Assembly (NCBI GenBank): GCA_964577565.1
Contig: CAZNZL010000001.1
Coordinates: 206,566 to 270,565, forward strand
Reading direction: 5' to 3'
Length of the DNA stretch: 64,000 bases
Source: an uncultured Candidatus Saccharibacteria bacterium
GTDB lineage: Bacteria; Patescibacteriota; Saccharimonadia; Saccharimonadales; JAGQNJ01
The notes beneath the pieces are model-generated. The model was not told the DNA's origin. It did no database searches and saw only the letters and a list, made by a program, of their open reading frames with translations. The position numbers were made by a program, and so were the translations under genes. Positions 1 to 64,000 of the stretch are shown piece by piece; positions within the stretch are counted from its first letter, which is position 1, and every line of letters starts with the position of its first letter.

Positions 1-55
1 CAGAGAAATCACGATTAGACATACCGCGACGTGCAGGAGTAGTAGGTTTATACAT
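1..55 (-). CDS. rplB: 50S ribosomal protein L2, N-terminal fragment (gene continues off the left edge)
   Basis: Reverse complement of 1-55 reads MYKPTTPARRGMSNRDFS, the conserved L2 N-terminus. It lies directly downstream of rplW, as in S10 operons. Confidence 0.75.
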   Translation of the reverse strand, partial: MYKPTTPARRGMSNRDFS

Positions 56-66
56 AGAAATAGCCA

Positions 67-522
67 TTACTTCTTCTCCTTCTTATCGTCTTTTTTAGCG
101 GTTTTCTTCTCATCTTGCTTGTCAGTTTTAGCAGATTTATCTTCAGCTTCACCGAAAATATTAATGCTACTACCTTCTGCTAAGCGTACATAAGCTTTCT
201 TGGCTTTTGCACGCACACCAGCTACTGGTCGGTTCCGCTTTTGGTAAGACTTTTTGACTTTACCCTTTACTACTACAACTTTTACGTCTTGCACGGTAAC
301 GCCAAATTGTTCTTGAACAGCAGCAGTAATCATCATTTTGTTAGCAGTTACCGGTACATCAAACACATAGGTGTTTAGGGCCAGGCTTGTGCCATAGGCT
401 TTTTCGCTCATGCGGGGCTTCAATACGACGGTTTTACTCATACCGTTAGAAATTACTTTAGAGGTAGATTTTCTATCAGTATTAGCTGTGTTCATTTTTG
501 CGCGATTTCTAACGGGACTCAT
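67..522 (-). CDS. rplW: 50S ribosomal protein L23, with an N-terminal extension and a Lys-rich C-terminal tail
   Basis: The core VVLKPRMSEKAY...VTANKMMI...FGVTV..V matches L23. The ATG at 522 overlaps the rplD stop (TAATG) and has GGGGGTGA 8 nt upstream. An alternative start at M28 (441) lacks an SD. Confidence 0.9.
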   Translation of the reverse strand: MSPVRNRAKMNTANTDRKSTSKVISNGMSKTVVLKPRMSEKAYGTSLALNTYVFDVPVTANKMMITAAVQEQFGVTVQDVKVVVVKGKVKKSYQKRNRPVAGVRAKAKKAYVRLAEGSSINIFGEAEDKSAKTDKQDEKKTAKKDDKKEKK

Positions 523-1154
523 TATTTGTCACCCCCAAGCCACTCGTTAATGATATCGAGTGATTTCTTAGTAATAATGATCGAATCAGCATTAAGAACA
601 TCATAAACATTCACATACTTTGCTTGCACTAAAATCACGTATGGAACGTTGCGGCTAGCTCGCACTAGCTCACTAGACTTGTTATCTACAACAACCAGCA
701 CGTTTCTGTTAGCACCAATTTTATTAAGCAAGGCCACAAATGGTTTAACTTTGCCGTCGTTGCTTTCAATACTGTCAATTACATTAATAGCTTTCGACTT
801 TAAGCTTAATGCTTGTCGAAGAGCAGTTTGTTTTGCTGCTGTGTTGAGCTTTCGACTGTAGTTTTCATTGCCGGTTGGGCCAAACACAATACCACCACCA
901 CGCCAAATTGGGTTTCGAGATGAACCAAAACGTGCACGGCCGGTACCTTTTTGGCGCCATGGCTTTCTACCGCCACCGCGAACTAAGCCACGAGTTTTAA
1001 CCACAGCATTATTTTCTCGGCCATTTGCTAGGTATGATAAATAGGCTTGCTTTAAGAGGTCGTGGCTCTCAACTGTTATGCCAAATACTTTTTTATCTAA
1101 CTTAACAGGAGTTGTTGCTTTAGTGCCTGATTTTGTATAGGTAGGAACGCTCAT
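522..1154 (-). CDS. rplD: 50S ribosomal protein L4
   Basis: 210 aa with an L4/L1e signature (KTRGLVRGGGRKPWRQKGTGRAR). GGAGGTG SD 8 nt upstream. S10 operon context. Confidence 0.97.
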   Translation of the reverse strand: MSVPTYTKSGTKATTPVKLDKKVFGITVESHDLLKQAYLSYLANGRENNAVVKTRGLVRGGGRKPWRQKGTGRARFGSSRNPIWRGGGIVFGPTGNENYSRKLNTAAKQTALRQALSLKSKAINVIDSIESNDGKVKPFVALLNKIGANRNVLVVVDNKSSELVRASRNVPYVILVQAKYVNVYDVLNADSIIITKKSLDIINEWLGGDK

Positions 1155-1258
1155 TATTTTTCACCTCCGGTTAACGAGACAAACCTACGGTTTTTCTCAT
1201 CGCGCAAGGTTTTGAATGAATCAAAACTTTGGCTGCTCTTTTCCCTTGAGAAATACAT
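1154..1258 (-). CDS. Intercistronic mini-ORF A (34 aa, MYFSREKSSQSFDSFKTLRDEKNRRFVSLTGGEK); novel small protein or relay ORF
   Basis: The ATG (1258-1256) overlaps the rplC stop as TAATG. The stop TAA (1156-1154) overlaps the rplD ATG as TAATG. The span is exactly 105 nt with no internal stop. The core 1171-1247 is repeated at 14020-14096 with 3 mismatches. It is too short for the supplied ORF track. Confidence 0.5.
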   Translation of the reverse strand: MYFSREKSSQSFDSFKTLRDEKNRRFVSLTGGEK

Positions 1259-1869
1259 TACTTAACCTCCTTCAGTAAAACTATGCCTTTTCGAGGCCCA
1301 GGCACAGCGCCGGCTATACCAATGATGTTTAGCTCGGTATCAACAAGCGCAACCTTAAGGTTTTTAACCGTTACACGCTCGTGACCCATTTGGCCGGCCA
1401 TTTTCTTACCCTTAAAAATCTTTTGTGGGTACATAGAACCAATTGAACCAGGGCGTCGATAACTGCGGCCACCATGTGTTTTACGGCCACGATGAAAGTT
1501 ATGGCGCTTAATAGTACCGGCAAAACCTTTACCTTTGCTTGTTCCGGTTACAGATACAACATCTCCAACAACAAAAGAATCGGCTGAAACTGATTCGCCG
1601 ATCTTCATATCTTCACTTATTTCGTCAATGCGGAATTCACGCATAATCTTTGGTGTTGTATTGGCTTGCTTTACGTGGCCCGCTACTGACTTGCTGAGCT
1701 TTTTACCATCTTCAAAGCCAAGCTGTACGGCCGTATAGCCGTCGCTCTCAACGTCTTTTACTTGCGTAATAACGTTAGGACTAGCGGAAAGCAAGGTAAT
1801 AGCTTGAACCGTACCGTCTTCAGAGATGGTACTTGTCATGCCTACCTTTCGTGTGATTAGAGCTTTCAT
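1258..1869 (-). CDS. rplC: 50S ribosomal protein L3
   Basis: 203 aa. MKALITRKVGMT...FKGKKMAGQMG is typical L3. AAAGGAGAA SD upstream. Confidence 0.97.
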   Translation of the reverse strand: MKALITRKVGMTSTISEDGTVQAITLLSASPNVITQVKDVESDGYTAVQLGFEDGKKLSKSVAGHVKQANTTPKIMREFRIDEISEDMKIGESVSADSFVVGDVVSVTGTSKGKGFAGTIKRHNFHRGRKTHGGRSYRRPGSIGSMYPQKIFKGKKMAGQMGHERVTVKNLKVALVDTELNIIGIAGAVPGPRKGIVLLKEVK

Positions 1870-1911
1870 AGTTCTCCTTTAGCGACCTTTGTGCCAGCAT
1901 ACATACGATTT

Positions 1912-2020
1912 GACAAAGCCAATTGTTTGTCTGCTTCCTGGCAAATTGCTGCGTCATAAGCTCCGTTGCTCACTCATCGTATGTATATACGCTTCGCTAC
2001 TGCTACTCGCTTTTTCCTTG
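1912..2020 (-). repeat. Degenerate fourth copy of the mini-ORF/RNA element, inside the rplC 5' leader
   Basis: The gene strand carries the same ordered blocks as copies A-C: CAAGGAAAAAG (2010-2020), AGCAG-rich segment, hairpin CGUAU-AUAC-AUACG, CGAUGAG (1973-1979), GGCUUUGUC (1912-1920). There is no ATG-initiated frame. Confidence 0.3.
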
Positions 2021-2175
2021 CACTTTGCACAGGCACTAAACTCGCTTGTTAATGTTGTACATTGGTCTAGTGACAAGACATAGACATAAAAAGGCTTGGT
2101 ATATTGCAGTTTTCACCTCTGTTAAGAGCGCGAACTTACATGTATACACCAAGTAAATTACAAATATACTATTAC

Positions 2176-2205
2176 AGAGTAACAGAAAATCGCTACCTCT
2201 GTCAA
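2176..2205 (-). promoter_or_regulatory. Putative promoter of rplC (TTGACA-N18-TGtTACTCT)
   Basis: The reverse complement reads TTGACAgaggtagcgattttcTGtTACTCT, 9 nt after the stop of the upstream orphan. It would give a roughly 300-nt leader. Confidence 0.4.
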
Positions 2206-2213
2206 TATGTTGT

Positions 2214-2699
2214 TTATTCTACACTGACGGGTTGAAGGTCTACAACTTCTCTGACGAGTCTGGCGCCTTCTTCATAAATTCTTCCGGGTAAATAATAAAA
2301 ATCACTAATATCTAATATTCTCGTAAAGCCGGCTTCTTCTAATGGAAATTCAAGGTTTTCTGGTATTCGTCTGAAAGGCACATAAACCGTCAGGGTATTC
2401 TCAATACCAAGTTGCTGAAGTTGAAAAGGGGCAAAATCGGCCATGTCACCAGACCTCCAAGTGCTTTCCGGTATAAAACCAAATACCGCTAGAACACCAA
2501 GTCCGTCGCGTCGAATCGCGACTTCTTGCCGCTCTAAATCCCACAAAGAGTTTAGTTTAAAGTCTACCCATAAGCCAACTCTATCTAGAGCCAGCTTAGC
2601 TGGTGTTTGAAATAAACGCGGTGCAAGCACCGAAACACGACGCGGGTCGTCAAGATACTCTTGCATAACTCTATCTGTCCATTCTGAATCGTATTCCAT
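2214..2699 (-). CDS. Hypothetical acidic cytoplasmic protein (161 aa from MEYDSEW...)
   Basis: Long ORF in the rpsJ-rplC gap. The start at 2699 is preferred because TGaTATAAT sits 7 nt upstream. The track's upstream extension to 2768 overlaps the previous ORF. No recognisable domain. Confidence 0.6.
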   Translation of the reverse strand: MEYDSEWTDRVMQEYLDDPRRVSVLAPRLFQTPAKLALDRVGLWVDFKLNSLWDLERQEVAIRRDGLGVLAVFGFIPESTWRSGDMADFAPFQLQQLGIENTLTVYVPFRRIPENLEFPLEEAGFTRILDISDFYYLPGRIYEEGARLVREVVDLQPVSVE

Positions 2700-2706
2700 A
2701 TACGGG

Positions 2707-2715
2707 ATTATATCA
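2707..2715 (-). promoter_or_regulatory. Extended -10 promoter (TGaTATAAT), 7 nt upstream of the ATG at 2699; leaderless configuration
   Basis: Reverse complement of 2700-2715 = TGATATAATCCCGTAT, followed by ATG. Confidence 0.5.
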
Positions 2716-2727
2716 GAGAAATTATTG

Positions 2728-3063
2728 TTATATTGATACAAAAATACCGATAGGAGTCCAAAAACCAACCAGCATAGCTACTAACAATACGGCGTAACCA
2801 AGTTTACGGTCTTGTTTTATGCTCTCTTTTGAAACAAGAAACAAGCCTGCAATCAAACCTATTGGCAGGGGTAGCTGCCATGAACTGCCTTTACTAGCTT
2901 TGAGCCAGATTGATCCAACAATTACTAATATAACGAGTTTTAAGAAAAAGCCGCTATCGGTGTTGTTTGAAGGTTTTTGTTTTCTTTTTGTCACTAGTTT
3001 TATTATAGCAAAAATACAAATTAAGAAAGTATGTTTGCGCTTGTCTCTTAACTTAGCTAACAA
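2728..3063 (-). CDS. Hypothetical integral membrane protein (111 aa, about 4 hydrophobic segments)
   Basis: Hydrophobic stretches FLICIFAIIKLV, LVILVIVGSIWL, LPIGLIAGLFLV and AVLLVAMLVGFWTPIGIFVSI. It follows the previous ORF after 8 nt. Confidence 0.5.
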   Translation of the reverse strand: MLAKLRDKRKHTFLICIFAIIKLVTKRKQKPSNNTDSGFFLKLVILVIVGSIWLKASKGSSWQLPLPIGLIAGLFLVSKESIKQDRKLGYAVLLVAMLVGFWTPIGIFVSI

Positions 3064-3071
3064 ATTTTAAA

Positions 3072-3314
3072 TTAGCTATCGGTAGTTTGTCCTGCTGATT
3101 GTGCATCGATGGCACAGGGTTCTTTTAGTATATCCTTACCGATTTGTATGCTGCCACCCATTAGCATGCATCCCCCCAAGGCCACAAATAGTAGACCTTC
3201 ACCATCAACTTTAGAATGTATCTCTGCGACTAAGCCGCCAAGGGATAGTATGCCGCCACTAATACCAAGCTTCATGCCCGGTTCTTTTATGAATTCTCCT
3301 ACGCGTTGTAGCAT
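3072..3314 (-). CDS. Hypothetical small Gly-rich membrane protein (80 aa, two Gly-zipper-like segments)
   Basis: Segments LGISGGILSLGGLVAEI and LLFVALGGCMLMGGSIQIG. It starts 12 nt after the rpsJ stop, with AAAGG upstream. Confidence 0.5.
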   Translation of the reverse strand: MLQRVGEFIKEPGMKLGISGGILSLGGLVAEIHSKVDGEGLLFVALGGCMLMGGSIQIGKDILKEPCAIDAQSAGQTTDS

Positions 3315-3326
3315 GGAAGCGCCTTT

Positions 3327-3662
3327 CTACATCTTAATTTCGGCGTCGCAGCCAGCTGGTAGGCTCAGGTTCATGAGGCTATCAATTGTCTTTGGCGTTG
3401 GTTCAAGAACGTCAATAATGCGCTTATGAATGCGCATTTCAAACTGTTCACGGCCTTTTTTAAAGACGTGCGGGCTTTTTACTACCGTGTATGTTGTTCG
3501 TTGGGTTGGCAGTGGAATGGGCCCTGCTATTGTGGCGCCAGTACGCAAAGCTGTATCTACAATTTGCTTCGCAGACTGGTCAATTACTTTATGATCATAT
3601 GCTTTAAGGCGAATCCGGATTCGTTGTTTACCGGCTTCCTTACTAGCGGATGTTGCACTCAT
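3327..3662 (-). CDS. rpsJ: 30S ribosomal protein S10
   Basis: [24 protein letters not shown]...[23 protein letters not shown] is canonical S10. Confidence 0.97.
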
Positions 3663-3725
3663 AAAATTCCTTTCTCTTAGAGCACTCTAACATGTACAAC
3701 CGTTAGAAGTTTTTATTAATACCTT

Positions 3726-3754
3726 ATTGTACAACAAATCGTATATAAATCCAA
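3726..3754 (-). promoter_or_regulatory. Putative rpsJ promoter (TTGGAT-N17-TACAAT)
   Basis: Reverse complement = TTGGATttatatacgatttgttgTACAAT, 12 nt after the stop of the upstream orphan. Confidence 0.45.
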
Positions 3755-3765
3755 GAGTTTACTAC

Positions 3766-4185
3766 CTATGTTGTGCTACTGCGGGATGGGGGTGACAAAC
3801 GAGGAATCGTAGGGTCATCTTTGAGTACTCTTAGTAAGTTGCCGAAGTTATAATGAGGTGCGTCATAACCACTATAAGTTGTACCTAAAATTCGACAGCC
3901 AGCTCTCCTTTCTAAGTCGGACGGGTACTCAACCTTATCGGTTGAAGCTACCTCAAGCTCTCGATATTCATTAATATAAACAGCATTGTCAGTATAACCA
4001 CCAAAGTGCTCATCTAAAAAAGCTCTAAATATGCCGTTAAGTGCAAAAAGCGACCAGCGTAATTGCACGGTCACAATGCATAAAAGATCGCTCGATCGTT
4101 CAATATGCTCAGCTAGTTCGTCAGAAAAAGCCGGTAATCCTGAAGTTGGCAGCTCTAAGGCTGTTACTCTTTCTAATGTTGTCAT
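3766..4185 (-). CDS. Hypothetical acidic protein (139 aa)
   Basis: ORF between the tuf terminator and the rpsJ promoter. No recognisable motif. Confidence 0.55.
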   Translation of the reverse strand: MTTLERVTALELPTSGLPAFSDELAEHIERSSDLLCIVTVQLRWSLFALNGIFRAFLDEHFGGYTDNAVYINEYRELEVASTDKVEYPSDLERRAGCRILGTTYSGYDAPHYNFGNLLRVLKDDPTIPRLSPPSRSSTT

Positions 4186-4337
4186 GGCATGTACCCCGAT
4201 TATTCGTTATAGCGTACGCCCATACTGCTCATGTTAAAAGACGTTAAATTTACACCATCATACTTTTCGATATAGTAGCCAAAAAAGAGCCAAGATTTCT
4301 CCTGACTCTTTTTTCGAATATAAACAAATATGGGTGC

Positions 4338-4379
4338 CAAAAGCAAAATCCCAGAAGTCATTGACTTGCTTCTGGGATT
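4338..4379 (-). terminator. Rho-independent terminator after tuf
   Basis: Gene-strand RNA AAUCCCAGAAG-(11 nt loop)-CUUCUGGGAUU followed by UUUGCUUUUGG. An 11-bp perfect stem, 20 nt after the tuf stop. Confidence 0.75.
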
Positions 4380-4399
4380 TACGGTGCGTTTATCTAAGA

Positions 4400-5581
4400 T
4401 TATTTTGTAATCTTTGTTACAACACCGGCACCAACAGTTCGGCCACCTTCACGGATAGCAAAACGTTGACCGTTATCCATAGCAATTGGCTGGATTAGTT
4501 TAACCTTAAAGGTTACAGTATCGCCAGGCATGACCATTTCTTTGTCTGCCGGAAGCTCAACCTCACCTGTTACGTCCGTAGTACGGAAGTAGAACTGAGG
4601 CTTATAACCTTTAAAGAATGGCGTGTGTCGTCCACCCTCTTCTTTGGTTAGGACATAAACTTCTGCATCAAATTCGGTGTGAGGAGTGATTGTACCTGGT
4701 TTAGCCAAAACTTGACCGCGCTCAATGTCATCACGCTCAACACCACGAAGCAAGATACCAACATTGTCACCAGCTTGACCTTGATCAAGGTTTTTCTTGA
4801 ACATTTCAACGCCGGTTACAACACTCTTCTTCGTGTCACGAATACCAACAATCTCAACTTCGTCGTTAACTTTAACGATACCTTGTTCAATACGGCCAGT
4901 TGCAACAGTACCACGACCTTTAATTGAGAAGACGTCTTCGATTGCCATCATGAATGGCTTGTCTAGATCACGCTTAGGCTCGGGGATGAAATCATCCATA
5001 GCTTTTACAAGCTCCATAATAGCGTTCTCATCTTCTTCTGAACCTTCAAGAGCTTTAGTAGCAGAACCTTTGATGATTGGCGCGTCTTCGTCGAAGCCGT
5101 TCTTAGCAAGAAGTTCACGTACATCCATTTCAACTAGCTCAACGAGTTCAGGATCAGCAAGGTCCATCTTGTTGAGGAATACAACGATCTTTGGTACGTT
5201 TACCTGGCGAGCAAGCAAAACGTGCTCACGAGTCTGGGGCATAGGACCGTCAGCAGCTGATACAACCAAAATAGCACCATCAACCTGTGCAGCGCCGGTA
5301 ATCATGTTCTTGATGTAGTCGGCGTGACCAGGCATGTCAACGTGTGCGTAGTGACGCTTTTCACTCTCGTATTCTTGGTGAGAAACGGCAATCGTAATAC
5401 CACGCTGCTTTTCTTCTGGTGCGTTGTCGATTTGATCATAGTTAATCGGCTTGTTAATGTCACTTGGCAATTTCTTAGCCAAAGTGTGGGTAATAGCCGC
5501 GGTTAGTGTTGTCTTACCGTGGTCAACGTGGCCCATGGTACCAACGTTCACATGCGGTTTGCTTCTGTCGAAGTCAGCCAT
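4400..5581 (-). CDS. tuf: Elongation factor Tu
   Basis: 393 aa with [17 protein letters not shown] and NKMD GTPase motifs. AAGGAG SD. Confidence 0.99.
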
Positions 5582-5736
5582 TAGTGTTAGCTCCTTTTAT
5601 TTAACTTAATCTTTAACGTGAGTAAATACATACTCACACGAGTACCGTTACAACTGTACTACATCTGTTAATAAGTAGCAATATATACTGCCAATTTAAA
5701 AACTCATGCAGTTGTAACGGCACGAGTTACCAAGTC

Positions 5737-5764
5737 ATTCTATCTGATAACAGCGTATTTGTAA
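5737..5764 (-). promoter_or_regulatory. Putative tuf promoter (TTACAA-N16-TAGAAT)
   Basis: Reverse complement = TTACAAatacgctgttatcagaTAGAAT, beginning 2 nt after the stop of the upstream orphan. Confidence 0.4.
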
Positions 5765-5766
5765 AG

Positions 5767-6036
5767 CTATAAGCTTACATGAGTTTCGTACGTTTCTATA
5801 TCACGTAAGGGGCAAATAGTTTTAGTCCCTAAATTAACACCAAGAATACTTGTTCTGCCGAAAAGTGTTCGTTGTGTATCAATCGCACCGGGGCATTCTG
5901 GATCACATACTATAGACTCTGGATCAGCGGCATCTTTGGATACGGGTACGATTCGCATTCCATCTGACATTAAATCTACAGAAACACAACTTCCTGCCTT
6001 TGTTGGACATATATTGAAATTTGTAGAGCTTTCCAT
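5767..6036 (-). CDS. Hypothetical small Cys-Pro motif protein (89 aa), paralog-like to the ORF at 9444-9677
   Basis: Contains ICPTKAG, VCDPECPGAID and ICPLRD. By eye it shares the blocks xCPxxxG, [IV]D[IL]M, [KR][LI]VP[MV]xK[ED] and [LI]VxxxxCP[AG] with the 77-aa ORF. Confidence 0.5.
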   Translation of the reverse strand: MESSTNFNICPTKAGSCVSVDLMSDGMRIVPVSKDAADPESIVCDPECPGAIDTQRTLFGRTSILGVNLGTKTICPLRDIETYETHVSL

Positions 6037-6059
6037 AACAACATCGTAAATTATTTAAT

Positions 6060-6512
6060 TCATTTGTCAATTACTTCAGTAATAATGTCTGGAAATTTCT
6101 CCATATCAACATCAATATTACTAAAAATCGCACTACTCGCAGCCCAAACAACTCTGTCACTCAACCGCTCCCAGCCTCTAAATTTATCTATTGGGTGAAT
6201 AGAATCATGAAACCGGGCGCTACTAAAAGCCGTTAGGGGGTCTTGCTGAATCAATGCTGTCTCGGCTAAATTTGTAGCCATTCGAAGAGTCAGTGCTAGT
6301 CTTTGGCCTGGAATATATGACCGAAACAAATGTTCTCGCGAGGCTACATAGCTAAGTCTACGTATTAGATCTTGCGCATAGTCAGCGTGACTCATGGGTA
6401 GTCGATAGCCTAAATTACGTATATCGAAATAGAGTTCGTCGCTAATGTCTTCAGGATGGCCCATGGATAGGTTACTTGTGGCTCTGAGTTCTGCCTCGTG
6501 TCGGTTTGTCAT
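6060..6512 (-). CDS. Hypothetical protein (150 aa)
   Basis: A 453-nt ORF starting 11 nt after the fusA stop. No SD and no recognisable domain. Confidence 0.55.
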   Translation of the reverse strand: MTNRHEAELRATSNLSMGHPEDISDELYFDIRNLGYRLPMSHADYAQDLIRRLSYVASREHLFRSYIPGQRLALTLRMATNLAETALIQQDPLTAFSSARFHDSIHPIDKFRGWERLSDRVVWAASSAIFSNIDVDMEKFPDIITEVIDK

Positions 6513-6523
6513 GGGTAGATTGC

Positions 6524-8611
6524 TTACTTAGCGTTTTGAGCAACAATCGCTTCCGCAACATGACTTGGCACGTCTGCGTAGTGGTCAAGTTCCATACTAG
6601 AGCTGGCGCGACCTTGCGTCATAGACCGCAAGTTGGTGGTGTAACCAAACATTTCACCAAGCGGCACAAAGGCGGTAATTTCTTTGATACCAGCCTGCAA
6701 ATCTTCCATTGACTCAATGCGCCCCCGCTTAGAGTTAAGATCACCTATGACATCACCCATAAACTCTTCAGGTGTTACCACAACAACTTTCATAACGGGC
6801 TCAAGAAGCACAGGGTTGGCTTTGCGTACACCTTCTTGTAATGCCATAGAACCGGCAATCTTAAAGGCCATTTCGCTAGAGTCAACATCGTGATAGCTAC
6901 CATCATAAAGTTCAGCTTTAATGTCAACGACTGGATAGCCAGCTAATACACCGTTAGACATAGCCTCTTCAATACCAGCACGCACAGGGTTGATGTACTC
7001 TGCTGGAACCACGCCACCCTTTATAGAGTTAATGAACTCAAAACCTTTACCGGCCTCATTTTGGCTTAGTCGCAACCATACATGACCATATTGACCACGG
7101 CCACCGCTTTGGCGAACGAACTTGCCTTCTACCTCAACGCCATCTTTTCGAATGGTTTCACGGTAGGCTACCTGAGGCTGACCAATGTTTGCATCAACAC
7201 TAAATTCACGCTTCATGCGGTCAACCAAAATCTCAAGGTGAAGTTCACCCATACCACGAATAATAGTCTGACCAGTTTCGTCATCAACATGAACCCTAAA
7301 AGTAGGATCTTCTTCTGCCAGGCGTTGCAGCGCAAGACTCATCTTTTCTTGGTCACTCTTAGTCTTTGGCTCAATAGCAATACTAACAGGCGGCTCTGGG
7401 AAGGTTATGCTCTCGAGCACGATCGGATTGTTTGCATCACACAAGGTGTTACCGGTAGTAGTTCCTTTTAGACCAACAATAGCAGCAATGTCACCGGCAC
7501 CAATTTCAGTGATATCTTCACGCTTGTCTGCTTGCATGCGAACCAAGCGACCGATGCGCTCTTTTTCACCAGTTGAGCTGTTGTATACATATGAACCGGC
7601 CTGAAGTTTACCCGAATACACCCGGAAATAAGCCAATTTACCAACGAACGGATCGGTTGTAATTTTAAAAGCCAGGCCTGCAAGCGGCTCAGACTCTGAA
7701 GTTTTACGTTCAACACTCTCGCCGGTTTTTGGATGCGTACCCCAAACAGAATCTATATCTTTTGGAGACGGCAAAATGTCAACTACAAGATCGAGCACTT
7801 TTTCTACGATCACACCGCGGCCATCACCACCAGTAACTGGGTAGAAATTGCCGCTAATAGTTGCGGTTCGTATTGCTTGGGTAATTTCTTCTTCAGTTAA
7901 GCCGTCTTCACCCACCTCAAAGTACTTCTCTAGCATCGCTTCGTCTTCTGCAACGGCATTTTCAATCAAAAGGCTACGGTATTTCTTGGCTTTATCAAGC
8001 ATATCCTCTGGAATTTCGCCTTCAACTAGCTCTTTGTCGGTATAGTCTTTGTAGGTATATGCCTTCATGCTAATTAAATCAACCACACCGTTTATACTTT
8101 GTTCAAAGCCAATCGGCAAATGAATCGGGAATGATCGCTTACTTAAGCGATTATGAATCGTGTCAAGTGACTTATAAAAATCGCCGCCTGTTTGGTTAAT
8201 TTTGTTAATAAAGCAAATGCGTGGCACGCTGTATTTATCAGCTTGTCGCCAAACGGTTTCAGATTGCGATTCAACACCCATCTTACCGTCAAAAACAACC
8301 ACAGCACCGTCAAGAACACGAAGCGAGCGCTCTACCTCAACAGTAAAGTCAATGTGCCCCGGTGTGTCGATAATGTTTACTTGGTGATCTTTCCAGAAGC
8401 AGGTTACGGCAGCAGATACAATCGTAATACCGCGCTCTCGTTCTTGCGCCATCCAGTCGGTTGTCGACTCACCTTCATGAGTTGTACCAATTTTGTGTTT
8501 GATACCAGTACGATACAAGATACCTTCTGTTGTGGTAGTCTTACCCGCGTCAATGTGGGCAATGATACCAATGTTTCTAATTTTATCTAATGCGTATTTT
8601 TTTGCTGCCAT
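6524..8611 (-). CDS. fusA: Elongation factor G
   Basis: 695 aa with [17 protein letters not shown] and NKINQ motifs, plus EF-G domains IV/V. AGGAGA SD. Confidence 0.99.
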
Positions 8612-8622
8612 TCATTTCTCCT

Positions 8623-8964
8623 TTAATATGCTGATGTCCTTTTGAGTACGAGATTCGAAACAGTGTTCATTGCGGGACATGCAACAAGTGCATCTTCTAT
8701 TGTTTCTGAGCCATCTCTCCCAGGACATTGATCGTATATCCGAGAGACTTCCTCTAAGCTTACGCTTTCATGAACCACTAAAGTATCAAGTCCCCTACGA
8801 TTTGTCTCCACAAAGCACATCACTAGATCTCCTAGCACTCTTTCCTTACCGCCTCTTAAGATTCCTAAAAGAGAAGGTTGCCTTACCGTTAAGGATCTTT
8901 CTAGTGTGTCCTCATTCCCCATGCGGCACCCATGACAGCGCTCAACTTCAATTCTACTTGCCAT
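8623..8964 (-). CDS. Hypothetical Cys-containing protein (113 aa; CHGC, QCPG, ACP)
   Basis: The ORF fills the whole rpsG-fusA gap. It starts 3 nt after the rpsG stop, and its stop is followed immediately by the fusA SD. Its Arg codon usage differs from neighbouring genes. Confidence 0.55.
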   Translation of the reverse strand: MASRIEVERCHGCRMGNEDTLERSLTVRQPSLLGILRGGKERVLGDLVMCFVETNRRGLDTLVVHESVSLEEVSRIYDQCPGRDGSETIEDALVACPAMNTVSNLVLKRTSAY

Positions 8965-8967
8965 TTT

Positions 8968-9444
8968 TTACCTAGCAAAGTGAGCGAAGGCGCGGTTGGC
9001 TTCTGCCATTTTGTGCGTGTCTTCACGTTTTTTAACTGCCGTACCGGTATTGTTGTACGCATCCATTAACTCTTGAGCGATGCGGTCTTCCATACTCATG
9101 CCTTTACGAGCGCGAGCAGCTTGCACAAACCACATAATGGTAAGGTGTTGTTGGCGCTGACCTTTAACCTCAAACGGAATCTGATAGTTAGCACCACCTA
9201 CACGTCGTGAACGAGTCTCTAAGTGCGGCTGGACGTTCTTCATTGCTTGTTCAAATACTTCGAGCGGATTTTTAACTTTTAGTTTGTCGGCAGCTTTTTG
9301 CATACCACCGTACACAAGGCGTTCGGCAATTTGCTTTTTACCGTTTAGCATCACGCGATTAATAACTTTTTGAACCTGAACGCTGTTATACAAACGATCT
9401 GGCGCAACTTCTCGAACTAAACTCTTTGTCTTTTTTCTCGGCAT
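8968..9444 (-). CDS. rpsG: 30S ribosomal protein S7
   Basis: 158 aa. The N- and C-terminal sequences are typical S7. GGAGGTGA SD. Confidence 0.97.
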   Translation of the reverse strand: MPRKKTKSLVREVAPDRLYNSVQVQKVINRVMLNGKKQIAERLVYGGMQKAADKLKVKNPLEVFEQAMKNVQPHLETRSRRVGGANYQIPFEVKGQRQQHLTIMWFVQAARARKGMSMEDRIAQELMDAYNNTGTAVKKREDTHKMAEANRAFAHFAR

Positions 9445-9677
9445 TAAACTTCACCTCCAACCCTAAGAACCTCACCTAAATCTACTGCTGTTGACTCTTC
9501 TCCAAGCCCTAAATCATGCCAAAGTTGAGCCGGACAATCAGCTTCTTCTACTAAAGATGCCTTGCCTACTTCTTTAAACATGGGTACAAGCTTTTTTTCA
9601 CAGTAGTCAGGACCCATGATGTCTATTGCGATCCCTTGAATAGGACAAACCGAATTCTTACCACATTCAAAGCCCAT
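9444..9677 (-). CDS. Hypothetical small acidic Cys-Pro motif protein (77 aa)
   Basis: It fills the rpsL-rpsG spacer exactly. The ATG is 2 nt after the rpsL stop, and the stop overlaps the rpsG ATG (TAATG). The rpsG SD is encoded by its last codons (GGEV). Motifs VCPIQG and DCPAQ. Confidence 0.5.
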   Translation of the reverse strand: MGFECGKNSVCPIQGIAIDIMGPDYCEKKLVPMFKEVGKASLVEEADCPAQLWHDLGLGEESTAVDLGEVLRVGGEV

Positions 9678-9679
9678 AC

Positions 9680-10093
9680 TTATTTACCTGCCTTTTTCGT
9701 ACCGTATTTAGAGCGGCCTTGCTTGCGGTTTTCTACACCCTGAAGGTCGAGCGCACCACGAACAATGTGGTAGCGTACACCCGGTAGGTCCTTTACGCGG
9801 CCACCGCGAATCATAACAACCGCGTGCTCTTGCAGGTTGTGGCCTTCACCACCAATGTAAGCCCATACTTCATGACCGTTTTGCAAACGAACACGAGCTA
9901 CTTTTCGAAGCGCTGAGTTTGGCTTTTTTGGTGTTTTGGTGGTTACCTTTACACACACACCGCGCTTAAATGGTGATGGCTTTTCGTAGTTGTTGTTTTT
10001 AAGATTGTTAACCACGCGATGAAGCGCAGGTGATTTTGATTTACTATGCACCTTCTTGCGTGGCTTTCTAACTAGTTGATTAATTGTTGGCAC
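9680..10093 (-). CDS. rpsL: 30S ribosomal protein S12 (GTG start)
   Basis: [12 protein letters not shown]...[15 protein letters not shown]...[21 protein letters not shown] is canonical S12. The start codon reads GTG, with AAGGAG 6 nt upstream. Confidence 0.97.
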
Positions 10094-10187
10094 TTATACT
10101 CCTTTAAAGTTTGTGATCTGCTGCAGCAGTGCGAATGCCTGCGCACTGGCTCGAACCACTTAGTTTAACCTGGTTATTTTAACACCT

Positions 10188-13100
10188 TTAGGCGTCAACT
10201 TCAACCTCTTGATCTTCTTTCTTCTTGGCATAGGCATTATATCCTGTACCTACCGGAATCATACGGCCCAAGATAACATTTTCTTTCAAACCATACAGAT
10301 GATCGACCTTGCCACTGGTTGCCGCGCTAATGAGTACACGGGTTGTGTCCTGAAAGCTCGCAGCACTCAAGAACGATTCGGTTGAAAGCGAAGCTTTAGT
10401 AATACCAAGTAGTAATTGGTTGTACTGAATCTGCTCTTTGCCAACTTTAGCCAATTTTTCGTTTTCTTCTTGGACGGCAATTTTACTGACAATATCGCCG
10501 GTAATGAAGTCGCTGTCACCGGCGTCTTCAATTTGTACGCGAGAAAACATTTGTCGCACAATAATTTCAAGGTGCTTATCGGCAATATTTTGGCCCTGGC
10601 TGGCAAAAATCTTCAAGATTTCGTTCATGATGTAGCGCTGTGTAGCCTCTACACCTTGCAGACGCATTAACTCGTGAAGGTTGATTGAACCGTTTGTCAG
10701 GCGTTGTCCGGCAACAACCTCATCGCCATCTTTAACCTGCAACTGCTTGTAACCAGGGATCTCATAGCGCACGACACTTTGCTTGCTTGGCGTAATGAAG
10801 ATTGATCTCTTGGTAACCTTAACTTTGCCGGCCACCGGTGCAATGAGCGGGTTCGCGCCTTCTTCTTCAGACGCCATAACATCGCCAATGTTAACATTTG
10901 AACCGTTTTTGATCTCTACCTTGCGTCCGTTCAGCGGGTATTCAACTGACGCGTCATCTTTAGCGGTAATTTCAACGATATAGTGGTCGCCTTCTTCCCA
11001 GGTTTTTACGACACCAGAAATGTCGGCTAGGAACGCCTGGCCTTTAGGTGTACGTACCTCAAACAGCTCTTCAACTCGAGGTAAACCGGTCGTAATGTCT
11101 TCACCAGCTACACCACCCGAGTGGAAGGTTCTGAGTGTCAACTGCGTACCTGGTTCGCCAATACTCTGAGCGGCAATAACTCCAACGGGGTGGTATTTTG
11201 CAACGATATCACCGGTGGCAGGGTCAAGGCCGTAGCTTTCGCGACTTATACCGCGCACACTGCTACAACTTAAGACACTCATAATGCGCACTGTATCGAT
11301 GTTTTTATCGCTATCGATAGCAAGGGCAACTTCTGGGCTAATCAGCTCGCCAGCTTTAACATGACCCTTAACAGCTTCTGCTGTAAAGCGGCCTTCAAGC
11401 CGAGAAGCAAAGGTAACGCCAATTTCTTCAGAGTCGGCACGGTAAATTGCAAAGCCTGGGTCTTCACACTCCTCGTCAGTTGTGAAGACGTCTTGGCTAA
11501 CGTCTACCAAGCGACGCGTCAAGTAACCTGAGTCCGCGGTCTTAAGTGCCGTGTCAATCATACCCTTACGGGCGCCGCGTGTTGCGGTAAAGTATTCAAG
11601 CGGACTAAAACCATACTTATAGTTTGATTTCACCGGCAATTCAATAGTGCGTCCTGTTGCATCTGCAACTGGGCCCAACATGCCTACGGCTGTTTTTACC
11701 TGACCAATATTACCACGAGCACCAGAGACAACAGCGGTAGACATAGCGCTGTCTTCGTTAGCAAATTGCTCGCTTAAGGTTTTTTGCACTTCACTGTCAA
11801 CATCTTGCCATGTTTCAATGGTTAAACGGTATCGCTCTTCATCGGTAATGAAACCCTGTTCGTACTGGTCGCTGATGTTGGCAACGCGTTCTTCGCCTCG
11901 TTCTAATATTGCTGCCAGTTCGGGCAGATCGGTAAAGTCATCCATACCCAAGCTCAAGCCTGACTGGGTCGCATACTTAAAACCAATGTCTTTTAAGTCA
12001 TCGGCAATGTACGCGGTTTTATCTTGGCCATAGCGCTGATAAACCTTTGACATGACGTTTGACAGCTTCTTTTTTGTCATGGTTTCGTCTTGGAACGGAA
12101 AATCTTCAGGGAAGATCTCATTAAACAGCAACCTACCCAGCGTTGTATTGCGCATTTCGCCGCGGAACGGTACCATCACACGGCTTTGCAGCTGGATTTT
12201 ACCAGCATCATACGCCATGAGTGCTTCGGCTAGATTTACAAACGGCTGAGCCTCATTTGAAGCACCCATGCGTTCGTAGGTTAAGTAGTAGCAGCCTAGT
12301 ACTATATCCTGGTCAATATGAAGAATTGGTGATCCGTCAGCTGGTTTTAATAGGTTCTTGTTTGAGGCCATGATCTCTCGCGCTTCTGTTTGTGCTGCGT
12401 CTGATAGCGGTAAATGTACGGCCATTTGGTCGCCGTCAAAGTCAGCGTTAAAACCTTTACATACCAGTGGGTGAAGCTGAATAGCCTTACCTTCAATCAA
12501 AACAGGCTGAAAAGCCTGAACACTCAAGCGGTGTAATGATGGCGCTCGGTTTAGAAGGACATATTTACCTTTAATGACTTCATCTAGGGCGTCCCAAACG
12601 GCAGTTTCACCCGCCTCGATCATTCTAGTTGCTGACCTAATATTATGAGCAAATTCATTAGAAATGAGGTGGCCAATCACAAATGGCTTAAATAGCTCCA
12701 AGGCCATCATTTTTGGCAGACCACACTGGTTAATTTTAAGTTCAGGACCAGCAACGATCACCGAACGACCAGAGTAGTCTACGCGCTTACCAAGTAAGTT
12801 TTGACGAAAACGACCTTGCTTACCCTTAAGCATATCGCTGAGTGATTTTAGACGTCGGCGCTGGCCAGTAGCTGCCACTGCGCGCCCACTACGAGCATTG
12901 CCGTTATCAATTAAAGCATCAACAGCTTCTTGAAGCATGCGTTGCTCATTACGCCGAATAACCTCAGGGGCATTCAATTCAATGAGTTTCTTCAAGCGAT
13001 TATTACGGTTAATAACACGACGGTAAAGATCGTTTAGGTCTGAGGTTGCAAAACGGCCACCCGTTAATTGAACCATCGGTCGGAGATCAGGAGGAATTAC

Positions 13101-13997
13101 CGGCAAAACCGTTAAGCACATAGAATTAGGCTTAATATCTGCTTGCTCCATACTTTCAAGCAAGCGCAAGCGCTTCATTAGTTTCTTTTTGCGCTGACCT
13201 TTCGCTTCTTCAGCTTCTGCGGTGAGGTCTTTAATTAGCTTCTTCAGATCAATTTGATCAAGTAGGTCTTTTAAGGCTGTACCACCCATACCGACCTCGA
13301 TGATATCTGCTAATTCATCTGGTAAATTGTGGTAGTCACTTTCGCTAATAAGGTTAAGCTTAACCAATGAATCAACCTGAGCCTTAAAGGTTTCAAAGCT
13401 TTGCGTAATCTCTTCGAGCTCTTTGGTACGCATTTCTGCCAAAGCCTTAACGTTGGCATCGTCTTTTGCAGCCTCTGCTTCATAGCGAGCTTTGATTGCT
13501 TCTTGTGCGGCAGCAAATTCTGCCTCTTTGTCTGCTAGTAGCTGGTCTCGCTTAGCTTCATCAACAGACTTAATGATATAGCTCGCAAAGTAGGCGACCC
13601 GTTCTAGGTTTTTTACCGTTAAGCCTAGGAGTAACCCTACGGCTGATGGTGTACCACGAAGAAACCAAATATGCGCTACGGGGCTTGCTAAACTAATATG
13701 ACCCATGCGCTCACGTCGAACAATTGATTTGGTGACGATTTCGCCATTTTTATCAACTGCCGCCTCACGAGAACGAACACCTTTATATTTTGCGTCATGG
13801 GGGTTTATATCTTTGACGGGGCCAAAGATGCGCTCACAGAATAGACCATCACGCTCTGGTTTTTGTGTTCGATAGTTAATAGTCTCTGGTTTTGTGACCT
13901 CGCCATGTGACCAATCTAAAATGTCATCTGCACTTGCTACCGCAAGGCGAACAGCATCAAAGTCTGAGATGGTGGGGCCGCTAGAGTAACGTCGCAT
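10188..13997 (-). CDS. rpoC: DNA-directed RNA polymerase subunit beta'
   Basis: 1269 aa with the [12 protein letters not shown] catalytic motif. Confidence 0.99.
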
Positions 13998-14107
13998 TAG
14001 TTTACCTCGCTTTCGCTCATTAATGAGACAAGCCTACGGTTTTTCTCATCGCGCAAGGTTTTGAATGAATCAAAACTCTGGCTGCTCTTTTCCCTTTTGA
14101 AAACCAT
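13997..14107 (-). CDS. Intercistronic mini-ORF B (36 aa, MVFKREKSSQSFDSFKTLRDEKNRRLVSLMSESEVN); paralog of mini-ORF A
   Basis: The ATG (14107-14105) overlaps the rpoB stop as TAATG. The stop (13999-13997) overlaps the rpoC ATG as TAATG. The span is 111 nt, in frame. Of the 3 substitutions against copy A in the 77-nt core, 2 are synonymous (CAA/CAG, TCG/TCA) and 1 is F->L. Confidence 0.5.
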   Translation of the reverse strand: MVFKREKSSQSFDSFKTLRDEKNRRLVSLMSESEVN

Positions 14108-17100
14108 TATTTTGCCTCCTCTTCGTCTTCATCGTTAGTGTCGTCATCGTCATCAGCCGATGCAGCCGCTACGCCCGCAGGCATGTGGTCGTCAAGTTCA
14201 ATTAAATCAAACTCGTCGATACCTTCTGCCGCAGTAACGTCAATTTCTGACACTTCTGGTGCCGGTACATCAACTTCAGATTGGTTGACTGCTTCGTCTT
14301 TAATGTTTTCAGCTAGAATTGCTTCGGCATCAACGGTGGTTTCTGAAGCGATCAGATCCACCTTAAGCCCAAGGCCCTGGAGCTCTTTAACGAGCACGTT
14401 AAAGCTTTCGGGTACCTTAGGACCAACAATCTCAGTCCCTTTAATGATTGACTCATATGCCTTCGAACGGCCATATACATCGTCAGACTTAATTGTCAGC
14501 ATTTCTTGCAGCGTATTTGCTGCACCATATGCCTCGAGGGCCCATACTTCCATCTCACCAAAGCGCTGACCGCCATTTTGAGCTTTACCACCAAGTGGTT
14601 GCTGCGTCACCATAGTGTAGGGGCCAGTTGAACGAGCATGAATCTTATCAACGATCATGTGGTTGAGCTTGATCATATACATGCTGCCAACCGTAGTTCT
14701 CTCAGAAAACGGCTCGCCGGTACGACCATCAAACAGCTGCTGTTTACCATCTTCTGGAAAGCCAGCTTCTTTTAGTAAGTCTTGAATCTTGCTAATTGGG
14801 ACACCGTTGAATGATGGCGAGGCAACATGTATACCAAGGGCACGAGCCGCCATACCAAGGTGGGTTTCAAACAACTGCCCAATATTCATACGCGACGGCA
14901 CACCTAGCGGGTTCAGCAAAATATCAACAGGAGTGCCATCTTCCATGAACGGCATGTCTTCAACAGGCAATATACGTGCAATCACACCCTTGTTACCGTG
15001 TCGACCACCTAATTTGTCACCAACTGCAATTTTACGCATTTGGGCCACAAAGACCTGAATTTGCATAATCACGCCAGCTTTTAACTCATGGCCGTTTTCG
15101 CGGCTAAAGACCTTTACGCCCACAACCTTGCCGTGCTTGCCGTTACTCATACGCTGAGAGGTATCGCGAACATCTTTAGCTTTTTCGCCAAAAATGGCTC
15201 GCAGTAAGCGCTCTTCGCTCGAAAGCTCTTGCTCGCCTTTAGGGGTAATCTTACCTACTAAGATATCGCCAGGATGCACATCAGCGCCAATACGTACAAT
15301 ACCGTCTTCATCAAGATGACGCAGAGCTTCTTCGGACACGTTTGGAATGTCTCGTGTAACTATTTCAGGGCCGAGCTTAGTCTCGCGAACCTCAGTCATA
15401 TAATCAACGATATGAATCGATGTTAACGTATCGTCCTCAACTAAGCGGCGTGAAACAATAATAGCGTCCTCAAAGTTGTAGCCCTTCCATGGCATGAACG
15501 CAGCTATAACATCTTTACCAAGTGCTAGTTCGCCGCCATCAATGGACATCCCTTCAATAAGAATATCGCCTGTCTTAACTTTATCGCCACTATTTACGAC
15601 AACCCTTTGGTTTATACATGAGCCTTCATTGCTGCGCACAAAGTGTTGCGGATAGTAATGCACCTTTCCAGCATTCTTGTACTTCACAATAACTTCAGAA
15701 GCGGTTGCTGATAAAACTTCACCGTCTTCTTCAGCCTGAACGAGCTGGCCGGTGTTTCGTGCCACTACCGATTCTAAGCCGGTTCCAACAATAGGCCGCG
15801 ATGGACTGATTAGAGGCACGGCCTGGCGTTGCTGGTTACTACCCATTAAGCTTCGGTACACGTAGTTCTTTTCAATAAACGGAATTAAACCAGCACTTGA
15901 ACCAATGATTTGCCGCTTTGAAGCATCAATATGAGTAATATCATCGGCGTCTACCTCACCTGAAATCAAACGATTTCGTGCCGAAACACGCTCGTTTACA
16001 AAGTAGCGTTCATCTGTCAATTCCTCGCTACCGCTTGCAATAACAGCTTGCTCTTCTTCAGCCGCATCGAGATACTCAACTTTTTTGGTAACCTTCGCTT
16101 TTACTGGCCAAGATTTTTGATTTTTAACCGAGGCCAGTTTTTTAACGTCAGCTGCTGTAATGGTTGAACCGGCCTTAACCAGTACCTTACCATTTTCGTC
16201 TTCAAGATTAACACGAGCTATGTGGCCTACAGCCTCTTTAGGCGTAACGGCATTTTGCACCTTAAGGTAGGGGGTTTCAATGAAACCATATTCATTAATT
16301 CGTGCATACATACCCAGGTTTAAAACCAAGCCAATATTAGCGCCTTCTGGCGTCTCTACGGCACATATGCGTCCGTAGTGCGTGGCATGGGCATCGCGAA
16401 CTTCAAAACCGGCACGCTCGCGACTTAACCCGCCAGGACCCATTGAACTTAGACGTCTTTTATGCGCCAATTCGCTCAAGGGGTTAATCTGATCCATAAA
16501 CTGAGAAAGCTGTGAGCTGGCAAAAAACTCACGTACTGCTGCCACAACAGGCCGCGCGTTAATGAGTTGTCCAGGTGTTACGGTCTCGATCTCGCTCATA
16601 CTCATTCTGTCTTTTGTGTTTCGCTCCATACGAAGTAAACCGATACGGAATTGGCGTTGTACGAGCTCACCAACCAACTTAACACGTCGATTAGCAAGGC
16701 TATCAATGTCGTCGGCTGGCTCTTGTGTATTATTGAGGCGAATAACCTCAGCCACAATAGCAACAAGATCGTCAATGCGCATTACACGGTTTTCAGCAGT
16801 GTTTGGCACATCAAGATTAAGGCGCTTATTGATTTTGTAACGCCCAACACGGCTAAAATCAAAGCGCTTAAAGTTATAGAACATGTTTTCAAGAAGTGAG
16901 CGTGCGTTATCAACGGTAGCTAAATCGCCCGGACGTAAGCGACGATAAACCTCAATTAGTGCCTCGTTGGTACCTTTAGCCGGATCTTTATCGAGGGTTG
17001 CTGTAATAAAGCTATCTTTTCCTTGATCTACGTGTGCAAAGCTTTCTTTAATCCTAGCCTCTGTGAGGCCTAACGCGCGTAGTAAGGTAGTAACAGGAAT

Positions 17101-17658
17101 TTTACGTTTGCGATCAATCTTAACGTATATTGCGCCATTGGCGGCGGTCTCAAATTCTAACCATGCACCACGGCCAGGAATAACCTTAGCGCCGTAAAGA
17201 TTGCGTCCACCATGGACATCGGCCGTAAAGAATACGCCGGCCGAGCGGATCAACTGGCTTACGACAACTCGCTCGGCACCGTTAATAACAAACGTACCAC
17301 GAGAAGTCATCCATGGATAATCACCCAAGTAAATCTCTTGTTCTTTAACTTCGCCAGTAACTTTGTTAGTCAAAATAACCGTTGCCTTTAGCGGAGCCTC
17401 AAACGAAACATTGTTTTCACGAGCCTCTGCTTCAGAGATTTTTGGCTCTTCAAAACGATAATCTTTAAAACTTAGTGATAATTTTGTACCGGTGTAATCA
17501 TCAATAGGACTAATTTCGGCTAACAATTCGCCGAGTCCCTCTTCAATAAACCACTGGAACGATTTGTTTTGATGATCTACAAGGTTTGGTAGATCTAAAA
17601 TATCATCTTTTTGTGTAAAGTACATGCGCTGCTGCGCAGATGTGGAAGCTTTTGCCAT
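14107..17658 (-). CDS. rpoB: DNA-directed RNA polymerase subunit beta (acidic C-terminal tail)
   Basis: 1183 aa with conserved beta-subunit blocks (GRHGNKGV, NPLGVPSRMN). It ends in a DDDDDTNDEDEEE tail. Confidence 0.99.
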   Translation of the reverse strand: MAKASTSAQQRMYFTQKDDILDLPNLVDHQNKSFQWFIEEGLGELLAEISPIDDYTGTKLSLSFKDYRFEEPKISEAEARENNVSFEAPLKATVILTNKVTGEVKEQEIYLGDYPWMTSRGTFVINGAERVVVSQLIRSAGVFFTADVHGGRNLYGAKVIPGRGAWLEFETAANGAIYVKIDRKRKIPVTTLLRALGLTEARIKESFAHVDQGKDSFITATLDKDPAKGTNEALIEVYRRLRPGDLATVDNARSLLENMFYNFKRFDFSRVGRYKINKRLNLDVPNTAENRVMRIDDLVAIVAEVIRLNNTQEPADDIDSLANRRVKLVGELVQRQFRIGLLRMERNTKDRMSMSEIETVTPGQLINARPVVAAVREFFASSQLSQFMDQINPLSELAHKRRLSSMGPGGLSRERAGFEVRDAHATHYGRICAVETPEGANIGLVLNLGMYARINEYGFIETPYLKVQNAVTPKEAVGHIARVNLEDENGKVLVKAGSTITAADVKKLASVKNQKSWPVKAKVTKKVEYLDAAEEEQAVIASGSEELTDERYFVNERVSARNRLISGEVDADDITHIDASKRQIIGSSAGLIPFIEKNYVYRSLMGSNQQRQAVPLISPSRPIVGTGLESVVARNTGQLVQAEEDGEVLSATASEVIVKYKNAGKVHYYPQHFVRSNEGSCINQRVVVNSGDKVKTGDILIEGMSIDGGELALGKDVIAAFMPWKGYNFEDAIIVSRRLVEDDTLTSIHIVDYMTEVRETKLGPEIVTRDIPNVSEEALRHLDEDGIVRIGADVHPGDILVGKITPKGEQELSSEERLLRAIFGEKAKDVRDTSQRMSNGKHGKVVGVKVFSRENGHELKAGVIMQIQVFVAQMRKIAVGDKLGGRHGNKGVIARILPVEDMPFMEDGTPVDILLNPLGVPSRMNIGQLFETHLGMAARALGIHVASPSFNGVPISKIQDLLKEAGFPEDGKQQLFDGRTGEPFSERTTVGSMYMIKLNHMIVDKIHARSTGPYTMVTQQPLGGKAQNGGQRFGEMEVWALEAYGAANTLQEMLTIKSDDVYGRSKAYESIIKGTEIVGPKVPESFNVLVKELQGLGLKVDLIASETTVDAEAILAENIKDEAVNQSEVDVPAPEVSEIDVTAAEGIDEFDLIELDDHMPAGVAAASADDDDDTNDEDEEEAK

Positions 17659-17860
17659 AACTTCTAGCCACTCTCCTTAGACGTGCCCTCTAAAAAAGAC
17701 TGGTCTTGTTGATTTTCAACACCCAAACACCATGAAAATCGCCAAAAGATCAGTTTACCGGGCTTAATTATTGATAACGCGCACGAAGATCCTAAGCTAT
17801 ATTGGGCTACTACCGAAGGGTACCAATAGCAAAGCCCGCTTACCCTACTTCTTGAACTAT

Positions 17861-17889
17861 AGTATGGGGCCCTATTACAATAATGTCAA
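17861..17889 (-). promoter_or_regulatory. Putative rpoB promoter (TTGACA-N17-CATACT)
   Basis: Reverse complement = TTGACAttattgtaatagggcccCATACT, starting 6 nt after the clpP stop. It implies a roughly 200-nt leader. Confidence 0.4.
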
Positions 17890-17895
17890 GCTTCT

Positions 17896-18489
17896 TTACG
17901 TTAATACCTTGTCAATAAGGCCATATTTTTTAGCTTCTTCGGCGCTCATCCAGAAATCACGCTCAACATCGGTTTCTATTCTTTTAATTGGCTGACCGGT
18001 GTTTTTTGCTAAAATTTGGTTAAGTAACTGCTTTAAACGCAACCCTTCTTTAAGGTCAATTTCCATATCGCTCACACGCCCTCGCGTACCGGCAGAAGGT
18101 TGGTGAATCATGACGGTTGCGTGCGGCAATAAGTAGCGTTTGCCCTTGGCACCCGAACTAAGCAGAAAGGCTGCAGCACTTGCCTGAACGCCAATACCAA
18201 CGGTTTGGACATCGCTTTTTACGTATTGCATGGTGTCATAGATTGCAAACGCATCGTAAACACTGCCACCAGGGCTGTTTATATAAAATTTAATGTCTTT
18301 TTTTGGGTCTTCATTTTCTAGAAATAACATTTGTGCTACCACTAAGTTAGCGGTATGCTCATTTACCTCGGTACCCAAAAAGATTATACGGTCTTTGAGT
18401 AAGCGCGAATATATATCAAACGCGCGCTCTACACGTCCCTCATTCTCAATAACCGTTGGAACTAGAACTGAATTTTTTGTATGTATCAT
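17896..18489 (-). CDS. clpP: ATP-dependent Clp protease proteolytic subunit
   Basis: Catalytic Ser ([10 protein letters not shown]), His (MIHQP) and Asp ([10 protein letters not shown]) contexts are present. The start is set at MIHTKN (18489), which has AAGGA upstream. The track's longer ORF would read through the CIRCE/promoter. Confidence 0.95.
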
Positions 18490-18524
18490 CTGTGCATCCT
18501 TATACGTTATAAATACATACCTTA

Positions 18525-18554
18525 AGTATAGCCAAATTAGCACTCGTCAGTCAA
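18525..18554 (-). promoter_or_regulatory. clpP promoter (TTGACT-N18-TATACT) overlapping CIRCE
   Basis: Reverse complement = TTGACTgacgagtgctaatttggcTATACT. The -35 box lies in the CIRCE spacer. Confidence 0.6.
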
Positions 18555-18563
18555 GAGTGCTAA
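18537..18563. promoter_or_regulatory. CIRCE operator (HrcA binding site), perfect consensus
   Basis: TTAGCACTC-gtcagtcaa-GAGTGCTAA matches TTAGCACTC-N9-GAGTGCTAA exactly. Confidence 0.85.
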
Positions 18564-18779
18564 TTTATTATGCTCTGCTTTTTCAAATGCAGCTAACAAA
18601 TCATACGCCTCTTCATTGCAACGAGCCTCAGCAATAACACCAATGAGAATTTCAAGAGAATGTCCTTGAGTTATAAGTGCCAAGCCAAGTGTCTCGACAT
18701 CATAACGTGTAATTACGTTATGTTCGGGGCGGTATCTGAAACTTGCTGTAGATGGTGTCTCATGAGCGTTTTCACTCAT
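18537..18779 (-). CDS. Hypothetical protein (80 aa) between tig and clpP; uncertain
   Basis: The ATG overlaps the tig stop (TAATG). The last 9 codons (KLALLTDEC*) are the CIRCE sequence itself. No recognisable domain. Confidence 0.35.
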
Positions 18780-20068
18780 TATTTTTTAGCGGTTGCGTTG
18801 TCTATAAGCATTCTAACGGTTTTTTCCGTTACCAGGCGGGAAGCTATTTCTTGACGGGCTGAAGGCTTATCAAGCTCTGCTTGCATGGCTGCATCTTGGT
18901 ACTGTGCTTTAAGAAGTTGTAACTGCTGATCGATCTCTTCAGGTGTTACATCAACACCTTCTTTCGATGCTATTTCTGCCAATACCAGGCCCGTTTTGAC
19001 TCTTCGTTCTGCTTCAGGACGAAGTTCTTTCGCAACAAATGCATCTTCGGTTGTACCCTCAGCTTCAAGCATCTCTTGCCAGGTTTGACCACGATAGGTC
19101 AAATTCTGCCGGACTTCTGTTTTAAGACGCTCTGTTTGCTCGTCAACCAGCTGCACAGGCAAGCTGACGTTGCTTTGATTGACAATTTCGCTAACTAGCT
19201 CATTTTGTAGCTGGCTGTCAGCTTGTTTTTGTTTTTCATGGTGCAGCTGCTTTTTAATGTCGGCTTTAAGATCTTCAAGTGTTTTGAATGGCCCAACCGT
19301 GCTTGCAAACGCATCATCAATCACTGGTTTTGTTATAGCATGCACTTTCTTTACTTTAACGGTAAACGTAACTTTCTTATTTGCAAGGGTTTTTACGCCG
19401 TAATCTTTCGGAAATGTTAATGTAAACGTTTTATCATCACCCGTTTTCATACCGACCACGTTATCTTCAAAACCTGGAATAAAGCTATTGCTGCCAAGCA
19501 CCAGCGGATAATCTTCGGCTTCGGCACCATTAATCGGCTGCTTCTTTGCATCTTCGCCCTTAAAATCAATAACGACTTCGTCACCTGATTTAGCGGGACG
19601 CTTAACTTCTTCGCGCTTGGCGGCTCTTTCGCCTAGGCTTTCAATCACCCCTTGCACATCTTGTGCTAATATTTTGACCGTCGGTTTCGTTTTTTTAATT
19701 TTTGTATAGTCGGGTAACGTTACGGGCCCTAAAATTGTAACTTCCGCCTTGAACTCAAGCTCGGTATACGGTACAAATTTTTGTAATTGCACATTGGGGT
19801 TATCAATAGGGCGGAGCTTTGCCTCCTGAAGTGCCTTTTGATACAAGTGATTAATTGCCTCTTCTACGAATTCGGCTTGTAACTGGTTTTGATCAACGTG
19901 CTTTTCAACAACTGAAAGCGGCGCCTTACCGGCACGGAACCCGGGCAACTTTATTTTTTGAGCAAAATGCGAAAGAGTGTGCTGTTTTATGGCGTCTAGA
20001 TCAGATTGGCTTGCCTTAATGATTAGATCTATGTGGGTAGGAGATTCTTGTTTCTTCGTTACGTGCAT
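18779..20068 (-). CDS. tig: Trigger factor
   Basis: 429 aa with the N-terminal GFRAGKAP ribosome-binding signature and a central FKBP-like region. Confidence 0.95.
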   Translation of the reverse strand: MHVTKKQESPTHIDLIIKASQSDLDAIKQHTLSHFAQKIKLPGFRAGKAPLSVVEKHVDQNQLQAEFVEEAINHLYQKALQEAKLRPIDNPNVQLQKFVPYTELEFKAEVTILGPVTLPDYTKIKKTKPTVKILAQDVQGVIESLGERAAKREEVKRPAKSGDEVVIDFKGEDAKKQPINGAEAEDYPLVLGSNSFIPGFEDNVVGMKTGDDKTFTLTFPKDYGVKTLANKKVTFTVKVKKVHAITKPVIDDAFASTVGPFKTLEDLKADIKKQLHHEKQKQADSQLQNELVSEIVNQSNVSLPVQLVDEQTERLKTEVRQNLTYRGQTWQEMLEAEGTTEDAFVAKELRPEAERRVKTGLVLAEIASKEGVDVTPEEIDQQLQLLKAQYQDAAMQAELDKPSARQEIASRLVTEKTVRMLIDNATAKK

Positions 20069-20076
20069 GAGTTACT

Positions 20077-20085
20077 ACTCTAACA
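20077..20085 (-). promoter_or_regulatory. Extended -10 (TGtTAGAGT), 8 nt upstream of the tig ATG
   Basis: Reverse complement of 20069-20085 = TGTTAGAGTAGTAACTC, then ATG. Confidence 0.4.
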
Positions 20086-20113
20086 GATAGAGCTACATCA
20101 GTCCAGATGTTGG

Positions 20114-20575
20114 TTAAGAAAAAAGCAATCTGTTGAGTAATAATACCGCTGCGACAAACCATATAATCTCAATAATCCAGCCAGAAGATAACTCCCACTG
20201 CTGAATTTTTTTATGATAATAGCGCATTTTATCCCAATGCTTTTCTTCACCCCGCAAGTCGTTCTGATAGTGTTTTAACCACATTATATCGGGTACTACT
20301 GCCAACAACGCACCTAACGGTAGAAGCCACCAATCTATACCCACGCTATGACTTGCAAAAGAGACGGCAACAAGTATGGCAATCAATAACACCCCGTCAA
20401 AGGTCAAGATGCCAGTAAATTCTCGGCTGCCTGCTTTTGCCTTGGTGTGGGCTCCAAAATGAGGCAGTGAATCTAAGGCAAAATGTGACATTAACGCGAG
20501 CGGCAAACCAATAATTGGGTTTGTAACTGCTGCAACAATTATGGCACCGGTGACGGCATGATTCGTAGCAGTCAC
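20114..20575 (-). CDS. Membrane protein, possibly a YdjM/DUF457-like membrane-bound metal-dependent hydrolase
   Basis: 153 aa, multi-TM, with N-terminal TNHAVTGAII and His/Asp-containing loops. 4-nt overlap with hisS. Confidence 0.4.
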   Translation of the reverse strand: MTATNHAVTGAIIVAAVTNPIIGLPLALMSHFALDSLPHFGAHTKAKAGSREFTGILTFDGVLLIAILVAVSFASHSVGIDWWLLPLGALLAVVPDIMWLKHYQNDLRGEEKHWDKMRYYHKKIQQWELSSGWIIEIIWFVAAVLLLNRLLFS

Positions 20576-21882
20576 GCTGTATGCCTATAGTCTTTAATAA
20601 TGGTTGCAATTCGCTCAATGCTATGCGTCTCTTCTTTGCCAGTGTGCAAATTTTTTAGTGTATACTGGCCAGACCCTAACTCTTTTTCACCAATGAATAA
20701 TACATAGCGGATACCCTTTTTAACGGCAGCTTTTATTTGTTTGTCAATTTTACGATTTGTATCATCTACCGTTACATTTACTTCCATCTCGCGAAGTAGC
20801 TCGATTACTTTCATTGAGCTTTCAAAAACATTGCCGAGAAACGCCACGTATACATCGGTCTCCGTTTGTAAAGCAGGCATCAGGTTATGTAAGAGCAAAA
20901 AATTATACAGGGTGGCATCTCCCATACCAAAGCCGACGGTCGGAACAGGCTCTACACCAAACATACCTACTAAGCCATCGTAACGTCCACCACCAAACAT
21001 AGATCGGTTATTTTCAGGATGCATGTCAAACACTTCAAATACTATATCGGTGTAATAATCAAACCCGCGAGCTAGGGTGATGTCAAACTCAATGTTCGTA
21101 ATACCATCTTTATGGGCTAAATCAAGAGTTTTTTGAATGTCAGCAACTGATTTATGTTTTACAATTTCAGCAGGTAGTTCATCAATCTTTTTCGCCGATA
21201 AAATTTGTGTAATTTTGTCTTCTGTGCCGTCATCTCGTTGTGAGGGTGCTAATAAAGCATCGAGCTTAGCTACAAATTCGCTCGCTTCGATCTTGTGCAT
21301 TTTATCAATTAAGCGAATTAATGATTCAGTTTGAACGTCATCAAGTTTAAGGTAATCTTCAAAGATGTAGTTCATTAATTTACGACTATTAATTTTAATA
21401 GTATACATCTGGGCGCTAGCACCGAACGCCTTCATAATCTCATGGCTCAGCTGGATCATTTCAAAATCTGCAGAAATAGCATCAACCCCAAAAAGATCAA
21501 CGTTCAACTGCCAAAACTCACGCAAACGGCCTCGTTGTGGGCGTTCGTATCGCCATAAATTAGGAATAGAATACCAGCGCAATGGATAGGCTAGCTCTTG
21601 CCGTTTAGCAGCTACCATACGACTGACGCTCGGGGTCATTTCAGTTCTGATAGTTACACTGCGATCACCGCGATCGGTAAAGGTATAGGTTTGCTCACTT
21701 ACAATCTCTTCACTTGTTTTACTTGCATAGAGCTCGGTAGGTTCAAGTAATGGAGCATCGTATTCCTCATATCCAAAACGCTCAACCACCTCGCGCCATG
21801 TATTAAACATCCATTTTTGCAGGCGTTTGTCTTCTGGATAAAAATCTCTGGCTCCCTTATAGGGTTGTACTGATAAGCTCAT
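20572..21882 (-). CDS. hisS: Histidine--tRNA ligase
   Basis: 436 aa with a class II aaRS HisRS pattern (GARDFYPED, RYERPQRGRLREFWQ, GGGRYDGL). Confidence 0.95.
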   Translation of the reverse strand: MSLSVQPYKGARDFYPEDKRLQKWMFNTWREVVERFGYEEYDAPLLEPTELYASKTSEEIVSEQTYTFTDRGDRSVTIRTEMTPSVSRMVAAKRQELAYPLRWYSIPNLWRYERPQRGRLREFWQLNVDLFGVDAISADFEMIQLSHEIMKAFGASAQMYTIKINSRKLMNYIFEDYLKLDDVQTESLIRLIDKMHKIEASEFVAKLDALLAPSQRDDGTEDKITQILSAKKIDELPAEIVKHKSVADIQKTLDLAHKDGITNIEFDITLARGFDYYTDIVFEVFDMHPENNRSMFGGGRYDGLVGMFGVEPVPTVGFGMGDATLYNFLLLHNLMPALQTETDVYVAFLGNVFESSMKVIELLREMEVNVTVDDTNRKIDKQIKAAVKKGIRYVLFIGEKELGSGQYTLKNLHTGKEETHSIERIATIIKDYRHTA

Positions 21883-21933
21883 AGCTGGTTATTCTTATTC
21901 TAGCATTCGTTATATAAAAACGACATGCGATTA

Positions 21934-21963
21934 CAAATAAAATACGACCTTTCCTGGTCGTAT
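21934..21963 (-). terminator. Rho-independent terminator after tRNA-Leu
   Basis: RNA AUACGACC-AGGAAA-GGUCGUAU followed by UUUAUUUG. The stem starts at the tRNA 3' terminal A. Confidence 0.6.
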
Positions 21964-22047
21964 GGTGGGCGAGAAAGGACTTGAACCTTCACGCCTTGCG
22001 GCACTAGTTCCTAAGACTAGCGTGTCTACCAATTCCACCACTCGCCC
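21963..22047 (-). tRNA. tRNA-Leu (anticodon UAG), CCA encoded
   Basis: The reverse complement folds as GGGCGAG / D arm GGUGGAAUUGGUAGACAC / anticodon loop CUUAGGA / long variable arm / T arm GAAGGUUCAAGUCCUUC / CUCGCCC-A-CCA. Confidence 0.93.
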
Positions 22048-22128
22048 AATTTAGTTCAAATCATTAATTATTTTACAACGATTAACGCTTGAAAGCTAGT
22101 CTATTATTGCGTGCAATAATTTTAGTTC

Positions 22129-22659
22129 CTACCGTTTATAAGCCTTAATAATTGCGTCGCCATACTCTTTGATGTTTACAAGGTTTATTCCCTCTAGCTG
22201 CAGATCTGACAACGATGGAGGCAATGAAAGAATGAGTAATCCACCTGGCGTAAGACGAGCGGTGGTCATTTGAAGTGTCTTGAGATTAATGTTGTTATAG
22301 GGCGGATCACACACGATAATATCAAATTTAACGGCAGGATTATTATCGAGCCAAGAACTAACATTAGCACGAGTGGCTTTAATGTCCGTAACATTGAGCA
22401 GTTCTATGTTACGGTTTATTATGTCGAAGGCATGTTTATCTTTTTCAACTGCTATAACCGGCTTAGCACCTCGGCTGACAGCCTCGATTGCTATAGCACC
22501 GCTACCAGAATATGCGTCTAATAAACGTAGGTCTTGGATGTCACCAATCATATTAAAGATAGCACCGCGTATTTTCTCGCTCATCGGATGCGTTTTATAA
22601 CCAGCCGGAGCCTCAATGAGACGGCCACCGTATATGCCACTGATTATTCTAATCTTCAT
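22129..22659 (-). CDS. rsmD: 16S rRNA (guanine966-N2)-methyltransferase RsmD
   Basis: 176 aa with LDAYSGSGAIAIEAVSRGA (SAM motif I) and the DPPY catalytic motif. Confidence 0.85.
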   Translation of the reverse strand: MKIRIISGIYGGRLIEAPAGYKTHPMSEKIRGAIFNMIGDIQDLRLLDAYSGSGAIAIEAVSRGAKPVIAVEKDKHAFDIINRNIELLNVTDIKATRANVSSWLDNNPAVKFDIIVCDPPYNNINLKTLQMTTARLTPGGLLILSLPPSLSDLQLEGINLVNIKEYGDAIIKAYKR

Positions 22660-23480
22660 GAACTTTTATACTGAATAACTTTTGCTTCAAGCAGCGCAGC
22701 ATACCAAAAAAGAGTTATTGTTTTGGCAATTGACGGCGCCAGTTTGTTGCGCACATCAATAACAAGCTTTGTCGTCCAGCCGCGTTCATAAAAACGCTCA
22801 TACATATCTAAAACAGCAATTTCTTTTGCAACACGCTTGAAAATTTCTGTCGGTCCAATTTTTTCAACCAGCGCGACATCTTTATCAGTTGGCATGGCAT
22901 TTGACATACCCAGCGGCGTAATCAATGTTGCTATGCCCAGCTCGAACAAGCCATGGGTGGTAAGCAACCCCTTTGGCCCCCATACCTTCCAATTTTTTCT
23001 CAGCTGGTCGCGGCGCGTTTTACCTTGAATGAAAACTTTCTTTTTTATGGTTGTTCTTGTTTCAAGACCTTCGCCCCTGAGCTCGCTTAATTTTTCTTCA
23101 TATGGATAATGGTGTGCGGGCGTTAAGCCGTCAACAATGGCATGTGCAAGCCAAGCCGCCTCAAAAGCAACCCGTTCTTTGTTGTCCTTCTTTAGCTCTT
23201 TGACGAGTTGCTTGTAATGATCTTGAATGAGATCAATTAACATTGAGTCGTCATCATCAAAGGGGCTGTAATAATGCCAGGGTTCATCTTTAGAGGGGCT
23301 TTTGCGCTTAATTGCATCCGGCCCTTTTCTGCCCTCAAAGTGAATAATTTCATTGGCGCTTGGAAAAGCGGTTTTCTCTGGCAACAGATATTCTAAATGC
23401 CTTCGTGCGACACGATCAAGCTTCTGATGCGCACCCATAAGTCGCCCAGACAATGGGGTTAGTGTTGTTCCTGAATACAT
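22656..23480 (-). CDS. Hypothetical protein, possibly zinc-dependent phospholipase C-like
   Basis: 274 aa with His/Asp clusters (GAHQKLDRVA, AWLAHAIVDGLTPAHH) reminiscent of the Zn-PLC/S1-P1 fold. This is weak, by-eye evidence only. Confidence 0.35.
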   Translation of the reverse strand: MYSGTTLTPLSGRLMGAHQKLDRVARRHLEYLLPEKTAFPSANEIIHFEGRKGPDAIKRKSPSKDEPWHYYSPFDDDDSMLIDLIQDHYKQLVKELKKDNKERVAFEAAWLAHAIVDGLTPAHHYPYEEKLSELRGEGLETRTTIKKKVFIQGKTRRDQLRKNWKVWGPKGLLTTHGLFELGIATLITPLGMSNAMPTDKDVALVEKIGPTEIFKRVAKEIAVLDMYERFYERGWTTKLVIDVRNKLAPSIAKTITLFWYAALLEAKVIQYKSS

Positions 23481-23482
23481 AT

Positions 23483-25525
23483 TTAATTTAGGTGAACTAC
23501 ATGTTGTAGCTCAGTAATTCGCTTTCTAATATAAGGGTATTGTAGCAGACTTTTATCTGCTGCGAGAATATGCTTTGCCTCCATGCGTGCTCGAGCAATA
23601 AGCCGTGTATCGGTAAAATCTGCAATTCTCAGATCAAGCACACCATGTTGGCTAATGCCATATAGTGCCCCTGCGCCCCGTATGGACAAATCAAGCTCAG
23701 CCAGTTTAAAACCATCTTGTGTGGTTGTAATCGCATGCAAACGTTTTGACACACCGGTACTATCGCTGAGCATTACATAGCAGTGACTCTGAACGTTACC
23801 GCGCCCGATGCGACCTCGCAGTTGATGCAGCTGAGCGAGACCAAACCGTTCTGGCGATTCAATCATCATAACGGTAGCATTCGGAACATCGACGCCAACT
23901 TCAATCACTGTCGTTGCGACAAGAATGTCAAGCTTGCGATCAATGAAGTCTTGCATAACGTGCTGCTTGTTGTCATGGGACATCCTACCGTGAAGCAAGC
24001 CGACCCGATAGTTTTTAAAGTCAGTGTTTTTCAATTGTTGATAGGTTGCTTCTGCCGACTTTATGTTGATGCGCTCGCTCGTTTCTATCAACGGACACAC
24101 TACAAACATTTGTTGCCCGCGATCTAAGCGCTGTTTAACTTGGCTGTAGACTTTTAACCTATCAGTCGGATTAATGAGTTCAGTAACAACCGGTTTTCTG
24201 TTTTTTGGTTTTTGATCGAGAATACTTATATCGACTTCACCAAAAACTGTCAATGCAAGGCTGCGAGGTATGGGCGTTGCGGTCATGCTCAGCATGTGCG
24301 GTAGGTGGCCGGTATGAGCCAACAAACGCTTTCGCTGCTCAACGCCAAAGCGATGTTGCTCGTCAATAATAACCAGACCAAGATTTCGAATATCAACATT
24401 CTCCTGAATCAGAGCATGAGTCCCAATTAAAAACCGCACTTTGCCTGACGCAATATTTTTGTAGGCGTTGGTCTTTGCTTTGACTTTCAGGCTACCCGTG
24501 AGTAACGACACATATTTATCAAAACCCACAGGTTTTAAGGCGGCATGAATAGTTTCGGCGTGCTGCCGCGCAAGTATTTCTGTCGGCGCCATAAGTGCAA
24601 CTTGATAGCCCGCCTCAACCACCATAGCGCCTGCCATGGCAGCCACGACCGTTTTGCCCGCACCAACGTCACCCTCAAGTAACCTGTTCATGGGTTTGTT
24701 TTTTTGTATGTCAGTATAAATTTGCCAGATGCTTTTTCGTTGGGCGTCAGTTAATGTAAACGATAGATGCGACACAAATTTTTTAGCCAACCGCTCGTTA
24801 AATGGAATTTGCACGGTTGTTTCATGGCTGATCAACTGGCGGCTATAGAGACTTGCCAGAATCAATTCAAATAACTCTTCAAAGCCTAATCGTTCATCGG
24901 CTAATTCAATGTCATGATTGTTGGTTGGAAAGTGCTTTTTAAAGAGGGCTGCTTTTTTTGTAAGTAACTTTTGGCGCTTTATAATAGCTGGCGGCAAAAA
25001 CTCTTCAAGGGTTATTCCTTCAGAAAATATTGTCTTCAGATTTTTACGTATTTGAACTGACGTAAGCCCTGCTGTTTCCGGATAAATAGGTACAATCCGT
25101 GCTGCGTTTACCGGAAACGCGCTGGCCAGCTCTATACTGGGATTTGTAATCGCAAGCCGGCCTCGCTTTAGGTCAAACTGGCCAGAAAGATAATAAACGG
25201 CACCTTGGTTAATAGCATCTTGCCGGTATGGCTGATTAAACCACACTACCCTTACACTACCGGTCGAATCTTGCGCAATAGCCTCTGTGACATGTAAGCC
25301 GCCACGTACATATCTACCTTTTACATGTGTTATATGGGCACGAATACTAACCTTGCCTGGTTTTAAGCGGGCAATAGGTATGAGCTTAGAATAGTCCTCA
25401 TAGCGCCGTGGAAAATGAAATAAGAGATCCCGCACTGTTACTATCCCAAGCTTCTTGTATTTTTCACCCAAGGCAGGGCCAACGCCTTTTATCTTCTGAA
25501 TATTGTCAGAGACGCTATAGTCCAT
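23483..25525 (-). CDS. recG: ATP-dependent DNA helicase RecG
   Basis: 680 aa with a wedge domain, then GDVGAGKT (Walker A), DEQHRFG, and helicase C motifs. Confidence 0.95.
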   Translation of the reverse strand: MDYSVSDNIQKIKGVGPALGEKYKKLGIVTVRDLLFHFPRRYEDYSKLIPIARLKPGKVSIRAHITHVKGRYVRGGLHVTEAIAQDSTGSVRVVWFNQPYRQDAINQGAVYYLSGQFDLKRGRLAITNPSIELASAFPVNAARIVPIYPETAGLTSVQIRKNLKTIFSEGITLEEFLPPAIIKRQKLLTKKAALFKKHFPTNNHDIELADERLGFEELFELILASLYSRQLISHETTVQIPFNERLAKKFVSHLSFTLTDAQRKSIWQIYTDIQKNKPMNRLLEGDVGAGKTVVAAMAGAMVVEAGYQVALMAPTEILARQHAETIHAALKPVGFDKYVSLLTGSLKVKAKTNAYKNIASGKVRFLIGTHALIQENVDIRNLGLVIIDEQHRFGVEQRKRLLAHTGHLPHMLSMTATPIPRSLALTVFGEVDISILDQKPKNRKPVVTELINPTDRLKVYSQVKQRLDRGQQMFVVCPLIETSERINIKSAEATYQQLKNTDFKNYRVGLLHGRMSHDNKQHVMQDFIDRKLDILVATTVIEVGVDVPNATVMMIESPERFGLAQLHQLRGRIGRGNVQSHCYVMLSDSTGVSKRLHAITTTQDGFKLAELDLSIRGAGALYGISQHGVLDLRIADFTDTRLIARARMEAKHILAADKSLLQYPYIRKRITELQHVVHLN

Positions 25526-25543
25526 AGCCTTTAGTATAGGTTA

Positions 25544-26329
25544 CTAGGAGGCTTTTTTGACAAGCAAGAAAATACTAGGACCAAAATATGTCTTGGCAAG
25601 CGCCAGTTGCAAGAAGGTTTCAAGCGATAACATAACACTTTGCGGTACAATTTTCTTTAAGGCGGGTGAGCGTAGGTTTGAAACCGACAAAACACGCTCT
25701 ACCTTTAAGCCGGCGTGCGCTAACTGTTTAACTACAGTGCGTGGATTATGGTTTACAAACGGAATCTCTTCACGACGGCGGTTTTTTGCGCTGCGTATGT
25801 CAACTGGTTCAAGCGGTAGTTTCTGCAATTTAAGTGCGTGCTTTAAGCGGTTTCGCCCATGCGCATAATTAGCCATTTCTAAGACAAGGTAGCCGTCATC
25901 GGCAAGAACGCGTGCCAGTTCAGCAAATTCAGTAGTAGGATCAGGCAAATGATGCATAACCCTGATCATTGTAATTAAATCTTTTGACCCATCTTTAAAC
26001 TTTAGATCATCAGCCTGCATTTGCTTCTGCTCTATATTAGAATGGTCTTTTAAGAAATTTTTGGCAATTTTAAGCTGTTGCTTGCTGGGTTCGGCTAAGG
26101 TAACTTTATCGGCGTATTGCTCAAGCAAGAGGCACAAACGTCCATAACCACCACCAATATCCACCGCCTCTCTAAAGCGCCTTCCGTTAAGCAGCCTGCG
26201 GATAGCTAGCTCTTCTGCAGCGTGTTCGTAGTCGCGCCCCTGCCAATAATCTAGATAATTATAGTTATCATTATCGTATTGATTGGCGATTTTTTTTGTC
26301 GATGTTTTATTAGTGCTTTTCTTTTTCAT
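25544..26329 (-). CDS. Class I SAM-dependent methyltransferase
   Basis: VDIGGGYGRL motif I and an acidic loop at LAEPS. 261 aa. Confidence 0.8.
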   Translation of the reverse strand: MKKKSTNKTSTKKIANQYDNDNYNYLDYWQGRDYEHAAEELAIRRLLNGRRFREAVDIGGGYGRLCLLLEQYADKVTLAEPSKQQLKIAKNFLKDHSNIEQKQMQADDLKFKDGSKDLITMIRVMHHLPDPTTEFAELARVLADDGYLVLEMANYAHGRNRLKHALKLQKLPLEPVDIRSAKNRRREEIPFVNHNPRTVVKQLAHAGLKVERVLSVSNLRSPALKKIVPQSVMLSLETFLQLALAKTYFGPSIFLLVKKAS

Positions 26330-26337
26330 ACCGAACC

Positions 26338-26346
26338 AGTATAGCA
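26338..26346 (-). promoter_or_regulatory. Extended -10 (TGcTATACT), 8 nt upstream of the methyltransferase ATG
   Basis: Reverse complement of 26330-26346 = TGCTATACTGGTTCGGT, then ATG. Confidence 0.4.
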
Positions 26347-26350
26347 GTTT

Positions 26351-27601
26351 TTAATTTGCACGCTTAATAATAGCGTTATTATTTTTGCCCCTCCGCAGAA
26401 TCACAATACGGTTTTTTAGCCAATCTTCAGCTTTAAGTGTCGTATCAAGACCTATTTGATTACCGTTCAGGTAAACACCGCCCTGTTCTAAGAATCGCCT
26501 TGCTTCGCTGTTAGAATTAGCCAAATGCGTTTCGGTCAATAGTGACACAATCTCGTCACCGGTTTTCGCACTCGCGCTTGGCAGCTCGTTTATAAGGACT
26601 TCGATGTCTGGTTCGGTAAGGTCAGCGTATGATCTACCACCGAACAATACATCGGTAACCCGCACACTCATATCAGCAGCATCGACTCCATGTACATTTT
26701 TTGTAACTTCGTAAGCTAGCTTGCGCTGGGCCTGGCGCTTCGCTCTGTTGGCGTTGAATTCTGCCATAAGTGCCATAAGAGCAGGCTTATCAATTTCGGT
26801 ATAAAGCTTCAGGTAATCCTCGACACTCTCATCATCGACATTTAACCAAAATTGATAAAACTGATAAGCCGAGGTAAGCGTAGCGTCAAGCCAGATAGCA
26901 CCCGCTTCAGTTTTGCCAAACTTCACTCCTGTTTCTTTGTTTATTATGAGCGGAAATGTCCATACATGTGCCTCTTTGCCCGTTTTTCGGCGTATAAGAT
27001 CAACCCCCGCTATACTATTACCCCACTGGTCAGCACCGGCTAATTGCAAGCTAACACCGTGATGTAAAAACAAATGCAAGAAATCGTAACCCTGTATAAG
27101 TGAGTAACTAAACTCAGCATAGCTAATGCCCGCACCGTCTTTTTTCAGTCGTGCTTGTACAAATTCTCTACCCAGCATCATACGCATTGGCACATGTTTG
27201 CCAACCTCCCTTAGAAATCTAAGATACCCCATGTCTTTAAACCAATCGTAATTATCAACAATCTTAAATTCAGTGCCATTAAATAAGGTTTTGTACTGAT
27301 TTGCGAGCGCAGCCTTGTTTTTTGCAATTTCGTCAGGCGATTTTAAGTCGCGTTCTTGTGCCTTGCCATCGGGGTCGCCAATTAATCCAGTAGCACCACC
27401 TATCAGTAAGATGGGTGTGTAGCCATGCCGTATAAAGAGTTTAACCATCATTGCTGCCGCTAAATGGCCTATGGTCATCGAAGCAGCACTCGGGTCGACT
27501 CCCCAGTAAAAAGTACGTGTCTGATGATCAAGTTCTGTAATGTCGTTGAACGTAGTTTGATTAACAAAACCACGCCAGGTGAGTTCTTCTGATAATGTCA
27601 T
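26351..27601 (-). CDS. tyrS: Tyrosine--tRNA ligase
   Basis: 416 aa with a HIGH-like TIGHL, a KMSKS-like KFGKT, and a C-terminal S4 domain. Confidence 0.93.
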   Translation of the reverse strand: MTLSEELTWRGFVNQTTFNDITELDHQTRTFYWGVDPSAASMTIGHLAAAMMVKLFIRHGYTPILLIGGATGLIGDPDGKAQERDLKSPDEIAKNKAALANQYKTLFNGTEFKIVDNYDWFKDMGYLRFLREVGKHVPMRMMLGREFVQARLKKDGAGISYAEFSYSLIQGYDFLHLFLHHGVSLQLAGADQWGNSIAGVDLIRRKTGKEAHVWTFPLIINKETGVKFGKTEAGAIWLDATLTSAYQFYQFWLNVDDESVEDYLKLYTEIDKPALMALMAEFNANRAKRQAQRKLAYEVTKNVHGVDAADMSVRVTDVLFGGRSYADLTEPDIEVLINELPSASAKTGDEIVSLLTETHLANSNSEARRFLEQGGVYLNGNQIGLDTTLKAEDWLKNRIVILRRGKNNNAIIKRAN

Positions 27602-27608
27602 ACTACCT

Positions 27609-27617
27609 ATAATGCCA
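27609..27617 (-). promoter_or_regulatory. Extended -10 (TGgCATTAT), 7 nt upstream of the tyrS ATG
   Basis: Reverse complement of 27602-27617 = TGGCATTATAGGTAGT, then ATG. No SD. Confidence 0.4.
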
Positions 27618-27689
27618 GAAGTCTGTCCAAATAACTACCGTAGCCCCACAATAAAACATAATTATTATTGTGTTTACGACAGGTATTTT

Positions 27690-27698
27690 TGTTATAAT
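27690..27698 (+). promoter_or_regulatory. Extended -10 (TGtTATAAT) for the PBP1A gene
   Basis: tttTGtTATAAT lies 29 nt upstream of the ATG at 27728. A GGAG SD is present in the leader. Confidence 0.5.
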
Positions 27699-27727
27699 AA
27701 TGTAATAGTAATGGAGCAACAATACAG

Positions 27728-30676
27728 ATGAAAACCTCTAGACGCCGTAGTCGTGTGAGTAAGAATGTATTTACGACACGCAGCGGCAAGTCAGTTAAAC
27801 TAAACCGAAGTTTATCTGAAAGAATGAAGGGACTAAAAGACAGTAAAGCGTTACGAAAAGCGGAACGCCTTAGCGGCATGCCAAAATCCCGCCTCAAACG
27901 ATTCTTTTATCGCCTCCATCCACAACGCATGGCCCAGTACTGGTTTAGCCGTGAAGGCGGCATTATGGCCCTTAAAATTACCGGCATTGGGCTTATTAGC
28001 GGCTTTCTTATTTTAGTTGGTTTGTTTGCCTTCTTTAGAAAAGACCTGCCTAACTTACGCGATATTTCTGGCAACAACATAGGTGGGAGCATCCGCTACT
28101 ATGACCGTACGGGTCAAACGCTGTTATTTGAGGATTATGACGCCGTAAAACGCATTCCTATTAAAGGTGATATGATCAGCCAAAACATGAAAGACGCTAC
28201 GATTGCTATTGAGGATAAAGACTTCTTTAAGCATGGCGGTTTTGATGTTCGAGGTATTATGCGTGCTGGATTCAACAACGCGTTTGGACGTTCGGGTGGC
28301 CAGCAGGGTGGCTCAACAATTACACAACAATTAGTTAAGTTGTCACAAGATTGGACCAAAGACCGCACCTACACCCGTAAGATTAAAGAACTTATTTTAG
28401 CAGTCGAGCTAGAACGAACTTATTCCAAAGACGAAATCTTAGCTGGTTACCTTAACACTGCACCGTACGGAGGTATTGAATACGGCGTCGAAGCCGCTGC
28501 TCAAAACTACTTTGAAAAATCAGCCAAAGACCTCACCCTTGACGAGGCAGCTATGTTTGCAGCCATTCCAAAATCGCCAAGTTTTTATTCACCCTATAGC
28601 AACGACTTTGATCGCGAAGCATTCATTGGTCGACAACATTATATTTTAGACTTAATGGCCCAGCAGGGTATGATTCGCAACGAGGAGCGTGACGCAGCTA
28701 AAAAAGTAGACACCCTAGCTAAAGTTAAGCCTCGAAAACCAAAGTATGATGGTATACAGGCACCGTGGTTTGTGTTGGCTGCCAAAGAACAACTTGAAGA
28801 CACTCGAGGACAAGATGCCGTACAGCGTAGTGGCTGGAAGGTTACCACAACACTTGATCTAAATTTGCAAAAGGCCGCCGCAGAACAGGTTCAAAAAGGC
28901 ATGACTCAAGTACGTCGCCAGGGCGGTGATGTTGCAGCTTTTGTGGCTGAAGACGTTAAAACAGGCCAGATTGTAGCTTTGGTTGGCGGTACAGACTTTT
29001 CTAACCCAGAGTTTGGCCAGAATAACTACGCACGTTTGCGCTTACCCCCTGGCTCGAGCTTTAAGCCATATGATTATGCTGCTCTCATTGAAAACACTAC
29101 TAATTCTGGTGCAGGTTCAGTCTTATACGACACACAAGGGCCCATTGAAGGTTATCCTTGTACTAACAAACAGCGTCCAAAGCAGGGCGGTAATTGTTTG
29201 TGGGATTACGATTTTCGTTACCCTGGACCATTAACATTACGTTATGCACTGGGCGGCTCACGAAACGTACCCGCGGTTAAGGCAATGTTGATTGCCGGCG
29301 TCGATAAAACCATACAAACAGCTGAAAAGCTTGGTCTCAAGAGTGGTTATAAATGTTTCTTGGACGAATCGTTCACCCAAGAACAACAATGTTACGCTTC
29401 ATCAGCTATTGGTGACGGTGCATACTTGCGAATGGATGAACATGTTCATGCCTATGCTTCACTATCACGAAATGGCCTTAACATACCACAAACCTACATT
29501 TTAAAAATTGAGGATGCAAATAATAAAGTTGTTGACGAATGGAAGCAACCTAAAGGCGAACAGGCTGTTCGTGAAGAGACCGCATATATAATCTCAGATA
29601 TTTTATCTGATCCTAAAGCCAGCTATTTCTCACGTAAGGCACATGATTATCGTGGCCACAAGTACTCACTCAAGACCGGTACCACCAACGACACCAAAGA
29701 CGGTTGGTTAATGGGTTATTCTACGCACTATGCTGCAGGCGTATGGGTTGGCTACCACACTCGCCAAAAAGAAATGACCGGATTCATGGAAAATATGACA
29801 CGCCCGATCTGGAAAGGTTGGATGGATGAAGTCCACAGTAATTTACAGCCCGAAGAACGCAAAAAGCCAAACGGCCTTCAAACAAGCCAGGCATACGTCG
29901 TTCGTACTGCTGTTGGTGGCGGCGCAGTTGTACCAAGTCCTGCCCAAGACATGTTCCCTTCATGGTACAAAAATTCTAGAAGGGCATCTAACACCAAACA
30001 AACAATCGATATTGTATCGAACAAGCTAGCAACCGACTGTACACCGCCACGTGCCCGCAAAGAGACAACAGACGCTCAAGCCGATGCCTTTTCTAGTGAT
30101 ACATTTGTCGGCACCGGCGGCGGGGGTAACAATACCTCAGCCGAAAAAGATGACGTTCACAGATGTGAAGACGCCAAGCCTAACATTACGCTAACGGTTC
30201 AGCAATCAGGCGACTCATATAATTTGATTGCCACGGTAAGTCAGGGTACGCACCCGTTGTCCAGTGACCGCTTTAAGGGTAATGTTACCTTTAGTGTTAA
30301 TGGCCAGGCGCTGCCTGGTGGTTCATATGAAGTGGGCAGCCCCAGCTCAATCGTGTATCAAAACTATAAACCGTCGGGATCGGTTACGGTAACTGCTACG
30401 GTAGTAGATAGCGTTTTGTATGACGCAACCGATAGCGCAACCGTGGGAAAGAATGGAGACATTTCTTTAATCAGCGCCACGAAGAGTGGCGGGACACTAA
30501 CCGTGGTATGGACAGGCGCAACCGGCAACGTGACGATTAGAAAAGGTAATACCATCATCCCTTGTAACGTATCGGGGTCAGGTTGTACGTCAAATACAAA
30601 TGCAGTCAGTGTTGGAGATACAATCATTGCAACTGATGGTTCAGGCAAGTCTGATTCAATAAAAGTTAAAAACTAG
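27728..30676 (+). CDS. Class A penicillin-binding protein (PBP1A type: glycosyltransferase plus transpeptidase) with a long Thr/Ser/Gly-rich beta-type C-terminal extension
   Basis: GT51 motifs EDKDFFKHGGFD, GGSTITQQL and RKIKE. Transpeptidase motifs SSFK, SRN and KTGT. N-terminal TM anchor. Confidence 0.93.
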   Translation: MKTSRRRSRVSKNVFTTRSGKSVKLNRSLSERMKGLKDSKALRKAERLSGMPKSRLKRFFYRLHPQRMAQYWFSREGGIMALKITGIGLISGFLILVGLFAFFRKDLPNLRDISGNNIGGSIRYYDRTGQTLLFEDYDAVKRIPIKGDMISQNMKDATIAIEDKDFFKHGGFDVRGIMRAGFNNAFGRSGGQQGGSTITQQLVKLSQDWTKDRTYTRKIKELILAVELERTYSKDEILAGYLNTAPYGGIEYGVEAAAQNYFEKSAKDLTLDEAAMFAAIPKSPSFYSPYSNDFDREAFIGRQHYILDLMAQQGMIRNEERDAAKKVDTLAKVKPRKPKYDGIQAPWFVLAAKEQLEDTRGQDAVQRSGWKVTTTLDLNLQKAAAEQVQKGMTQVRRQGGDVAAFVAEDVKTGQIVALVGGTDFSNPEFGQNNYARLRLPPGSSFKPYDYAALIENTTNSGAGSVLYDTQGPIEGYPCTNKQRPKQGGNCLWDYDFRYPGPLTLRYALGGSRNVPAVKAMLIAGVDKTIQTAEKLGLKSGYKCFLDESFTQEQQCYASSAIGDGAYLRMDEHVHAYASLSRNGLNIPQTYILKIEDANNKVVDEWKQPKGEQAVREETAYIISDILSDPKASYFSRKAHDYRGHKYSLKTGTTNDTKDGWLMGYSTHYAAGVWVGYHTRQKEMTGFMENMTRPIWKGWMDEVHSNLQPEERKKPNGLQTSQAYVVRTAVGGGAVVPSPAQDMFPSWYKNSRRASNTKQTIDIVSNKLATDCTPPRARKETTDAQADAFSSDTFVGTGGGGNNTSAEKDDVHRCEDAKPNITLTVQQSGDSYNLIATVSQGTHPLSSDRFKGNVTFSVNGQALPGGSYEVGSPSSIVYQNYKPSGSVTVTATVVDSVLYDATDSATVGKNGDISLISATKSGGTLTVVWTGATGNVTIRKGNTIIPCNVSGSGCTSNTNAVSVGDTIIATDGSGKSDSIKVKN

Positions 30677-32013
30677 TTTTCTAAGAAACTATTTAACGCA
30701 GCACGTATATCTTTAACTGAATGAAGCATGGCGTTTTTATCACTTGCTTTTGGGCCAATAGCAAGCTTAAAGCCCAGCTTCTTGGCTTCGGCAAGGCGTT
30801 TATCTACCATTGGTACATGTCGTACTTCACCGGCCAGGCCAACCTCACCAAATACAACCGCATTGTCTTTTAACGTAAGTCCTTTGGCAGCCGAGCCGAT
30901 TGCCATACAAACGGCCAGGTCTGCTGCAGGCTCTTGAATGCGAATGCCGCCCACAATGTTAATATAGATATCTTTGTCGGCTAACTGCAGCTTGGTACGC
31001 CGCTCCAGCATAGCGATCAAAACATTAAGGCGATTACTATCAATGCCGCTGGCAGTACGCTTGGGGTAGCCAAAGACACTACGATTTACCAGTGCCTGCA
31101 CCTCAACCAATAGCGGCCGAGAACCCTCTAGGGTAGCGAGTACGATTGACCCATCAACAACTTGCCGTTCTGCCAACAACGCCTTAGAAGGGTTATCAAG
31201 CGGCATGAGCCCATTATCCTTCATTTCAAATATGGCTGACTCGTTGGTAGAACCAAAACGATTTTTTACACTGCGCAGCACTTTAAAGCCGCCATACCGA
31301 TCACCTTCTAGCTGAAAAACGCCATCAACAATGTGCTCAAGCAGTTTTGGGCCAGCGATGTTACCCTCTTTTGTGACGTGACCGACTATTATTAAACAGG
31401 TATCAGATTGTTTAGCAGCCGACATTAACAGGTGGGTACTGCTTGTAATTTGACTCACGCTGCCCGGTGAGCTAGAAACACTCTTACATTGCAGCGTTTG
31501 TATTGAATCTACAATCGCAAGATCATAACTAGAGCTCACCATTGTGGCTGCAATGTCGTCAGCTACTGAGCTCGTAGCTAGTGACAATTCTGGCGTTGTC
31601 ACCCCTAGCCTTTTAGCTCGAAGCCCCACCTGATAGGCAGATTCTTCACCGCTAACATACATTACCTGTTTGCCGCGCGAGGCAATGGCCGATGCAACCT
31701 GCATTAAAAGCGTGCTTTTGCCAATACCAGGTTCGCCGGCAATTAATATAATTGACCCTTTAACCAGACCGCCACCTAAAATGCGATCTAATTCACCATA
31801 CCCTACTTTAATTCTTTCTTCATTTTGGCTCTGCAGGCTGGTTATTGGTCTTAGATTAAGAGATTTGCCGGGCGACGCCTTTGCATCAAACTCTTCAATA
31901 ACCTCTTCTTCTAACGTGTTCCATTCGCCACAAACATGACACCTTCCTGACCATGATGGTGATTCGGCACCACAATTACTACACACATAACGCTTTCCTT
32001 GCTTCTTAGCCAT
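30673..32013 (-). CDS. radA: DNA repair protein RadA
   Basis: N-terminal Zn finger CSNCGAESPSWSGRCHVCGEW, Walker A GEPGIGKST, KNRFG motif and a Lon-like C-terminal domain. Confidence 0.95.
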   Translation of the reverse strand: MAKKQGKRYVCSNCGAESPSWSGRCHVCGEWNTLEEEVIEEFDAKASPGKSLNLRPITSLQSQNEERIKVGYGELDRILGGGLVKGSIILIAGEPGIGKSTLLMQVASAIASRGKQVMYVSGEESAYQVGLRAKRLGVTTPELSLATSSVADDIAATMVSSSYDLAIVDSIQTLQCKSVSSSPGSVSQITSSTHLLMSAAKQSDTCLIIVGHVTKEGNIAGPKLLEHIVDGVFQLEGDRYGGFKVLRSVKNRFGSTNESAIFEMKDNGLMPLDNPSKALLAERQVVDGSIVLATLEGSRPLLVEVQALVNRSVFGYPKRTASGIDSNRLNVLIAMLERRTKLQLADKDIYINIVGGIRIQEPAADLAVCMAIGSAAKGLTLKDNAVVFGEVGLAGEVRHVPMVDKRLAEAKKLGFKLAIGPKASDKNAMLHSVKDIRAALNSFLEN

Positions 32014-32022
32014 AGATACAGT

Positions 32023-32982
32023 CTAGAACGATTGAGGACGGCTATCAATGGCTTGGGCAAGATCTTGTACTTCAATAGCTATATTGTTGCGGGCTTGAAC
32101 AATGTCGTTATAGCGGTTAATGAGCTGATCGGTTTGCCTTACCGTGTTGTTATAGCGAGCTACCTGTTCATTAAAAGCTGGCACGGCTGCGTTATAGGCT
32201 TGTACATGGCCGTTTGTCAGCAACGAATCCATGCGGTTTTTCTGAGCTTGTAGGTTTTTGTATTGAACTGACAGCTCTGTTTTACTACCGTCAATTTCAA
32301 CCTTTAATGAAGCCAGTTGGCCATCATACGCCGCAACTTGGTCTTTTCTGTTTTCAAATTCGGCTTCATAGTGCCGAGACAAATCTACTACTGCTTGACG
32401 ATTGCTAAAATACTTCTGATAGTAAACTTCTAAATCAGGCGGTAACTCTTCAACCTCTGTTGGGAGTATAGAGTGAAGTTCGTTTGGAACTATACCTGGG
32501 TTTTGCCGCTGATAGCTTGCAATGTTGCTCCGAACACGTTCGTTTGCAACCTGTTGATAGGCCTGTAGGGTTAATTGATCAATATGGTCACGCTCTTTAT
32601 TACTCAAACGATCATATGCGGCGTGAAGCATCTCGTGAGCAGCAGTCACTTCTACAACTCCCTGCAATCGAGGATCATTAATGTTGTATAGGTAAATACC
32701 GTCGTTAGGAATATAGCAGCCCAATACGATACTCGCTTCAAGCTGACATTTTTGATTAAATTCAGTCTTATTTGCAATTACCGGCTGATTAACATAAAAG
32801 AGTCTTCGACCATACTCGGTCATAGTGGTTTTATCTGCAAGCTGGACAATTGCAGCAGGCGGACTGTAATTGCGCAGTTGATACCAATCGTAAATATTTT
32901 GGCGCTGAAACCATACAATGAACAACGTAGAGAGCATAAGCAAACCAAGTACAATACTCAGCAGCTTCTTGGCAACTTTCAT
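32023..32982 (-). CDS. Membrane-anchored hypothetical protein with an HExxH motif and a coiled-coil C-terminal half (putative Zn metallopeptidase)
   Basis: N-terminal TM LLSIVLGLLMLSTLFIVWF, then AAHEMLHAAYD, and a Gln/Asn-rich heptad-like C-terminus. Confidence 0.5.
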   Translation of the reverse strand: MKVAKKLLSIVLGLLMLSTLFIVWFQRQNIYDWYQLRNYSPPAAIVQLADKTTMTEYGRRLFYVNQPVIANKTEFNQKCQLEASIVLGCYIPNDGIYLYNINDPRLQGVVEVTAAHEMLHAAYDRLSNKERDHIDQLTLQAYQQVANERVRSNIASYQRQNPGIVPNELHSILPTEVEELPPDLEVYYQKYFSNRQAVVDLSRHYEAEFENRKDQVAAYDGQLASLKVEIDGSKTELSVQYKNLQAQKNRMDSLLTNGHVQAYNAAVPAFNEQVARYNNTVRQTDQLINRYNDIVQARNNIAIEVQDLAQAIDSRPQSF

Positions 32983-32988
32983 ACTCGT

Positions 32989-32994
32989 ATTATA
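32989..32994 (-). promoter_or_regulatory. -10 box TATAAT, 6 nt upstream of the ATG at 32982 (leaderless configuration)
   Basis: Reverse complement of 32983-32994 = TATAATACGAGT, then ATG. Confidence 0.45.
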
Positions 32995-33015
32995 CCTTTT
33001 TTGCTTTGCGTATGG

Positions 33016-35493
33016 CTATTCGTTGCTCACACTGTAGGCAAGATCTTTATTTTTTGTACCTACTTCAACTACGGTACCCTTGTCGTACATACCATTAATA
33101 AGCTCAACAGCAATATGATCCTCTAATGTGTCTTGTAGTAAGCGTCGCATTGGCCGTACGCCGTTTAATGCATCGTACCCATTTTTAAGAAGGTAGTTTT
33201 TAGCTGCAGGCGTCAGTCTAACGCTGACCCCTCGCTTAGTGAGACGTTGCTTAAGCTCATCAATTTGTAAATCCAGGATTCTAAGAATGTTTTGGCGTGT
33301 CAAAGCCCGGAATACAATAATTTGATCAATTCGGTTTAATAACTCTGGGCGCATCATTTTCTTAAGCTGATCAAGTACCTTGTCTTTATTGGCATCATGT
33401 AACTTGTTAAGATCGTTAAGATCCTCTTTATCAACGGCGCTAAACCCAAGGCTTACTTCTTTTTGGAGCCGTTCCGCACCAATATTACTGGTCATAATTA
33501 CAATAGTGTTCGTAAAATCAATTTTACGGCCCTTTGCATCCGTCAGCGTACCGTCTTCAAGAATCTGCAGCAACATATTAAAGACGTCTGGGTGGGCCTT
33601 CTCAATCTCGTCAAACAACACCACACTGTACGGCTGGCGTCGTATTTTATCGGTCAGCTGGCCGCCATCATCATAACCCACATAACCAGCCGGCGCACCA
33701 ACAAGACGCGCAACATTATGATGTTCACCGAACTCACTCATATCTATTTTTACAAGTGATTCTTCAGACCCAAAAAACTCTCGTGACAATACTCGTGCCA
33801 GTTCGGTTTTACCCACCCCTGTCGGACCTAAGAAAATGAATGAACCAATCGGCCGCTTAGGACTACTAACGCCCGAACGGTTACGGCGAACAGCCCGCGC
33901 CACAGCGTGAACTGCTTCATCTTGCCCAATAACGTATTTGCCAAGATTCTTCTCTAAGTTAAGCAGGTATTTTGCCTCTGATCTGATGACTTTTTGTACG
34001 GGTACACCGGTTGTTCGCGCAACAATTTCAGCTACGTCGTCGCTTGTCATACTGATTTTTTTGGTCTCTTTTTCTGAGGCTTGTAACTTCTTTAAATCGG
34101 CATGAATCTGGCTAGCGCGTTGTTTATGCTGGGCCGCCTTTTCATAATCTTCACTATCAACGGCATCTTCAATGCGCGTATTAATGAGTTTTAGCTCATT
34201 CTTAAGTTTGCGCACTTCTGGCGGCGTGCGGCCCTTATCAATACGCAAATGAGCGGCTGTTTCGTCAAGAAGATCGATCGCCTTATCTGGCATAAATCGA
34301 TCATTAATGTAGCGGTCAGCCAAACCAACAATATCTTCTAATACTTCATCGGCCACGGTAACGCCATGAAAAGCCTCGTAATGCTTACGAAGACCTTTTA
34401 AGATTGCAACTGTCTCTGCTTTATTGGTGGGAGGTACTTGAATGGGCTGAAAACGGCGCTCTAAGGCACTATCCTTTTCGATATGCTTGGTATATTCAGC
34501 TGTAGTAGTAGCACCAATTACCTGAACTTTCCCGCGCGCTAAAGCGGGTTTAAGAATATTACCCGCATCGAGCGCTCCTTCGGCTGCGCCGGCTCCTACA
34601 ATTAAGTGCAATTCATCAATGAAGACAATGGTTTTTGTGTCGTTTTCAAGTTCGGTCATAACCTTCTTTAGACGCTCTTCAAACTCACCCCGATATTTTG
34701 TGCCTGCAATCATAGCGGTTAAGTCAAGCATAACAATACGCTTATCAAGCAGGCTGTCAGGAACATCTTCGCTGATAATACGCTGGGCTAAACCTTCAAC
34801 AATAGCAGTTTTTCCAACGCCGGGCTCGCCTATTAAGACAGGGTTATTTTTAGTACGGCGATTCAAAATGGTTACCATTCGCCTAATTTGGGCATCGCGG
34901 CCAACCACTGGATCAAGCTTAGCGTCACGTGCAGCTTGTGTTAAATCGGTACCAAAAAAATCAAGAGCCGTTTTACGACGTGGTTTTTTACGAGCAGTGC
35001 CCGAACCGTTGCTTGACCCCTCTTCGTATTGCTGACGATTAAGAAACTGCTCTAATTCGTTCATAAGGCCATCTACATTTATCTTCATATCACGCAGCAA
35101 AACAGTTGCGCGGGCATTTTTTTGGCTCAGTATGCTGTACAGAATATGCTCAGTACCACAAAATTCTTGATTATAATCTTGTGCAATATCATAGGCCATT
35201 TTAAGCGTTAATTTGGCGGTTTCACTCAAGCCCTTTGCACCCATATTAATCACCAATGTCTTTGGCGTTAAATTAAGCGCCAGGCGAGCTCGGTCAAGCG
35301 TAACGCCAGCGTCTTGAAGTAATTTTGCGCCCATTGAAGATTCTTGAGCCAACACACCCAAAAGCAGGTGCTCAGTACCAACATAGGGGCTACCAGCTGC
35401 ACGTGCAATACCATCTGCGTGGCGCAAGCTTTGAAGCCCGTTCTCTGTAAGATGATTGATAAATTCTTGAAATTCTGATGAGTTTGGTGGCAT
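33016..35493 (-). CDS. clpC: ATP-dependent Clp protease ATP-binding subunit ClpC
   Basis: 825 aa with duplicated Clp_N repeats, two AAA+ modules ([16 protein letters not shown]) and a short UVR-type linker. Confidence 0.93.
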
Positions 35494-35508
35494 AAATTAT
35501 CGCTCCGC

Positions 35509-35627
35509 TTAATAAGACAAACCTAGGGGTTTTTCTCATCGCGCCAGGCAAAAAGTATGATACTGTACCCCTCAAAATTTCATTTTGTGGGGACCCCAGT
35601 TTTTGCTTGGGCTGCTCTTTTCCCTCC
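35509..35627 (-). repeat. Third copy (C) of the mini-ORF/RNA element, in the clpC 5' UTR; non-coding, with an expanded central hairpin
   Basis: The gene strand keeps GGGAAAAGAGCAGCC and GCGCGAUGAGAAAAACC-loop-GGUUUGUCU. The central hairpin is about 40 nt longer, and the A/B reading frame is broken by stops. Confidence 0.6.
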
Positions 35628-35661
35628 AAAGTGCAGGGGCGGTGGTTTCTCCGCTACTACC

Positions 35662-35691
35662 AGTATAGCGAAATTAGCACTCGTCAGTCAA
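35662..35691 (-). promoter_or_regulatory. clpC promoter (TTGACT-N18-TATACT) overlapping CIRCE
   Basis: Reverse complement = TTGACTgacgagtgctaatttcgcTATACT. Near-identical to the clpP cassette. Confidence 0.6.
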
Positions 35692-35700
35692 GAGTGCTAA
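35674..35700. promoter_or_regulatory. CIRCE operator (HrcA binding site), perfect consensus
   Basis: TTAGCACTC-gtcagtcaa-GAGTGCTAA, identical to the clpP copy. Confidence 0.85.
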
Positions 35701-35717
35701 TTAATTACCGTTGTTGG

Positions 35718-36146
35718 CTAGTTTTCTGGAATATCTTCGACCGACATTATCATTTGCTGACGGAAAAATTGTTTTACATTCTCATCTTTATCGGCACATA
35801 AAGCTTCTATCTTTTCCCGAACAATCTGCGCGCCCTCAGAATCTGTATCTTTTATTTGCCATAAGATACCGGTATATACTCCAGCAAGTGAAATATCATG
35901 ATCCCGAGGGATGAGAATACGTGGAGCTGTTTCGTAAGCTCCTCCCACAAAGTACTGCGCAATATGATCACGTAATCCAGCATATGGCGAAACATCCTCT
36001 AAAGCGCTTAATTGACGCTTTATAACCCACGCTTCATCTGGACTCAATAAAACTGCCTCAGGGCTAATCTCAAAATCTGAGACCTCTAAAAAATCCGGAT
36101 CGCGTTTTCTATCTGCGGGATTAAAACCAGAGAATCTATCTATCAT
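35718..36146 (-). CDS. Hypothetical acidic protein (142 aa), apparently leaderless
   Basis: ORF between nusA and the clpC promoter. A consensus-like promoter ends 6 nt before its ATG. No recognisable domain. Confidence 0.6.
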   Translation of the reverse strand: MIDRFSGFNPADRKRDPDFLEVSDFEISPEAVLLSPDEAWVIKRQLSALEDVSPYAGLRDHIAQYFVGGAYETAPRILIPRDHDISLAGVYTGILWQIKDTDSEGAQIVREKIEALCADKDENVKQFFRQQMIMSVEDIPEN

Positions 36147-36152
36147 AATACT

Positions 36153-36182
36153 ATTTTAGCATAGTTTATCATGTCTTGTCAA
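36153..36182 (-). promoter_or_regulatory. Promoter TTGACA-N18-(TGc)TAAAAT, 6 nt upstream of the ATG at 36146
   Basis: Reverse complement = TTGACAagacatgataaactaTGcTAAAAT, followed by AGTATT and ATG. Confidence 0.6.
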
Positions 36183-36244
36183 GTGCTACATCATTGTACG
36201 TTGCCGTAAACGATAGGTGGCAGAAATGTTTAGTGACAAGTAAT

Positions 36245-37399
36245 TTACTCGCCGTGTTCTTCAATTGCCTCAAGCAAACTACTCTCTAGCTCGCTCTTCT
36301 TCTTGAGTTTTGGCGGTTGCTTCGGGGTGTCCGCTGGTTTTTCTTCAACTTCAGCGGCTTCTTTCTTGCCCTCTATATCGATCTCAAAACCAGTGAGCTT
36401 ACTTGCCAAGCGTACATTTTGACCATTTTTACCAATTGCCACACTCAACTGATCTTCTGGAACAGAAACAACTGCTTTATTTTTAGCCGTATCAATGGTA
36501 ACTTTACCTACTTTAGTCGGGCTTAAGGCGTTAGTAATGTACACAACGGGGTCTTCATTCCACACCACGATATCTATCTTCTCTTGTTCGCCAATTTCGC
36601 TCATGACGGCATTCACACGCGTACCATGACCGCCTACAAATGTACCAACAGGATCCACGCCTGGTACCGTACTGACGACCGCTATCTTACTGCGCACCCC
36701 AGCCTCACGAGCAATACCTTTAATAGCAACAGCGCCGCTTTCCATTTCTGGCACCTCAGCCCTAAATAGCCACTCAACAAATTCAGTATTCCCACGTGAA
36801 AGAATCAGCTGCGGCCCCCGGTTGCCTCGTTCGACATCTTTTAAGAAAACTTTAAGGCGTTGACCAGGGTAGTAATGTTCACCCTGAATTTGCTCACTAA
36901 CAGGTAAAATGCCTTGGGCTTTACCTAAATCAACACGAACAAGCCGACCTTCTACGCGCGAGACAATACCGTTTATAACGGTACCAATTTTATCTTGGTA
37001 TTCGTTCACAATAATCTCACGCTCCGCTTCACGCAATCGCTGCAAAATAACTTGCTTAGCAGTTTGAGCAGCAACGCGGCCAAAGCTGGTAATATCTTGG
37101 TGCAACTCAACTGTTTCGCCTACGGCTGCATTTTTGCGCCTAGCCTGGGCTTCGGTCAACGAAATCTCGTATTCAGGATCATTAACAGTGTCGACAATCT
37201 CTTTCGTTATATATGCATCTACATCACCAGTATGTAAGTTTACACTCACCCGCACTTCTTGTTCTTTATCACCATAATCTCGCTTATAGGCTGCTGCAAG
37301 AGCTTGCTCAACTATTTCTTGAACTGTCTCTTCTGGAAGGTTCTTTTCTTCTGCGATTGCCTTTAGGGCAATAGCCAATTGCTTGATATCTAGTTCCAT
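36245..37399 (-). CDS. nusA: Transcription termination/antitermination factor NusA
   Basis: 384 aa with the N-terminal domain, S1 and two KH domains (GxxG: IGKNGQNVRLA), plus an acidic/Lys-rich tail. Confidence 0.93.
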   Translation of the reverse strand: MELDIKQLAIALKAIAEEKNLPEETVQEIVEQALAAAYKRDYGDKEQEVRVSVNLHTGDVDAYITKEIVDTVNDPEYEISLTEAQARRKNAAVGETVELHQDITSFGRVAAQTAKQVILQRLREAEREIIVNEYQDKIGTVINGIVSRVEGRLVRVDLGKAQGILPVSEQIQGEHYYPGQRLKVFLKDVERGNRGPQLILSRGNTEFVEWLFRAEVPEMESGAVAIKGIAREAGVRSKIAVVSTVPGVDPVGTFVGGHGTRVNAVMSEIGEQEKIDIVVWNEDPVVYITNALSPTKVGKVTIDTAKNKAVVSVPEDQLSVAIGKNGQNVRLASKLTGFEIDIEGKKEAAEVEEKPADTPKQPPKLKKKSELESSLLEAIEEHGE

Positions 37400-37427
37400 A
37401 AATAAGGTCCTTTCGGTCTATTTCATT

Positions 37428-37451
37428 AAAAAAGCCGACCTGCCGGTCGAC
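37428..37451 (-). terminator. Possible leader attenuator upstream of nusA (short GC hairpin plus U6)
   Basis: Leader RNA GUCGACC-GGCA-GGUCGGC followed by UUUUUUAAUG, between the promoter (37465-37493) and the SD GAAAGGA. Confidence 0.3.
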
Positions 37452-37464
37452 GTGTACATAAACT

Positions 37465-37493
37465 ATTGTACCTAAACCTACGTGACTTGTCAA
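37465..37493 (-). promoter_or_regulatory. nusA promoter (TTGACA-N17-TACAAT)
   Basis: Reverse complement = TTGACAagtcacgtaggtttaggTACAAT. Confidence 0.55.
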
Positions 37494-37534
37494 TTTAATG
37501 ACAAACACCTTTCGAGTCATGGTAATCTATAATA

Positions 37535-40102
37535 ATGAGCAAAAAAGCAACCCACCTTGTTAATCAGTTCCGGCCCGATCATTACAGGCTTAATATAGAA
37601 CTTGATAAATCAGCCATGACTTTTCGTGGTACCGTTACAATATCTGGCCATAAGATCGGCCGACCCAGTAAGCGAATTACCTTTCATCAAAAAGATCTTA
37701 CTATTACCGCAGCAAGCATTAAGCGTCATAGCAAACAAGGCACCGAAGAGCTGCCGGTTAGCCGTATTGTTCACCATAAAAGTTATGATGAAATACGACT
37801 GCATACCAATGAGTTAATGCGCAATGGATCTTTTGAGGTTGAACTTACGTTTAATGGAAGTATCACTGATGAAATGGTAGGTATTTACCCGTCGTACTTC
37901 ACGCATAACAACAAAAAAGAAACAATTATTGCAACTCAATTTGAAAGCCACCACGCTCGTGAGGCGTTTCCCTGCATTGATGAACCAAGCGCTAAAGCTA
38001 CCTTTAGCCTTACTGTTACAACAGACAAAAGCGATGTAGTACTTTCTAACACACCGATCAGAAGTAATACGACCTCTAACGGCAAGAACACGGTAATCTT
38101 TGAAACTACACCGCGCATGTCTACCTATTTACTAGCCTTTGTTTCGGGTAATTTGCACGGCGTTAGCTCTACTACAAAAGATGGCATAACGGTAACAAGC
38201 TGGGCTTCAAAAGCAAGAGCCAAGAAGGAACTTGAATATGCAAACCAAGAGGCAGTCAACCTGCTTGAGTTTTACGCCGAGTATTTTGGGGTTCCATACC
38301 CGCTCGCAAAGTGTGACCAGGTAGCCTTACCCGATTTCGATGCCGGCGCCATGGAAAACTGGGGCTTAGTTACTTACCGTGAAATTGCCCTGCTCACTGA
38401 CCCAGACAACCGCTCAATCACTAATGAGCAATATGTTTCTTTGGTTGTGTCACACGAGCTTTCGCATCAATGGTTTGGCAATTTAGTAACCATGAAATGG
38501 TGGGATGATTTATGGCTTAATGAAAGTTTTGCCAGTTTTATGGAGCATTTAGCCCTTGATCGTCTCCATCCCGATTGGCACCAATGGGAGCTATACACAG
38601 CCAGCGACGTACTTAACACGACTAATCGTGACATATATAAAGATATTCAACCCGTCGGAGTAGCAGTAACCGACCCTGACCTTATTGAAACCCTGTTTGA
38701 TCCGGGCATTGTCTACGCAAAAGGCGGACGCTTACTCAAAATGTTGCGAGATTACATTGGCGATGGCGCTTTTAGAACTGGCTTGCAAGCCTACTTTAAG
38801 AAACATGCCTTTAACAATACTAGCCGTGAAGATTTATGGTCAGCTTTATCTGAAGCCAGCCATAAAGATATCTCAGCTTTGATGACTCCCTGGATTACCC
38901 AGTCTGGCATGCCGATACTACGCGTTGACCAAGAAGGTTCGCAGGTGCGGCTTTCTCAAGAGCGCTATGTACTTGATAGCAGTAATGATACAACTGTTTG
39001 GCCGATTCCCCTATTGTCAGAACAAGCATTATCATCATATATGCTCGTTAAAAGAACTGACACACTTCAGCTTAAAGATGAAGCGTTTATCTTAGTAAAT
39101 CACAGAGCAAGTGGTCACTATTTTACCCATTATGTAAACGAAAAACATCGACAGTCTTTGATAAAATCTTTTGCGAATTTACCAACCGAGTCGCGCATTA
39201 ATATTCTAAACGACAGCTATATGCTTGCGCGGGCAGGAGAAGCCTCGCTTGTTGATGGACTACAAATGATTCTTCCCCTACAAAATGAAGGTCGTGATAG
39301 CGTATGGGTGCTGATAAGCCGTATCATCGGAACTGCCAGCCAGCTAACCGAAGGCGACGAACAAACCGAAGACCATATTAAGCAATTTAAAATTACTATG
39401 GCCAGCAAGAAACACCGTGAGCTTGGCTGGAACAATAAACCGGGTGACGACACAAACACCAAACAACTCCGTCATACCATGATTTCATATATGCTTGGCG
39501 GTGAAGATGAAACTGCAATCGCGCACGCCCTAGAACTTTTCGCGCAAGCAGACAATCCGGCAGCAATAGACTCAGAAATAAGAAACAGTGTCTTAAGTGC
39601 TGTGGTGCGTCATGGTAGCTCAGATGATCGTAGCGAGCTGATAGATATATATCCCGAGGCGTCCCCCGACCTTCAACTTGACATTACCTCAGCCCTCACC
39701 AGCACTAAAGATGCTGCGTTTGCTGCATTAATTGTTAAGAATGCGCTCGGCAAGGGTGGCTTCGTGCGAACCCAGGATGTCATGCGTTGGTTGGCCTTAC
39801 TACTTCGAAACCGCTATACACGCCATGTAGCGTGGGATTTTTTAACTACGCAATGGGCTTGGTTAGAGCAGACAATTGGTAAAAGCAAATCATTTGATTT
39901 CTTACCTGTTTATGCCGCTAGCGCAATGAATTCACGCGAGTGGCAGCAAAGATATCGCACTTTCTTTGAGCCAAAACTTGATAACAAAGTACTAGCGCGC
40001 AACATTAAGGTCGGCTTAGCGGACATAGCCTCACGCGTTGCCTGGCGAGACCGCGACGAGTTAGCAATTAAACACTTTCTTCAAGAAATGGTAAAAACGT
40101 AG
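37535..40102 (+). CDS. pepN: M1-family aminopeptidase N
   Basis: 855 aa with the GAMENWG exopeptidase motif and HELSHQWFGNLVTMKWWDDLWLNESFA (HExxH-x18-E). Confidence 0.93.
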   Translation: MSKKATHLVNQFRPDHYRLNIELDKSAMTFRGTVTISGHKIGRPSKRITFHQKDLTITAASIKRHSKQGTEELPVSRIVHHKSYDEIRLHTNELMRNGSFEVELTFNGSITDEMVGIYPSYFTHNNKKETIIATQFESHHAREAFPCIDEPSAKATFSLTVTTDKSDVVLSNTPIRSNTTSNGKNTVIFETTPRMSTYLLAFVSGNLHGVSSTTKDGITVTSWASKARAKKELEYANQEAVNLLEFYAEYFGVPYPLAKCDQVALPDFDAGAMENWGLVTYREIALLTDPDNRSITNEQYVSLVVSHELSHQWFGNLVTMKWWDDLWLNESFASFMEHLALDRLHPDWHQWELYTASDVLNTTNRDIYKDIQPVGVAVTDPDLIETLFDPGIVYAKGGRLLKMLRDYIGDGAFRTGLQAYFKKHAFNNTSREDLWSALSEASHKDISALMTPWITQSGMPILRVDQEGSQVRLSQERYVLDSSNDTTVWPIPLLSEQALSSYMLVKRTDTLQLKDEAFILVNHRASGHYFTHYVNEKHRQSLIKSFANLPTESRINILNDSYMLARAGEASLVDGLQMILPLQNEGRDSVWVLISRIIGTASQLTEGDEQTEDHIKQFKITMASKKHRELGWNNKPGDDTNTKQLRHTMISYMLGGEDETAIAHALELFAQADNPAAIDSEIRNSVLSAVVRHGSSDDRSELIDIYPEASPDLQLDITSALTSTKDAAFAALIVKNALGKGGFVRTQDVMRWLALLLRNRYTRHVAWDFLTTQWAWLEQTIGKSKSFDFLPVYAASAMNSREWQQRYRTFFEPKLDNKVLARNIKVGLADIASRVAWRDRDELAIKHFLQEMVKT

Positions 40103-40421
40103 TGACCTCAAGTTTTAAGCCAGTTACTTCAATGGCACTTAAAGTATAATCACCCGACCATTGCTTACTAGAAATCCAAAACTCAGCTGCAAACTTCATT
40201 TGCTGCAATTTACTACGAGTTATGTAGTCCAAGCCACTTCCCCAATCGTTGTTTTTACGAAATTTAACCTCTACAAAATAGATGGTGGCATCCTTTTTAG
40301 CAATTATATCAATCTCACACCAGCGGGTCCTCCAATTTTGCTCGATAATATCATAACCCAGCTGTTCTAAATGTCTGGCTGCGACTGCTTCTGCCTGTCG
40401 GCCAATACTAAAGGTTGTCAT
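40068..40421 (-). CDS. YraN/UPF0102 family endonuclease-like protein
   Basis: 117 aa. GRQAEAVAARHLEQLGYDIIEQNWR...CEIDIIAKKD..IYFVEVKFR is the typical YraN pattern. It overlaps the pepN 3' end convergently by 35 nt. Confidence 0.8.
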   Translation of the reverse strand: MTTFSIGRQAEAVAARHLEQLGYDIIEQNWRTRWCEIDIIAKKDATIYFVEVKFRKNNDWGSGLDYITRSKLQQMKFAAEFWISSKQWSGDYTLSAIEVTGLKLEVTTFLPFLEESV

Positions 40422-40972
40422 AGATACGCCTGCAATGGTTTATATGACAACCGGTGAAGTGAGGTTACGCCATGGGCTTGAAGTGCATCACGATGTGTTT
40501 TTGTACCATAACCTACATGACTACTAAAGCCATGGTCTGGATAATGGTCATCCTGTGCGGCCATCAGAGCATCACGGGTAACCTTGCCGTAAATGCTCGC
40601 TGCGCTCACAATTGGGTGGAGCGCATCAGCTTTTATCACGCAGCGAACAGCGGTAAATAGCGGGTCGCAGTAGTTAATGTGGCCGTCTAAAATTATCGAT
40701 TCAGCTTCAGTAGCATTTATGGCCTTAAGAGCCCTCAATACTCCTAAACGCATCGCTGCAGTCAATCCTAATGTATCAATCTCAGATGGCTCAACCCAAC
40801 CCTCACCTATTTCACAGGCCGTCTGTATGTCCGGAACCAATTCGGCACGAGCTCGTTTAGTAAGACGTTTTGAGTCTGCTAGGCCAACCGGTAAATCACT
40901 TACTTGACGAGCGGCCACTACCAACAATGGACCTGCCCAGGCACCTCGACCAACCTCATCAATCCCAATCAT
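40418..40972 (-). CDS. rnhB: Ribonuclease HII
   Basis: MIGIDEVGRGAWAGPLLVVA carries the DEVGRG catalytic motif. 184 aa. Confidence 0.92.
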   Translation of the reverse strand: MIGIDEVGRGAWAGPLLVVAARQVSDLPVGLADSKRLTKRARAELVPDIQTACEIGEGWVEPSEIDTLGLTAAMRLGVLRALKAINATEAESIILDGHINYCDPLFTAVRCVIKADALHPIVSAASIYGKVTRDALMAAQDDHYPDHGFSSHVGYGTKTHRDALQAHGVTSLHRLSYKPLQAYL

Positions 40973-40983
40973 AAAATCATAGT

Positions 40984-41015
40984 AACAAAAAACCGCTCCT
41001 TTTTGTGAGCGGTTT
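40984..41015 (-). terminator. Rho-independent terminator after rplS
   Basis: RNA AACCGCUC-ACAAAAAG-GAGCGGUU followed by UUUUGUUAC, 6 nt after the rplS stop. Confidence 0.7.
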
Positions 41016-41020
41016 AAGAT

Positions 41021-41452
41021 TTATTCGGTGGGTGTTTCTTGGTTGGTAGTTTGCGGTTCTGGTTCTGCGGGTTTTTCTTCAACCGTGTTTACGGCCTCTT
41101 TGTCGAAAGCAACGCCCGTTAAACGAGCTGACTTACCAGTAAGCTTTCGCATGTAGCTTAAGTAGTTGCGGCGTACTTTGCTACGCTTGACCACCTCAAC
41201 TTTAATGATAAGCGGCGAATGTAATAAATAACTCTTTTCAACACCAATGCCGCTTGCAATACGCCTAACGGTAATAGATGCTGTGTGGCTACCTTTTCGA
41301 TCAGTACGAATTACCAATCCTTCAAACACCTGTACGCGTTCTTTGTTGCCTTCTTTAATTTTTTGGTGAACACGTACAGTGTCACCAGAATGCACATCAA
41401 CGATCTGGTGCTTCTTATATTTTTCTTCAATTTTCTGTGTAACAGATTGCAT
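41021..41452 (-). CDS. rplS: 50S ribosomal protein L19 (with an acidic/Pro-rich C-terminal extension)
   Basis: HSGDTVRVHQKIKEGNKERVQVFEGLVI...ITVRRIASGIGVEKSYLLHSP is canonical L19. Confidence 0.95.
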   Translation of the reverse strand: MQSVTQKIEEKYKKHQIVDVHSGDTVRVHQKIKEGNKERVQVFEGLVIRTDRKGSHTASITVRRIASGIGVEKSYLLHSPLIIKVEVVKRSKVRRNYLSYMRKLTGKSARLTGVAFDKEAVNTVEEKPAEPEPQTTNQETPTE

Positions 41453-41527
41453 AGACGAATATATTTTACACGCTTTATCTGATTATTGCAACACTAAGAC
41501 ACGCCCTGTTAAAGTTAGCATATGAAA

Positions 41528-41536
41528 TGATATGAT
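41528..41536 (+). promoter_or_regulatory. Extended -10 (TGaTATGAT), 6 nt upstream of the malic enzyme ATG (leaderless configuration)
   Basis: aaaTGaTATGATtaacacATG. No SD. Confidence 0.45.
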
Positions 41537-41542
41537 TAACAC

Positions 41543-42682
41543 ATGACTAAAGATTACTCCCGAGAGGCACTAGACCAACATAAAAAGTTAAAAGGAAAGA
41601 TTAGCGTTACCCTAAACGATAATCTTGACACCAAAGATAAGCTAAGTACGCATTACACTCCTGGAGTTGCCGCCGTCAGTAGCTTTGTAGCAAGCCACCC
41701 CGACAAAGCAAGAGACTATACCTGGCTTAATAATAATGTAGCGGTTATTAGTGACGGGTCAGCAGTATTAGGGCTTGGTAACATCGGGCCCCACGGTGCA
41801 CTGCCAGTTATGGAGGGCAAATGCATGCTCTTTAAACACTTTGCCAATATTGACGCCGTACCGATTGTCTTGAATGTTCATACTCCCGATGAGATTGTTG
41901 CAGCCGTAAAGGCAGTTGCCCCCAGTTTTGGCGGTATTAACTTAGAAGACATTGCCGCTCCGATTTGCTTTGAGGTAGAAGACAGGCTTAAGGGTGAACT
42001 CGATATACCTGTTTTTCACGATGACCAGCACGGAACAGCCATAGTGGTATTAGCTGGCTTGATAAATGCCATGAAGATCACCAATAAGCATTTAGAAGAT
42101 TGTCGAATCGTAGTTGTCGGAGCGGGTGCAGCTGGGACTGCTATTATACGCCTTCTGCATCGTTTTGCGCGTCCAGAAATACTTGCCGTTGATAGTAAAG
42201 GAATCATACATAATGCGCGCAAAGACTTAAATGCAGAGAAAAGCAGTTTACTGCAATTTACTAATCCCGACAACAAGAAAGGTACGTTAGCCGATGCCTT
42301 AAAAGGTGCTGATATTTTTATTGGCGTTTCGCGTGGTGGTTTGCTGACGCAAGACATGGTTCATTCAATGGCAAAAGACCCCATCATATTTGCTATGGCT
42401 AATCCTGTTCCAGAAATTATGCCTGATGAAGCTAACCGCGCGGGGGCAGCTATAATTGCAACCGGTCGAAGTGACTTCCCTAATCAGGTTAATAATGCCC
42501 TGGCTTTTCCCGGTATCTTTAGAGGAGCATTAGACAATCATGTTGGACGCATTACTGAAGAGCATAAAGTAGCCGTTGCTCAAACTATTGCTAGTTTAGT
42601 TGAACACCCAAACCCAGAACATATTATTCCAAGTGTTCTTGACGAACGGCTTGTTTCAGAAATCGCCAAAGTCATAACATAA
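41543..42682 (+). CDS. NAD(P)-dependent malic enzyme (short bacterial form)
   Basis: 379 aa. YTPGVA, VAVISDGSAVLGLGNIG, FGGINLEDI and GAGAAG Rossmann motifs are typical of malic enzymes. Confidence 0.9.
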   Translation: MTKDYSREALDQHKKLKGKISVTLNDNLDTKDKLSTHYTPGVAAVSSFVASHPDKARDYTWLNNNVAVISDGSAVLGLGNIGPHGALPVMEGKCMLFKHFANIDAVPIVLNVHTPDEIVAAVKAVAPSFGGINLEDIAAPICFEVEDRLKGELDIPVFHDDQHGTAIVVLAGLINAMKITNKHLEDCRIVVVGAGAAGTAIIRLLHRFARPEILAVDSKGIIHNARKDLNAEKSSLLQFTNPDNKKGTLADALKGADIFIGVSRGGLLTQDMVHSMAKDPIIFAMANPVPEIMPDEANRAGAAIIATGRSDFPNQVNNALAFPGIFRGALDNHVGRITEEHKVAVAQTIASLVEHPNPEHIIPSVLDERLVSEIAKVIT

Positions 42683-42704
42683 TAATATAGGTCGGGAAGC
42701 TATC

Positions 42705-43043
42705 ATGTCTGAAACAATCAATTTTTGTACACCAGAAGGTCAACAAATTTCATTTGATGAAAGCTGGCTTAATCAAGCAGTATTAGATGATTCTGTTGTG
42801 TTGGCGGGCAGTAATGCCCTTGAGGGTGTCCGATTCGGGGATATGCGCATTGAACTATTTGAAGGTGAATACTGTGGTGATGGGGGTACTGCTCATGGAA
42901 TTGAAGTTTATCCCTTGGATGGTCAGAATAGTCCTGTATTCGTAAATTTAGATAGATATTTTGATATAGAGAATCCCTATCATCTTACTGCGCTTATTCG
43001 GAGTGCCCTTCACGCAAGATCTAGTCAATTAAGTTGTAGTTAA
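42705..43043 (+). CDS. Hypothetical acidic protein (112 aa)
   Basis: ORF 22 nt after the malic enzyme stop. No recognisable domain. Confidence 0.5.
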   Translation: MSETINFCTPEGQQISFDESWLNQAVLDDSVVLAGSNALEGVRFGDMRIELFEGEYCGDGGTAHGIEVYPLDGQNSPVFVNLDRYFDIENPYHLTALIRSALHARSSQLSCS

Positions 43044-43049
43044 TAACTA

Positions 43050-44654
43050 TTAACCAAGGACGCGGCTTACTTCATTAAGCGTCGTTTCGCCGGCACAAAC
43101 TTTCAAAATTGCATCGTGTCGCATTGTTTTCATGCCACTTTTAACAGCCGCTTGTTCTATCTCGGCAGCTGTCGTAGCTTTATTGCCGCCCTGCATGAGC
43201 GACAAAATCTCACCACTCATCAAAAACTGTTCCCGCAGGGCTAGCTGCCCCCTATACCCGTATGGATTATCGGGTGACTCACCTGCCCGGTACAATTGAA
43301 GGCCGTCAAGATTCGGCTTGTCGATGCTTTCAGGCATTGTTAATAAAACAGAGTTAATGTAGCCGATTTCAGCTGGGCTTGGTGTGTAGGCTTGTTTAGT
43401 TGCGTCATCAAGCCGACGAACCAAGCGCTGCGCCATAACCAACCTAATAGCAGAAGCGAACAAGGGGTTGGTACCAATAACGTCAAGTAACCGTGTTAAA
43501 GCTGCAGCTGCCGAACCGGCATGGAAGGTAGACAACACAAGGTGCCCCGTCAATGAAGCCTGCAACGCCGTGCGAGCTGTATCCATGTCTCGAATTTCAC
43601 CCACCATTACGACATCTGGGTCAAGCCGCAGTACCGCACGCAGCTTTTCTGCGAAGCTTATGTCATTAGCCCCTTTACTCGTCACAGAAATTTGGGTGAC
43701 ACCATCAAACTGGTACTCAACCGGATCTTCAATGGTAATAATCTTACGGCTTTCATTGTTTAGCGAATTCAACATTGAATAAAGTGTTGTCGTCTTTCCG
43801 GAGCCTGTCGGTCCAACCGCAAGCACTAGGCCACTCGGTTTTGCGATAATATCATCTACAACCTGACGTTCGACTTTATTCAACCCAAGCTTTTCGAGAC
43901 TGTACATTTCTTGCGACATGTTAAATAGACGCATAACAATGTCCATGCCATTAATTGCCGGTACTGTTTCAATACGAAGATTTACATCAACTTCACCACC
44001 ATCTGCCATACGCACACGTTGGGCGATATGGCCCTGCTGGGCATCATCTGCTTGTGTTGAGATATTAGCCGCACTTGCAATCGCAGATATTAGGATTCTA
44101 TATTTTTCTGGCGGCAATTTAGCGATTGGATGAAGAACGCCATCAATCCTAAACCGTATTCGTATAAAATCGCGCTGACATTCTGTATGAATATCAGACG
44201 CTTTTAGCTTGTGGGCCTGTTGTACTAAATAGGCAAGCATGTCGTCGGCTCGTACCTGCATTAGGGTGGCTGAAACGCGAGCAATTAAATCATCGGTACC
44301 AGCTGTCGTTAGCTCAATATCTTGGTACACGATTTTCTTAGGGGGATCATACAGTTTCATGTATTCTCGGTAACCAGCATCAGAAATTAAAGCAAAAATT
44401 ATTCGTTGGTCAAGAAAACGATGCTTCAGGTCCTTCATTGTAGATTGCGAAGTTGTGTTTGTGACGCCAAAAGTAATGTTATGTTGATCTGCTTGAAGTG
44501 GTATAACTTTTAAGTCGTATAATTCAGCTGCGCTTAATAAATCTTTATATATGGTTTTATTAGGGTTTGCTGAGGTGTCAAAATAGGGCAAGCCCAAAAT
44601 ACGCGCGCGGCGTACTGTCGCTTGTTCTTCATCAAGTCGGGCGTCTTGGCTCAT
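43050..44654 (-). CDS. GspE/PilB-family secretion ATPase (type IV pilus/T2SS assembly ATPase-like)
   Basis: 534 aa with an N-terminal T2SSE_N-like domain, Walker A GPTGSGKTTT, Walker B DPDVVMVGEIRD and a His box GHLVLSTFH. The usual C-terminal tetra-Cys motif is absent. Confidence 0.88.
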   Translation of the reverse strand: MSQDARLDEEQATVRRARILGLPYFDTSANPNKTIYKDLLSAAELYDLKVIPLQADQHNITFGVTNTTSQSTMKDLKHRFLDQRIIFALISDAGYREYMKLYDPPKKIVYQDIELTTAGTDDLIARVSATLMQVRADDMLAYLVQQAHKLKASDIHTECQRDFIRIRFRIDGVLHPIAKLPPEKYRILISAIASAANISTQADDAQQGHIAQRVRMADGGEVDVNLRIETVPAINGMDIVMRLFNMSQEMYSLEKLGLNKVERQVVDDIIAKPSGLVLAVGPTGSGKTTTLYSMLNSLNNESRKIITIEDPVEYQFDGVTQISVTSKGANDISFAEKLRAVLRLDPDVVMVGEIRDMDTARTALQASLTGHLVLSTFHAGSAAAALTRLLDVIGTNPLFASAIRLVMAQRLVRRLDDATKQAYTPSPAEIGYINSVLLTMPESIDKPNLDGLQLYRAGESPDNPYGYRGQLALREQFLMSGEILSLMQGGNKATTAAEIEQAAVKSGMKTMRHDAILKVCAGETTLNEVSRVLG

Positions 44655-44745
44655 GTCGTTACAATTGCATTATTTTGTATACACATCAGTACTATTTAAG
44701 CATAAACGAAACCATGCAGCCAGACGATATGTTGAAACTGCAAGA

Positions 44746-44754
44746 TGTTACACT
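44746..44754 (+). promoter_or_regulatory. Extended -10 (TGtTACACT), 6 nt upstream of the ATG at 44761
   Basis: gaTGtTACACTagctacATG. Confidence 0.4.
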
Positions 44755-44760
44755 AGCTAC

Positions 44761-45255
44761 ATGCGTGAGATCTCGATCATACTACACGATATCAGAAGTA
44801 CCCATAATGTTGGATCGCTGCTGCGGACGGCTGATGGGTTTGGTGTTTCTCAGGTATTCTTTACTGGCTATACTCCCTATCCTGAGCTACCTAACGATGA
44901 TCGTTTGCCCCATATTAGACGTAAGCTTTCTGATCAAATTCATAAAACTGCATTAGGCGCCGAACACTCGGTAACGTGGTTATATCACCCTGATATAACC
45001 GAGCTAATTAAGCAACTGCAAGCTAAAGGTTACACTGTGGTTGGCCTAGAGCAATCCCCAGATTCAATACCACTTGCCTCATTAAAACCTCAGTCTAAAT
45101 GCGTCCTTTTACTCGGACGTGAGGTTGAGGGCATCGAACCCAACATACTCTCTTTGTGTGACATAATCACCGAGATCCGTATGTACGGCCAAAAAGAATC
45201 GTTTAACGTTGCCCAGGCAGCAGCAGTTGCCTTATATCATTTGCGTGAAGCGTAA
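44761..45255 (+). CDS. TrmH/SpoU-family RNA 2'-O-methyltransferase
   Basis: It begins MREISIILHDIRSTHNVGSLLRTADGFG (SpoU motif 1), followed by LLLGREVEGI and ESFNVAQAAAVALY. The track's upstream extension (44653) lacks homology and overlaps the pilB start. Confidence 0.85.
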   Translation: MREISIILHDIRSTHNVGSLLRTADGFGVSQVFFTGYTPYPELPNDDRLPHIRRKLSDQIHKTALGAEHSVTWLYHPDITELIKQLQAKGYTVVGLEQSPDSIPLASLKPQSKCVLLLGREVEGIEPNILSLCDIITEIRMYGQKESFNVAQAAAVALYHLREA

Positions 45256-45257
45256 GC

Positions 45258-46133
45258 ATGTTATATAGTACTGACATGCCTACCATTCAGAAGCGGCAAA
45301 GTCCAAATTTGCGGCCAAAACATAAACATACTAAAAAATACCTTAAACACTATTACCCGTTTATTCCATTGTTATTAAGTATCGGGGCACTGCTTATGGT
45401 TGTATTAAGTCCTTATATGCAGTCGCATCAAGAAGTGCTGGCACGTACCATTGACATATCAGAAACAGGATTATTAGAAGCAACGAACTCGCAGCGAGTT
45501 CAGGCAGGCATTGCCACGCTGTCATTAAATAACCAACTTTCTACGGCAGCTCAAAATAAAGCAAATGACATGGCCAAAAAGAATTACTGGTCTCATGAGA
45601 CACCTGAGGGTAAGCAACCATGGGTCTTTATTGCTCAAACAGGATACATTTACAACAAAGCAGGTGAAAACTTAGCGTTTGGCTTCGATACTAACAATCA
45701 AGTTATTGATGGCTGGCTTAACAGCGCAACGCATCGTGCTAATATGCTTGATAGTAATTTTCAAGAGGTTGGTTTTGGGATTACCCGTCACCCCAACTAT
45801 CAATCTAACGGGCCCGCAACTATTGTTGTCGCCATGTATGCTACACCGAGCAATAGCTCAGTAGCAGCCTCCACCTCAAATGTACCAACCGATGAAGAAC
45901 GAGCCGTACGGCGCATAAGTATGTTAACCGGCGCCGACTGGTCTGTTATTGCTGTTGCATCATTAATGAGTGCCGGCGCAACCTACCTTCTGTTGACTCA
46001 CAGTCTAGTACTAAAACGGGTAATAACAAAAGGTGAACGTTTTATTATCCGCAATCCACTTCTCGATAGCATTGTTATAGCCATGATTGCCCTAGGAATC
46101 GTCCTACTGCGAACGACTGGCGTGATTTTATAA
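45258..46133 (+). CDS. Membrane-anchored CAP/SCP (YkwD-like) domain protein
   Basis: N-terminal TM, a CAP-like core (NSQRVQAG...WSHETPEG...GENLAFG...GWLNSATHRANML) and two C-terminal TM segments. Confidence 0.65.
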   Translation: MLYSTDMPTIQKRQSPNLRPKHKHTKKYLKHYYPFIPLLLSIGALLMVVLSPYMQSHQEVLARTIDISETGLLEATNSQRVQAGIATLSLNNQLSTAAQNKANDMAKKNYWSHETPEGKQPWVFIAQTGYIYNKAGENLAFGFDTNNQVIDGWLNSATHRANMLDSNFQEVGFGITRHPNYQSNGPATIVVAMYATPSNSSVAASTSNVPTDEERAVRRISMLTGADWSVIAVASLMSAGATYLLLTHSLVLKRVITKGERFIIRNPLLDSIVIAMIALGIVLLRTTGVIL

Positions 46134-46135
46134 AC

Positions 46136-49100
46136 CTACTTAACAATTACGTTTTCTTTGCCGGCAATCGAGTGCAAATGATCGAGCGACTCATCATTAA
46201 GAGCTATACCTTGAGGCAAACGAATTACTTGTTTTTGAGCCTCTTGACCAAGTACAAGTACAACCTCTGTATTACCGATATAGGTCGAAAGCGAATCTTT
46301 TAATGATAAGAGCCGGCCATTCTCTTTTGTGTCATGTATGCGAATATATAGGCGCTTGGGTACGTCAGTGGTAGCTTGGGTAATCGTAGCGCTCATAACC
46401 TTGGGGTTCTTTTTTGGTGAGCGGGGTTTTTTGCCAGTAGGTTGGTACGCTTGGGCTTGTTCTAGAGTAATTTCTCGGGCATCATCGACTAATATTTTAA
46501 TATCAGTCGTTACGTTGCCCTCTTTATCCTGGGCAGAAATTTTGCCCTTTATGTAAACCACCGTGTCTTTTGACCAAATACCAAGCGTCTGCTGATAGAT
46601 TGAAGGGAATGCAATAACTTCTATATCCCCATGTTCATCGCTCAGAGATATAAACGCCATTTTTTGGCCATTTTTGGTTGTAATCTCTCGCATGGCGGTG
46701 ATAACTCCGCCAACTGAAACAGCTTTATTGTGATGTGCTGCTTCAATTGAGTTGAGCGGAACCGTTGTTTCTTCTAAAATCGACCTAAACGATTCAAGCG
46801 GATGCTGCGACAAATATAACCCCAATAATTCACGCTCCCAACGCAAACTATCTTGTATAGTATAGCCCGATGTGGTTTTACTTAAAGAAAGAGCTGGTCG
46901 CGAAACTGTATCGACACTGTTACCAAATAAATCTGTTTGACCGCTCAGGGCTTCTTTTTGAATTTTTGATGCGTAGGCAAGCAACATATCAATATTATCA
47001 AGTAATGTATGGCGATCACCCAATACGTCAAACGCCCCAGACTTAATAAGGCTTTCTATGGCCTTTCTGTTAACAATACGGCAATTTACTCGTTTAAAAA
47101 AGTCTTCTAGCGAGGTAAAGTGACCATTTTCGCGTGCTCGTAGAATTTCTTCGACAGCACCGGTGCCAACGTTCTTGATAGCATTTAGACCAAATCTAAT
47201 CTGGCCGGTTTTCGGCACCACGGCAAATTCTAGAAACGACTCATTCACATCCGGCTGTAAGACATCAAGTCCCATATGTTTACACTCGGTGATTTCAATT
47301 GCCAGACGATCAGTATCATCATAATCGCTGGTCATTAAAGCCGCCATAAAGGCTGCTGGATAATGGGCCTTAAGATAAGCCGTTTGATACGCAATAAGAC
47401 CATAGCACGCCGCATGCGACTTGTTGAAACAGTATGCAGCAAAATCTTCAAGCTGCTTCCAGAACTTCTTCATGAGAGCTTCGTCAATATTTGAATGCTT
47501 CTGACCACCGTCAATCATTTTGTCTTTCATTTTGGCCATGAGTTCAGCATTCTTCTTACCAATGGCTTTACGCAACGTATCGGCCTCGCCACCGGTAAAA
47601 CCACAAACTTCTTTACTGATCTGCATTACCTGCTCTTGGTACACAAGCACACCATAGGTATTTTTAAGCGCGTTCTCCATTGAGGGGTGAGGGTACACGA
47701 TTGCACGCTTACCGTGTTTACGGGCAATGAAATCATCGATAAATTGCATTGGACCCGGCCGATACAGGGCAACCATAGCTACAATATCTTCAAACACGGT
47801 TGGCTTTAACTCTTTAAGATAGCGTTTCATGCCGGCAGATTCTAACTGAAATACCCCAGTTGTATCGCCTCTTTGAAAAAGCTCGTAGGTTTTTTTATCA
47901 TCGAGCGGCAAATGATCAATGTCAATATCTTTGTTGTACACTTTTTTGATAATTCTGAGAGCATTCTTAATGATTGTGAGGTTAGACAAACCTAGAAAGT
48001 CCATTTTTAGCAGGCCAAGCTCTTCTACTGGCCCCATAGAATACTGAGTAGCCACTACACCTTTTTGTGCTTTTTCTAATGGTGTAAACTTTACAATGTC
48101 ATCGGGCGCTATGACGACACCGGCTGCATGCACACCATGTGACCGAATGGTTCCTTCTAGCTGCATTGCTAAATCGAAAACGCGCTTTGATACCTCGTTA
48201 GATTGATATTCGTGCTTTAAGTCATAGTTATCCTTCAAAGACGTAGCAAGCGGGATGTGACGGCCTTGAACGGGCGGCGGAATCATTTTGGCAAGCCGGT
48301 CAGCTTCTGCGTACGGTACTTGTAAAACGCGAGCTACATCACGCACAGCATTTCTAGCTGCCATCCGACCAAAGGTAACAATATTTGCTACTCTGTCATC
48401 GCCGTACTTATCTACACAGTATTGAATTACTTCATCGCGCCGCGTATCTTGAATGTCAATATCGATATCAGGCATCGAGATACGTTCAGGGTTTAAAAAC
48501 CGTTCAAAGAGTAAGTCATAGTTTAACGGATCAAGCTCAGTTATGCGCAAGGCATAGGCTATGATTGAACCGGCAGCACTACCCCGGCCCGGCCCAAAAA
48601 CGATACCGTTATTTTTACCCCAATTAATGAAATCTGAAATTATTAAGAAGTAGCCATTGAAACCCATATTGTTGATAACGTCAAGCTCAAACGTCGTTCT
48701 TCTTGCGACCTCGGGGGGCAGCGTCTTTTTGGCATCACTCACCGATAGTGTGTGGACTTTATCGTACGGAGTGCCGCCGTAGCGCCAGGCCAGACCTCGA
48801 TAGACTAATTTCTCTAAATAGCTTTTTTCAGTCTCTCTTTGCGGTACTGGAAACTTAGGTATAAGAATATTGCCTAGCTCTAGGGTCACATTACAGCGTT
48901 CGGCAATTGCTTTTGTATTCGTTATTAGTTGAGGGTGGCTTTTGCCCCACCGCTCGATAATTTCGTTAGGATCTGTAACATGAAGGGGGAAGTCTTTAAG
49001 GCTCATGCGTTTCTCGTCGCTTAAGAACGACCCGGTTCCAACGCACAACAGCACCTCGTGAGCTTCTTGGTCAGCGTGTTTCAGATAATGCGCATCACAT

Positions 49101-49747
49101 GTTACAACTGCAGGTATATCAAATTCTTCGGCCAACTGTAAGACTTTTTCATTAATTGTATGTTGTTCAGGATTTGTTAATGGATTGTTTGGGTGCCCAT
49201 GATCTTGAACTTCTAAGTAGTATCGGTCACCAAAAACGTCTTTATACCAACGAACAATTTCTTTTGCTTGATCGAGCTGGTTATTCTTTAAGGCCTCGCC
49301 TAACTCACCGCCCATGCAGCCACTTAATACAATGATACCTTCATTGTGCTGTTTTAGCAGCTCTCGATCAATGCGCGGAAAGTAATAGTAGCCATCGAGG
49401 TTGGCGATTGTACTTAGCTTCATAAGGTTAGCGTAACCCTGGTTATTCATAGCAAGCAATATCAGGTGGAAGCGCTGTTTGTCTTTGACGGGGTCTTTAT
49501 CGGTATGCTTACGAGCAGCCATATAGGTTTCAATGCCGATTAAAGGTTTAATGTTCTCTTCTGTAGCATTTTTATAAAAATCTACCGCTCCGGAAAGCGT
49601 ACCGTGATCAGTAATTGCTACTGCTTCCATGCCACTTTGTTTAACAAAATTTATGAGATCAGGTAATTTTGTTAACCCATCGAGTAGGCTGTATTGGGTA
49701 TGGTTATGCAAGTGCACATAGTCACTAGTGGTAAGTCTTTTGGTCAT
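46136..49747 (-). CDS. dnaE: DNA polymerase III subunit alpha
   Basis: 1203 aa with an N-terminal PHP domain (HLHNHTQYSLLDG), polymerase core, OB fold and C-terminal tail. Confidence 0.97.
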   Translation of the reverse strand: MTKRLTTSDYVHLHNHTQYSLLDGLTKLPDLINFVKQSGMEAVAITDHGTLSGAVDFYKNATEENIKPLIGIETYMAARKHTDKDPVKDKQRFHLILLAMNNQGYANLMKLSTIANLDGYYYFPRIDRELLKQHNEGIIVLSGCMGGELGEALKNNQLDQAKEIVRWYKDVFGDRYYLEVQDHGHPNNPLTNPEQHTINEKVLQLAEEFDIPAVVTCDAHYLKHADQEAHEVLLCVGTGSFLSDEKRMSLKDFPLHVTDPNEIIERWGKSHPQLITNTKAIAERCNVTLELGNILIPKFPVPQRETEKSYLEKLVYRGLAWRYGGTPYDKVHTLSVSDAKKTLPPEVARRTTFELDVINNMGFNGYFLIISDFINWGKNNGIVFGPGRGSAAGSIIAYALRITELDPLNYDLLFERFLNPERISMPDIDIDIQDTRRDEVIQYCVDKYGDDRVANIVTFGRMAARNAVRDVARVLQVPYAEADRLAKMIPPPVQGRHIPLATSLKDNYDLKHEYQSNEVSKRVFDLAMQLEGTIRSHGVHAAGVVIAPDDIVKFTPLEKAQKGVVATQYSMGPVEELGLLKMDFLGLSNLTIIKNALRIIKKVYNKDIDIDHLPLDDKKTYELFQRGDTTGVFQLESAGMKRYLKELKPTVFEDIVAMVALYRPGPMQFIDDFIARKHGKRAIVYPHPSMENALKNTYGVLVYQEQVMQISKEVCGFTGGEADTLRKAIGKKNAELMAKMKDKMIDGGQKHSNIDEALMKKFWKQLEDFAAYCFNKSHAACYGLIAYQTAYLKAHYPAAFMAALMTSDYDDTDRLAIEITECKHMGLDVLQPDVNESFLEFAVVPKTGQIRFGLNAIKNVGTGAVEEILRARENGHFTSLEDFFKRVNCRIVNRKAIESLIKSGAFDVLGDRHTLLDNIDMLLAYASKIQKEALSGQTDLFGNSVDTVSRPALSLSKTTSGYTIQDSLRWERELLGLYLSQHPLESFRSILEETTVPLNSIEAAHHNKAVSVGGVITAMREITTKNGQKMAFISLSDEHGDIEVIAFPSIYQQTLGIWSKDTVVYIKGKISAQDKEGNVTTDIKILVDDAREITLEQAQAYQPTGKKPRSPKKNPKVMSATITQATTDVPKRLYIRIHDTKENGRLLSLKDSLSTYIGNTEVVLVLGQEAQKQVIRLPQGIALNDESLDHLHSIAGKENVIVK

Positions 49748-49756
49748 TTAGTGCCT

Positions 49757-49762
49757 ATTATA
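49757..49762 (-). promoter_or_regulatory. -10 box TATAAT, 9 nt upstream of the dnaE ATG
   Basis: Reverse complement of 49748-49762 = TATAATAGGCACTAA, then ATG. Confidence 0.4.
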
Positions 49763-49804
49763 GAGAAAAATATAAGCGTCTTGTAGGGGCTTAAATACAA
49801 CAAT

Positions 49805-50080
49805 TTATTGTGACTTTTGAGAGTTTTCTATTGTTTGCCGAAAATTTTCTACGGTTGGACCAATCAACGGTATATTGTCAAACAGCGATAGTATCCATAA
49901 GCCTAAACCAAGCAATAGAGCAGCCCCAAAGATACTTCCCATACTAAAGAACATGCCACGAATAAAATTAGCTTTATACAGATCTTTTTTACTGACATAC
50001 TCCGTTGTAAAGAGTACCTCTAACGCCTTGGCAGCCTGACTTGCTTCGTCTTTGGTCAGATTAGGTTTTTTCTTTGCCAT
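49805..50080 (-). CDS. Small membrane protein (DUF5665-like)
   Basis: 91 aa. NFIRGMFFSMGSIFGAALLLGLGLWILS is a single hydrophobic hairpin. The start overlaps the stop of the YtxH-like gene. Confidence 0.5.
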   Translation of the reverse strand: MAKKKPNLTKDEASQAAKALEVLFTTEYVSKKDLYKANFIRGMFFSMGSIFGAALLLGLGLWILSLFDNIPLIGPTVENFRQTIENSQKSQ

Positions 50081-50484
50081 CAGCTTTTAAAAAACTTCTT
50101 TAAACTGTCTTTGGCCTTCGTCACTTCTTTAATAGCAGTTTCTAGCTCAGGATTAGCTGTTTCACCGCTTCGAATAGCACTAATCACTTCTTTGGCTTTT
50201 ACCTGAGCCGTTGTAGCAACTTCGATGGCTTTTTGTAACTCATCTTTAGCTTTCCCGGAGCGTGAAGATAATTCTTTATTGCCCTTTGTAATCAGGTCGG
50301 CGAGTTCGCTGTGAAGAACTTTGAGGCGTTTTTCTGCTTCGGCAAACACCTTGCCAGCCGTATCTTTAATGTCGCGGCGAGTTTCTTTACCACTCTTTGG
50401 CGCGGTCAACAAACCAGTTATGACTCCTGCTACGACACCTATAACTGCACCCAGTGCAAATTTTTTACCACTTTCTTTACTCAT
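50080..50484 (-). CDS. YtxH-like general stress protein
   Basis: N-terminal GAVIGVVAGVITGLLTAPKSGKETR, followed by a long helical Lys/Glu-rich region. Confidence 0.65.
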   Translation of the reverse strand: MSKESGKKFALGAVIGVVAGVITGLLTAPKSGKETRRDIKDTAGKVFAEAEKRLKVLHSELADLITKGNKELSSRSGKAKDELQKAIEVATTAQVKAKEVISAIRSGETANPELETAIKEVTKAKDSLKKFFKS

Positions 50485-50744
50485 TTTTTACCCTTCTTTC
50501 CTTTGAATTCTGTTACTTTAGAAACGATGTTGCTCAGTAACGTTGTAATTGCAACCGTACCTGTTGACTTCTTAAAAAAATCGCTGACGGCCTCTACATC
50601 ATGCATAATTTCATTGGCAGTGTCGGTAATCTCACGCAACTTTTTAACAAGTTTTAGTACGCTGACAACCAGAACAATTGAGGCAATTAACAAGACCAGC
50701 AACGTTACCGAAAGTATGACAACAAGAATATCAAACGAGTCCAT
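50481..50744 (-). CDS. DUF948-like membrane-anchored protein
   Basis: 87 aa with an N-terminal TM and a helical region. 4-nt overlap with the YtxH-like gene. Confidence 0.5.
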   Translation of the reverse strand: MDSFDILVVILSVTLLVLLIASIVLVVSVLKLVKKLREITDTANEIMHDVEAVSDFFKKSTGTVAITTLLSNIVSKVTEFKGKKGKK

Positions 50745-50750
50745 ACAGTA

Positions 50751-50756
50751 ATTCTA
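50751..50756 (-). promoter_or_regulatory. -10 box TAGAAT, 6 nt upstream of the ATG at 50744
   Basis: Reverse complement of 50745-50756 = TAGAATTACTGT, then ATG. Confidence 0.4.
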
Positions 50757-50784
50757 CAACGTTTTACTATTTTTAACCATGGCC

Positions 50785-52248
50785 TTAAACTTTAAGCTGT
50801 GCTTTTATGATTTTTTGTACTAAACCTGGGTTAGCTTTGCCTGCAGACGCTTTCATTGCCTGACCGACCAGAAAGCCAATTGCCTTGGTCTCGCCTTTTT
50901 GTACATCTGCTACTGCCGATGGGTTATCTTTAATAACTTGAGCAACCAGGGCTTCAAGTGCAGTCTCGTCAGATTGCTGCAGAAGGTCGTGTTCTTTGGC
51001 AATTGTCAGCGGATCACCGCCGCCTTTAACCATGACCCTTAAGACTTGTTTTGCTGCCGTTGAACTAATCTGGTTATCTGAAACCAGCTCTTCCAGGCCG
51101 AGCAACCCCTCCACTGAAAGCGTAACTGCATCCCAGGTTAATGCTGAACTTGTTATCATTGCTTGCACTTCCGAGGCTAACCAGTGGGCAATACGACGAG
51201 CTCGAGGCGGTTCAGTCTGCTCTATGACTTGTAGCATTACTCTCCCGGCAGGTAGCGCATCAATGAGCGTTTCTACCGTAGCATTGTCGAGACCAATGGT
51301 GCGCAATTTTTCTCTCAGGGTCCAGGGCATAACCGGCATCGTTTGCGTAACACTTGTTACATGTTGCTCATCAATTACCACTGGCGGTATATCGGGTTCA
51401 GGAAAGTAACGGTAATCGTGAGCTTCTTCTTTGCTACGCTGGCTAAAAGTTTTTTGTTTGGCATCATCCCAGCCACGTGTCTCTTGAACAACCGTACCGC
51501 CAACTTTCAAAACATCAACCTGACGTTTTATTTCATATTCTACGGCTTTCTCAACGCTCTTAAATGAATTTAGGTTTTTGGTTTCAGTCCTGATACCAAG
51601 CGTCTTCGGATCTTGGCTTACTGACACATTAACGTCAAAACGCATATTCCCATGGTACATATCGGCGTCTGATATATCCGCGTAGCGCATTAACAGGTAT
51701 AACTCCCGTACGTATGCCTTGGCTTCAGCGGGCGAATGCATATCCGGTTGCGAGACGATCTCTAACAACGGTGTGCCCGCACGATTAAGATCAACCAGAC
51801 TGTAATCTTTCCCGGCAGGGTGAGTATTTTTACCAGCGTCTTCTTCTAACTGCACTCGATCTAAATGAACGGACCGCTTTTCGTTATTACTCTCTATTAG
51901 CACTGTTCCACCAACCACGATTGGCTTACTAAGCTGGGTTATTTGATAGCCCTTGGGTAAGTCAGGGTAGAAATAATGCTTACGCTCAAAATAACTGTAC
52001 GGTTGAGGGACTGTATTAAAAGCAAGCGCGGCACGGATTGCGTACTCAACAGCCTGTTGATTCAATACAGGAAGTGCTCCTGGCATGCCGAGGCAAATAT
52101 GACTGATGAGCGTATTCGGTGCTGCATTGCGTGCATCATTGCCTACACCCGCAAAAAGTTTAGTCTTAGTCTTTAGCTGCACATGGCACTCAATGCCAAT
52201 AGTCGGAAAGTATCCCTCATATGTTTTTATAGCATCTTTGTTGCTCAT
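50785..52248 (-). CDS. gatB: Asp/Glu-tRNA amidotransferase subunit B
   Basis: 487 aa. N-terminal GIECHVQLKT and the C-terminal YqeY-like tail are typical GatB. Confidence 0.95.
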   Translation of the reverse strand: MSNKDAIKTYEGYFPTIGIECHVQLKTKTKLFAGVGNDARNAAPNTLISHICLGMPGALPVLNQQAVEYAIRAALAFNTVPQPYSYFERKHYFYPDLPKGYQITQLSKPIVVGGTVLIESNNEKRSVHLDRVQLEEDAGKNTHPAGKDYSLVDLNRAGTPLLEIVSQPDMHSPAEAKAYVRELYLLMRYADISDADMYHGNMRFDVNVSVSQDPKTLGIRTETKNLNSFKSVEKAVEYEIKRQVDVLKVGGTVVQETRGWDDAKQKTFSQRSKEEAHDYRYFPEPDIPPVVIDEQHVTSVTQTMPVMPWTLREKLRTIGLDNATVETLIDALPAGRVMLQVIEQTEPPRARRIAHWLASEVQAMITSSALTWDAVTLSVEGLLGLEELVSDNQISSTAAKQVLRVMVKGGGDPLTIAKEHDLLQQSDETALEALVAQVIKDNPSAVADVQKGETKAIGFLVGQAMKASAGKANPGLVQKIIKAQLKV

Positions 52249-52652
52249 AGCACATCCAGATCACGTAAACCTTGCCGAAGGCTTAAAAGCGCATCTTTAA
52301 CATCTTTTTCTTTTAATCTTGATTTAGGATGTTCTTTAACTTTAGTAGTTAATTTGTGCGCATACCAAATAGCATCATTGTCAGAAAACACCTTTTGAGC
52401 AGCGACAAGTCGTTCGCCCATATTTTTACCTTTATATCGTCGACGCTTGAGTGCAAGTTCTAATAAGTCATCTGCCTTAATTAAAGCTGTTGGCCACGTT
52501 TCTTTATGGGCACAATAGGCTTGCAGCTCTTTCCATGCTGACTGAAACTTTGATTTTTTTGTTGGCTTTGGCGCAAAACGCACCGCAATAATACCAACCA
52601 CAATGAGTATAAGTATACCTCCCGCAACGGCAACAACTGCTTCAAAACTCAC
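52245..52652 (-). CDS. Hypothetical membrane-anchored helical protein (135 aa) inserted between gatA and gatB
   Basis: N-terminal TM AVVAVAGGILILIVVGIIAV, then a basic helical domain. 4-nt ATGA overlaps with both gatA and gatB. Confidence 0.6.
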   Translation of the reverse strand: MSFEAVVAVAGGILILIVVGIIAVRFAPKPTKKSKFQSAWKELQAYCAHKETWPTALIKADDLLELALKRRRYKGKNMGERLVAAQKVFSDNDAIWYAHKLTTKVKEHPKSRLKEKDVKDALLSLRQGLRDLDVL

Positions 52653-54076
52653 ACTAATACTCCTTCGGCTTGCATGGCAAGTGACAATAAAGCTCGGTCA
52701 TGCTTTTGTGGCGCCATCAATTGTAAACCAACCGGAAGTCCATTAACTTTACCGGCAGGAAGGCTAATTGCCGGGATGCCTACTAAATTAGCTGCAACTG
52801 TCATAATGTCGGTTACATACATAGAAAGTGGGTCAGTAGTATGCTCCCCTAGCTTAAAAGCTGTACCTGGTGCGGTTGGACCCGCCAAAAAATCAACTTG
52901 TTTATATATGTCATTAAATTCGTTAATAAGCTTCGTCCTCACTGTTTGAGCCTGTTTATAATACGCATCATAATATCCACTACTCAAGACGTACGTACCA
53001 ATCATGATTCGCCTTTTCGCTTCTTTTCCAAACCCCTGGCTTCTTGATGCTTCGTAATACGCTTCTAGGGTCTTGGCATTCTGTTCGTGATGACCATAGC
53101 GTATGCCGTCATAGCGGCTTAAATTACTGGAAACCTCGGCGGGGCAAATTATATAATAACACGCTAAGGCAAGCGGCAGTGAGGGTAAGCTTACTGACGT
53201 AACAGTGTGACCCTGACGAGCTAGTTGATTAATTGCTGATTCTATCAATTTTCTTATATTAGGGTCAACATCGTCACTAAAATACTCCTTCACTACGCCG
53301 ATACGCTGCTTACGAGGTGTGTCGAAGTTAGTGTATGGCTCAGGGTCTCTTTCTATAGTAGTGCCGTCATACGAGTCTCGCCCGCTCATTATGTCAAGTA
53401 CCAACGCTGCATCGGCGACTGTTCTTGTAATAGGACCGATTACATCGGTACTACTTGCCATGGCAATAACCCCATTACGTGAAACCAAACCATACGTTGG
53501 CTTGTAGCCAACCGCTCCACAAAAACTAGCAGGCTGCCGAATTGAACCGCCCGTGTCAGTGCCAAGCGCAAATGGTGCCATATCGAGCATGACCCCAGCT
53601 GCCGAACCGCCTGATGAACCCCCCGGCACACGAGTTTTATCGTGAGGATTGAGCGTCGTAAAGAAATCACTGTTTTCAGTACTTGAGCCGTGGGCAAAGG
53701 CATCTAGGTTAGCTTTAGCCACACAAATAGCTCCTTCTGCCTCTAGCTTCTCAATGGCTGTAGCCTGGTACGGGGCCTTAAAGCCACGCAACATATTGCT
53801 GGCTGCTGTTGTCTCGCTACCAAACGTCAAAAAATTATCTTTTGCAATAAAGGGCACGCCGGCTAATCTGCCAACCCGTTCGCCCTCTTTTATTTGTGCA
53901 TCAATTTGTTTCGCTCGCTCCTTTGCCCGGTCGTCGATAGTAGCAATGACTGCTTTATGCTCTTGATGTCGATCGATCTGTTCCAATGCTTTTTTAACGG
54001 TAGCTGTGGCGCTGAGCTCTCCCCGTGAGACTTTTTCAACAATTTCAGCAATTGAAGGCCAGGCTGGTGTAGCCAT
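52649..54076 (-). CDS. gatA: Glutamyl-tRNA(Gln) amidotransferase subunit A
   Basis: 475 aa with the amidase signature GGSSGGSAAGV. Confidence 0.96.
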   Translation of the reverse strand: MATPAWPSIAEIVEKVSRGELSATATVKKALEQIDRHQEHKAVIATIDDRAKERAKQIDAQIKEGERVGRLAGVPFIAKDNFLTFGSETTAASNMLRGFKAPYQATAIEKLEAEGAICVAKANLDAFAHGSSTENSDFFTTLNPHDKTRVPGGSSGGSAAGVMLDMAPFALGTDTGGSIRQPASFCGAVGYKPTYGLVSRNGVIAMASSTDVIGPITRTVADAALVLDIMSGRDSYDGTTIERDPEPYTNFDTPRKQRIGVVKEYFSDDVDPNIRKLIESAINQLARQGHTVTSVSLPSLPLALACYYIICPAEVSSNLSRYDGIRYGHHEQNAKTLEAYYEASRSQGFGKEAKRRIMIGTYVLSSGYYDAYYKQAQTVRTKLINEFNDIYKQVDFLAGPTAPGTAFKLGEHTTDPLSMYVTDIMTVAANLVGIPAISLPAGKVNGLPVGLQLMAPQKHDRALLSLAMQAEGVLV

Positions 54077-54369
54077 TATTCTATGATCCTTTTTACTTTT
54101 ATTAACCCGTTTTCGGTTGAAGGAACATTTTTTAATAGGCTGTCATGAGACTCTTTATAATCAACAATTACGTCTGGTCTGGTAATGTTTTGTAGACCAG
54201 TTACTTGTGACGTCGGTTCCAGTCCAGATGTGTCGACCTGCCCCAGTTGCTCAACATATCCCAAAATTGCACTGAGTTCAGCTGCAAATGTGTGCAGCTC
54301 TTCATCAGTCAACTGTAGTTTGGCTAGACGTGCCAGCCTTAACACATCTTGTGTAGTTAATTTCGCCAT
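54076..54369 (-). CDS. gatC: Asp/Glu-tRNA amidotransferase subunit C
   Basis: 97 aa. LARLAKLQLTDEE...ILGYVEQL is typical GatC. Its stop overlaps the gatA start. Confidence 0.9.
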   Translation of the reverse strand: MAKLTTQDVLRLARLAKLQLTDEELHTFAAELSAILGYVEQLGQVDTSGLEPTSQVTGLQNITRPDVIVDYKESHDSLLKNVPSTENGLIKVKRIIE

Positions 54370-54379
54370 TTCTTACAGT

Positions 54380-54388
54380 AGTATAGCA
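54380..54388 (-). promoter_or_regulatory. Extended -10 (TGcTATACT), 10 nt upstream of the gatC ATG
   Basis: Reverse complement of 54370-54388 = TGCTATACTACTGTAAGAA, then ATG. Confidence 0.4.
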
Positions 54389-54468
54389 AATATATGCATT
54401 TTCTTCTTGGTGAAACGCAGCGGTTACACTACGATATAAGTAAGCATTAGCAGGCAAAGGACTTGTGC

Positions 54469-55533
54469 ATGGCGCTCAGCAGTAATCCCGAAACATTTGA
54501 CCGCTCACCTGAACAAGGAGCGACTGCTGGGCACGACGCCACTATTTCTCACCTTAAACACCCCCTAACAATATACGATGTGGGTGTTAGGAGTGTTGTT
54601 TCTGACTCTTTAAAATCAGGGTCAGGTCAATTTGGCACATGGAAGTTAGAAACATGGGAGATGGATGACGACACCCGATATCAGGTCTGCAGTATTGACC
54701 CCGTTCGGCGTCGCACTAATGTAGCGGTTGCTACAGGCACACCGTGGGGCACACAAATAGAAGGCATGAACATGCACGCCGGTATAGATATGGCACATCA
54801 TGGTTTGCCGGTCATAATAGTAGGGCCGGAAATGAATGCATCACTACCTATTTCTCAAAGTGCACACAATCAACTACAAATTATAAATCGTATTGAAGAT
54901 ACTGGTTTTTCAGAACCAAAAGTTTCCATTTTTAAAGGCTTCTCACGGCAAGCAATGATCATGTTCGGATTGTTTGCATATTCCCCCTCTGATGAACGTC
55001 AAGTACTCTATGGAGAGGCGGTTGATCCATGCCTTGCCGTACCGTTAAAAGACATGGTTAGTGAATTGGACCCCCGTGGCATTATCGAGACACTTGAATA
55101 TAGTGCTCAGGAAATTATCGGCAGTTTACATCTCGTTGCCAGTATTTTACGTGATCCACGCAGACGGCGGCATTATACACACACGGTAGATGCAAGCATT
55201 GATGGCTTGAGACAATTTATACGCACCGGTAAACCGTTATTTAGTGGTGAAGCCGGTGAACTTGCTCTTCATGTTCCTACTGATGCCCACATGAATATTG
55301 GCTTTTTACTTACCAGTCTTGCAAATCAAAAAGATAAATTTGAACAGCGCCTCACCGATCACCCTAACGTTACTTATAGTGACTACGAAGGCTGTCATAC
55401 CCAAGGGGTGCGCCGACGTATTATGCAAGACACGTCACGTAGACTTTCGGGTTTAACGCTACAGCTTAGCCTTGGCGTACCCTATGACGAAATTGACTAT
55501 ACGCTTATAAATCTACCTGCAGAACGACCTTAA
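54469..55533 (+). CDS. Hypothetical protein (354 aa), possibly alpha/beta-hydrolase-like
   Basis: The ATG at 54469 is preferred over the track's TTG at 54463, with AAAGGA 9 nt upstream. GFSRQA resembles a nucleophile elbow, but the match is weak. Confidence 0.55.
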
Positions 55534-57491
55534 AGTTTTGCTTTGATTTCACTAATTAAATCGCGCAACTCAGCAGCTTTTTCAAATTCTAGGTTGGCGG
55601 CGGCAAGATCCATCTGTGAAGTTAAGTCTTTAATTAATTGACCGTATTCATCTTTCGGAATCTTTTTAAGATCAAGCTTCTTTTTATCCAGTTTTTCACT
55701 CTGTGGCAGCATACGCTCTTCAATTTTTTTAGCAATACTCTGGGGCGTGATACCGTGTTCTTCATTATAGCGTTTTTGAATTTCTCTACGGCGATTCGTT
55801 TCGTCGATAGCTCGCTTCATGCTACCCGTCATCGTGTCTGCATACATAAGCACACGACCCTCAAGGTGTCGTGCTGCTCGGCCAATAGTCTGTATAAGAG
55901 CTTGTTCGCTGCGCAAGAAGCCTTCTTTATCAGCATCTAAAATAGCCACTAGGCTGACTTCTGGCAAATCTAACCCTTCACGCAACAAATTAATCCCGAC
56001 TAAAACGTCATACGTACCAAGGCGCAGCTCACGCAAAATATCGGTCCGCTCTAACGTATCAACCTCGCTGTGCAAATACGTAACTTTAATGCTTAACTCT
56101 TGAAGATACTCGGTCAAGTCTTCAGCCATACGCTTCGTAAGCGTCGTAACAAGTACCCGTTGCCGCTTGGCCACAGTGTCGCGAATCTCAGCCAGCAGGT
56201 CATCAATCTGACCCGTAACTGGCCTGACGTCAATGCGAGGATCAAGCAAGCCGGTCGGGCGAATGATTTGTTGCACCGGCTTGCCGCCCCGTGATAGCTC
56301 ATAATCGGCAGGTGTGGCACTTACGTAAACTACCTGATTAACATGCCGCTCAAATTCGCGAAACGTTAAGGGGCGATTATCAAGGGCACTTGGCAGACGA
56401 AAGCCATGTTCAACTAATACCTCTTTGCGCGCGCGATCACCATTGTACATACCTCTAATTTGGGGAATCGTCATGTGTGATTCATCAATAAACATCAGAT
56501 AATCATCCGGAAAATAATCCAGGAGAGTAGCTGGCTGCTCGCCTGGCTCACGATTCGTCAGATAACGACTATAATTTTCAATACCCTTCACAAAGCCTGT
56601 TTCTTCAAGCATCTCTAAGTCGAAATTGGTGCGTTGCTCAAGGCGTTGGGCTTCGAGTAATTGCCCATTTTGCCTAAAATAACGCAGGCGTTCGTCAAGT
56701 TCGTGTCGGATATGCCCAAGCGCTACCTTTAGTTTTTCTTGTGGAGTAACATAGTGTGAGCTCGGAAAAATTTGCAATCTACTCGGCTTTGCGAGCACTT
56801 CGCCCGTTAACGGGTCAAGCTTAAAAATACTTTCTACTTCGTCGCCAAAGAAATCTACACGATAAGCAATTTCTTCGCTGGCTGGATAAATATCGACCAC
56901 ATCGCCGCGCACTCTGAAAGTTCCACGATGAAAGTCAATATCGTTACGCTGGTATTGGATATCCGTTAGCTGCCGTAGTAATTTATCGCGCACTCTCCGT
57001 TCGCCCTTTTCAATTTTGAGCGACATGCCTCCATAATCTTCAACCGAACCAATACCATAAATACAACTCACACTCGCCACAATTAAAACATCCCGTCTGG
57101 ATAACAGTGCATCGGTAGCAGCGTGACGCAACCGATCAATTTCTTCATTGATTTGGCTATCTTTTTCTATGTAGGTGTCAGAGCGCGGTATATAGGCCTC
57201 TGGCTGATAATAATCAAAGTAACTAACAAAATAGTGAACTGCATTATTTGGAAAAAACTGTTTAAATTCGTTATACAGTTGGGCAGCTAGCGTCTTGTTG
57301 TGGCTGAGCACAAGGGTAGGCTTTTGCACATTAGCGACAATGTTAGCCATAGTAAAAGTCTTGCCGGAACCGGTCACGCCTAGCAATACCTGCTCTTCTG
57401 CATTATGACGTATGCCATTGGTTAACGCTTGAATTGCAGCAGGCTGATCGCCAGTTGGTTTGTAGGTTGCTTTTAGCTCAAATTTTTGCAC
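55530..57491 (-). CDS. uvrB: Excinuclease ABC subunit B (GTG start)
   Basis: 653 aa with [12 protein letters not shown], helicase C motifs and a C-terminal UVR domain. The start codon reads GTG. Confidence 0.96.
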
Positions 57492-57497
57492 AACCTT

Positions 57498-57506
57498 ATT
57501 GTATCA
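57498..57506 (-). promoter_or_regulatory. Extended -10 (TGaTACAAT), 6 nt upstream of the uvrB GTG
   Basis: Reverse complement of 57492-57506 = TGATACAATAAGGTT, then GTG. Confidence 0.35.
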
Positions 57507-57520
57507 AACTACCTCTGTAA

Positions 57521-58174
57521 CTACTCTGCAAACCAAAATTTATTGCCATCTTTATAGTCTAGATAGATATCATGGTACTTCTCTTCAAGGATGGTTTCAA
57601 TTTTTTCTACTAATATTTGAGGATCGGTGTCATAAACAACCAGACTCCGCCGCGGATTTTCAATGTTTTCTAGCAGTGTTGGAATCATGTCAGCAGTCCC
57701 GCCGCTTCCAAGCAGCACACCGCAAGGCTTGCCAGCTTCAAGAGCTGAAATAAACTCGTGCAGGCTCCCAAACCTACCACCCACACTGATTACTGCGTCG
57801 CTAGACTGCACCAAATACAGATCTCGGCCAACGTACTGCATACCGGTAAAGTTAATGAAGTCAAAATATTGAAAAGGCAGTCTATACTTGCGCAAATGTT
57901 CTCGCAGGGAGGCGGCTGGCGAAAAACCAATACTTACCCCACCAGCTTTCGTGGCACCTTTGGCCGCATAATATGGTAAACCAACGGTGGCGCCTGTTGT
58001 AAGAATATGGCCATGTTTGGCAATTTCTTTCCCGAGCGATTCAGCTAAGTCGGCTGATTCTTTTACGGTAACGCCACCTGCTGCTCCCGAGACACAAATC
58101 GTAAAGCGCAAATGGACACCATATTTTTTTGTTTTCTTTGAAGGGTGAGGATCCGGCTGAAAAAGGTAACTCAT
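57521..58174 (-). CDS. LOG/TIGR00725-like (SLOG superfamily) Rossmann-fold protein
   Basis: ICVSGAAGG N-terminal Gly-rich loop and a VGGRFGSLHE motif (GGxGT/SxxE type). 217 aa. Confidence 0.65.
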   Translation of the reverse strand: MSYLFQPDPHPSKKTKKYGVHLRFTICVSGAAGGVTVKESADLAESLGKEIAKHGHILTTGATVGLPYYAAKGATKAGGVSIGFSPAASLREHLRKYRLPFQYFDFINFTGMQYVGRDLYLVQSSDAVISVGGRFGSLHEFISALEAGKPCGVLLGSGGTADMIPTLLENIENPRRSLVVYDTDPQILVEKIETILEEKYHDIYLDYKDGNKFWFAE

Positions 58175-59409
58175 AGTTTTTTTGGCACAATCATGTCGTT
58201 GTCTAGTTGCTGCAGTATTTGCTGTTCAAGATTCTTCTGGCCCATGTAGCGTATAAACAGCTCGTTCCAAAGCGATTCTCTAAAATGATAGATAGCTCGC
58301 TCTTTATAAGAAGAATTGTTTACATAACTAGCTGCCACATCAAGCATGTTGAGCGTAACCGGCCGGCCATCTTTATCCATTAAACCGACATAGTCGAGAT
58401 CTTCCCAAAATGCCAGCTCTTTATCTAACTCATACAATAATTCTCCGGCTTTTCGCCAGTGCAGGTCTTCGGGCTGTACGTGTGGTTCAAAAATTTCAGG
58501 ATGTTTTTCATTTTCTAATTTGCCAAAGTAGCGCTGAATCACTCTCCAATGAATTTTCTGTCCAGCCATAATTGCATGCTGACCTGGGTCAGCAATTAGT
58601 GTTTCAACGATTACCTTACCAAAGTGTGGCTTGACTTGTTGTAGCTTGAAGAAGGCCGAATACAATCTAATTTCGTGCAAATAATGGAACAACAACGGCA
58701 AGGTAAAAATAGCAATGCCCCGTAAGGTTGCTTTTTTTGTAATGGGCAACATTAAAATAACACCCAGTTCTTTCAGGTGCGTTATATTGTGGCGTTTTTT
58801 ATGAATAAACGGCTCGGCAATATCGCCCCAACGCTCAAGAGACATTTCAATAATTTCAATCTTTCTGGTTTCAAAATCTTGAGGTTTCAACGATTTATAC
58901 AGCTCGTTAAACTCGTTAAGCCATTCAGGCGTTTCTGCAAAGCGCAGCGCTCCGTATATTTCTCCGAGCTTTTCGTGCTTGAGCATGCTTTCAACTGACC
59001 GGTAGCCTAGGTGTGCCATAATTTGCTTGGGAGGCATTTTTTTGAGCATATTCTTTGCCACGGATTTCTTTAGTACCCAACAGCTTTTTGGCGCATCAAC
59101 CTTTTCCCAAGCTTTTTTCATCAGCGGCATGAGCTCCGCTGGGTCATCAGGGTTTTTACCGCCAATTTGTTTAACAAGATGTCTGTTGTGTTCGTCTATC
59201 TTAGCAAGTAGCGCATGATGCAATTCTTTGGGTGTGGTGTCGTTTGGATCTAACCCAAGCTCGGCGATTTTGAGCCGAACCTTACCAACAATTTCTGCCG
59301 TTAGACGAACATCGGCACTTGGATTGCCGCTTGCCTCTTCTAACTGTTTTACGGCTAGTGAAAACAATGGCTCAGTTGCGCCCAAAAGTTCTGAAATCAT
59401 GCGAGACAT
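58171..59409 (-). CDS. Hypothetical protein (412 aa, mostly helical)
   Basis: Long ORF, translationally coupled (4-nt overlap) to the LOG-like gene. No recognisable motif. Confidence 0.65.
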   Translation of the reverse strand: MSRMISELLGATEPLFSLAVKQLEEASGNPSADVRLTAEIVGKVRLKIAELGLDPNDTTPKELHHALLAKIDEHNRHLVKQIGGKNPDDPAELMPLMKKAWEKVDAPKSCWVLKKSVAKNMLKKMPPKQIMAHLGYRSVESMLKHEKLGEIYGALRFAETPEWLNEFNELYKSLKPQDFETRKIEIIEMSLERWGDIAEPFIHKKRHNITHLKELGVILMLPITKKATLRGIAIFTLPLLFHYLHEIRLYSAFFKLQQVKPHFGKVIVETLIADPGQHAIMAGQKIHWRVIQRYFGKLENEKHPEIFEPHVQPEDLHWRKAGELLYELDKELAFWEDLDYVGLMDKDGRPVTLNMLDVAASYVNNSSYKERAIYHFRESLWNELFIRYMGQKNLEQQILQQLDNDMIVPKKL

Positions 59410-59466
59410 AGTTATCTCTAGGTTAGCATAAGCGTATCATGAAGGCAAAGTAACAGAAGGTAATAC

Positions 59467-60429
59467 TTAGTCGATTTTTGTTTTGGTAATAGACATGGTT
59501 CGTAAACCGTTGGTAGAACGCAAAATACCTGTTTTTGCACCAAGCGTGCTCACCACACTGGTAGAATTTGCACTGCCAAATGTTATGGCTTTTTCAACGC
59601 TTTCATTGGTTGCGATCATAGCCACAAAACCGCTGCAAAACGCATCGCCTGCACCAGCCCGGTCGACCACTTTTACATCTTTATACATACCAGCTTTATA
59701 AATGTACTCCCCGTCAATGACATATGATCCTTTAGGACCATCAGTCACAACTACGATGGGTATATCTTTATTCGCTTTCTTTAAGAGCGTGTATAAATCA
59801 GCGGTGCCAAATAAAGCCTCTAGCTCTTCTTTATTGATACTTAACAGAGAGAAATTTGGCAATAATTGGCGAAATGCACCAGATCGCAATTCTCCCTGAC
59901 CCGGATTAATTGCAATTTTGATATCATGCTTTTTAGCATATTCAACAATAACTTTAAGCGTATCCACGTCACCCGATAGTGAACTTATATAAAACCAGTC
60001 AGGCTTAACACCTTGAAAATGTTTGTGTGCAAGCTCATACTGAGCCGAAGCGCCACGATACGTTAGTATCGTTCTCTCGCCGCTTGGTGACAGTAAAATA
60101 GTAGAGTAACCCGTGCCATATTTTTCAGTATGCCATACTAACTTGGTGCTAACCTTTTCTTCTGCCAGATCTTCTAGAACTGCCTTGGCGGCGATATCCT
60201 CACCCAAACGACCCATATAGCTACTGAGCATGCCGAGCCGAGCAAAGGTTACACTGGCATTAGTTGCTCCGCCACCAGTACTGTATGTGACAGCCTCCAC
60301 CTCATTTTTGGTACCAAGCTCAAACTGCGCAACAAGATCACCATCATCTTTCTTGGGCTTAAAAATTTTCCCTTGCAAAAAAACATCTTGAACGGCTGCC
60401 CCAATTGAAACAATATGTACCTTCTTCAT
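59467..60429 (-). CDS. PfkB/ribokinase-family sugar (phosphate) kinase
   Basis: 320 aa with an N-terminal GAAVQDVF and the C-terminal signature DRAGAGDAFCSGF. It starts immediately after the aldolase stop (TAAATG). Confidence 0.85.
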   Translation of the reverse strand: MKKVHIVSIGAAVQDVFLQGKIFKPKKDDGDLVAQFELGTKNEVEAVTYSTGGGATNASVTFARLGMLSSYMGRLGEDIAAKAVLEDLAEEKVSTKLVWHTEKYGTGYSTILLSPSGERTILTYRGASAQYELAHKHFQGVKPDWFYISSLSGDVDTLKVIVEYAKKHDIKIAINPGQGELRSGAFRQLLPNFSLLSINKEELEALFGTADLYTLLKKANKDIPIVVVTDGPKGSYVIDGEYIYKAGMYKDVKVVDRAGAGDAFCSGFVAMIATNESVEKAITFGSANSTSVVSTLGAKTGILRSTNGLRTMSITKTKID

Positions 60430-61470
60430 TTATAGATCCTGGCTGTGTGATACAAAATTATCTACTTGTGTTGACTCATCTAATGATCCGCGAGTTGCCT
60501 GAGCCGCAAGCTTAAGCTGATCTTGGTAAACCGCGCCAGCAGCTTTAGCATCACGATTCTTCGCCCATGCCTTTAGTACAGGATCTTGAATTGCGCGAGA
60601 AAACGAGAACGTCAACCCCCAAGAAAACGGCCCAGCTTGCTTGATACGATTAAGATTAACGAAGGCATCTTTTGGCGTTTGCCCGCCCGACAAGAACACT
60701 ACACCCCCAAGCTCAGACGGAACTTCTGCCTTTAGAAGATCGGCCGTTTTAGTAGCAACCAGTGCATTGTCAATGCCCACGCCGCTATCTTTGCCGGGTA
60801 AAACCATGCTTGTTTTCAGAATAACACCCGGTAAATGCACACGGTAGTAACGTAAAAAGCTAACTAATTTTCGAAATGTACGCCGCATAACTTCTTCACA
60901 CTGTTCAATGGTGTGTGTGCCATCAAACAACACCTCGGGTTCAACAATCGGCACTATAGTATTGTCTTGGCATATTCGAGCATACCGCGCTAAAACAAAG
61001 CAATTCGCATCAATACACGCTTCTGTGGGAATCGAATCATCAATTGTTATTACTGCCCGCCATTTTGCAAACTTTGCACCCGCTTGTGCGTATTTTTGCA
61101 TTCGTTCCGGCAGATTATCAAGGCCCTTGGTAAGCTTTTCGCCAGGAAACCCCGGCATGTCTATTAAACCCTCATCAACTTTTATGCCGGGCAATACCCC
61201 TCGCTTTGATAAATAGTCTTTAAACGGCACGCCGTCGTCGGTCTGCTGCCAATATGTTTCATCATATAAAATGACACCGCTTACGTAGTCTTCTATGTTT
61301 GGTGCAGTAATTAAAATCTGTCGATACTGTCGCCTGGTTTCTTCTGTACATTCTACGCCAACTGCATCAAACCGCTTTTGACAGCTTTTACTGCTTTCAT
61401 CGGCTGCTAATAACCCTTTGCCCTCTTGCACTAATTGTTTTGCTGCTTGTTCTAGTAATGCTTTATCCAT
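60430..61470 (-). CDS. Class I fructose-bisphosphate aldolase
   Basis: 346 aa with GLLAADES, the Schiff-base Lys context VILKTSMV, and LSGGQ. It resembles eukaryote-type class I aldolases. Confidence 0.9.
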   Translation of the reverse strand: MDKALLEQAAKQLVQEGKGLLAADESSKSCQKRFDAVGVECTEETRRQYRQILITAPNIEDYVSGVILYDETYWQQTDDGVPFKDYLSKRGVLPGIKVDEGLIDMPGFPGEKLTKGLDNLPERMQKYAQAGAKFAKWRAVITIDDSIPTEACIDANCFVLARYARICQDNTIVPIVEPEVLFDGTHTIEQCEEVMRRTFRKLVSFLRYYRVHLPGVILKTSMVLPGKDSGVGIDNALVATKTADLLKAEVPSELGGVVFLSGGQTPKDAFVNLNRIKQAGPFSWGLTFSFSRAIQDPVLKAWAKNRDAKAAGAVYQDQLKLAAQATRGSLDESTQVDNFVSHSQDL

Positions 61471-61477
61471 ACGGTGT

Positions 61478-61483
61478 ATTGTA
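61478..61483 (-). promoter_or_regulatory. -10 box TACAAT, 7 nt upstream of the aldolase ATG
   Basis: Reverse complement of 61471-61483 = TACAATACACCGT, then ATG. Confidence 0.4.
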
Positions 61484-61510
61484 AATGGTTATGTTTTTCT
61501 TTGCTAGGCA

Positions 61511-62482
61511 TCAATCCATGAGTTGGTGCGCCGCGAGCGCTATGTGTTTTGCTGTTAAACCAAAGTGTTTAAGTAGTTCCTCGGGATCGCCTGACTCACC
61601 AAAACGATCTTGCATTCCTATGCGACGTACGGGTACCGGATAATGCTCGGCAGCAAACTCTGCTATAGCACCGCCAAGGCCTCCAATAATTTGATGTTCC
61701 TCAGCAGTAACAACTCGACGCGTTTTTTTAATACTTTTCAATATTGTGGCAGCATCTAATGGTTTAATGGTTGGGCAATGAATAACTTCTGCATCTATCC
61801 CTTCTTTATAAAGCATTTCTGAGGCCAGTAGGGCTTGGTATGTCATAGTACCGGTTGCAATAATTGTTACATCAGTTCCGGGTGTGTAAACGTACGCTTT
61901 GCCGATTTCAAATGGTGTCTTATCAGTAGTCATGATAGGTGTTGCTTCACGCGCCAACCTCATATACGCTGGTCGTTTATTAAGCGCAAAGGCTTTGGTT
62001 GCACGCTCAGCCTCTAGACTGTCACCCGGTGCAACCACAATCATATTTGGTAGCGCGCGCATTAAGGCAATATCCTCGAGCATTTGATGGGTAGCACCAT
62101 CGGGCCCAACACTGACACCTGCATGAGAGCCAATTACTTTAACGGGTTGATCGTTAAGACATATAGTCGTTCTAATTTGCTCCCAGTTGCGGCCAGGGCT
62201 AAACGCAGCGTAGCTACTTACAAAAGGGATTTTCTCTTGTGCGGCCAAGCCAGAGCCTACCGTTACAAGATTTTGTTCGGCTACGCCTATTTCTATAAAA
62301 CGCTCCGGAAAAGCATCCCGAAACAAATGCATCTGGGTTGATTCAGTTAAATCGGCGCAAGCGGCTACAATTGCTTCGTTGTGTTTGGCAGCCTCTAGCA
62401 AACCGCGGCCAAAGCCTTTTCTAATAGGTTCCGCTATAACATTGGTACCGGTCCAGTGTTTATGTACAAGATGTAGATCCAT
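61511..62482 (-). CDS. Transketolase, C-terminal (pyrimidine-binding) subunit
   Basis: 323 aa with FIEIGVAEQNLV and GPDGATHQ motifs. Split-type transketolase. Confidence 0.92.
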   Translation of the reverse strand: MDLHLVHKHWTGTNVIAEPIRKGFGRGLLEAAKHNEAIVAACADLTESTQMHLFRDAFPERFIEIGVAEQNLVTVGSGLAAQEKIPFVSSYAAFSPGRNWEQIRTTICLNDQPVKVIGSHAGVSVGPDGATHQMLEDIALMRALPNMIVVAPGDSLEAERATKAFALNKRPAYMRLAREATPIMTTDKTPFEIGKAYVYTPGTDVTIIATGTMTYQALLASEMLYKEGIDAEVIHCPTIKPLDAATILKSIKKTRRVVTAEEHQIIGGLGGAIAEFAAEHYPVPVRRIGMQDRFGESGDPEELLKHFGLTAKHIALAAHQLMD

Positions 62483-63342
62483 TATTGATGCTCACTCCTG
62501 ATTTTTCCTTTTAAAGTCCTGATGTCACGGAGTGCTTCTTTGGCTTGTTCTTTGTTTGGTGGTTTACCATGCCAGTTAAAATCATATTCCATGAAGTCTA
62601 CCCCTTTACCGGGTACTGTATGAGCTATAATCATCGTCGGCTTGGTCGTAATAGCTCTTGCCATTGAGCAAGCATCAATAATCGCCTCAATGTTATTGCC
62701 GTCAATCTCTAGAACGTGCCAGCCAAAGCCCTCCCACTTGGCTTTTAAATCTTCAAGTGGCATTACTTCTTCGGTTGGGCCATCAATTTGAATATCGTTA
62801 CGATCTGTAATGGCAATGATATTATGCAGGCTATATTTAGAGGCTAACATGGCGGCTTCCCACACATTGCCCTCATTTTGCTCACCATCACCCATTACTA
62901 CGTAAAGCCAGCGATGTGTGTCGTTGTTCATTTTCATTGCGAGTGCCATGCCACAGGCTTGGCTCAGGCCACATCCCAACGGGCCACTTGTATTTTCTAG
63001 ACCCGGTAATTTTGTGCGCTCTGGATGTCCCTGAAGTCGAGAACCAAACTGGCGCAGTGTCATTAACTCTTGTTTATCAAAATAACCAGCATGCGCCATA
63101 GCGGCATACTGTACGGGGACGCAATGACCATTGCTGAGCAGTAGTATATCGCGCTCCTTCCAGTTCGGTTTACGTGGGTCGTGTTTAAGAATATCAAAAT
63201 AAAGCGCCGTAAAGATATCGGCCAGACCAAGCGGTCCGGCACTGTGCCCACTGCCGGCGCGTTCGAGCATTTTAATTATGTCTTCTCGTACGCTGTTAGC
63301 AATAAGGTCTAATTCGTGCAATGAATGCTTTTGTCCGCCCAT
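62482..63342 (-). CDS. Transketolase, N-terminal (TPP-binding) subunit
   Basis: 286 aa with the SGHSAGPLG and GDGEQNEGNVWEA ThDP motif. Its stop overlaps the start of the C-terminal subunit. Confidence 0.92.
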   Translation of the reverse strand: MGGQKHSLHELDLIANSVREDIIKMLERAGSGHSAGPLGLADIFTALYFDILKHDPRKPNWKERDILLLSNGHCVPVQYAAMAHAGYFDKQELMTLRQFGSRLQGHPERTKLPGLENTSGPLGCGLSQACGMALAMKMNNDTHRWLYVVMGDGEQNEGNVWEAAMLASKYSLHNIIAITDRNDIQIDGPTEEVMPLEDLKAKWEGFGWHVLEIDGNNIEAIIDACSMARAITTKPTMIIAHTVPGKGVDFMEYDFNWHGKPPNKEQAKEALRDIRTLKGKIRSEHQ

Positions 63343-63353
63343 ACTTATGGCAA

Positions 63354-63362
63354 ATTATAACA
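63354..63362 (-). promoter_or_regulatory. Extended -10 (TGtTATAAT), 11 nt upstream of the transketolase ATG
   Basis: Reverse complement of 63343-63362 = TGTTATAATTTGCCATAAGT, then ATG. Confidence 0.5.
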
Positions 63363-63366
63363 TGCT

Positions 63367-63996
63367 TTAGCTTATAATTCTTTGTAAGTATAAGAAATTC
63401 TGGCGCGGCTCAACTGCATTTTGAATATAGCCACCAACATTTAAGACATCGACACCGCCTTCTACAAGTTTGGCAGCATTCGAATCATTAACGCCACCAT
63501 CCCAACCAATCTCTAGCTCTGGCTTCCATTCCTTTAGTTGCCGCACTTTGGTTAGCAGCGATAAATCGGCTATGCCGCCAAACATACCAAGGTCACCACT
63601 AAACATCATAATGTGATCAATGTATTTTAATGATGGCTTTAAGACGTGGGTTGAGGTTTTCGCGAGTAATGCCACGCCAGTTTTGATTGCATGCTTGTCA
63701 AGTTTGCTTTTAATGTTATAGAACACGCCTTCTGCCTCGGCATGAACAATAACCATATGCGGCTTTAAACGAATGCAATCATGTAAGACTGCTTCTGGAT
63801 TTTTGTACATAAGATGAAGATCGGCCTTAATGGTTGCAGGTAACCATACCTGCTCAAGCGTTACCGTCGTATTTTTAGCAAAGTCACCATCGGTTACGTC
63901 TATTTGTATACGATCTGCAAAACCCTCGACGCGCTTTATTTGGGTTTGATACTCGTGAGCGTCTCGAGCTAAAACAGCCGGACAAACTATTGCCAT
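63367..63996 (-). CDS. Ribulose-phosphate 3-epimerase-family protein
   Basis: 209 aa TIM-barrel pattern (IQIDVTDGDF, VIVHAEA, MFSGDLGMFGG, GWDGGVN), next to transketolase. Confidence 0.65.
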   Translation of the reverse strand: MAIVCPAVLARDAHEYQTQIKRVEGFADRIQIDVTDGDFAKNTTVTLEQVWLPATIKADLHLMYKNPEAVLHDCIRLKPHMVIVHAEAEGVFYNIKSKLDKHAIKTGVALLAKTSTHVLKPSLKYIDHIMMFSGDLGMFGGIADLSLLTKVRQLKEWKPELEIGWDGGVNDSNAAKLVEGGVDVLNVGGYIQNAVEPRQNFLYLQRIIS

Positions 63997-64000
63997 ACTA

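Follow-up and report, generated by a model that had tools for sequence, protein, structure and literature searches.

A structured interspersed repeat of Saccharibacteria inserted between rplC and rplD, and the short reading frame that bridges it

By comparison with the orthologous loci of its closest relatives, the spacer that separates rplC from rplD in our 64-kb window (the window being the whole stretch of DNA that was analysed) represents an insertion of 104 nt, namely a single copy of a repeat. Judging from the number of copies and the base pairs that they keep, the underlying object is a new repeat family of Saccharibacteria, whose members are structured and interspersed. The explanation that we consider probable is that the inserted copy belongs to a structured repeat, in all likelihood mobile and either selfish or neutral, which is tolerated at this junction by being translated through. 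In a reduced genome, spacers within the operons that are conserved best would then be insertions of a repeat family, and the family may provide annotators with one explanation for the short rRNA insertions, the long tRNA leaders and the odd mini-ORFs of Saccharibacteria.

The names of its L4 and ClpC homologues assign the window to a Candidatus Saccharibacteria genome. On the minus strand of the window, the genes of interest are arranged in the order rpoB (14107-17658), rpoC (10188-13997), rpsL, rpsG, fusA and tuf, followed by rpsJ (3327-3662), three small ORFs for which no Pfam match was found, rplC (1258-1869), rplD (522-1154) and rplW. An earlier note on this DNA had described a mini-ORF of 34 amino acids filling the space between rplC and rplD and joined to both genes by TAATG overlaps, and each element of that description was recovered. 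Positions 1154 to 1258 of the minus strand hold 34 codons and a stop, with the predicted peptide MYFSREKSSQSFDSFKTLRDEKNRRFVSLTGGEK, in a spacer whose length we re-measured as 103 nt. The ATG of the mini-ORF (1258-1256) overlaps the rplC stop codon TAA (1260-1258), its own TAA (1156-1154) overlaps the ATG of rplD (1154-1152), and the Shine-Dalgarno (SD) sequence of rplD, GGAGGTG (1168-1162, minus strand), lies within its final codons and forms part of the 3' module of the insert.

The comparison with relatives was made with L001, L002 and L003, whose L4 proteins are 80, 75 and 71% identical to that of the window, respectively. In all three, rplC and rplD overlap by one base in a bare TAATG, and the element model gave no match on their rplC-rplD loci; relative to them, the ancestral TAATG of the window is followed by 104 additional nt, the last of which form a second TAATG. 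L001, with its empty junction, reads AAGGAGGCACAGTAATGG there, and compared with it the GGAGG at the 3' end of rplC (1266-1270, minus strand) is the ancestral SD of rplD, which now precedes the ATG of the mini-ORF. The tail ...CCGGAGG(C/T)G..., as found at the rplD SD of the window, is also present in L026, L068, L102, L111 and L113.

The core of the inserted copy, referred to as copy A, extends from 1174 to 1246 on the minus strand and is recognised by our covariance model R1 with 88.6 bits (E = 1.7e-22). Read on that strand, it begins with block 1 (AGGGAAAAGAGCAGCC, 1231-1246), a purine-rich and near-invariant 5' block, continues with hairpin P1 (1205-1231), whose sequence is variable and whose pairs covary throughout the family, and passes through GCGC to hairpin P2 (1174-1201), which is formed by GATGAGAAAAACC-GTA-GGTTTGTCTCGT and comprises 12 bp, one A.G mismatch and a GNA loop. 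On the plus strand, P1 of copy A has the appearance of a terminator-like hairpin followed by GCTGCTCTTT.

Three copies of the element, A, B and C, are present in the window. The 77-nt core at 1171-1247 had been reported to recur at 14020-14096, and it does so with exactly 3 mismatches (96% identity); in the repeat search, copies A and B were 90% identical over 101 nt, their flanks are not alike, and 100 shuffles yielded no match of 78 nt with 3 or fewer mismatches. The core of copy B (14023-14095, minus strand; 86.5 bits with R1; 3 of 77 nt different from copy A) is accompanied by a bridging mini-ORF of 36 codons between rpoB and rpoC (13997-14107, minus strand), with TAATG at both ends, which the earlier note had overlooked. 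Copy C (35512-35625, minus strand) belongs to the 5'UTR of a ClpC-like gene, where a CIRCE operator precedes it, and has a 45-nt insert in P1. An altered copy had been suspected near 35509-35627, and a covariance model built from other genomes does recognise it (32 bits, E = 4e-7). It has no bridging ORF of the junction type, the junction frame being interrupted by a stop and the sole open frame having no ATG. The second altered copy that had been suspected, at 1912-2020, could not be upheld, since it scored 3.9 bits (E = 0.13) even with a search space of only 371 nt. This segment falls within a separate insertion of about 165 nt that distinguishes the rplC leader from those of relatives.

To define the family, block 1 (GGGAAAAGAGCAGCC) was scanned in one genome per species, exact blocks being required, and many Saccharibacteria loci were obtained amid chance matches, the rest of the element being present in at least 27 of them. 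A scan of metagenomes with the P2 pattern, by which the contigs were taken in without regard to taxonomy, gave at least 120 further loci. The collection comprises at least 162 instances, of which 160 remain without duplicates and 158 have distinct cores, and the matches of model R1 in metagenomes and other genomes amount to more than 150 additional copies. As the scans demanded exact blocks and the figures come from the matches listed, our estimates of conservation are biased upwards. The consensus layout is block 1 (AGGGAAAAGAGCAGCC), hairpin P1, GCGC and then P2 (GAUGAGAAAAACC-GNA-GGUUUGUCUCAU), in an element of roughly 75-105 nt whose P1 ranges from 0 to about 70 nt and varies in sequence. 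Among the matches listed, which come from many species, more than 40 positions show almost no variation, and both block 1 and P2 are near-invariant also in copies retrieved by selecting on the other block alone.

The pairing of the hairpins was evaluated in an alignment of 115 sequences, part of which had been selected on the sequence of P2, a helix that is mostly invariant and shows wobble changes. In this alignment 97.1% of the cells pair, compared with 32-60% in slid controls, 18 of the 22 pairs include changes on both sides, and the covariation score is 0.326 as against 0.04-0.05 in slid controls. Base pairs that are kept in this way through compensatory changes identify the repeat, as far as an alignment can do so, as a structured RNA (or single-stranded DNA) element. 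Many non-junction copies have an additional upstream helix, P0, in which a flank resembling CUGCUCUUUCCC pairs with block 1; it is present in 59% of the tRNA copies, in 39% of the remaining non-junction copies and in 4% of the junction copies.

The earlier note had recognised the RNA as no described family, and this agrees with Rfam 15: only a tRNA-Leu exceeded the gathering threshold in the 64-kb window, and an E-value search of positions 1100-1320 returned a single spurious match (E = 9.6). A description of the element family was not found in the literature that was searchable. Hammerhead (GAUGAG...GAAA), twister, pistol, hatchet and preQ1-I motifs, as well as the box C/D K-turn, rrn boxA and the SRP helix 8 motif, were considered and discarded, as the element does not resemble any of them and Rfam supports none; for boxA, a similar sequence (TGCTCTTT) occurs on the antisense strand only. 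An internal promoter was likewise rejected, its one 9/12 match (TTGTCT-18-AATAAT) being no better than in shuffles. In the tRNA and UTR copies that were inspected, a -10 box is found upstream of the element. A phage origin was set aside, as three IMG/VR matches concerned the P2 pattern and not full elements.

The genomic contexts of the copies were assigned to heuristic classes, and orientation was counted relative to tRNA genes, naive ORF calls being too noisy. Among the matches listed, 45 of the 53 tRNA-adjacent copies are located in the 5' leader and are sense to the tRNA, with 3-12 nt between the motif end and the tRNA, or 6-20 nt when measured from the end of GGUUUGUCU / GGTTTGTCT, and these leaders span 14 amino-acid specificities. 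A few antisense copies abut the 3' ends of tRNAs. On its antisense strand the element resembles an intrinsic terminator, a hairpin with CTGCTCTTTT behind it, a property that could account for the sense bias with no need of an RNA function. At the tRNA 3' ends that antisense copies abut, a terminator would be useful.

Further copies immediately precede the mature 5' ends of 23S and 5S rRNA, and others are inside the 23S gene, in the loop of helix 25 (L129 and L145) and at sites near positions 400, 1200 (L139 and L124) and 1750 (L129, L150 and L166). The site near position 1200 we take to be helix 45. All rRNA copies, which were confirmed with Rfam, are sense to the rRNA; placement at helix 25 or 45, in the manner of 23S intervening sequences (IVSs), was found for other members of the family and not for the copies of the window. 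Copies in 5'UTRs precede hrcA, clpC, rplK, tuf and rpsJ, and ssb and groEL are also preceded by copies, those of ssb having been put in the rough junction set. About a quarter of all copies, among the matches listed, are at gene junctions. In the ribosomal protein operons these are rplC-rplD, rplD-rplW and rplW-rplB, together with the junctions ahead of rpsC, rplP, rpsQ (S17), rplN, rpsN (S14) and rpsG (S7), and the remaining occupied junctions are rpoB-rpoC, atpG-atpD and yidC-jag. The copies are enriched beside genes of the translation apparatus and chaperone genes.

For the analysis of reading frames, a copy was considered to occupy a tight junction if a long upstream ORF ends at most 30 nt from the element and a long ORF that starts with ATG and has an SD begins within about 50 nt on the 3' side, a definition that is blind to the internal frame. 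Among the matches listed, 25 of the 28 copies in tight junctions contain a bridging ORF of 33-50 codons, joined at both ends by a -1 (TAATG) or -4 (ATGA) overlap or by direct adjacency. The stretch from -9 to +15 of the core is free of stops in this frame in 25 of 28 junction copies versus 30 of 131 others (Fisher p = 5e-11), and the length of P1 keeps the conserved blocks in phase in 26 of 28 versus 49 of 131 (p = 3e-8). The bridging ORFs start at the upstream stop or within a few nt of it, mostly with a -1 or -4 overlap, and end equally close to the downstream ATG, and the frame is open specifically in the junction copies. All this is seen in copies that vary in the 5' linker (the core follows the ATG by 9-21 nt), in the length of P1, in the P2 loop (3, 4 or 6 nt) and in the tail. 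In L227 (atpG-atpD) the second half is read in a different frame and still bridges exactly, and in L027 the frame is open through an extra insert of 40 nt. The suggestion of the earlier note that the mini-ORF acts as a relay for terminating ribosomes receives comparative support from these 25 of 28 copies, which bridge stop to start despite their differences in length. The junction copies largely belong to one subfamily and are, for that reason, not fully independent observations of frame conservation.

This last point is related to another explanation, namely that the open frame is merely inherited, a cassette of ATG, element, SD and TAATG being copied as a unit and rplD being translated from its own SD. 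Such a cassette would agree with the base of P1 being CAG...CTG in 17 of the 28 junction copies and in only 5 of the 132 others, with 3' tails such as TTAAGGAGGCCAAGTAATG that recur at different junctions of different genomes, and with the strong SD that the element brings to the downstream gene. It is at odds with the differences in linker, P1, loop and tail among copies that nevertheless have both overlaps in 25 of 28 cases, with indels that are compensated (4-nt loops going with different tails), and with the frames of L027 and L227, which are open despite large changes. We consider mere inheritance improbable, and we favour selection on the element being translated, and not on the product, as the cause of the open frames. 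Comparison among copies indicates that the peptides are conserved only as far as the nucleotide sequence imposes.

The same comparison bears on the other proposal of the earlier note, according to which the product of the mini-ORF is a small protein with a function, synthesised in proportion to ribosomal and RNA polymerase subunits. It had suggested asking of homologues whether frame and overlaps are conserved, as for a coding sequence, or paired positions covary, as for an RNA: frame and overlaps are kept at the junctions, the hairpin pairs covary, and at least 100 copies are non-coding. It is true that the ATG of the mini-ORF has a good SD, that the segments REKSSQS and LRDEKNRRFV are present in at least 20 junction ORFs, and that gene callers called the mini-ORF, which appears as unnamed singleton clusters in a protein collection. 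The same nucleotides, however, are conserved in more than 100 non-coding copies, located in tRNA and rRNA leaders, inside 23S and in 5'UTRs with stops. Moreover, the variable middle of the peptide tracks the compensatory changes of the hairpin, its N- and C-terminal parts are free in length and sequence, the second half of L227 is read in a different frame, the peptide has no Pfam match, and the closest relatives do not have the mini-ORF. A functional small protein is, in our judgement, very improbable.

The distribution of the element among related genomes points to turnover. Orthologous sites in the closest relatives were examined for two of the three window copies (A and C), and both sites are empty. 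Four relatives (ClpC identity 92-83%) lack copy C in their clpC leaders but retain the CIRCE operator, the promoter and the SD; a conserved regulator of the clpC leader was rejected on the grounds that these four close relatives have no element there. The insertion sites in 23S are polymorphic for presence and absence between contigs, and the positions inside 23S differ between genomes. The sequence of P1 is common to copies of one contig (L104, L068 and L072) and is not alike between copies at the same junction in different genomes, so that paralogous copies within a genome are closer to each other than same-site copies across genomes. The family therefore shows the multiple copies, the presence/absence polymorphism and the near-identical paralogues of interspersed or mobile repeats. 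The gains and losses of the repeat seem to happen within short evolutionary times, so that a mobile element of a selfish or neutral kind is the likeliest interpretation, and we infer that the repeat is mobile rather than functional.

No terminal inverted repeats of the kind found in MITEs were detected, as the 5' end (AGGGAAAAGAGC) is unrelated to the reverse complement of the 3' end (ATGAGACAAACC) and the hairpins are internal. Junction copies are flanked by direct repeats of TAATG or of a longer SD-TAATG (L064, L072 and L104), and the 3' repeat recurs at junctions of different genomes and looks like a part of the element; copies at tRNA, rRNA and UTR sites have no evident duplication. As neither terminal inverted repeats nor a general target-site duplication were found, it is from the distribution of its copies alone that we would call the element mobile. 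The near-invariance of more than 40 positions, the specific placement and the enrichment by translation and chaperone genes count against the selfish reading. These three properties would also fit a functional RNA or a targeted insertion.

A functional role would be that of a cis-acting RNA module common to the transcripts of tRNAs, 23S, 5S, ribosomal proteins, RNA polymerase and chaperones, and it could possibly serve as a binding site for a global factor, as an aid to antitermination or folding, or as a stability element. The junction ORFs would still be relays in that case, and the element would be kept for the action of the RNA; if the RNA were functional, a single module would link the expression of tRNA, rRNA, ribosomal protein and chaperone genes in an organism with very few regulators. 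The near-invariance of block 1 and P2 when the selection was on the other block, the sense orientation and close spacing of the copies in tRNA leaders, and the position of copies right upstream of mature 23S and 5S 5' ends all speak in favour of such a module. So do the occupation of the same sites in several species (hrcA, clpC, ssb, jag, L5-S14, L29-S17 and rplW-rplB) and the joint changes of the A-runs of block 1 and P2. Against it stand the empty orthologous rplC-rplD and clpC sites in the closest relatives, the variation of intra-23S positions from genome to genome, and the greater likeness of paralogous copies within a genome than of same-site copies. The sense strand also has no expression platform, neither a terminator nor an SD-sequestering helix, and selection for translation at junctions means that the fold would be continually melted there. 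A riboswitch or cis-regulatory leader was rejected for this same lack of an expression platform on the sense strand and for the lack of conservation at the rplD and clpC sites. We regard a functional RNA as possible but, on balance, unlikely.

Returning to the insertion of a mobile repeat tolerated by translation, the events at the junction can be proposed as follows. The insertion point would have been the ancestral TAATG stop/start overlap, and the old rplD start, whose SD is inside rplC, would now open the short ORF. This ORF would read across both hairpins of the element and stop at the second TAATG, which, with its SD, would come from the 3' module of the element. Ribosomes ending rplC would reinitiate without delay and open the hairpins while translating; on reaching the rplD ATG they would terminate and start once more. 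With restarts at both TAATG sequences and the hairpins melted in between, the inserted structure would leave translational coupling unbroken, and the peptide would be a by-product. We infer that the mini-ORF is translated and that downstream expression would depend on that translation. The SD-TAATG microhomology shared among junctions could serve recombination there. The locus may represent a natural example of an insert that is made harmless at an overlapping stop/start junction by a spanning ORF coupled at both ends.

Several known systems resemble parts of this picture. The Rickettsia palindromic elements (RPEs) are short hairpin-forming repeats (reviewed in PMC10969869). By description, the element shares with them a short length (about 100-150 nt), the capacity to form hairpins, the interspersed distribution in a reduced genome, and the tolerance in translated regions because the frame stays open, the peptide being a by-product of the repeat. 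RPEs differ in being fused in frame inside host ORFs, whereas the element described here lies between overlapping cistrons and has its own ORF; most of its copies, in addition, are in tRNA and rRNA leaders and inside 23S. The relay ORF may be seen as the between-gene counterpart of the in-frame RPEs.

IVSs of the classical kind occur only in rRNA; RNase III excises them via a long terminal stem, and many of them contain an ORF. The members of our family in the helix-25 loop and near position 1200, which are sporadic between genomes, resemble them, but the element also occurs in tRNA leaders, 5'UTRs and gene junctions. Among rRNA insertions of Saccharibacteria, 64 of 66 are short and uncharacterised and contain neither an intron nor a homing endonuclease (PMC11270868). 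By analogy, the element would work like RPEs and rRNA IVSs, not being demonstrably a member of either.

Like MITEs and Correia, ERIC, BOX and REP elements, the repeat is a small, structured, non-coding sequence of many copies, is polymorphic in its insertions and is transcribed together with its neighbours; it differs from them in that neither terminal inverted repeats nor a general target-site duplication were found, and in its strong sense-strand bias and deep conservation across species. The Chunjie MITE is cited, in a passage of PMC10969869, as inserted in an operon without disturbing it. Coupling by stop/start overlaps (TAATG, ATGA) is found at both ends of the mini-ORF, and the ancestral junction of the relatives is a single TAATG; the difference is that two consecutive couplings are made here, via an ORF whose only apparent role would be to span the insert. 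Ribosomal protein leaders and riboswitches, such as the L4-controlled leader of the S10 operon, are also structured RNAs located in ribosomal protein operons just before a start codon, but the element is not at orthologous sites, is not limited to a single operon and has no expression platform or Rfam match.

The last feature of the family concerns the relation between its two conserved blocks. Block 1 and the 5' strand of P2 are mirror repeats around P1, as opposed to inverted ones, as can be seen by comparing AAAAGAGCAGC with AAAAGAGUAGC read backwards. A two-state switch, in which block 1 would pair with the 3' strand of P2, was rejected because this pairing is formed in only 55% of the copies with P2 blocked; its energy, about 8 kcal/mol worse than that of P1 plus P2, also weighs against a functional RNA. 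The lengths of the A-runs in block 1 and P2 are (4,5) in 118 copies and (5,6) in 4, and the combinations (4,6) or (5,5) were found in none, a coupling that suggests an interaction between block 1 and P2. A speculative and rather doubtful extension would be one Saccharibacteria-specific RNA module, present even at 23S expansion sites, that, via one factor or a triplex or switch fold of the mirror-repeat purine tracts, co-ordinates the synthesis or processing of the whole translation apparatus in a genome poor in regulators, the relay ORFs at junctions letting ribosome traffic set the fold. Two more cases of A-runs that change together were seen by eye.

Across all copies of the element, hairpin P1 is flanked by mirror repeats formed by block 1 and the 5' strand of hairpin P2 (for example, window positions 1231-1246 versus 1189-1201), and the lengths of the A-runs in these two segments co-vary. 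Mirror repeats with A-runs linked in this way would fit a purine-motif triplex or an H-DNA-like fold.

Minimal variants of 48 nt, which lack P1 and read GGGAAAAGAGCAGCG-AAGC-GATGAG..., are found at L154 (559-606 and 733-780), L166 (1092-1139), L178 (1439-1486) and L147; the 5' end of 23S lies directly downstream of every one of these listed variants, which in some cases are arranged in tandem. A tandem array also occupies positions 1-330 of L121, where copies of the element and a unit about 57 nt long (CCCCGCTGAAGCCTTCACCGTCATGCTAAAGCG...) follow one another in alternation, and it looks as if the 3' end of a gene and the element had been duplicated together, repeatedly. At two further loci, L009 (1-700) and L042 (3054-3300), a membrane-protein gene has a copy in its 5' region and is head-to-head with a 23S fragment, at a spacing of about 200 nt or less. 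Since this fragment begins at model position 2049 beside the membrane-protein gene, either the 23S gene is interrupted or the contig is rearranged. The 23S gene of L150 contains both the element and a group I intron (1796-2054; Rfam RF00028, 63 bits). The helix-25 region of 23S in L139 and L166 carries AT-rich insertions that are unrelated to the element and are placed at the site that the element occupies in L129 and L145.

Upstream of rplC, the window has a strongly conserved leader of about 140 nt (about 2060-2215, minus strand), which is also present in the three relatives whose rplC-rplD regions were compared (660-810 in L001, about 9200-9350 in both L002 and L003). The leader includes a promoter-like TTGACA box as well as a long hairpin, CTTGGTGTATAC...TATACCAAG, with CCTTTTTATG after it; no Rfam family matched the leader. 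It is similar to an S10-leader attenuator that is sited ahead of rplC and not of rpsJ. Compared to the three relatives, the rplC leader of the window is longer by about 165 nt of lineage-specific inserted sequence (about 1883-2050, minus strand), and the altered form of the 77-nt core reported in the earlier note at 1912-2020 falls inside it; the insertion may be either an element copy that has decayed or an insert of another kind.

CIRCE operators, TTAGCACTC-N9-GAGTGCTAA, are located upstream of the ClpC-like gene (33016-35493; operator at 35671-35702) and of clpP (17896-18543; operator at 18535-18566). Together with the hrcA leaders in other loci, these two operators suggest that the Clp genes of this lineage are under HrcA control.

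The str/S10 gene order of the window is canonical apart from interleaved small ORFs without a Pfam match, all on the minus strand, in the rpsJ-rplC (2214-3314), tuf-rpsJ (3766-4185), fusA-tuf (6060-6512) and rpsG-fusA (8623-8964) intervals; in the relatives, the same positions are also occupied by unnamed ORFs.

Follow-up and report, generated by a model that had tools for sequence, protein, structure and literature searches.

The window analyzed here is a 64,000-nt stretch of DNA from an uncultured Candidatus Saccharibacteria bacterium. Read from this window, the gene order around the str operon is rpsL / o77 / rpsG / o113 / fusA / o150 / o89 / tuf, with small ORFs lying on the same strand as the conserved genes and filling the junctions between them (Table 1). 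No terminator-like sites were found on the coding strand between the cluster genes, which is in favor of their co-expression. Two of the small ORFs, o77 and o89, had been singled out in the preliminary description for their Cys-Pro (CP) motifs; we found both where it had placed them, on the minus strand, with the motifs that it had listed, and both encode acidic proteins, as it had stated (pI 4.3 for o77 and 4.5 for o89). The GC content at third codon positions (GC3) is 0.26-0.37 in the junction ORFs, below that of the core genes (0.40). Further along the cluster, o139, o80, o111 and o184 are Cys-poor; thus, the inserts at the cluster junctions are heterogeneous.

Table 1. Genes and sites of the analyzed cluster, in positions of the window.
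Feature	Position	Strand	Description
rpsL (S12)	9680-10093	minus	upstream neighbor of o77; in L001 this gene matches PF00164
o77	9444-9677	minus	77 aa, rpsL-rpsG junction
rpsG Shine-Dalgarno GGAGGTGA	9451-9458	minus	within the last o77 codons; read from sequence
rpsG (S7)	8968-9444	minus	downstream neighbor of o77; PF00177
o113	8623-8964	minus	113 aa, rpsG-fusA junction; RCHGC ... QCPGRDG ... ACP
fusA (EF-G)	6524-8611	minus	conserved anchor
o150	6060-6512	minus	150-aa orphan, fusA-tuf junction; zero Cys; outside the Cys-rich class
o89	5767-6036	minus	89 aa, fusA-tuf junction
tuf (EF-Tu)	4400-5581	minus	downstream anchor of the fusA-tuf junction
o139	3766-4185	minus	tuf-rpsJ junction ORF, Cys-poor
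rpsJ	3327-3662	minus	conserved gene, not a junction ORF
o80	3072-3314	minus	rpsJ-rplC junction ORF, Cys-poor
o111	2728-3063	minus	rpsJ-rplC junction; membrane protein kept in relatives; Cys-poor
o184	2214-2768	minus	rpsJ-rplC junction ORF, Cys-poor

The 234-nt junction between rpsL and rpsG is filled exactly by o77: its ATG lies 2 nt past the rpsL stop codon, and its TAA overlaps the rpsG ATG (TAATG). An AGG-type ribosome-binding site for o77 sits in the 3' end of rpsL, and since the Shine-Dalgarno sequence of rpsG falls inside the end of o77, the C-terminus of the small protein (...GGEV) is imposed. The in-frame codon score of o77 is 0.36, equal to the median of the known genes, and it is the highest of the six frames. 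Reading of the boundaries of the insert disclosed no flanking repeats. The protein contains Cys at positions 5, 11, 26 and 48, with CP at 11 and 48. Taken by itself, o77 looks like a real small-protein gene that is completely orphan. A word-indexed search of 5.8 billion proteins returned no homolog besides o77 itself; a full HMMER search of 1.84 billion representatives added one spurious tandem-repeat protein (P0004); tblastn against 80 related genomes gave zero matches, and nothing was found in the JGI metagenomes. The preliminary description had taken a lack of homologs with the CP-x37-CP spacing as counting against its proposal, and for o77 none appeared in any of these four collections. 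The Cys-rich rpsL-rpsG ORFs of three relatives (L012, L013 and L025) have no similarity to o77, nor was any other ORF in the relatives detectably similar to it. A loose pattern, CP-x30-45-CP, applied to same-strand junction ORFs picked out, besides o77, a 115-aa tuf-rpsJ ORF of L039 and one ORF that is probably spurious.

Cys is rare in the window, with a background of 0.449% in its 34 long genes, and against this background the Cys richness of o77, o89 and o113 is clearly non-random: the probability of at least 4 Cys in 77 aa is 4e-4 (o77), that of at least 5 in 89 aa is 6e-5 (o89) and that of at least 5 in 113 aa is 2e-4 (o113). In o89 the Cys residues occupy positions 10, 17, 44, 48 and 75, with CP at 10, 48 and 75 (motifs ICP ... 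CDPECPGAID ... ICPLRD). Two CP motifs in each protein had been proposed; this holds for o77, whereas o89 has three. The spacing of 37 residues between the CP motifs in o77 and 38 in o89 was confirmed. The o113 motifs YDQCPGR and CHGC, pointed out earlier, are present, and there is an ACP in addition. No obvious N-terminal hydrophobic leader was seen in o77 or o89 on reading by eye. In o113 the coding frame outscores the other five; the o89 codon score is low (0.09), yet it is above that of 99.9% of off-frame windows, and no obvious Shine-Dalgarno sequence lies upstream of o89. A 110-aa protein, P0005, was considered as a strain variant of o89 and rejected: the gene caller reads through a TAG, and the DNA is identical.

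A word-indexed search with o89 returned only o89 itself. Another species, however, carries a 71-aa ORF at the same fusA-tuf junction (L050:3261-3476) that is the reciprocal best hit of o89, with a Smith-Waterman score of 59 compared to 25 +/- 5 and a phmmer E-value of 0.012. The two proteins keep four Cys (C10, C44, C48 and C75 of o89) while the remainder diverges, and in the L050 homolog the CP motifs are 62 residues apart. The alignment of this pair found nothing in the JGI metagenomes, and neither did phage tblastn searches with o77 and o89.

Using fusA (EF-G) as an anchor, we fetched 80 related loci and compared the junctions of the rpoC-rpsL-rpsG-fusA-tuf-rpsJ-rplC series among Saccharimonadales. 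Their length varies greatly, and small ORFs on the same strand, most of them orphan, fill them. The spacing between rpsL and rpsG is 30 nt or less in 48 of 70 relatives, and all eight insert-free loci that were read through have TAATG or TAA-N3-ATG. Among inserts of 150-700 nt, at least 70% of the length is covered by a single same-strand ORF in 11 of 14 cases at rpsL-rpsG and in 42 of 46 at rpsG-fusA. The rpsL-rpsG inserts of the relatives are mutually unrelated and, like o77, end in the rpsG Shine-Dalgarno sequence, GGAG-N-ATG. The distribution of junction ORFs over the EF-G tree is patchy, and similar ORFs are found at different junctions: for example, the rpsG-fusA ORF of L012 matches the fusA-tuf ORF of L022 (BLASTP, 5e-7), and the tuf-rpsJ ORF of L039 is significantly similar to the rpsG-fusA ORF of L056. 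One insert, in L014, is flanked by an 18-nt direct repeat; no integrase was recognized in the junction region examined, and the larger inserts are ordinary housekeeping genes. Other occupants of these junctions include a 23S rRNA intervening-sequence protein, DnaJ, NUDIX and membrane proteins; the first of these lies at rpsG-fusA in L027, and blastp places it in one group with the ORFs found at this junction in L032 and L042. An intein or insert seemed to lie in the fusA of relatives; this was rejected, since tblastn cross-hits to tuf accounted for the long matches.

To describe the Cys-rich members together, we defined a class (alignment A1) of same-strand ORFs of 55-150 aa that lie between conserved genes of the series, with at least four Cys, an N-terminal C-x2-7-C usually followed by P, and a C-terminal C-x-G ... 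C often followed by P; it should be noted that part of the Cys pattern in A1 reflects how the sequences were selected. About one quarter of junction ORFs belong to this class, which is acidic and has the consensus C-x2-C-P ... C-x-G ... C-P. The Cys counts in 209 same-strand junction ORFs are bimodal, with 11 ORFs at three Cys and 36 at four, compared to 13 expected at four under a Poisson distribution; this peak argues that many of the inserts are selected proteins. Within the class, CxxC was found in 24 of 53 ORFs (7.6 +/- 2.5 in shuffles), CxxCP in 11 of 53 (0.44 in shuffles) and CxG in 33 of 53 (14.5 in shuffles), and proline follows Cys in 11.9% of cases compared to 4.7% expected. In a leave-one-out profile comparison, 28 of 45 members exceeded the 95th percentile of decoys, with a held-out median of 4.2 bits.

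The three ORFs of the window all agree with the class in length, strand and position, and differ in their Cys arrangement, which is full in o113 (CHGC ... CPG ... CP), CP-x5-C ... CPG ... CP in o89, and C-x5-CP ... C ... CP, without CxG, in o77. Against a profile of other species o113 scored 11.4 bits, which was exceeded by 2 of 500 shuffles and by 4 of 741 decoys, all four being longer-start versions of class members; it also matches the rpsG-fusA ORF of L048 (Smith-Waterman 52). Thus, the ORF that had been flagged tentatively in the preliminary description is the best-supported member. The o89 score is borderline at 2.6 bits, with 53 of 741 decoys at or above it, and o77, at -0.5 bits, does not rise above decoys (340 of 741 at or above). 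For o113 we regard class membership as good, for o89 as plausible and for o77 as unproven. The class as a whole is held together loosely: hhalign among six subgroups gave probabilities below 5% throughout, an iterative HMM search stalled after one round, and the 48-member profile was too weak against 5.8e9 proteins, where it retrieved only P0003 (E = 0.07). Since hhalign links no subgroups and o77 is at the decoy level, the class could be a mixture of several Cys4 proteins that are not related to each other. No hit for any of the 48 ORFs came from Pfam, NCBIfam, PHROGs, PADLOC or PDB sequences (Pfam at E <= 0.01 for the class members and at E <= 1 for o77, o89 and o113), and a full-text literature search found no description of these junction ORFs. 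The earlier suggestion of small Cys/CP proteins at several junctions is borne out in spirit, since such proteins occur at different junctions both here and in the relatives (32 of about 80 species), whereas the family tie between o77 and o89 that accompanied it is not established.

This tie was the central proposal of the preliminary description: o77 and o89 would be true paralogs that arose by duplication within the operon, with a two-Cys (CP ... CP) site serving in redox chemistry or in a metal-bridged dimer. We consider it a possible explanation, albeit one that we lean against. The pairwise comparison is in its favor. BLASTP reproduces the first alignment with 11 of 48 identities and E = 0.004, a value that applies to a single comparison only. 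The Smith-Waterman score of 45 (shuffles, 23.9 +/- 4.3) was reached by 21 of 20,000 plain shuffles, by 120 of 20,000 when CP was kept as a unit and by 94 of 20,000 when all Cys/CP positions were fixed. This score falls within the top 0.72% when pairs of Cys-rich junction ORFs from different genomes serve as the null, and is the highest among 13 within-genome pairs; the two proteins are reciprocal best matches among the 199 ORFs of the window, and o89 is the best non-self phmmer match of o77 among 7505 ORFs, and the CP spacings agree. However, that phmmer match has E = 0.48, a tblastn search of the whole window with o77 at E <= 5 did not report o89, and the uncorrected p of 0.001-0.007 becomes about 0.015-0.17 after correction, a range set by the choice of null and by how many pairs are counted: about 0.015-0.02 for the three Cys-rich pairs only, and, for all 28 junction-ORF pairs, about 0.03 under the plain shuffle and about 0.13-0.17 under the CP-preserving nulls. 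The HHalign comparison that had been proposed as a check (o89 with its L050 homolog versus o77) returned a probability of 0.7%. Under the first alignment o77 shares only two of the four Cys conserved between o89 and L050, while the 48-sequence alignment places C48 of o77 in the last Cys column with C75 of o89 rather than with its C48. The single-sequence AlphaFold models, which are unreliable (pLDDT 46.8 and 47.1), predict different secondary structures, with o77 helical and o89 beta. At the sequence level o113 has no similarity to o77 or o89 (z of 0.1 and 0.6). Moreover, two ORFs from one genome do not in general resemble each other more than two from different genomes (Mann-Whitney p = 0.17), and a search for a DNA-level source or duplication of the inserts in the window and 83 loci yielded only chance matches of 14-19 nt. 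The pairwise score is thus marginally in favor of paralogy, and the profiles and structure predictions do not support it; a direct kinship between o77 and o89 is no more than suggested, and a motif-level resemblance between two junction ORFs is not proof of paralogy.

The orphan status of o77 could also mean that it is a spacer or proto-gene, functionless DNA kept open by translational coupling to rpsG, with the motif match to o89 due to chance. The unrelated inserts of the relatives, all ending in the rpsG Shine-Dalgarno sequence, would agree with this, as would the low GC3, the low AlphaFold confidence and the failure of the class profile to recognize o77; we nevertheless regard this as unlikely, given codon usage equal to that of core genes, a Cys content improbable against the genome background, two more Cys-rich ORFs in the same operon and the four-Cys peak in junction ORFs of relatives. 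It appears similarly improbable that the junction ORFs are hitch-hiking mobile cassettes, small genes without promoters that pass from one stop/start junction of highly expressed operons to another, and that o77, o89 and o113 were acquired independently: the patchy spread, the homologs at differing junctions in different species, the intervening-sequence protein gene of L027, the direct repeat in L014 and the GC3 unlike that of core genes point in this direction, but no flanking repeats were seen around o77, no integrase was recognized in the part of the junction region examined, searches of phages and PHROGs gave no match, the inserts share no DNA similarity, and the larger inserts are housekeeping genes. 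The ferredoxin analogy of the preliminary description, in which o77 and o89 would be Fe-S proteins with CP marking the distal Cys of a [4Fe-4S] or [3Fe-4S] cluster, rests on CP-x-x-[AG]-I contexts (CPIQGIAI, CPGAID), the four or five available Cys and the enrichment of CP in the class. It fails on motif and on Pfam, and we consider it very unlikely: the CxxCxxC triad is absent from both proteins, neither Fer4 nor any other Pfam/NCBIfam model matches at E <= 1, no PDB sequence matches, and known single-cluster ferredoxins space their Cys differently. Finally, the 234 nt could be a cis-regulatory RNA of the S7 autoregulatory leader type, the ORF being incidental; their position would correspond to that of the S7 operator of E. 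coli, the rpsL-rpsG intercistronic site. This possibility is largely refuted, because no Rfam match was found at E <= 1 in positions 1-18000, the folding energy is the same as that of shuffles (z = 0.22), the coding signal is strong in one frame and the spacer is missing in most relatives.

The explanation that we favor, to which as a whole we give about an even chance, is that o77 is a gene confined to one lineage and inserted in the normally overlapping stop/start of rpsL and rpsG, that the junctions are variable slots, and that the four-Cys ORFs form a class with a metal site, made together with S12, S7, EF-G and EF-Tu. According to this model, o77 would be transcribed with the str operon and coupled in translation at both ends. 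Together with o113 and o89 it makes up a trio of acidic, Cys-rich, apparently cytoplasmic mini-proteins in an otherwise very Cys-poor genome, a local instance of a feature seen more widely in Saccharimonadales, in which the junctions are variable slots for fast-evolving, mostly orphan small genes. The four Cys may form one tetrahedral metal site, with Zn2+ the likeliest metal and an iron center possible; such a site would act as a clamp between the N-terminal and C-terminal segments of an otherwise poorly conserved domain of 70-140 aa. The products would be small cytoplasmic Cys4 metal-binding proteins, with zinc the probable metal, and their synthesis would keep pace with that of S12, S7, EF-G and EF-Tu. 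The preliminary description had proposed a function linked to translation; only the gene position suggests one, and unrelated genes occupy the same junctions, too. A far more speculative extension, which we think has a slim chance of being correct, is that the Cys4 mini-proteins are fast-diversifying binders of the translation apparatus, stoichiometric with S12/S7/EF-G/EF-Tu and driven by an arms race. They might then serve as decoys or shields against antibiotics and toxins that the actinobacterial hosts of Saccharibacteria direct at the ribosome or at elongation factors, or against phage factors; a hypervariable linker would be displayed on the zinc clamp, and the str/S10 junctions would be an "expression dock" for the gain, swap and loss of such genes.

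Several known systems resemble these ORFs in part. Cys4 zinc proteins with zinc-ribbon or rubredoxin-like knuckles (L31, L32, L33, L36, S14, DksA/TraR) are likewise small and cytoplasmic, have exactly four Cys in two pairs from distant segments, the first often CxxC, and in some cases have translation genes as neighbors. The junction class has no sequence match to any of these families, however; its second pair is C-x-G-x(5-25)-C and not CxxC, it has CxxCP instead of CPxCG, and its linker is 1-73 residues long. The two CxxC pairs of a rubredoxin or zinc ribbon are not found here: o113 has one CxxC (CHGC) plus C80...C96, the first pair of o77 is C-x5-C, and o89 has a mid-protein C-x3-C (CDPEC). 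Single-cluster ferredoxins (Fer4; CxxCxxC...CP) share the Cys-Pro ligand context, small size and acidity, but in the junction ORFs the triad is missing and the Pfam Fer4 models are unmatched. Among accessory genes in the str operon of other bacteria, ybxF (L7Ae-like) of Bacillus subtilis is presumably located between rpoC and rpsL, and it would similarly be a small non-core gene co-transcribed amid the rpoBC-str cluster. YbxF is conserved and of known RNA-binding fold, whereas the junction ORFs are orphan, Cys-rich and different from species to species. ORFans and proto-genes also lack homologs, are short, have atypical GC3 and occupy slots that differ between close relatives; in contrast to them, the junction ORFs are found, with exact translational coupling, in the cluster of strongest synteny and highest expression, and they share a recurrent four-Cys architecture across species. 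The 23S rRNA intervening-sequence protein (PF05635), which occupies the rpsG-fusA slot in L027, is a four-helix-bundle protein of an unrelated family that lacks the Cys motif, and it is absent from the window; its presence at that junction shows that such slots can take in small genes that are self-contained.

In a bacterial genome the rpoBC-str-S10 cluster usually ranks with the regions of highest synteny and strongest expression. Within a single order of bacteria that are ultra-small and depend on hosts, the junctions of this cluster are variable slots for orphan genes, about a quarter of which are four-Cys. For annotation, this means that such junction ORFs should not be dismissed as spurious. 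They offer a natural system for the birth and docking of small genes in essential operons with translational coupling left undisturbed. If they are real metal binders made together with S12, S7, EF-G and EF-Tu, these proteins would be abundant, unrecognized components of Saccharibacteria cells and, if so, candidate modulators of translation specific to the lineage, or candidate factors in conflict with hosts or phages.

The rpoB-rpoC-str-S10 gene cluster of a Saccharibacteria (Saccharimonadales) genome occupies the initial 18 kb of the window on the minus strand; the taxonomic placement rests on the labels of the closest EF-G loci in GTDB, described below. An identical copy of the locus occurs in two SRA assemblies. 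Eight ORFs, each designated by the letter o and a number, lie at junctions between the conserved genes, in the same orientation as these.

Conserved genes and junction ORFs of the ribosomal gene cluster
Feature	Coordinates	Strand	Position
rpoB	14107-17658	-	
rpoC	10188-13997	-	
rpsL	9680-10093	-	
o77	9444-9677	-	between rpsL and rpsG
rpsG	8968-9444	-	
o113	8623-8964	-	between rpsG and fusA
fusA	6524-8611	-	
o150	6060-6512	-	fusA-tuf junction
o89	5767-6036	-	fusA-tuf junction, between o150 and tuf
tuf	4400-5581	-	
o139	3766-4185	-	between tuf and rpsJ
rpsJ	3327-3662	-	
o80	3072-3314	-	after rpsJ
o111	2728-3063	-	after rpsJ
o184	2214-2768	-	after rpsJ, then rplC, rplD, rplW

The 77-aa ORF o77 is coupled to its neighbors: it starts 2 nt past the rpsL stop, its TAA overlaps the rpsG ATG (TAATG), and the ribosome-binding site of rpsG, GGAGGTGA, lies within its final codons. 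Using a codon-usage log-odds model trained on the 34 long genes of the window, we obtained an in-frame score of 0.36 for o77, equal to the median for 80-codon windows of real genes; its five other frames all scored negative. The scores of o89 (0.09) and o113 (0.05) are low compared to real genes, yet above 99.9% of off-frame windows. No Rfam match was found in the o77 region, which shows no folding advantage over shuffled sequence (z 0.22), and no terminator-like sites were found between the genes on the coding strand. In relatives, represented by the 80 GTDB loci nearest in EF-G (70-89% amino-acid identity, almost all of them labelled Saccharibacteria or Saccharimonadales), inserts of 150-700 nt consist of one same-strand ORF in 11 of 14 cases at rpsL-rpsG and 42 of 46 at rpsG-fusA. 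Because of the codon score, the lack of an RNA element or terminator and the one-ORF inserts of relatives, we regard o77 as probably a real, translationally coupled gene.

Several other features of the region should be mentioned. The tuf leader, 185 nt between the o89 stop codon and the start of tuf, contains a perfect inverted repeat of 12 nt, CCGTTACAACTG ... CAGTTGTAACGG (5645-5656 and 5709-5720, minus strand), whose arms enclose a 52-nt loop; it may represent an RNA hairpin or a site for protein binding. Promoter-like hexamer pairs (10/12 matches) are located on the minus strand directly upstream of o89 (6043-6070) and of tuf (5737-5765); across the region there are 21 such pairs versus 14.3 +/- 4.4 in shuffles, a total not above the shuffles. 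The Cys-poor or Cys-free ORFs o184, o80, o139 and o150 show coding-like codon usage and are complete orphans; o139 and o184 are weakly similar (z 2.2). Coding-like codon usage was also seen outside the ribosomal cluster in two small ORFs of 112 and 142 aa (42705-43043, plus strand, and 35718-36146, minus strand), neither of which matches Pfam.

The junction lengths differ widely across the 80 related loci. The rpoC-rpsL-rpsG-fusA-tuf-rpsJ-rplC junctions range from 2 nt to over 7 kb between species (L003-L082; equivalent to 1-14000 of the window). The rpsL-rpsG junction is at most 30 nt long in 48 of 70 relatives and 150-332 nt in 14; where there is no insert, it reads TAATG or TAA-N3-ATG in 8 of 8 loci read through. 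Median lengths are 324 nt for rpsG-fusA, 717 nt for fusA-tuf, 532 nt for tuf-rpsJ and 1180 nt for rpsJ-rplC, and rplC-rplD is constant at about 2 nt. The inserts are same-strand ORFs, most of them species-specific and unrelated to those of other species; when 1471 junction ORFs were compared all against all by BLASTP, only 69 tiny clusters formed. Larger inserts hold ordinary genes (DnaJ-domain, NUDIX, shikimate-pathway). At one locus the rpsG-fusA slot contains a gene for a 23S rRNA intervening-sequence protein (L027:7564-7944, plus strand; PF05635, E 1.3e-37), with a weaker bAvd-like match as well; blastp clusters this gene, the one covered by the Pfam scan, with the rpsG-fusA ORFs of L032 and L042. 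Since the junctions of relatives vary and are filled by mostly unrelated ORFs, the cluster in Saccharimonadales is a string of conserved genes with variable slots between them, and o77 is among the rarer occupants of the rpsL-rpsG slot.

Both o77 and o89 are orphans. Searches of 5.8 billion proteins returned only the queries themselves, their 90%-identity clusters comprise this organism alone, and no relatives of either were found in JGI metagenomes or phage genomes. A full HMMER search with o77 of 1.84 billion cluster representatives recovered o77 and one artefact, the 843-aa tandem-repeat protein P0004 (unit ~54 aa); its E value of 9e-12 is misleading, as it arises from the summing of seven weak matches to CPAQLWHDLGLGEES, and we rejected it as a homolog. 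An apparent 110-aa strain variant of o89 (L083:2540-2872, contig from SRR7082966) is a gene-caller artefact: the public gene call reads through two TAG codons in DNA identical to the window. There is no resemblance between o77 and other rpsL-rpsG occupants. None of the eight junction ORFs has a Pfam family match apart from a weak 8xMP match of o111 (E 0.017), and o111 alone matched in tblastn against the 80 related loci (1e-9 to 1e-27, 23 loci, always at rpsJ-rplC). This small hydrophobic membrane protein is conserved in relatives, unlike the other junction ORFs of the window.

A four-cysteine architecture recurs in the relatives. We counted Cys in 209 non-nested same-strand junction ORFs of 55-150 aa, and the distribution was bimodal: 81 ORFs had none, 41 one, 23 two, 11 three, 36 four, 13 five and 4 six, the 36 four-Cys ORFs comparing with a Poisson expectation of 13. 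The 53 ORFs with at least four Cys are acidic (median pI 5.05) and enriched, compared to shuffles, in CxxC (24 versus 7.6 +/- 2.5), CxxCP (11 versus 0.44) and CxG (33 versus 14.5); among all 209, Pro follows Cys in 11.9% of cases versus 4.7% expected. The alignment of 48 such ORFs has the consensus C-x2-C-P ... D ... C-x-G ... C-P, in which the Cys columns partly reflect how the sequences were selected and the P, G and D positions do not. With a leave-one-out profile, 28 of 45 members exceeded the 95th percentile set by 741 decoy ORFs with at least four Cys. Significant similarity links members that share a junction (L034/L036, L030/L062) and members at different ones: the rpsG-fusA ORF of L012 and the fusA-tuf ORF of L022 (BLASTP 5e-7), and the tuf-rpsJ ORF of L039 and the rpsG-fusA ORF of L056. 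The class is present in 32 species, is commonest at rpsG-fusA (22/71) and is patchily distributed across the EF-G tree. The 48 ORFs had no matches in Pfam, NCBIfam, PHROGs, PADLOC or PDB sequences.

The Cys content of the window ORFs is likewise non-random. The genome is unusually Cys-poor (0.449% in the 34 long genes; zero in EF-Tu and most ribosomal proteins of the window, including S7, L3, L4 and L23), so that a content of 4-5 Cys is improbable for o77, o89 and o113 individually (4e-4, 6e-5 and 2e-4, respectively), and the other 46 kb contain no coding-like small Cys-rich ORF. By its sequence, o113 is a clear class member: it scored 11.4 bits against the profile of other species' members, a value reached by 2 of 500 shuffles and exceeded solely by decoys that are longer-start versions of class members, and its Smith-Waterman score with the rpsG-fusA ORF of L048 is 52. 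The class-profile score of o89 is borderline (2.6 bits); its one homolog found, a divergent 71-aa ORF that another species likewise carries at fusA-tuf (L050:3261-3476; Smith-Waterman 59 versus 25 +/- 5, reciprocal phmmer E about 0.01-0.03), shares four Cys and the CDPEC-G--D block with it. The profile does not recognize o77 (-0.5 bits).

The preliminary description took o77 and o89 for two-CP-motif paralogs. Its coordinates, motifs and spacings are correct, except that o89 has three CP motifs (10, 48 and 75), and both proteins are acidic as described (pI 4.3 and 4.5). Its by-eye alignment is the same as that of BLASTP (11/48 identities, E 0.004 for one comparison). The Smith-Waterman score of 45 (shuffles 23.9 +/- 4.3) was reached by 21 of 20000 shuffles, by 120 of 20000 with CP kept as a unit and by 94 of 20000 with all Cys/CP positions fixed; the stricter shuffles still rarely reach it, therefore the non-Cys matches (IDIM/VDLM, LVPMFKE/IVPVSKD) contribute. 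The fairest null is given by between-genome pairs of Cys-rich junction ORFs, against which the score ranks within the top 0.72%. Among the 199 window ORFs of 50-150 aa, each of the two has the other as its best hit, and o89 is the best non-self phmmer match of o77 among 7505 ORFs, at E 0.48. Correction for all pairs that might have caught attention (28 among junction ORFs, or 3 among Cys-rich ones) gives p of about 0.015-0.03 under the plain-shuffle and class nulls, and about 0.13-0.17 under the stricter CP-preserving nulls with 28 pairs. The pairwise score is marginal. The pair was not recovered by window-wide tblastn at E <= 5 or by a profile comparison, in which hhalign gave a probability of 0.7%. 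The four Cys of o77 occupy the four Cys columns of the class alignment, which pairs its C48 with C75 of o89, whereas the by-eye and BLASTP alignments pair it with C48; these registers conflict and neither is proven. No sequence-level similarity was found between o113 and either protein. The similarity of o77 and o89 is suggestive rather than established, and their paralogy is possible but unproven, and somewhat doubtful in our judgment.

The inserts may have arisen by vertical hyper-divergence, by de novo birth, or by relocation or horizontal gain. Cross-junction homologs, patchiness, lower GC3 (0.26-0.37 in junction ORFs versus 0.40 in core genes) and one flanking direct repeat hint at mobility; neither a recognizable recombinase in the junction region nor a donor sequence turned up. 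The repeat, 18 nt long (GAAGGAGAGCAAGTAATG), lies on both sides of a 211-nt rpsL-rpsG insert (L014:2661-2900), duplicates the rpsL 3' end and could be a target-site duplication or the result of microhomology-mediated insertion. Such repeats were absent from the other inserts inspected, and none was seen on reading the o77 insert boundaries.

Since ORFs with exactly four Cys are so sharply favored, we infer a single tetrahedral Cys4 metal site, most likely for zinc, that would staple a small, otherwise fast-diverging domain. Such a site is supported by the CxxC-type knuckle at the N-terminus and the pair at the C-terminus, by the apparently cytoplasmic location and by the absence of further conserved residues. 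The ferredoxin-type Fe-S site hinted at in the preliminary description is unlikely, as the proteins lack CxxCxxC and do not match Fer4. AlphaFold single-sequence models of o77 and o89 were uninformative (pLDDT about 47). The shared operon position, from which a translation-linked function had been proposed, implies that production keeps pace with that of S12, S7, EF-G and EF-Tu; by itself it does not imply a role in translation, because the same slots are used by unrelated genes.

A full-text literature search found no description of four-Cys mini-proteins or orphans in these slots. It should be noted that the context of o77 and o89 is both better supported and of greater interest than their paralogy: the slots of the Saccharimonadales ribosomal gene cluster harbor a lineage-restricted, uncharacterized class of four-Cys mini-proteins, alongside other orphans in the same variable slots, and the window holds three Cys-rich examples.

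Follow-up and report, generated by a model that had tools for sequence, protein, structure and literature searches.

The 36-codon ORF that fills the spacer between rpoB and rpoC in an uncultured Candidatus Saccharibacteria bacterium is best explained, with a probability of about 0.75, as an inserted copy of a structured repeat of Saccharibacteria, which would have been kept in frame for the passage of ribosomes and whose peptide would be a by-product. The stretch of DNA analysed, hereafter the window, is 64,000 nucleotides long. The ORF, which we call bridge ORF B, and the features around it are the following.

14107..17658, (-) strand: rpoB, with Pfam RNA_pol_Rpb2 domains.
14105..14119, (-) strand: left junction copy, GGAGGCAAAATAATG, a Shine-Dalgarno within the last rpoB codons followed by the overlap of the rpoB stop with the start of bridge ORF B.
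13997..14107, (-) strand: bridge ORF B, 36 codons plus stop (111 nt), occupying the whole rpoB|rpoC spacer; its segments are a lead of 14 nt, a P1 segment of 43 nt, a P2 segment of 26 nt and a tail of 28 nt.
14023..14096, (-) strand: element core, copy B, with covariance-model scores of 85.1 and 84.3 bits; the 5′ block GGGAAAAGAGCAGC is at 14094-14081 (unpaired), hairpin P1 at about 14082-14051 and hairpin P2 at 14049-14023.
13995..14010, (-) strand: right junction copy, GCGAGGTAAACTAATG, a diverged duplicate with the rpoC Shine-Dalgarno and the overlap of the bridge ORF B stop with the rpoC start.
10188..13997, (-) strand: rpoC, with Pfam RNA_pol_Rpb1 domains.

The product of bridge ORF B is a peptide of 36 aa, MVFKREKSSQSFDSFKTLRDEKNRRLVSLMSESEVN. 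Its ATG (14107-14105) overlaps the rpoB stop as TAATG at 14109-14105, and its TAA (13999-13997) overlaps the rpoC ATG (13997-13995). The left and right junction copies are alike at 15 of 20 positions (GAAGAGGAGGCAAAATAATG versus GAAAGCGAGGTAAACTAATG). An exhaustive model scan found exactly three copies of the element in the window, and the other two, A and C, are placed as follows.

1258-1869: L3, Pfam-confirmed.
1154..1258, (-) strand: bridge ORF A, 34 codons, occupying the L3|L4 spacer, with the left TAATG at 1260-1256 and the right TAATG at 1156-1152.
1174..1247, (-) strand: element core, copy A, with covariance-model scores of 86.4 and 87.7 bits.
1170-1162, (-) strand: 3′ module CCGGAGGTG after the core of copy A, the Shine-Dalgarno source for L4.
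522-1154: L4, Pfam-confirmed.
35512..35626, (-) strand: element copy C, upstream of a ClpB/ClpC-type ATPase gene (33016-35493) and within its untranslated 5′ leader.

The initial annotation had described a 36-codon ORF with a double TAATG in the rpoB|rpoC spacer and a twin at L3|L4, and both are confirmed by the ORF coordinates and by the Pfam neighbours. Neither mini-ORF has a Pfam match, and exact look-up returned no record for the 36-aa peptide of bridge ORF B or for the L3 protein of the window.

The comparison of copies A and B was reproduced as first given: they have in common a core of 77 nt, identical at 74 of 77 positions (the differences are CAA/CAG, TTT/CTT and TCG/TCA), their leads are equal in length and the tail of copy B is longer by 6 nt. 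None of 100 shuffles reached a similar match. The pattern of these substitutions had been taken as a sign of selection on the peptide; however, three changes do not discriminate between the readings, and two of them are also wobble changes that leave the structure unaffected (in P1, A-U to G.U; in P2, U-A to U.G). Since the cores are 96% identical whereas the flanks are only ~75-85% alike, the sequences suggest that A and B are old insertions whose cores were later homogenised by gene conversion, which would fit better than a simple recent transposition.

Copy C, which is more diverged and had escaped the initial annotation, was detected both by nhmmer (E=1e-9) and by the covariance models (70 bits). 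It retains GGGAAAAGAGCAGCC at the 5′ side and GCGCGATGAGAAAAACC...GGTTTGTCT at the 3′ side, with P2 kept, but its central domain is enlarged to a different and longer hairpin, with a nested insert (GGGGTCCCCACAAAAT...) that is also present in one copy of L055. Read in the frame of A and B, copy C runs into a TGA and is therefore non-coding there. Ends that are conserved while the stem between them can be replaced mark a structured element and not a peptide.

For the census of the family we scanned one genome per species for exact matches to a DNA pattern of P2 (the 3′ block), which gave matches in at least 116 stretches of species genomes. Among the 116 matches listed, the labels were Saccharibacteria, Saccharimonadia or TM7 in 108 cases, Patescibacteria in 4, only "bacterium" in 3 and Verrucomicrobiia in 1, the last being probably a binning error. 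By tblastn, the nearest relatives of the window proteins were 78% identical for L3 (L007) and 93% identical for the RpoC N-terminus (L117), which points to a saccharibacterial origin of the window. Rfam matched no family, ribosomal-protein leaders and hammerhead or other ribozymes included: a scan of the window at gathering thresholds had no hits, and one of copies B and C at E ≤ 10 returned noise alone. No relevant paper was found for the motif strings of the family in the searchable literature, and literature searches found no description of Saccharibacteria repeats or small ORFs of this kind. The element is apparently an undescribed family almost wholly restricted to Saccharibacteria.

The core of the element, ~75 nt long, consists of an unpaired block (A)GGGAAAAGAGCAGC, the hairpin P1, a short linker and the hairpin P2. 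The 5′ block is 14 nt long and nearly invariant across the whole bacterial class. P1 varies in sequence as well as in length, and an A.C mismatch close to its base is usual; the hairpin is reduced to GCGAAGC in some copies and extended to two hairpins in others. P2 has the form AUGAGAAAAACC-loop-GGUUUGUCUCAU, the loop being 3-6 nt long. In mRNA contexts, many copies carry in addition an optional 3′ module, a mini-hairpin/Shine-Dalgarno sequence (AGGCGAAGCC, AGCGAAGCG or AGCCGGAGGCG), and the start codon follows 5-9 nt beyond it. The CCGGAGG module of copy A is found again 3′ of the element in other genomes, and many intercistronic copies make up a subfamily with CCAGAG...CCCTG at the base of P1 and AGCCGGAGGCG-N-TAATG as 3′ module.

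For the contexts we analysed 120 copies, all selected by the P2 pattern and classified by a simple ORF rule (≥70 codons) rather than by a gene finder. Thirty-five of them lie in tRNA leaders, where they end 5-13 nt before the mature 5′ end of tRNAs of 13 identities; the orientation is 35:1 in favour of the sense strand, one further copy being upstream of an antisense tRNA. Near rRNA genes, one copy is 14 nt upstream of 16S (L072), another is 14 nt upstream of 5S (L082) and an antisense copy abuts the 3′ end of 23S (L114). A further 27 copies lie between ORFs of the same strand, and the remaining ones are in 5′ or 3′ untranslated regions or are unclassified. For copies whose two flanking ORFs share a strand, the counts are 33 in sense and 9 in antisense orientation. 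About three quarters of the copies of this nucleotide element are non-coding and lie in tRNA, rRNA and mRNA leaders.

The element behaves as a structured RNA on one strand. RNAalifold recovers P1 with abundant compensatory changes. Pairing statistics were computed on the alignment of 119 matches to a covariance model (R2), in which 95.6% of the cells are paired and double changes occur at 22 of 23 pairs; the covariation score was 0.293, versus 0.091 for shuffles (0/500 reached 0.293) and at most 0.055 for slid controls. As P2 was fixed by the search pattern in most copies, its support comes from the few copies found by the model only, and in those outside the pattern selection (L065, L063, L024 and L027) compensatory changes in P2 are present. 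G.U or U.G pairs number 48 and A.C or C.A pairs 17 (p=1.5e-4, counting sequences and not independent events); this excess indicates that the folded strand is the sense one, i.e. the strand co-oriented with the downstream genes. Folding of single sequences gave ordinary z-scores (sense strand, -0.75 to -2.0), which are uninformative next to covariation. The ORF had been judged hard to reconcile with a purely structural repeat, but a structural repeat is what the element is, with covariation in both hairpins. The stems are equally intact whether a copy is translated or lies in a tRNA leader (P1 is 95.7% paired in both classes), so that intercistronic copies either are young or satisfy both the RNA and the frame constraints.

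Two resemblances to known motifs were rejected. GAUGAG and GAAAAG, as in a hammerhead, are present, but the CUGAUGA core is absent and CGAUGAG sits in the P2 stem. A likeness to boxA (UGCUCUUU) is seen in the reverse complement of the 5′ block, but in the untranscribed sense, and we considered it a coincidence. As for a partner of the 5′ block, the DNA examined gave only scattered complementary matches with 1-2 mismatches.

Orthologous junctions with and without the element show that it is a mobile interspersed repeat that duplicates its target. At L3|L4, five species (L007, L021, L063, L113 and L025) have an empty junction with a single stop/start overlap, which is TAATG (TGATG in L021), and the Shine-Dalgarno lies within the last L3 codons. 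The same junction is occupied by the element in the window, in L018 and in L010, and by unrelated inserts in L032 (46 nt) and L090 (~135 nt). In L018, the 21-nt junction CATTAAGGAGGCCAAGTAATG is duplicated perfectly on both sides of the element. At rpoB|rpoC, where the comparison was made with 80 metagenomic loci carrying an RpoC N-terminus, a covariance-model scan found the element in none of the 80. Precisely, we considered a junction as tight if the rpoC start was ≤7 nt from the rpoB stop (TAATG, TAAnATG), and this was the case for 40 of the 41 junctions measured in the closest relatives (78-93% identity, tblastn). The closest one, L117, has a single, unoccupied junction identical to the left copy of the window (GGAGGCAAAATAATG). 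Since the empty junctions have a single TAATG and the occupied ones a duplicated TAATG, the double TAATG is explained by the insertion.

Independent insertions at rpoB|rpoC were found in L031 and in L203 and L204; in the latter two, RpoC is 79% identical to that of the window and the two copies of the duplicated junction agree at 19 of 20 positions. Over the family, 13 of 118 copies are flanked by direct repeats of 15-50 nt that exceed the best of a mismatched-flank control, several of them perfect (including L018, L069 and L043). The long target duplications, together with the fuzzy ends of the inserts, indicate copy-and-paste spread. Neither the length of the duplications nor their variability suits a classical transposase, and the inserts lack fixed ends; retro-type insertion or template switching in replication, at highly transcribed sites, are candidates only, and, since the junctions resemble one another, spread via recombination between similar junction sequences is possible as well. 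The sporadic presence of the element among close relatives and the 80 empty rpoB|rpoC junctions out of 80 indicate that it is dispensable at this position.

Where the element lies between genes, its reading frame is maintained. The initial annotation had proposed a frame test over multiple copies, and its outcome was positive. An ATG-initiated ORF in the REKSS frame is present in 20/27 intercistronic copies versus 6/93 elsewhere (Fisher p=4.5e-12), and a stop between -4 and +8 nt of the downstream start is present in 20/27 cases in the REKSS frame versus 1/54 in the two control frames. The P1 segment falls in one mod-3 length class in 22/27 intercistronic copies versus 34/93 elsewhere (p=5e-5). 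The 20 bridge ORFs are 105-123 nt long, with stop-to-start offsets from -1 to +6 nt, and the lengths of lead, P1, P2 loop and tail, taken mod 3, are (2,1,0,0) in 12 of them, (2,1,2,1) in 7 and (2,0,0,1) in 1, so that the segments compensate one another and the frame is preserved. A Shine-Dalgarno-like sequence lies 5-10 nt upstream of the ATG in 19 of the 20. Given the positive frame test and the Shine-Dalgarno in 19/20, bridge ORF B is very probably translated. As far as the sequences tell, a path without stops from gene to gene has been favoured, either by selection or by a filter acting at insertion, and the conservation of the frame could be partly inherited if the intercistronic subfamily spreads as a ready-made cassette.

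The stop/start overlap typical of translationally coupled cistrons is found at both ends of copies A and B as TAATG. The unrelated inserts at L3|L4 (L032 and L090) and another at rpoB|rpoC (L123, with a spacer of 55 nt) are bridge ORFs too, which start at the upstream TAATG and end at the downstream ATG or 2 nt before it.

We also searched public proteins with a profile obtained by aligning 19 bridge peptides. There were 592 protein clusters at E ≤ 1, in a sample skewed toward the copies that gene callers report as ORFs. Among the 120 cluster matches listed, almost all were of 33-40 aa without a Pfam domain and, if named, were called "hypothetical protein". Four sampled clusters, all widely seen, were located at L29|S17, at L22|S3 (another at L24|L5), at L23|L2 and at rpoB|rpoC.

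These data allow the claim of a paralogous peptide gene, under purifying selection on its product, to be weighed together with the other explanations. That two unrelated spacers are open and similar by accident is already refuted and keeps a negligible probability: its only support is that the conserved 3′ block is stop-free in two of its three frames, against cores identical at 74/77 positions, shuffles without a comparable match and hundreds of homologous copies. A family of functional micropeptides, in which a basic product of ~36 aa would act on RNA polymerase or the ribosome under purifying selection, has more in its favour, namely the kept frame, the residues REKSS...RDEKNR conserved in the 19 aligned peptides, the 592 small-ORF clusters in public data and the locations in ribosomal-protein and RNA polymerase operons with Shine-Dalgarno and ATG (a Shine-Dalgarno start in 19/20 and a maintained open frame in 20/27). 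However, about 93 of the 120 copies are not ORFs in the REKSS frame, and the nucleotides behind the conserved residues are conserved to the same degree in these ~93 untranslated copies, those for EKSS and DEKNR being invariant in the tRNA leaders too, while the variable residues are those encoded by the covarying stem; the constraint is on nucleotides rather than on amino acids. Furthermore, the peptide downstream of the P2 loop depends on the length of the loop: with 3 nt it continues as ...RDEKNRRFVS, and with 4 nt as ...RDEKNRQVCL, the stem being unchanged but its reading delayed by one base; L010 shows yet another reading of the 3′ block, which gives AMRKT in place of RDEKN. The C-terminal half thus occurs in two frames and unrelated inserts at the same junctions give bridge ORFs with unrelated peptides, from which it follows that selection is on translation through the spacer and not on the peptide. 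As the occupancy of a given junction is also sporadic among relatives, the claim of a selected peptide gene is not supported, and we regard a micropeptide function as very improbable.

A different explanation is that the element is primarily a functional cis-acting RNA placed before highly expressed genes (tRNAs, rRNAs, ribosomal-protein and RNA polymerase cistrons, clp), which would act on the mRNA at rpoB|rpoC, the ORF being a secondary accommodation. Such an RNA could be a 5′-processing or cleavage signal, a transcript stabiliser, a processive antitermination signal or the source of a leader-derived small RNA. It would account for the class-wide invariance of the unpaired 14-nt block next to a freely covarying P1, for the strong sense-strand bias with G.U pairs in excess of A.C pairs, for the tight spacing to mature 5′ ends (5-13 nt for the 35 tRNAs, 14 nt for 16S and 5S) and for translated copies with intact stems. 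On the other hand, junction occupancy differs among close species, with all 80 related rpoB|rpoC junctions empty, and the long target duplications and fuzzy ends are those of copy-and-paste spread. Moreover, no terminator or other expression platform is evident, no Rfam family matches and the DNA examined contains no complementary partner of the 5′ block. For these reasons we consider it unlikely as the primary explanation. A role at the RNA level besides translation may nevertheless exist at rpoB|rpoC, since translated copies show no loss of hairpin pairing relative to those in tRNA leaders.

We propose only tentatively, as a doubtful extension, that these elements would form a new class of leader RNA modules, with a dedicated activity at the RNA level, a copy-and-paste spread different from that of transposases and dual coding in the intercistronic copies. 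The activity may be 5′-end processing, transcript protection or modification of RNA polymerase, in tRNA, rRNA, ribosomal-protein, RNA polymerase and clp contexts. The 15-50 nt duplications may arise via retro-type insertion or replication template switching, and the intercistronic copies may be constrained both as RNA hairpins and as a translated relay ORF.

The preferred reading, an inserted repeat kept in frame for ribosome passage, would proceed through the following steps. The original rpoB|rpoC junction would have been a single TAATG overlap, with the Shine-Dalgarno within the last rpoB codons, and the insertion of the element would have duplicated it. One copy of the junction would then end rpoB, its ATG opening a new ORF, and the other would end that ORF and start rpoC. 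In this way the duplicated Shine-Dalgarno and ATG, formerly those of rpoC, would now initiate the bridge ORF. Ribosomes finishing rpoB would re-initiate at the duplicated ATG, read across the element, melt P1 and P2 and terminate on the rpoC start. Translational coupling between rpoB and rpoC would thereby be restored, and only insertions in frame and free of stops would persist; the peptide would be a by-product of an element acting at the RNA or DNA level.

The closest known analogues of the element are the Rickettsia palindromic elements (RPEs) and the bacterial intergenic repeats. RPEs are short structured repeats that are inserted in frame and translated, with the host frame preserved (PMC10969869). 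Like them, the element is a short structured interspersed repeat of one reduced-genome lineage, with repeated in-frame copies that would be translated. However, RPEs are ~150 bp long and fused inside protein-coding genes, whereas the element makes up an ORF of its own between two genes, with coupling at either end; unlike RPEs, most of its copies are non-coding tRNA or rRNA leaders, and there is no sequence relationship. To our knowledge, long target duplications are not a feature of RPEs. MITEs and bacterial intergenic repeats (REP/BIME, ERIC, Correia, BOX, RUP) are small, non-autonomous, multi-copy and hairpin-forming, are often co-transcribed in operons, and some of them carry small ORFs (PMC10969869). 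The element lacks the terminal inverted repeats of MITEs, as GGGAAAAGAGCAGC is not the complement of its 3′ end and the insert ends vary from copy to copy, and instead of a short target duplication of fixed length it has one of 15-50 nt, variable and fuzzy-ended. In the loci examined, no full-length partner with a transposase gene came to notice. Unlike bacterial intergenic repeats, its sequence is conserved class-wide, beyond species and genus, and shows a strong sense-strand bias.

Translational coupling by overlapping stop and start codons (TAATG, ATGA) is established for ribosomal-protein and rpoBC operons. The bridge ORF uses such an overlap at both ends, where the empty junctions of relatives have a single TAATG; unlike in ordinary coupling, here the coupling would be relayed via an extra inserted cistron. 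We know of no case in which a relay of coupling through an inserted cistron is a recurrent, maintained solution. The element also recalls the put RNAs of phage HK022, two adjacent cis-acting leader hairpins of ~70 nt that promote processive antitermination and are not multi-copy mobile repeats; there is no sequence similarity, and the likeness is limited to the two-hairpin leader.

In conclusion, what looked like an orphan micropeptide between the genes of the two largest RNA polymerase subunits turns out to be a family-level phenomenon, and it calls for caution, as conservation of the frame alone is insufficient for calling small ORFs. Saccharibacteria have an abundant structured element whose 14-nt block and fixed position before tRNA and rRNA genes suggest a partner or an activity, and whose long target duplications point toward an unusual insertion mechanism. 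Saccharibacteria are now cultivable and genetically tractable (PMC10633639), which would make both the relay and the leader ideas testable. For reduced genomes with overlapping stop/start coupling, the finding amounts to a rule, as the inserts at such junctions, of several unrelated kinds, are in-frame relay ORFs.

Where the element, the structured repeat of about 75 nt, lies in a tRNA leader (e.g. loci L011, L014, L017, L040, L046, L068, L070, L071 and L093, from other genomes), putative tRNA promoters were seen 16-38 nt upstream of it. These have in common an extended -10 (TGnTAnAAT), with a conserved C-rich CTGTT motif a few bases after it. Two further loci have a copy at a 23S rRNA gene.

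Element copies at 23S rRNA genes
L002, 504-579, antisense: where the match to 23S rRNA is interrupted, model position 2049
L114, 315-389, antisense: directly adjoining the 23S 3′ end

Antisense copies were also observed at the 5′ end of genes, namely an msrA-like gene (L053) and tpiA (L030 and L042), and in these loci the duplication of target sequence flanking the element is 30-44 nt long and has as its first base exactly the A of the ATG of the gene. A Shine-Dalgarno sequence, GGAGGT, is supplied to the functional copy by the variable spacer adjoining the element's 5′ block, and the distal duplication copy of L053 is leaderless in appearance (TAAAAT-N6-ATG). In two species (L043 and L051) the element occupies the same site at the 3′ end of a gene, with a perfect duplication of 48-50 nt in each; judged by eye, the C-terminus encoded there looks PcrA/UvrD-like. 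Past the duplication in L051, the left and right copies of the last four codons differ only synonymously, and the left version is similar to the native gene end of the other of these two species; from these sequences, it is as if the insert had carried along a flank from its donor site.

Within the element itself, copy C of the window (nested part at 35540-35600) and the L055 copy (2405-2521) share a nested insert, GGGGTCCCCACAAAAT...ATTTTGAGGGGTA, perhaps an additional small hairpin module. The window also contains two copies, 96% identical to each other, of an inverted repeat, TTAGCACTC-N9-GAGTGCTAA, enclosed by a promoter-like TTGACT-N18-TATACT.

CIRCE-like inverted repeats in the window
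18525-18570: upstream of clpP (17896-18543)
35662-35707: upstream of the ClpB/ClpC-type ATPase gene (33016-35493)

This repeat fits the CIRCE/HrcA operator consensus. The usual CIRCE targets are groE and dnaK, and neither clpP nor the ClpB/ClpC-type ATPase gene is among them.

The same coupled junctions that the element occupies, at which stop and start codons overlap, were in three loci filled by inserts unrelated to it.

Unrelated inserts at coupled junctions
L032, L3|L4: 46 nt
L090, L3|L4: about 135 nt
L123, rpoB|rpoC: 55-nt spacer

All three are ORFs, running from the upstream TAATG to the downstream ATG or to 2 nt short of it; the L032 insert has a duplicated GGAGG(G)CCAAGTAATG on both sides. 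Several more unannotated ORFs, of 45-116 aa and without a Pfam match, were found in ribosomal-protein operons of Saccharibacteria (L197-L202), at the junctions L22|S3, L5|S14, L23|L2 and L2|S19. Interposed ORFs seem to be frequent in these operons.

Follow-up and report, generated by a model that had tools for sequence, protein, structure and literature searches.

The DNA analysed here, referred to as the window, is a stretch of 64,000 nucleotides (G+C content 44%) from an uncultured Candidatus Saccharibacteria bacterium, with the gene order rpl-tuf-fusA-rpsGL-rpoCB-clpP-tig-hisS ... radA-orf319-clpC-ORF142-nusA. The same strain is present in SRR7082976, where short Logan contigs contain exact copies of the ClpP and ClpC proteins. 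The close relatives recovered are all MAGs of Saccharimonadia or Candidatus Saccharibacteria, and a scan of the whole window against Rfam returned a tRNA-Leu only. The start codon of clpP (ATG at 18489) is preceded by AAGGA as a Shine-Dalgarno sequence, and the predicted leader of the gene is approximately 29 nt long. The 825-aa ATPase encoded further along the window (Table 1) has the architecture of a ClpC that docks onto ClpP.

Table 1. Features of the clpP and clpC loci in the window, and loci of other genomes and metagenomes in which the exact 27-bp repeat precedes a gene
Feature	Position or locus	Strand	Evidence and remarks
clpP, 197 aa	17896..18489	-	PF00574, E 6.5e-78; NF001368, 298.9 bits (cut-off 249)
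clpP promoter, -10 hexamer TATACT	18525..18530	-	18 nt past the -35 box; promoter scan
CIRCE operator 1 (candidate)	18537..18563	-	left arm 18563-18555, spacer 18554-18546, right arm 18545-18537
clpP promoter, -35 hexamer TTGACT	18549..18554	-	first six bases of the CIRCE spacer; promoter scan
ORF80, 80 aa, between tig and clpP, status uncertain	18537..18779	-	no family match
tig (trigger factor), upstream neighbour of clpP	18779..20068	-	conserved order
ClpC-type AAA+ unfoldase, 825 aa	33016..35493	-	Clp_N repeats, two AAA modules, short middle region, LGF in EVSLGFSAV
clpC 5' leader (predicted), about 160 nt	35494..35655	-	unusually long, relatively G+C-rich
clpC core promoter	35662..35691	-	TTGACT 35691-35686, 18 nt, TATACT 35667-35662; promoter scan
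CIRCE operator 2 (candidate)	35674..35700	-	left arm 35700-35692, spacer 35691-35683, right arm 35682-35674
ORF142, 142 aa, between nusA and the clpC promoter	35718-36146	-	no Pfam or NCBIfam match
Exact 27-mer before clpC	L002, L006, L007, L009 (contig shared with L018), L012, L013 (contig shared with L019), L014, L016
Exact 27-mer before clpP	L008, L011
Exact 27-mer before hrcA	L005
Exact 27-mer before dnaK	L003, L010
Exact 27-mer before dnaJ	L015

The start of ORF80 overlaps the stop codon of tig (TAATG), and its last nine codons (KLALLTDEC) together with the stop codon coincide with the candidate operator; it matched no Pfam or NCBIfam family, and tblastn against loci L001-L036 gave no homologue. 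The interval between tig and clpP in relatives holds small ORFs of 41-238 aa that differ from one relative to the next. ORF142 has a counterpart of 152 aa with a similar C-terminus in the closest relative (L041:9438-9896), gave no tblastn match in L001-L036 and is missing from distant relatives, where nusA abuts CIRCE. An intrinsic terminator was also considered at the two repeats and rejected, given that the stable hairpin is followed by TTTGGC or TTTCGC with no T-run and that the terminator scan was silent. On the other side of clpC, the linkage clpC-orf319-radA (30673-35493) resembles the clpC-radA part of the Firmicute ctsR-mcsA-mcsB-clpC-radA cluster, here lacking the ctsR-mcsAB genes. 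The gene orf319 is kept in relatives, its sole Pfam match being the sub-threshold hit to IMD (22.4 bits, cut-off 26.2).

On the plus strand, the sequence at 18537-18563 reads TTAGCACTCGTCAGTCAAGAGTGCTAA, the arms of which agree with the CIRCE consensus at 18 of 18 positions, as the sequence-only reading had stated in describing a perfect HrcA operator at this place. Scanning the window for TTAGCACTC-N9-GAGTGCTAA with up to three mismatches returned this site and one other (35674-35700), which is likewise perfect and lies ahead of clpC; the earlier proposal that both Clp components in the window carry a CIRCE thus holds. The two 27-mers are identical, spacer included. Read on the minus strand, and therefore in gene orientation, the clpP site is TTAGCACTC TTGACTGAC GAGTGCTAA TTTGGC TATACT and the clpC site is the same with TTTCGC before TATACT, so that approximately 39 nt from CIRCE through the -10 box are shared except for one base (G/C). 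An independent scan with a generic sigma-70 promoter model called TTGACT-18-TATACT at both places (18554..18525 and 35691..35662), each with 10 of 12 consensus positions. This agrees with the clpP promoter read from the sequence before, in which the -35 box had been assigned to the N9 spacer, and the earlier description of the site proved correct throughout. Each CIRCE extends over the -35 box of its clp promoter and on towards the -10 box, with the right arm taking up 9 of the 17-18 bases that separate the two hexamers.

It is extremely improbable that the two matches arose by chance or that they are members of a dispersed repeat family that plays no part in regulation. Dinucleotide shuffles of the window contained 0.03 CIRCE matches on average and reached two sites in 0 of 100 cases, both observed sites occupy the promoter position of functionally linked genes, the relaxed pattern TTAGCACTCTTGACNNNNGAGTGCTAA had no match in IMG/VR, and the orthologous positions are conserved across Saccharimonadia. 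The one point in favour of coincidence is that the same 27-mer occurs, reversed, ahead of a Planctomycete groES gene (L004, L020), which indicates that identical spacers can arise independently.

A search for exact copies of the 27-mer covered 185,579 genomes (one per species) as well as JGI metagenomes. With the exception of the one Planctomycete groES site, all matches belonged to Saccharimonadia or unclassified Patescibacteria, and in these the orientation with TTGAC reading forward faces a gene that starts 8-242 nt downstream (Table 1). The Planctomycetia copies (L004:5233-5259 and L020:2595-2621, from a MAG) precede groES in the opposite orientation; the spacer consequently offers no -35 box on the gene strand, and this occurrence is probably an independent coincidence. 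Since the 27-mer matches had been selected by the pattern itself, a second sample was drawn by protein similarity alone. In this sample, the genes of all four ClpP homologues (82-91% identity) were preceded, at a distance of 20-39 nt, by a CIRCE with at most one mismatch, and those of all three ClpC homologues (79-92% identity) by a perfect CIRCE at 57-63 nt. Six of these seven sites have TTGAC at the very start of the spacer; in the remaining one it is moved to position 5.

Altogether, the CIRCE arms are kept at the orthologous place in six other distinct clpP loci of Saccharimonadia, and the arrangement before clpC recurs in 11 other distinct loci of this class. The surrounding gene order is also conserved, with hisS-tig-(variable small ORFs)-[CIRCE]-clpP-rpoB-rpoC at the one locus and nusA-[CIRCE]-clpC-orf319-radA at the other, and the complete genome CP060231.1 holds both CIRCE-clpP (L024) and CIRCE-clpC (L039). 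In another clade of Saccharibacteria, clpC and clpP are adjacent behind a single CIRCE (L006:4466-7555, L013, L016), which supports the view of ClpC and ClpP as partners. This clade is of gut and rumen origin and Nanosyncoccus-like, and the two genes apparently form one operon there; in the clade of the window, clpC and clpP lie at separate loci with a CIRCE each.

Of 26 tabulated sites, 24 have TTGAC at spacer positions 1-5 and one has it moved to position 5; each of these 25 also has a TAnnnT hexamer 16-18 nt past TTGAC, so that the promoter-operator geometry is common to 25 of the 26. The arms are invariant or nearly so across loci, the last four spacer bases vary freely (TGAC, ATAA, TATT, GTGT, CCGC, TTGC and GTCC, among others), and the sequence flanking CIRCE and the rest of the spacer beyond TTGAC have diverged between relatives. 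Fixed arms and promoter hexamers amid otherwise variable sequence are the footprint expected where a palindrome bound by a protein has been merged with a core promoter.

An inverted repeat of this kind could also act mainly at the RNA level, as a terminator or 3'-stabilising hairpin for the tig-ORF80 and ORF142 transcripts. As RNA, the repeat does form a stable hairpin with 13 base pairs (-17.4 kcal/mol, z-score -5.5), and at both sites it directly follows the upstream ORF. However, the tail of the hairpin is UUUGGC or UUUCGC with no U-run, the terminator scan makes no call, and an embedded TTGAC at a fixed distance from a -10 box serves nothing in a terminator. A structural RNA hairpin would moreover tolerate compensatory changes, of which none were seen, the arm sequence itself and not just its pairing being invariant across species. 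Given that hrcA and dnaK are also preceded by the same sequence as the clp genes, we regard a mainly RNA-level role as highly improbable and return to the repeat as an operator.

The repressor expected to bind such an operator is encoded in relatives within the lineage; the 64-kb window itself contains no hrcA gene. In the relative L005, a protein of 238 aa (L005:5764-6480) was identified as HrcA by its matches to PF01628 (E 2e-17), PF03444 and TIGR00331 (E 1e-53). Its gene begins 50 nt past the exact 27-mer and is followed by grpE, two CIRCEs and dnaK; this arrangement, hrcA-grpE-[CIRCE x2]-dnaK with an operator ahead of hrcA, was found in L005, L033 and L035. The placement of hrcA itself behind CIRCE corresponds to classic autoregulation. 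In L033, which comes from a JGI contig of 1,018,082 bp (hrcA at L033:10001-10705), CIRCE precedes hrcA, dnaK and dnaJ. The longest contigs that carry this HrcA (P0047) and a ClpC (P0347) have the same length of 1,018,082 bp, and both proteins are therefore probably encoded on one contig; the copy of the P0347 clpC gene in L037, a contig of 397,336 bp from another sample of the same series, is preceded by a perfect CIRCE. In L003, CIRCE is found ahead of an hsp20 gene as well, while ftsH in L035 carries none. From these loci we infer a lineage regulon that would comprise hrcA-grpE, dnaK, dnaJ, hsp20, clpC and clpP.

The promoters of dnaK differ in having two CIRCEs, the starts of which are exactly 48 nt apart (L003:1325-1399, L005:6973-7047, L010:331-405 and L017:1080-1154). 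The first of the pair holds the -35 box. The second departs from the consensus at 2-4 positions and follows the -10 box, so that this degenerate copy is in the classical position.

HrcA is highly conserved within the lineage, with more than 120 clusters at a minimum of 79% identity to the L005 protein and 8000 matches, but it is short (234-250 aa, compared with 338-353 aa for canonical forms in alignment A2). The difference is due to one contiguous internal block of approximately 100 aa (A2 columns 140-240), which is absent from proteins that retain the winged helix and the C-terminal half; the lineage form thus departs from the canonical full-length architecture of a winged helix and a C-terminal domain with an internal insert. 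Against the TIGR00331 model of approximately 340 aa, the short form scores 182.7 bits in two stretches, under the cut-off of 197.2. The missing block may be the inserted dimerising domain described for 1STZ, the crystal structure of Thermotoga maritima HrcA. Many short HrcA relatives of 227-257 aa, down to approximately 32% identity, are present in the representative library and lack this block as well. AlphaFold2, run on a shallow alignment of the short form, produced a model too poor to be used (mean pLDDT 46.8).

The atypical length of the lineage HrcA and the identity of the window sites over approximately 39 nt, as expected from recent promoter duplication or gene conversion, could suggest that the palindrome is the operator of a non-HrcA regulator or that the clp sites were merely copied from a chaperone promoter and have no function. 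The winged-helix DNA-binding domain is, however, well conserved with canonical HrcA (L005 HrcA aligns to residues 15-133 of 1STZ, E 5.5e-18), the PHTSAGR(V/I)PT motif of this domain is kept in alignment A2, and hrcA carries the same CIRCE in front of its own coding sequence. Furthermore, the clp sites are shared across genera although their spacers have diverged, which indicates that they are old and under selection and not recent copies. Neither version of this explanation is likely, and we give them a very low probability.

Operators of other stress regulators were looked for in the window. The CtsR heptad operator GGTCAAANANGGTCAAA had three matches with three mismatches where 2.4 were expected, which is chance level, and none of these lay upstream of clpP or clpC; nor does ctsR(-mcsA-mcsB) lie directly upstream of clpC, where the neighbours are ORF142 and nusA. 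The HspR element HAIR (CTTGAGT-N7-ACTCAAG) had no match in the window with up to three mismatches.

Taken together, we are confident, as far as sequence comparison allows, that the 27-bp repeat is an HrcA operator fused to a sigma-70-type clpP promoter, with an identical copy at the clpC promoter. The -35 box of either clp gene would most likely be masked by HrcA and the gene thereby repressed: since this box lies inside the spacer, occupancy of the palindrome should be incompatible with sigma-factor contact at -35, which leads to an occlusion model in which an HrcA dimer on both arms would cover the -35 region and exclude RNA polymerase. As CIRCE overlaps the promoter, it would lie outside the clpP mRNA, judged by the predicted transcription start. 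Loss of HrcA activity would derepress both halves of the ClpCP protease and, judging from the relatives, hrcA-grpE, dnaK, dnaJ and hsp20 alongside them, so that the control exerted by a single chaperone-type repressor probably extends to proteolysis by ClpC-ClpP. By analogy with other bacteria, the signal that inactivates HrcA may be heat or protein-folding stress. In addition to titration, intrinsic instability of HrcA is a further route to its inactivation in model organisms. Titration by GroEL serves as the inactivating signal in other bacteria (PMC7737663).

On a broader scale, we hypothesize that a miniaturised HrcA lacking the segment of approximately 100 aa is the sole transcriptional regulator of proteostasis in Saccharibacteria, and perhaps in other Patescibacteria too, acting via the fused promoter-operator at hrcA-grpE, dnaK, dnaJ, hsp20, clpC and clpP and replacing the role of CtsR, ClgR or sigma-32. 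This is a tentative proposal, to which we would assign somewhat less than an even chance. Transcriptomes of TM7x in co-culture provide weak and mixed support for the regulon: a clp ATPase and clpP were upregulated together, whereas most chaperones moved in the opposite direction. If TM7x carries the same sites, these data argue against strict co-regulation.

In B. subtilis, CIRCE sits between the promoter and the start codon. Compared with this position, the CIRCE of Saccharibacteria is different in that it encloses the -35 box instead of following the promoter. The operator consensus, TTAGCACTC-N9-GAGTGCTAA, is identical to that of the HrcA/CIRCE system of the B. subtilis dnaK and groESL operons (consensus according to PMC545781). 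Further similarities to the canonical system are the repressor family (PF01628, PF03444, TIGR00331), the linkage hrcA-grpE-dnaK(-dnaJ) and the autoregulation of hrcA, while the repressor of Saccharibacteria is approximately 100 aa shorter. ClpC and ClpP, the ATPase and the peptidase of the protease, are among its predicted targets, whereas Bacillus has both in a separate CtsR regulon (PMC6305308). HrcA regulons are known to vary, with groESL as the sole constant member (PMC545781); groESL was not seen among the retrieved loci of Saccharibacteria, none of which is a groESL locus.

A close parallel to an extension of the regulon towards proteases is found in mycoplasmas, as the sequence-only reading had pointed out, and this precedent is real (PMC7737663). 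In Mycoplasma pneumoniae, the HrcA regulon comprises dnaK, dnaJ, clpB, groESL, lon, pepA and pip (PMC7737663), and HrcA acts as a specific regulator of chaperones and proteases in a reduced genome, as it may do here (PMC7737663). The likeness extends to the gene layout, given that lon in M. pneumoniae sits behind tig and CIRCE and that the order tig-[CIRCE]-protease is thus common to both, with lon in the mycoplasma and clpP in Saccharibacteria (PMC7737663). The two systems differ in that M. pneumoniae belongs to another phylum, possesses neither ClpP nor ClpC and has Lon as the regulated protease.

Among Firmicutes, the clpP gene of Streptococcus salivarius is reportedly under dual control by CtsR and HrcA (Chastanet and Msadek 2003, J Bacteriol 185:683). 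S. salivarius thus resembles Saccharibacteria in having clpP under HrcA/CIRCE control, but its HrcA is said to act together with CtsR, whereas the clp promoters of the window have no CtsR box. It constitutes a Firmicute precedent for HrcA-controlled clpP, one that the reading of the window from sequence alone had overlooked. In Oenococcus oeni, CtsR is the only stress regulator and hrcA/CIRCE has been lost (PMC6305308). The similarity lies in a small genome that has a single repressor for its chaperone genes and its clp genes alike (PMC6305308); in the choice of the repressor, O. oeni is the mirror image, as it has kept CtsR while Saccharibacteria appear to retain HrcA/CIRCE.

To our knowledge, the way in which Patescibacteria (the candidate phyla radiation) regulate transcription is almost entirely unexplored. 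Full-text searches brought up no paper in which HrcA or CIRCE is discussed for Saccharibacteria or TM7, nor for Patescibacteria or the candidate phyla radiation as a whole. The finding is a lineage-wide variant of a known system and not a new kind of system, and it leaves the general understanding of HrcA/CIRCE action unchanged; its new elements are both ClpCP halves as targets, the fused promoter-operator geometry and the shortened repressor. It provides a concrete and testable regulon for ultrasmall episymbionts, in which chaperones and ClpCP stand behind a very conserved 27-bp operator and a sigma-70-type promoter. It would also add another reduced genome that collapses its heat-shock network onto one repressor, in parallel to Mycoplasma with HrcA and as a mirror of Oenococcus with CtsR. 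Furthermore, a strong native promoter-operator cassette is defined that could become an inducible expression tool in tractable Saccharibacteria. Some Saccharibacteria are now reported to be amenable to genetic manipulation (PMC10633639).

The distance between the promoter and the coding sequence varies considerably within the lineage. In L002, L006, L008, L013, L014 and L016, the ATG of clpC or clpP lies 6-8 nt past the -10 hexamer, and such proximity suggests that several relatives may produce leaderless mRNAs. The predicted clpC leader of the window, at the other extreme, had no match in Rfam even at E<=1 and none in the phage collection, and its folding (z-score -1.86) points to modest structure. 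In the closest relative (L041/L042, with a ClpC 92% identical), only approximately 45 nt separate the same -10 box from the ATG, and the long leader of the window therefore represents an insertion of approximately 115 nt.
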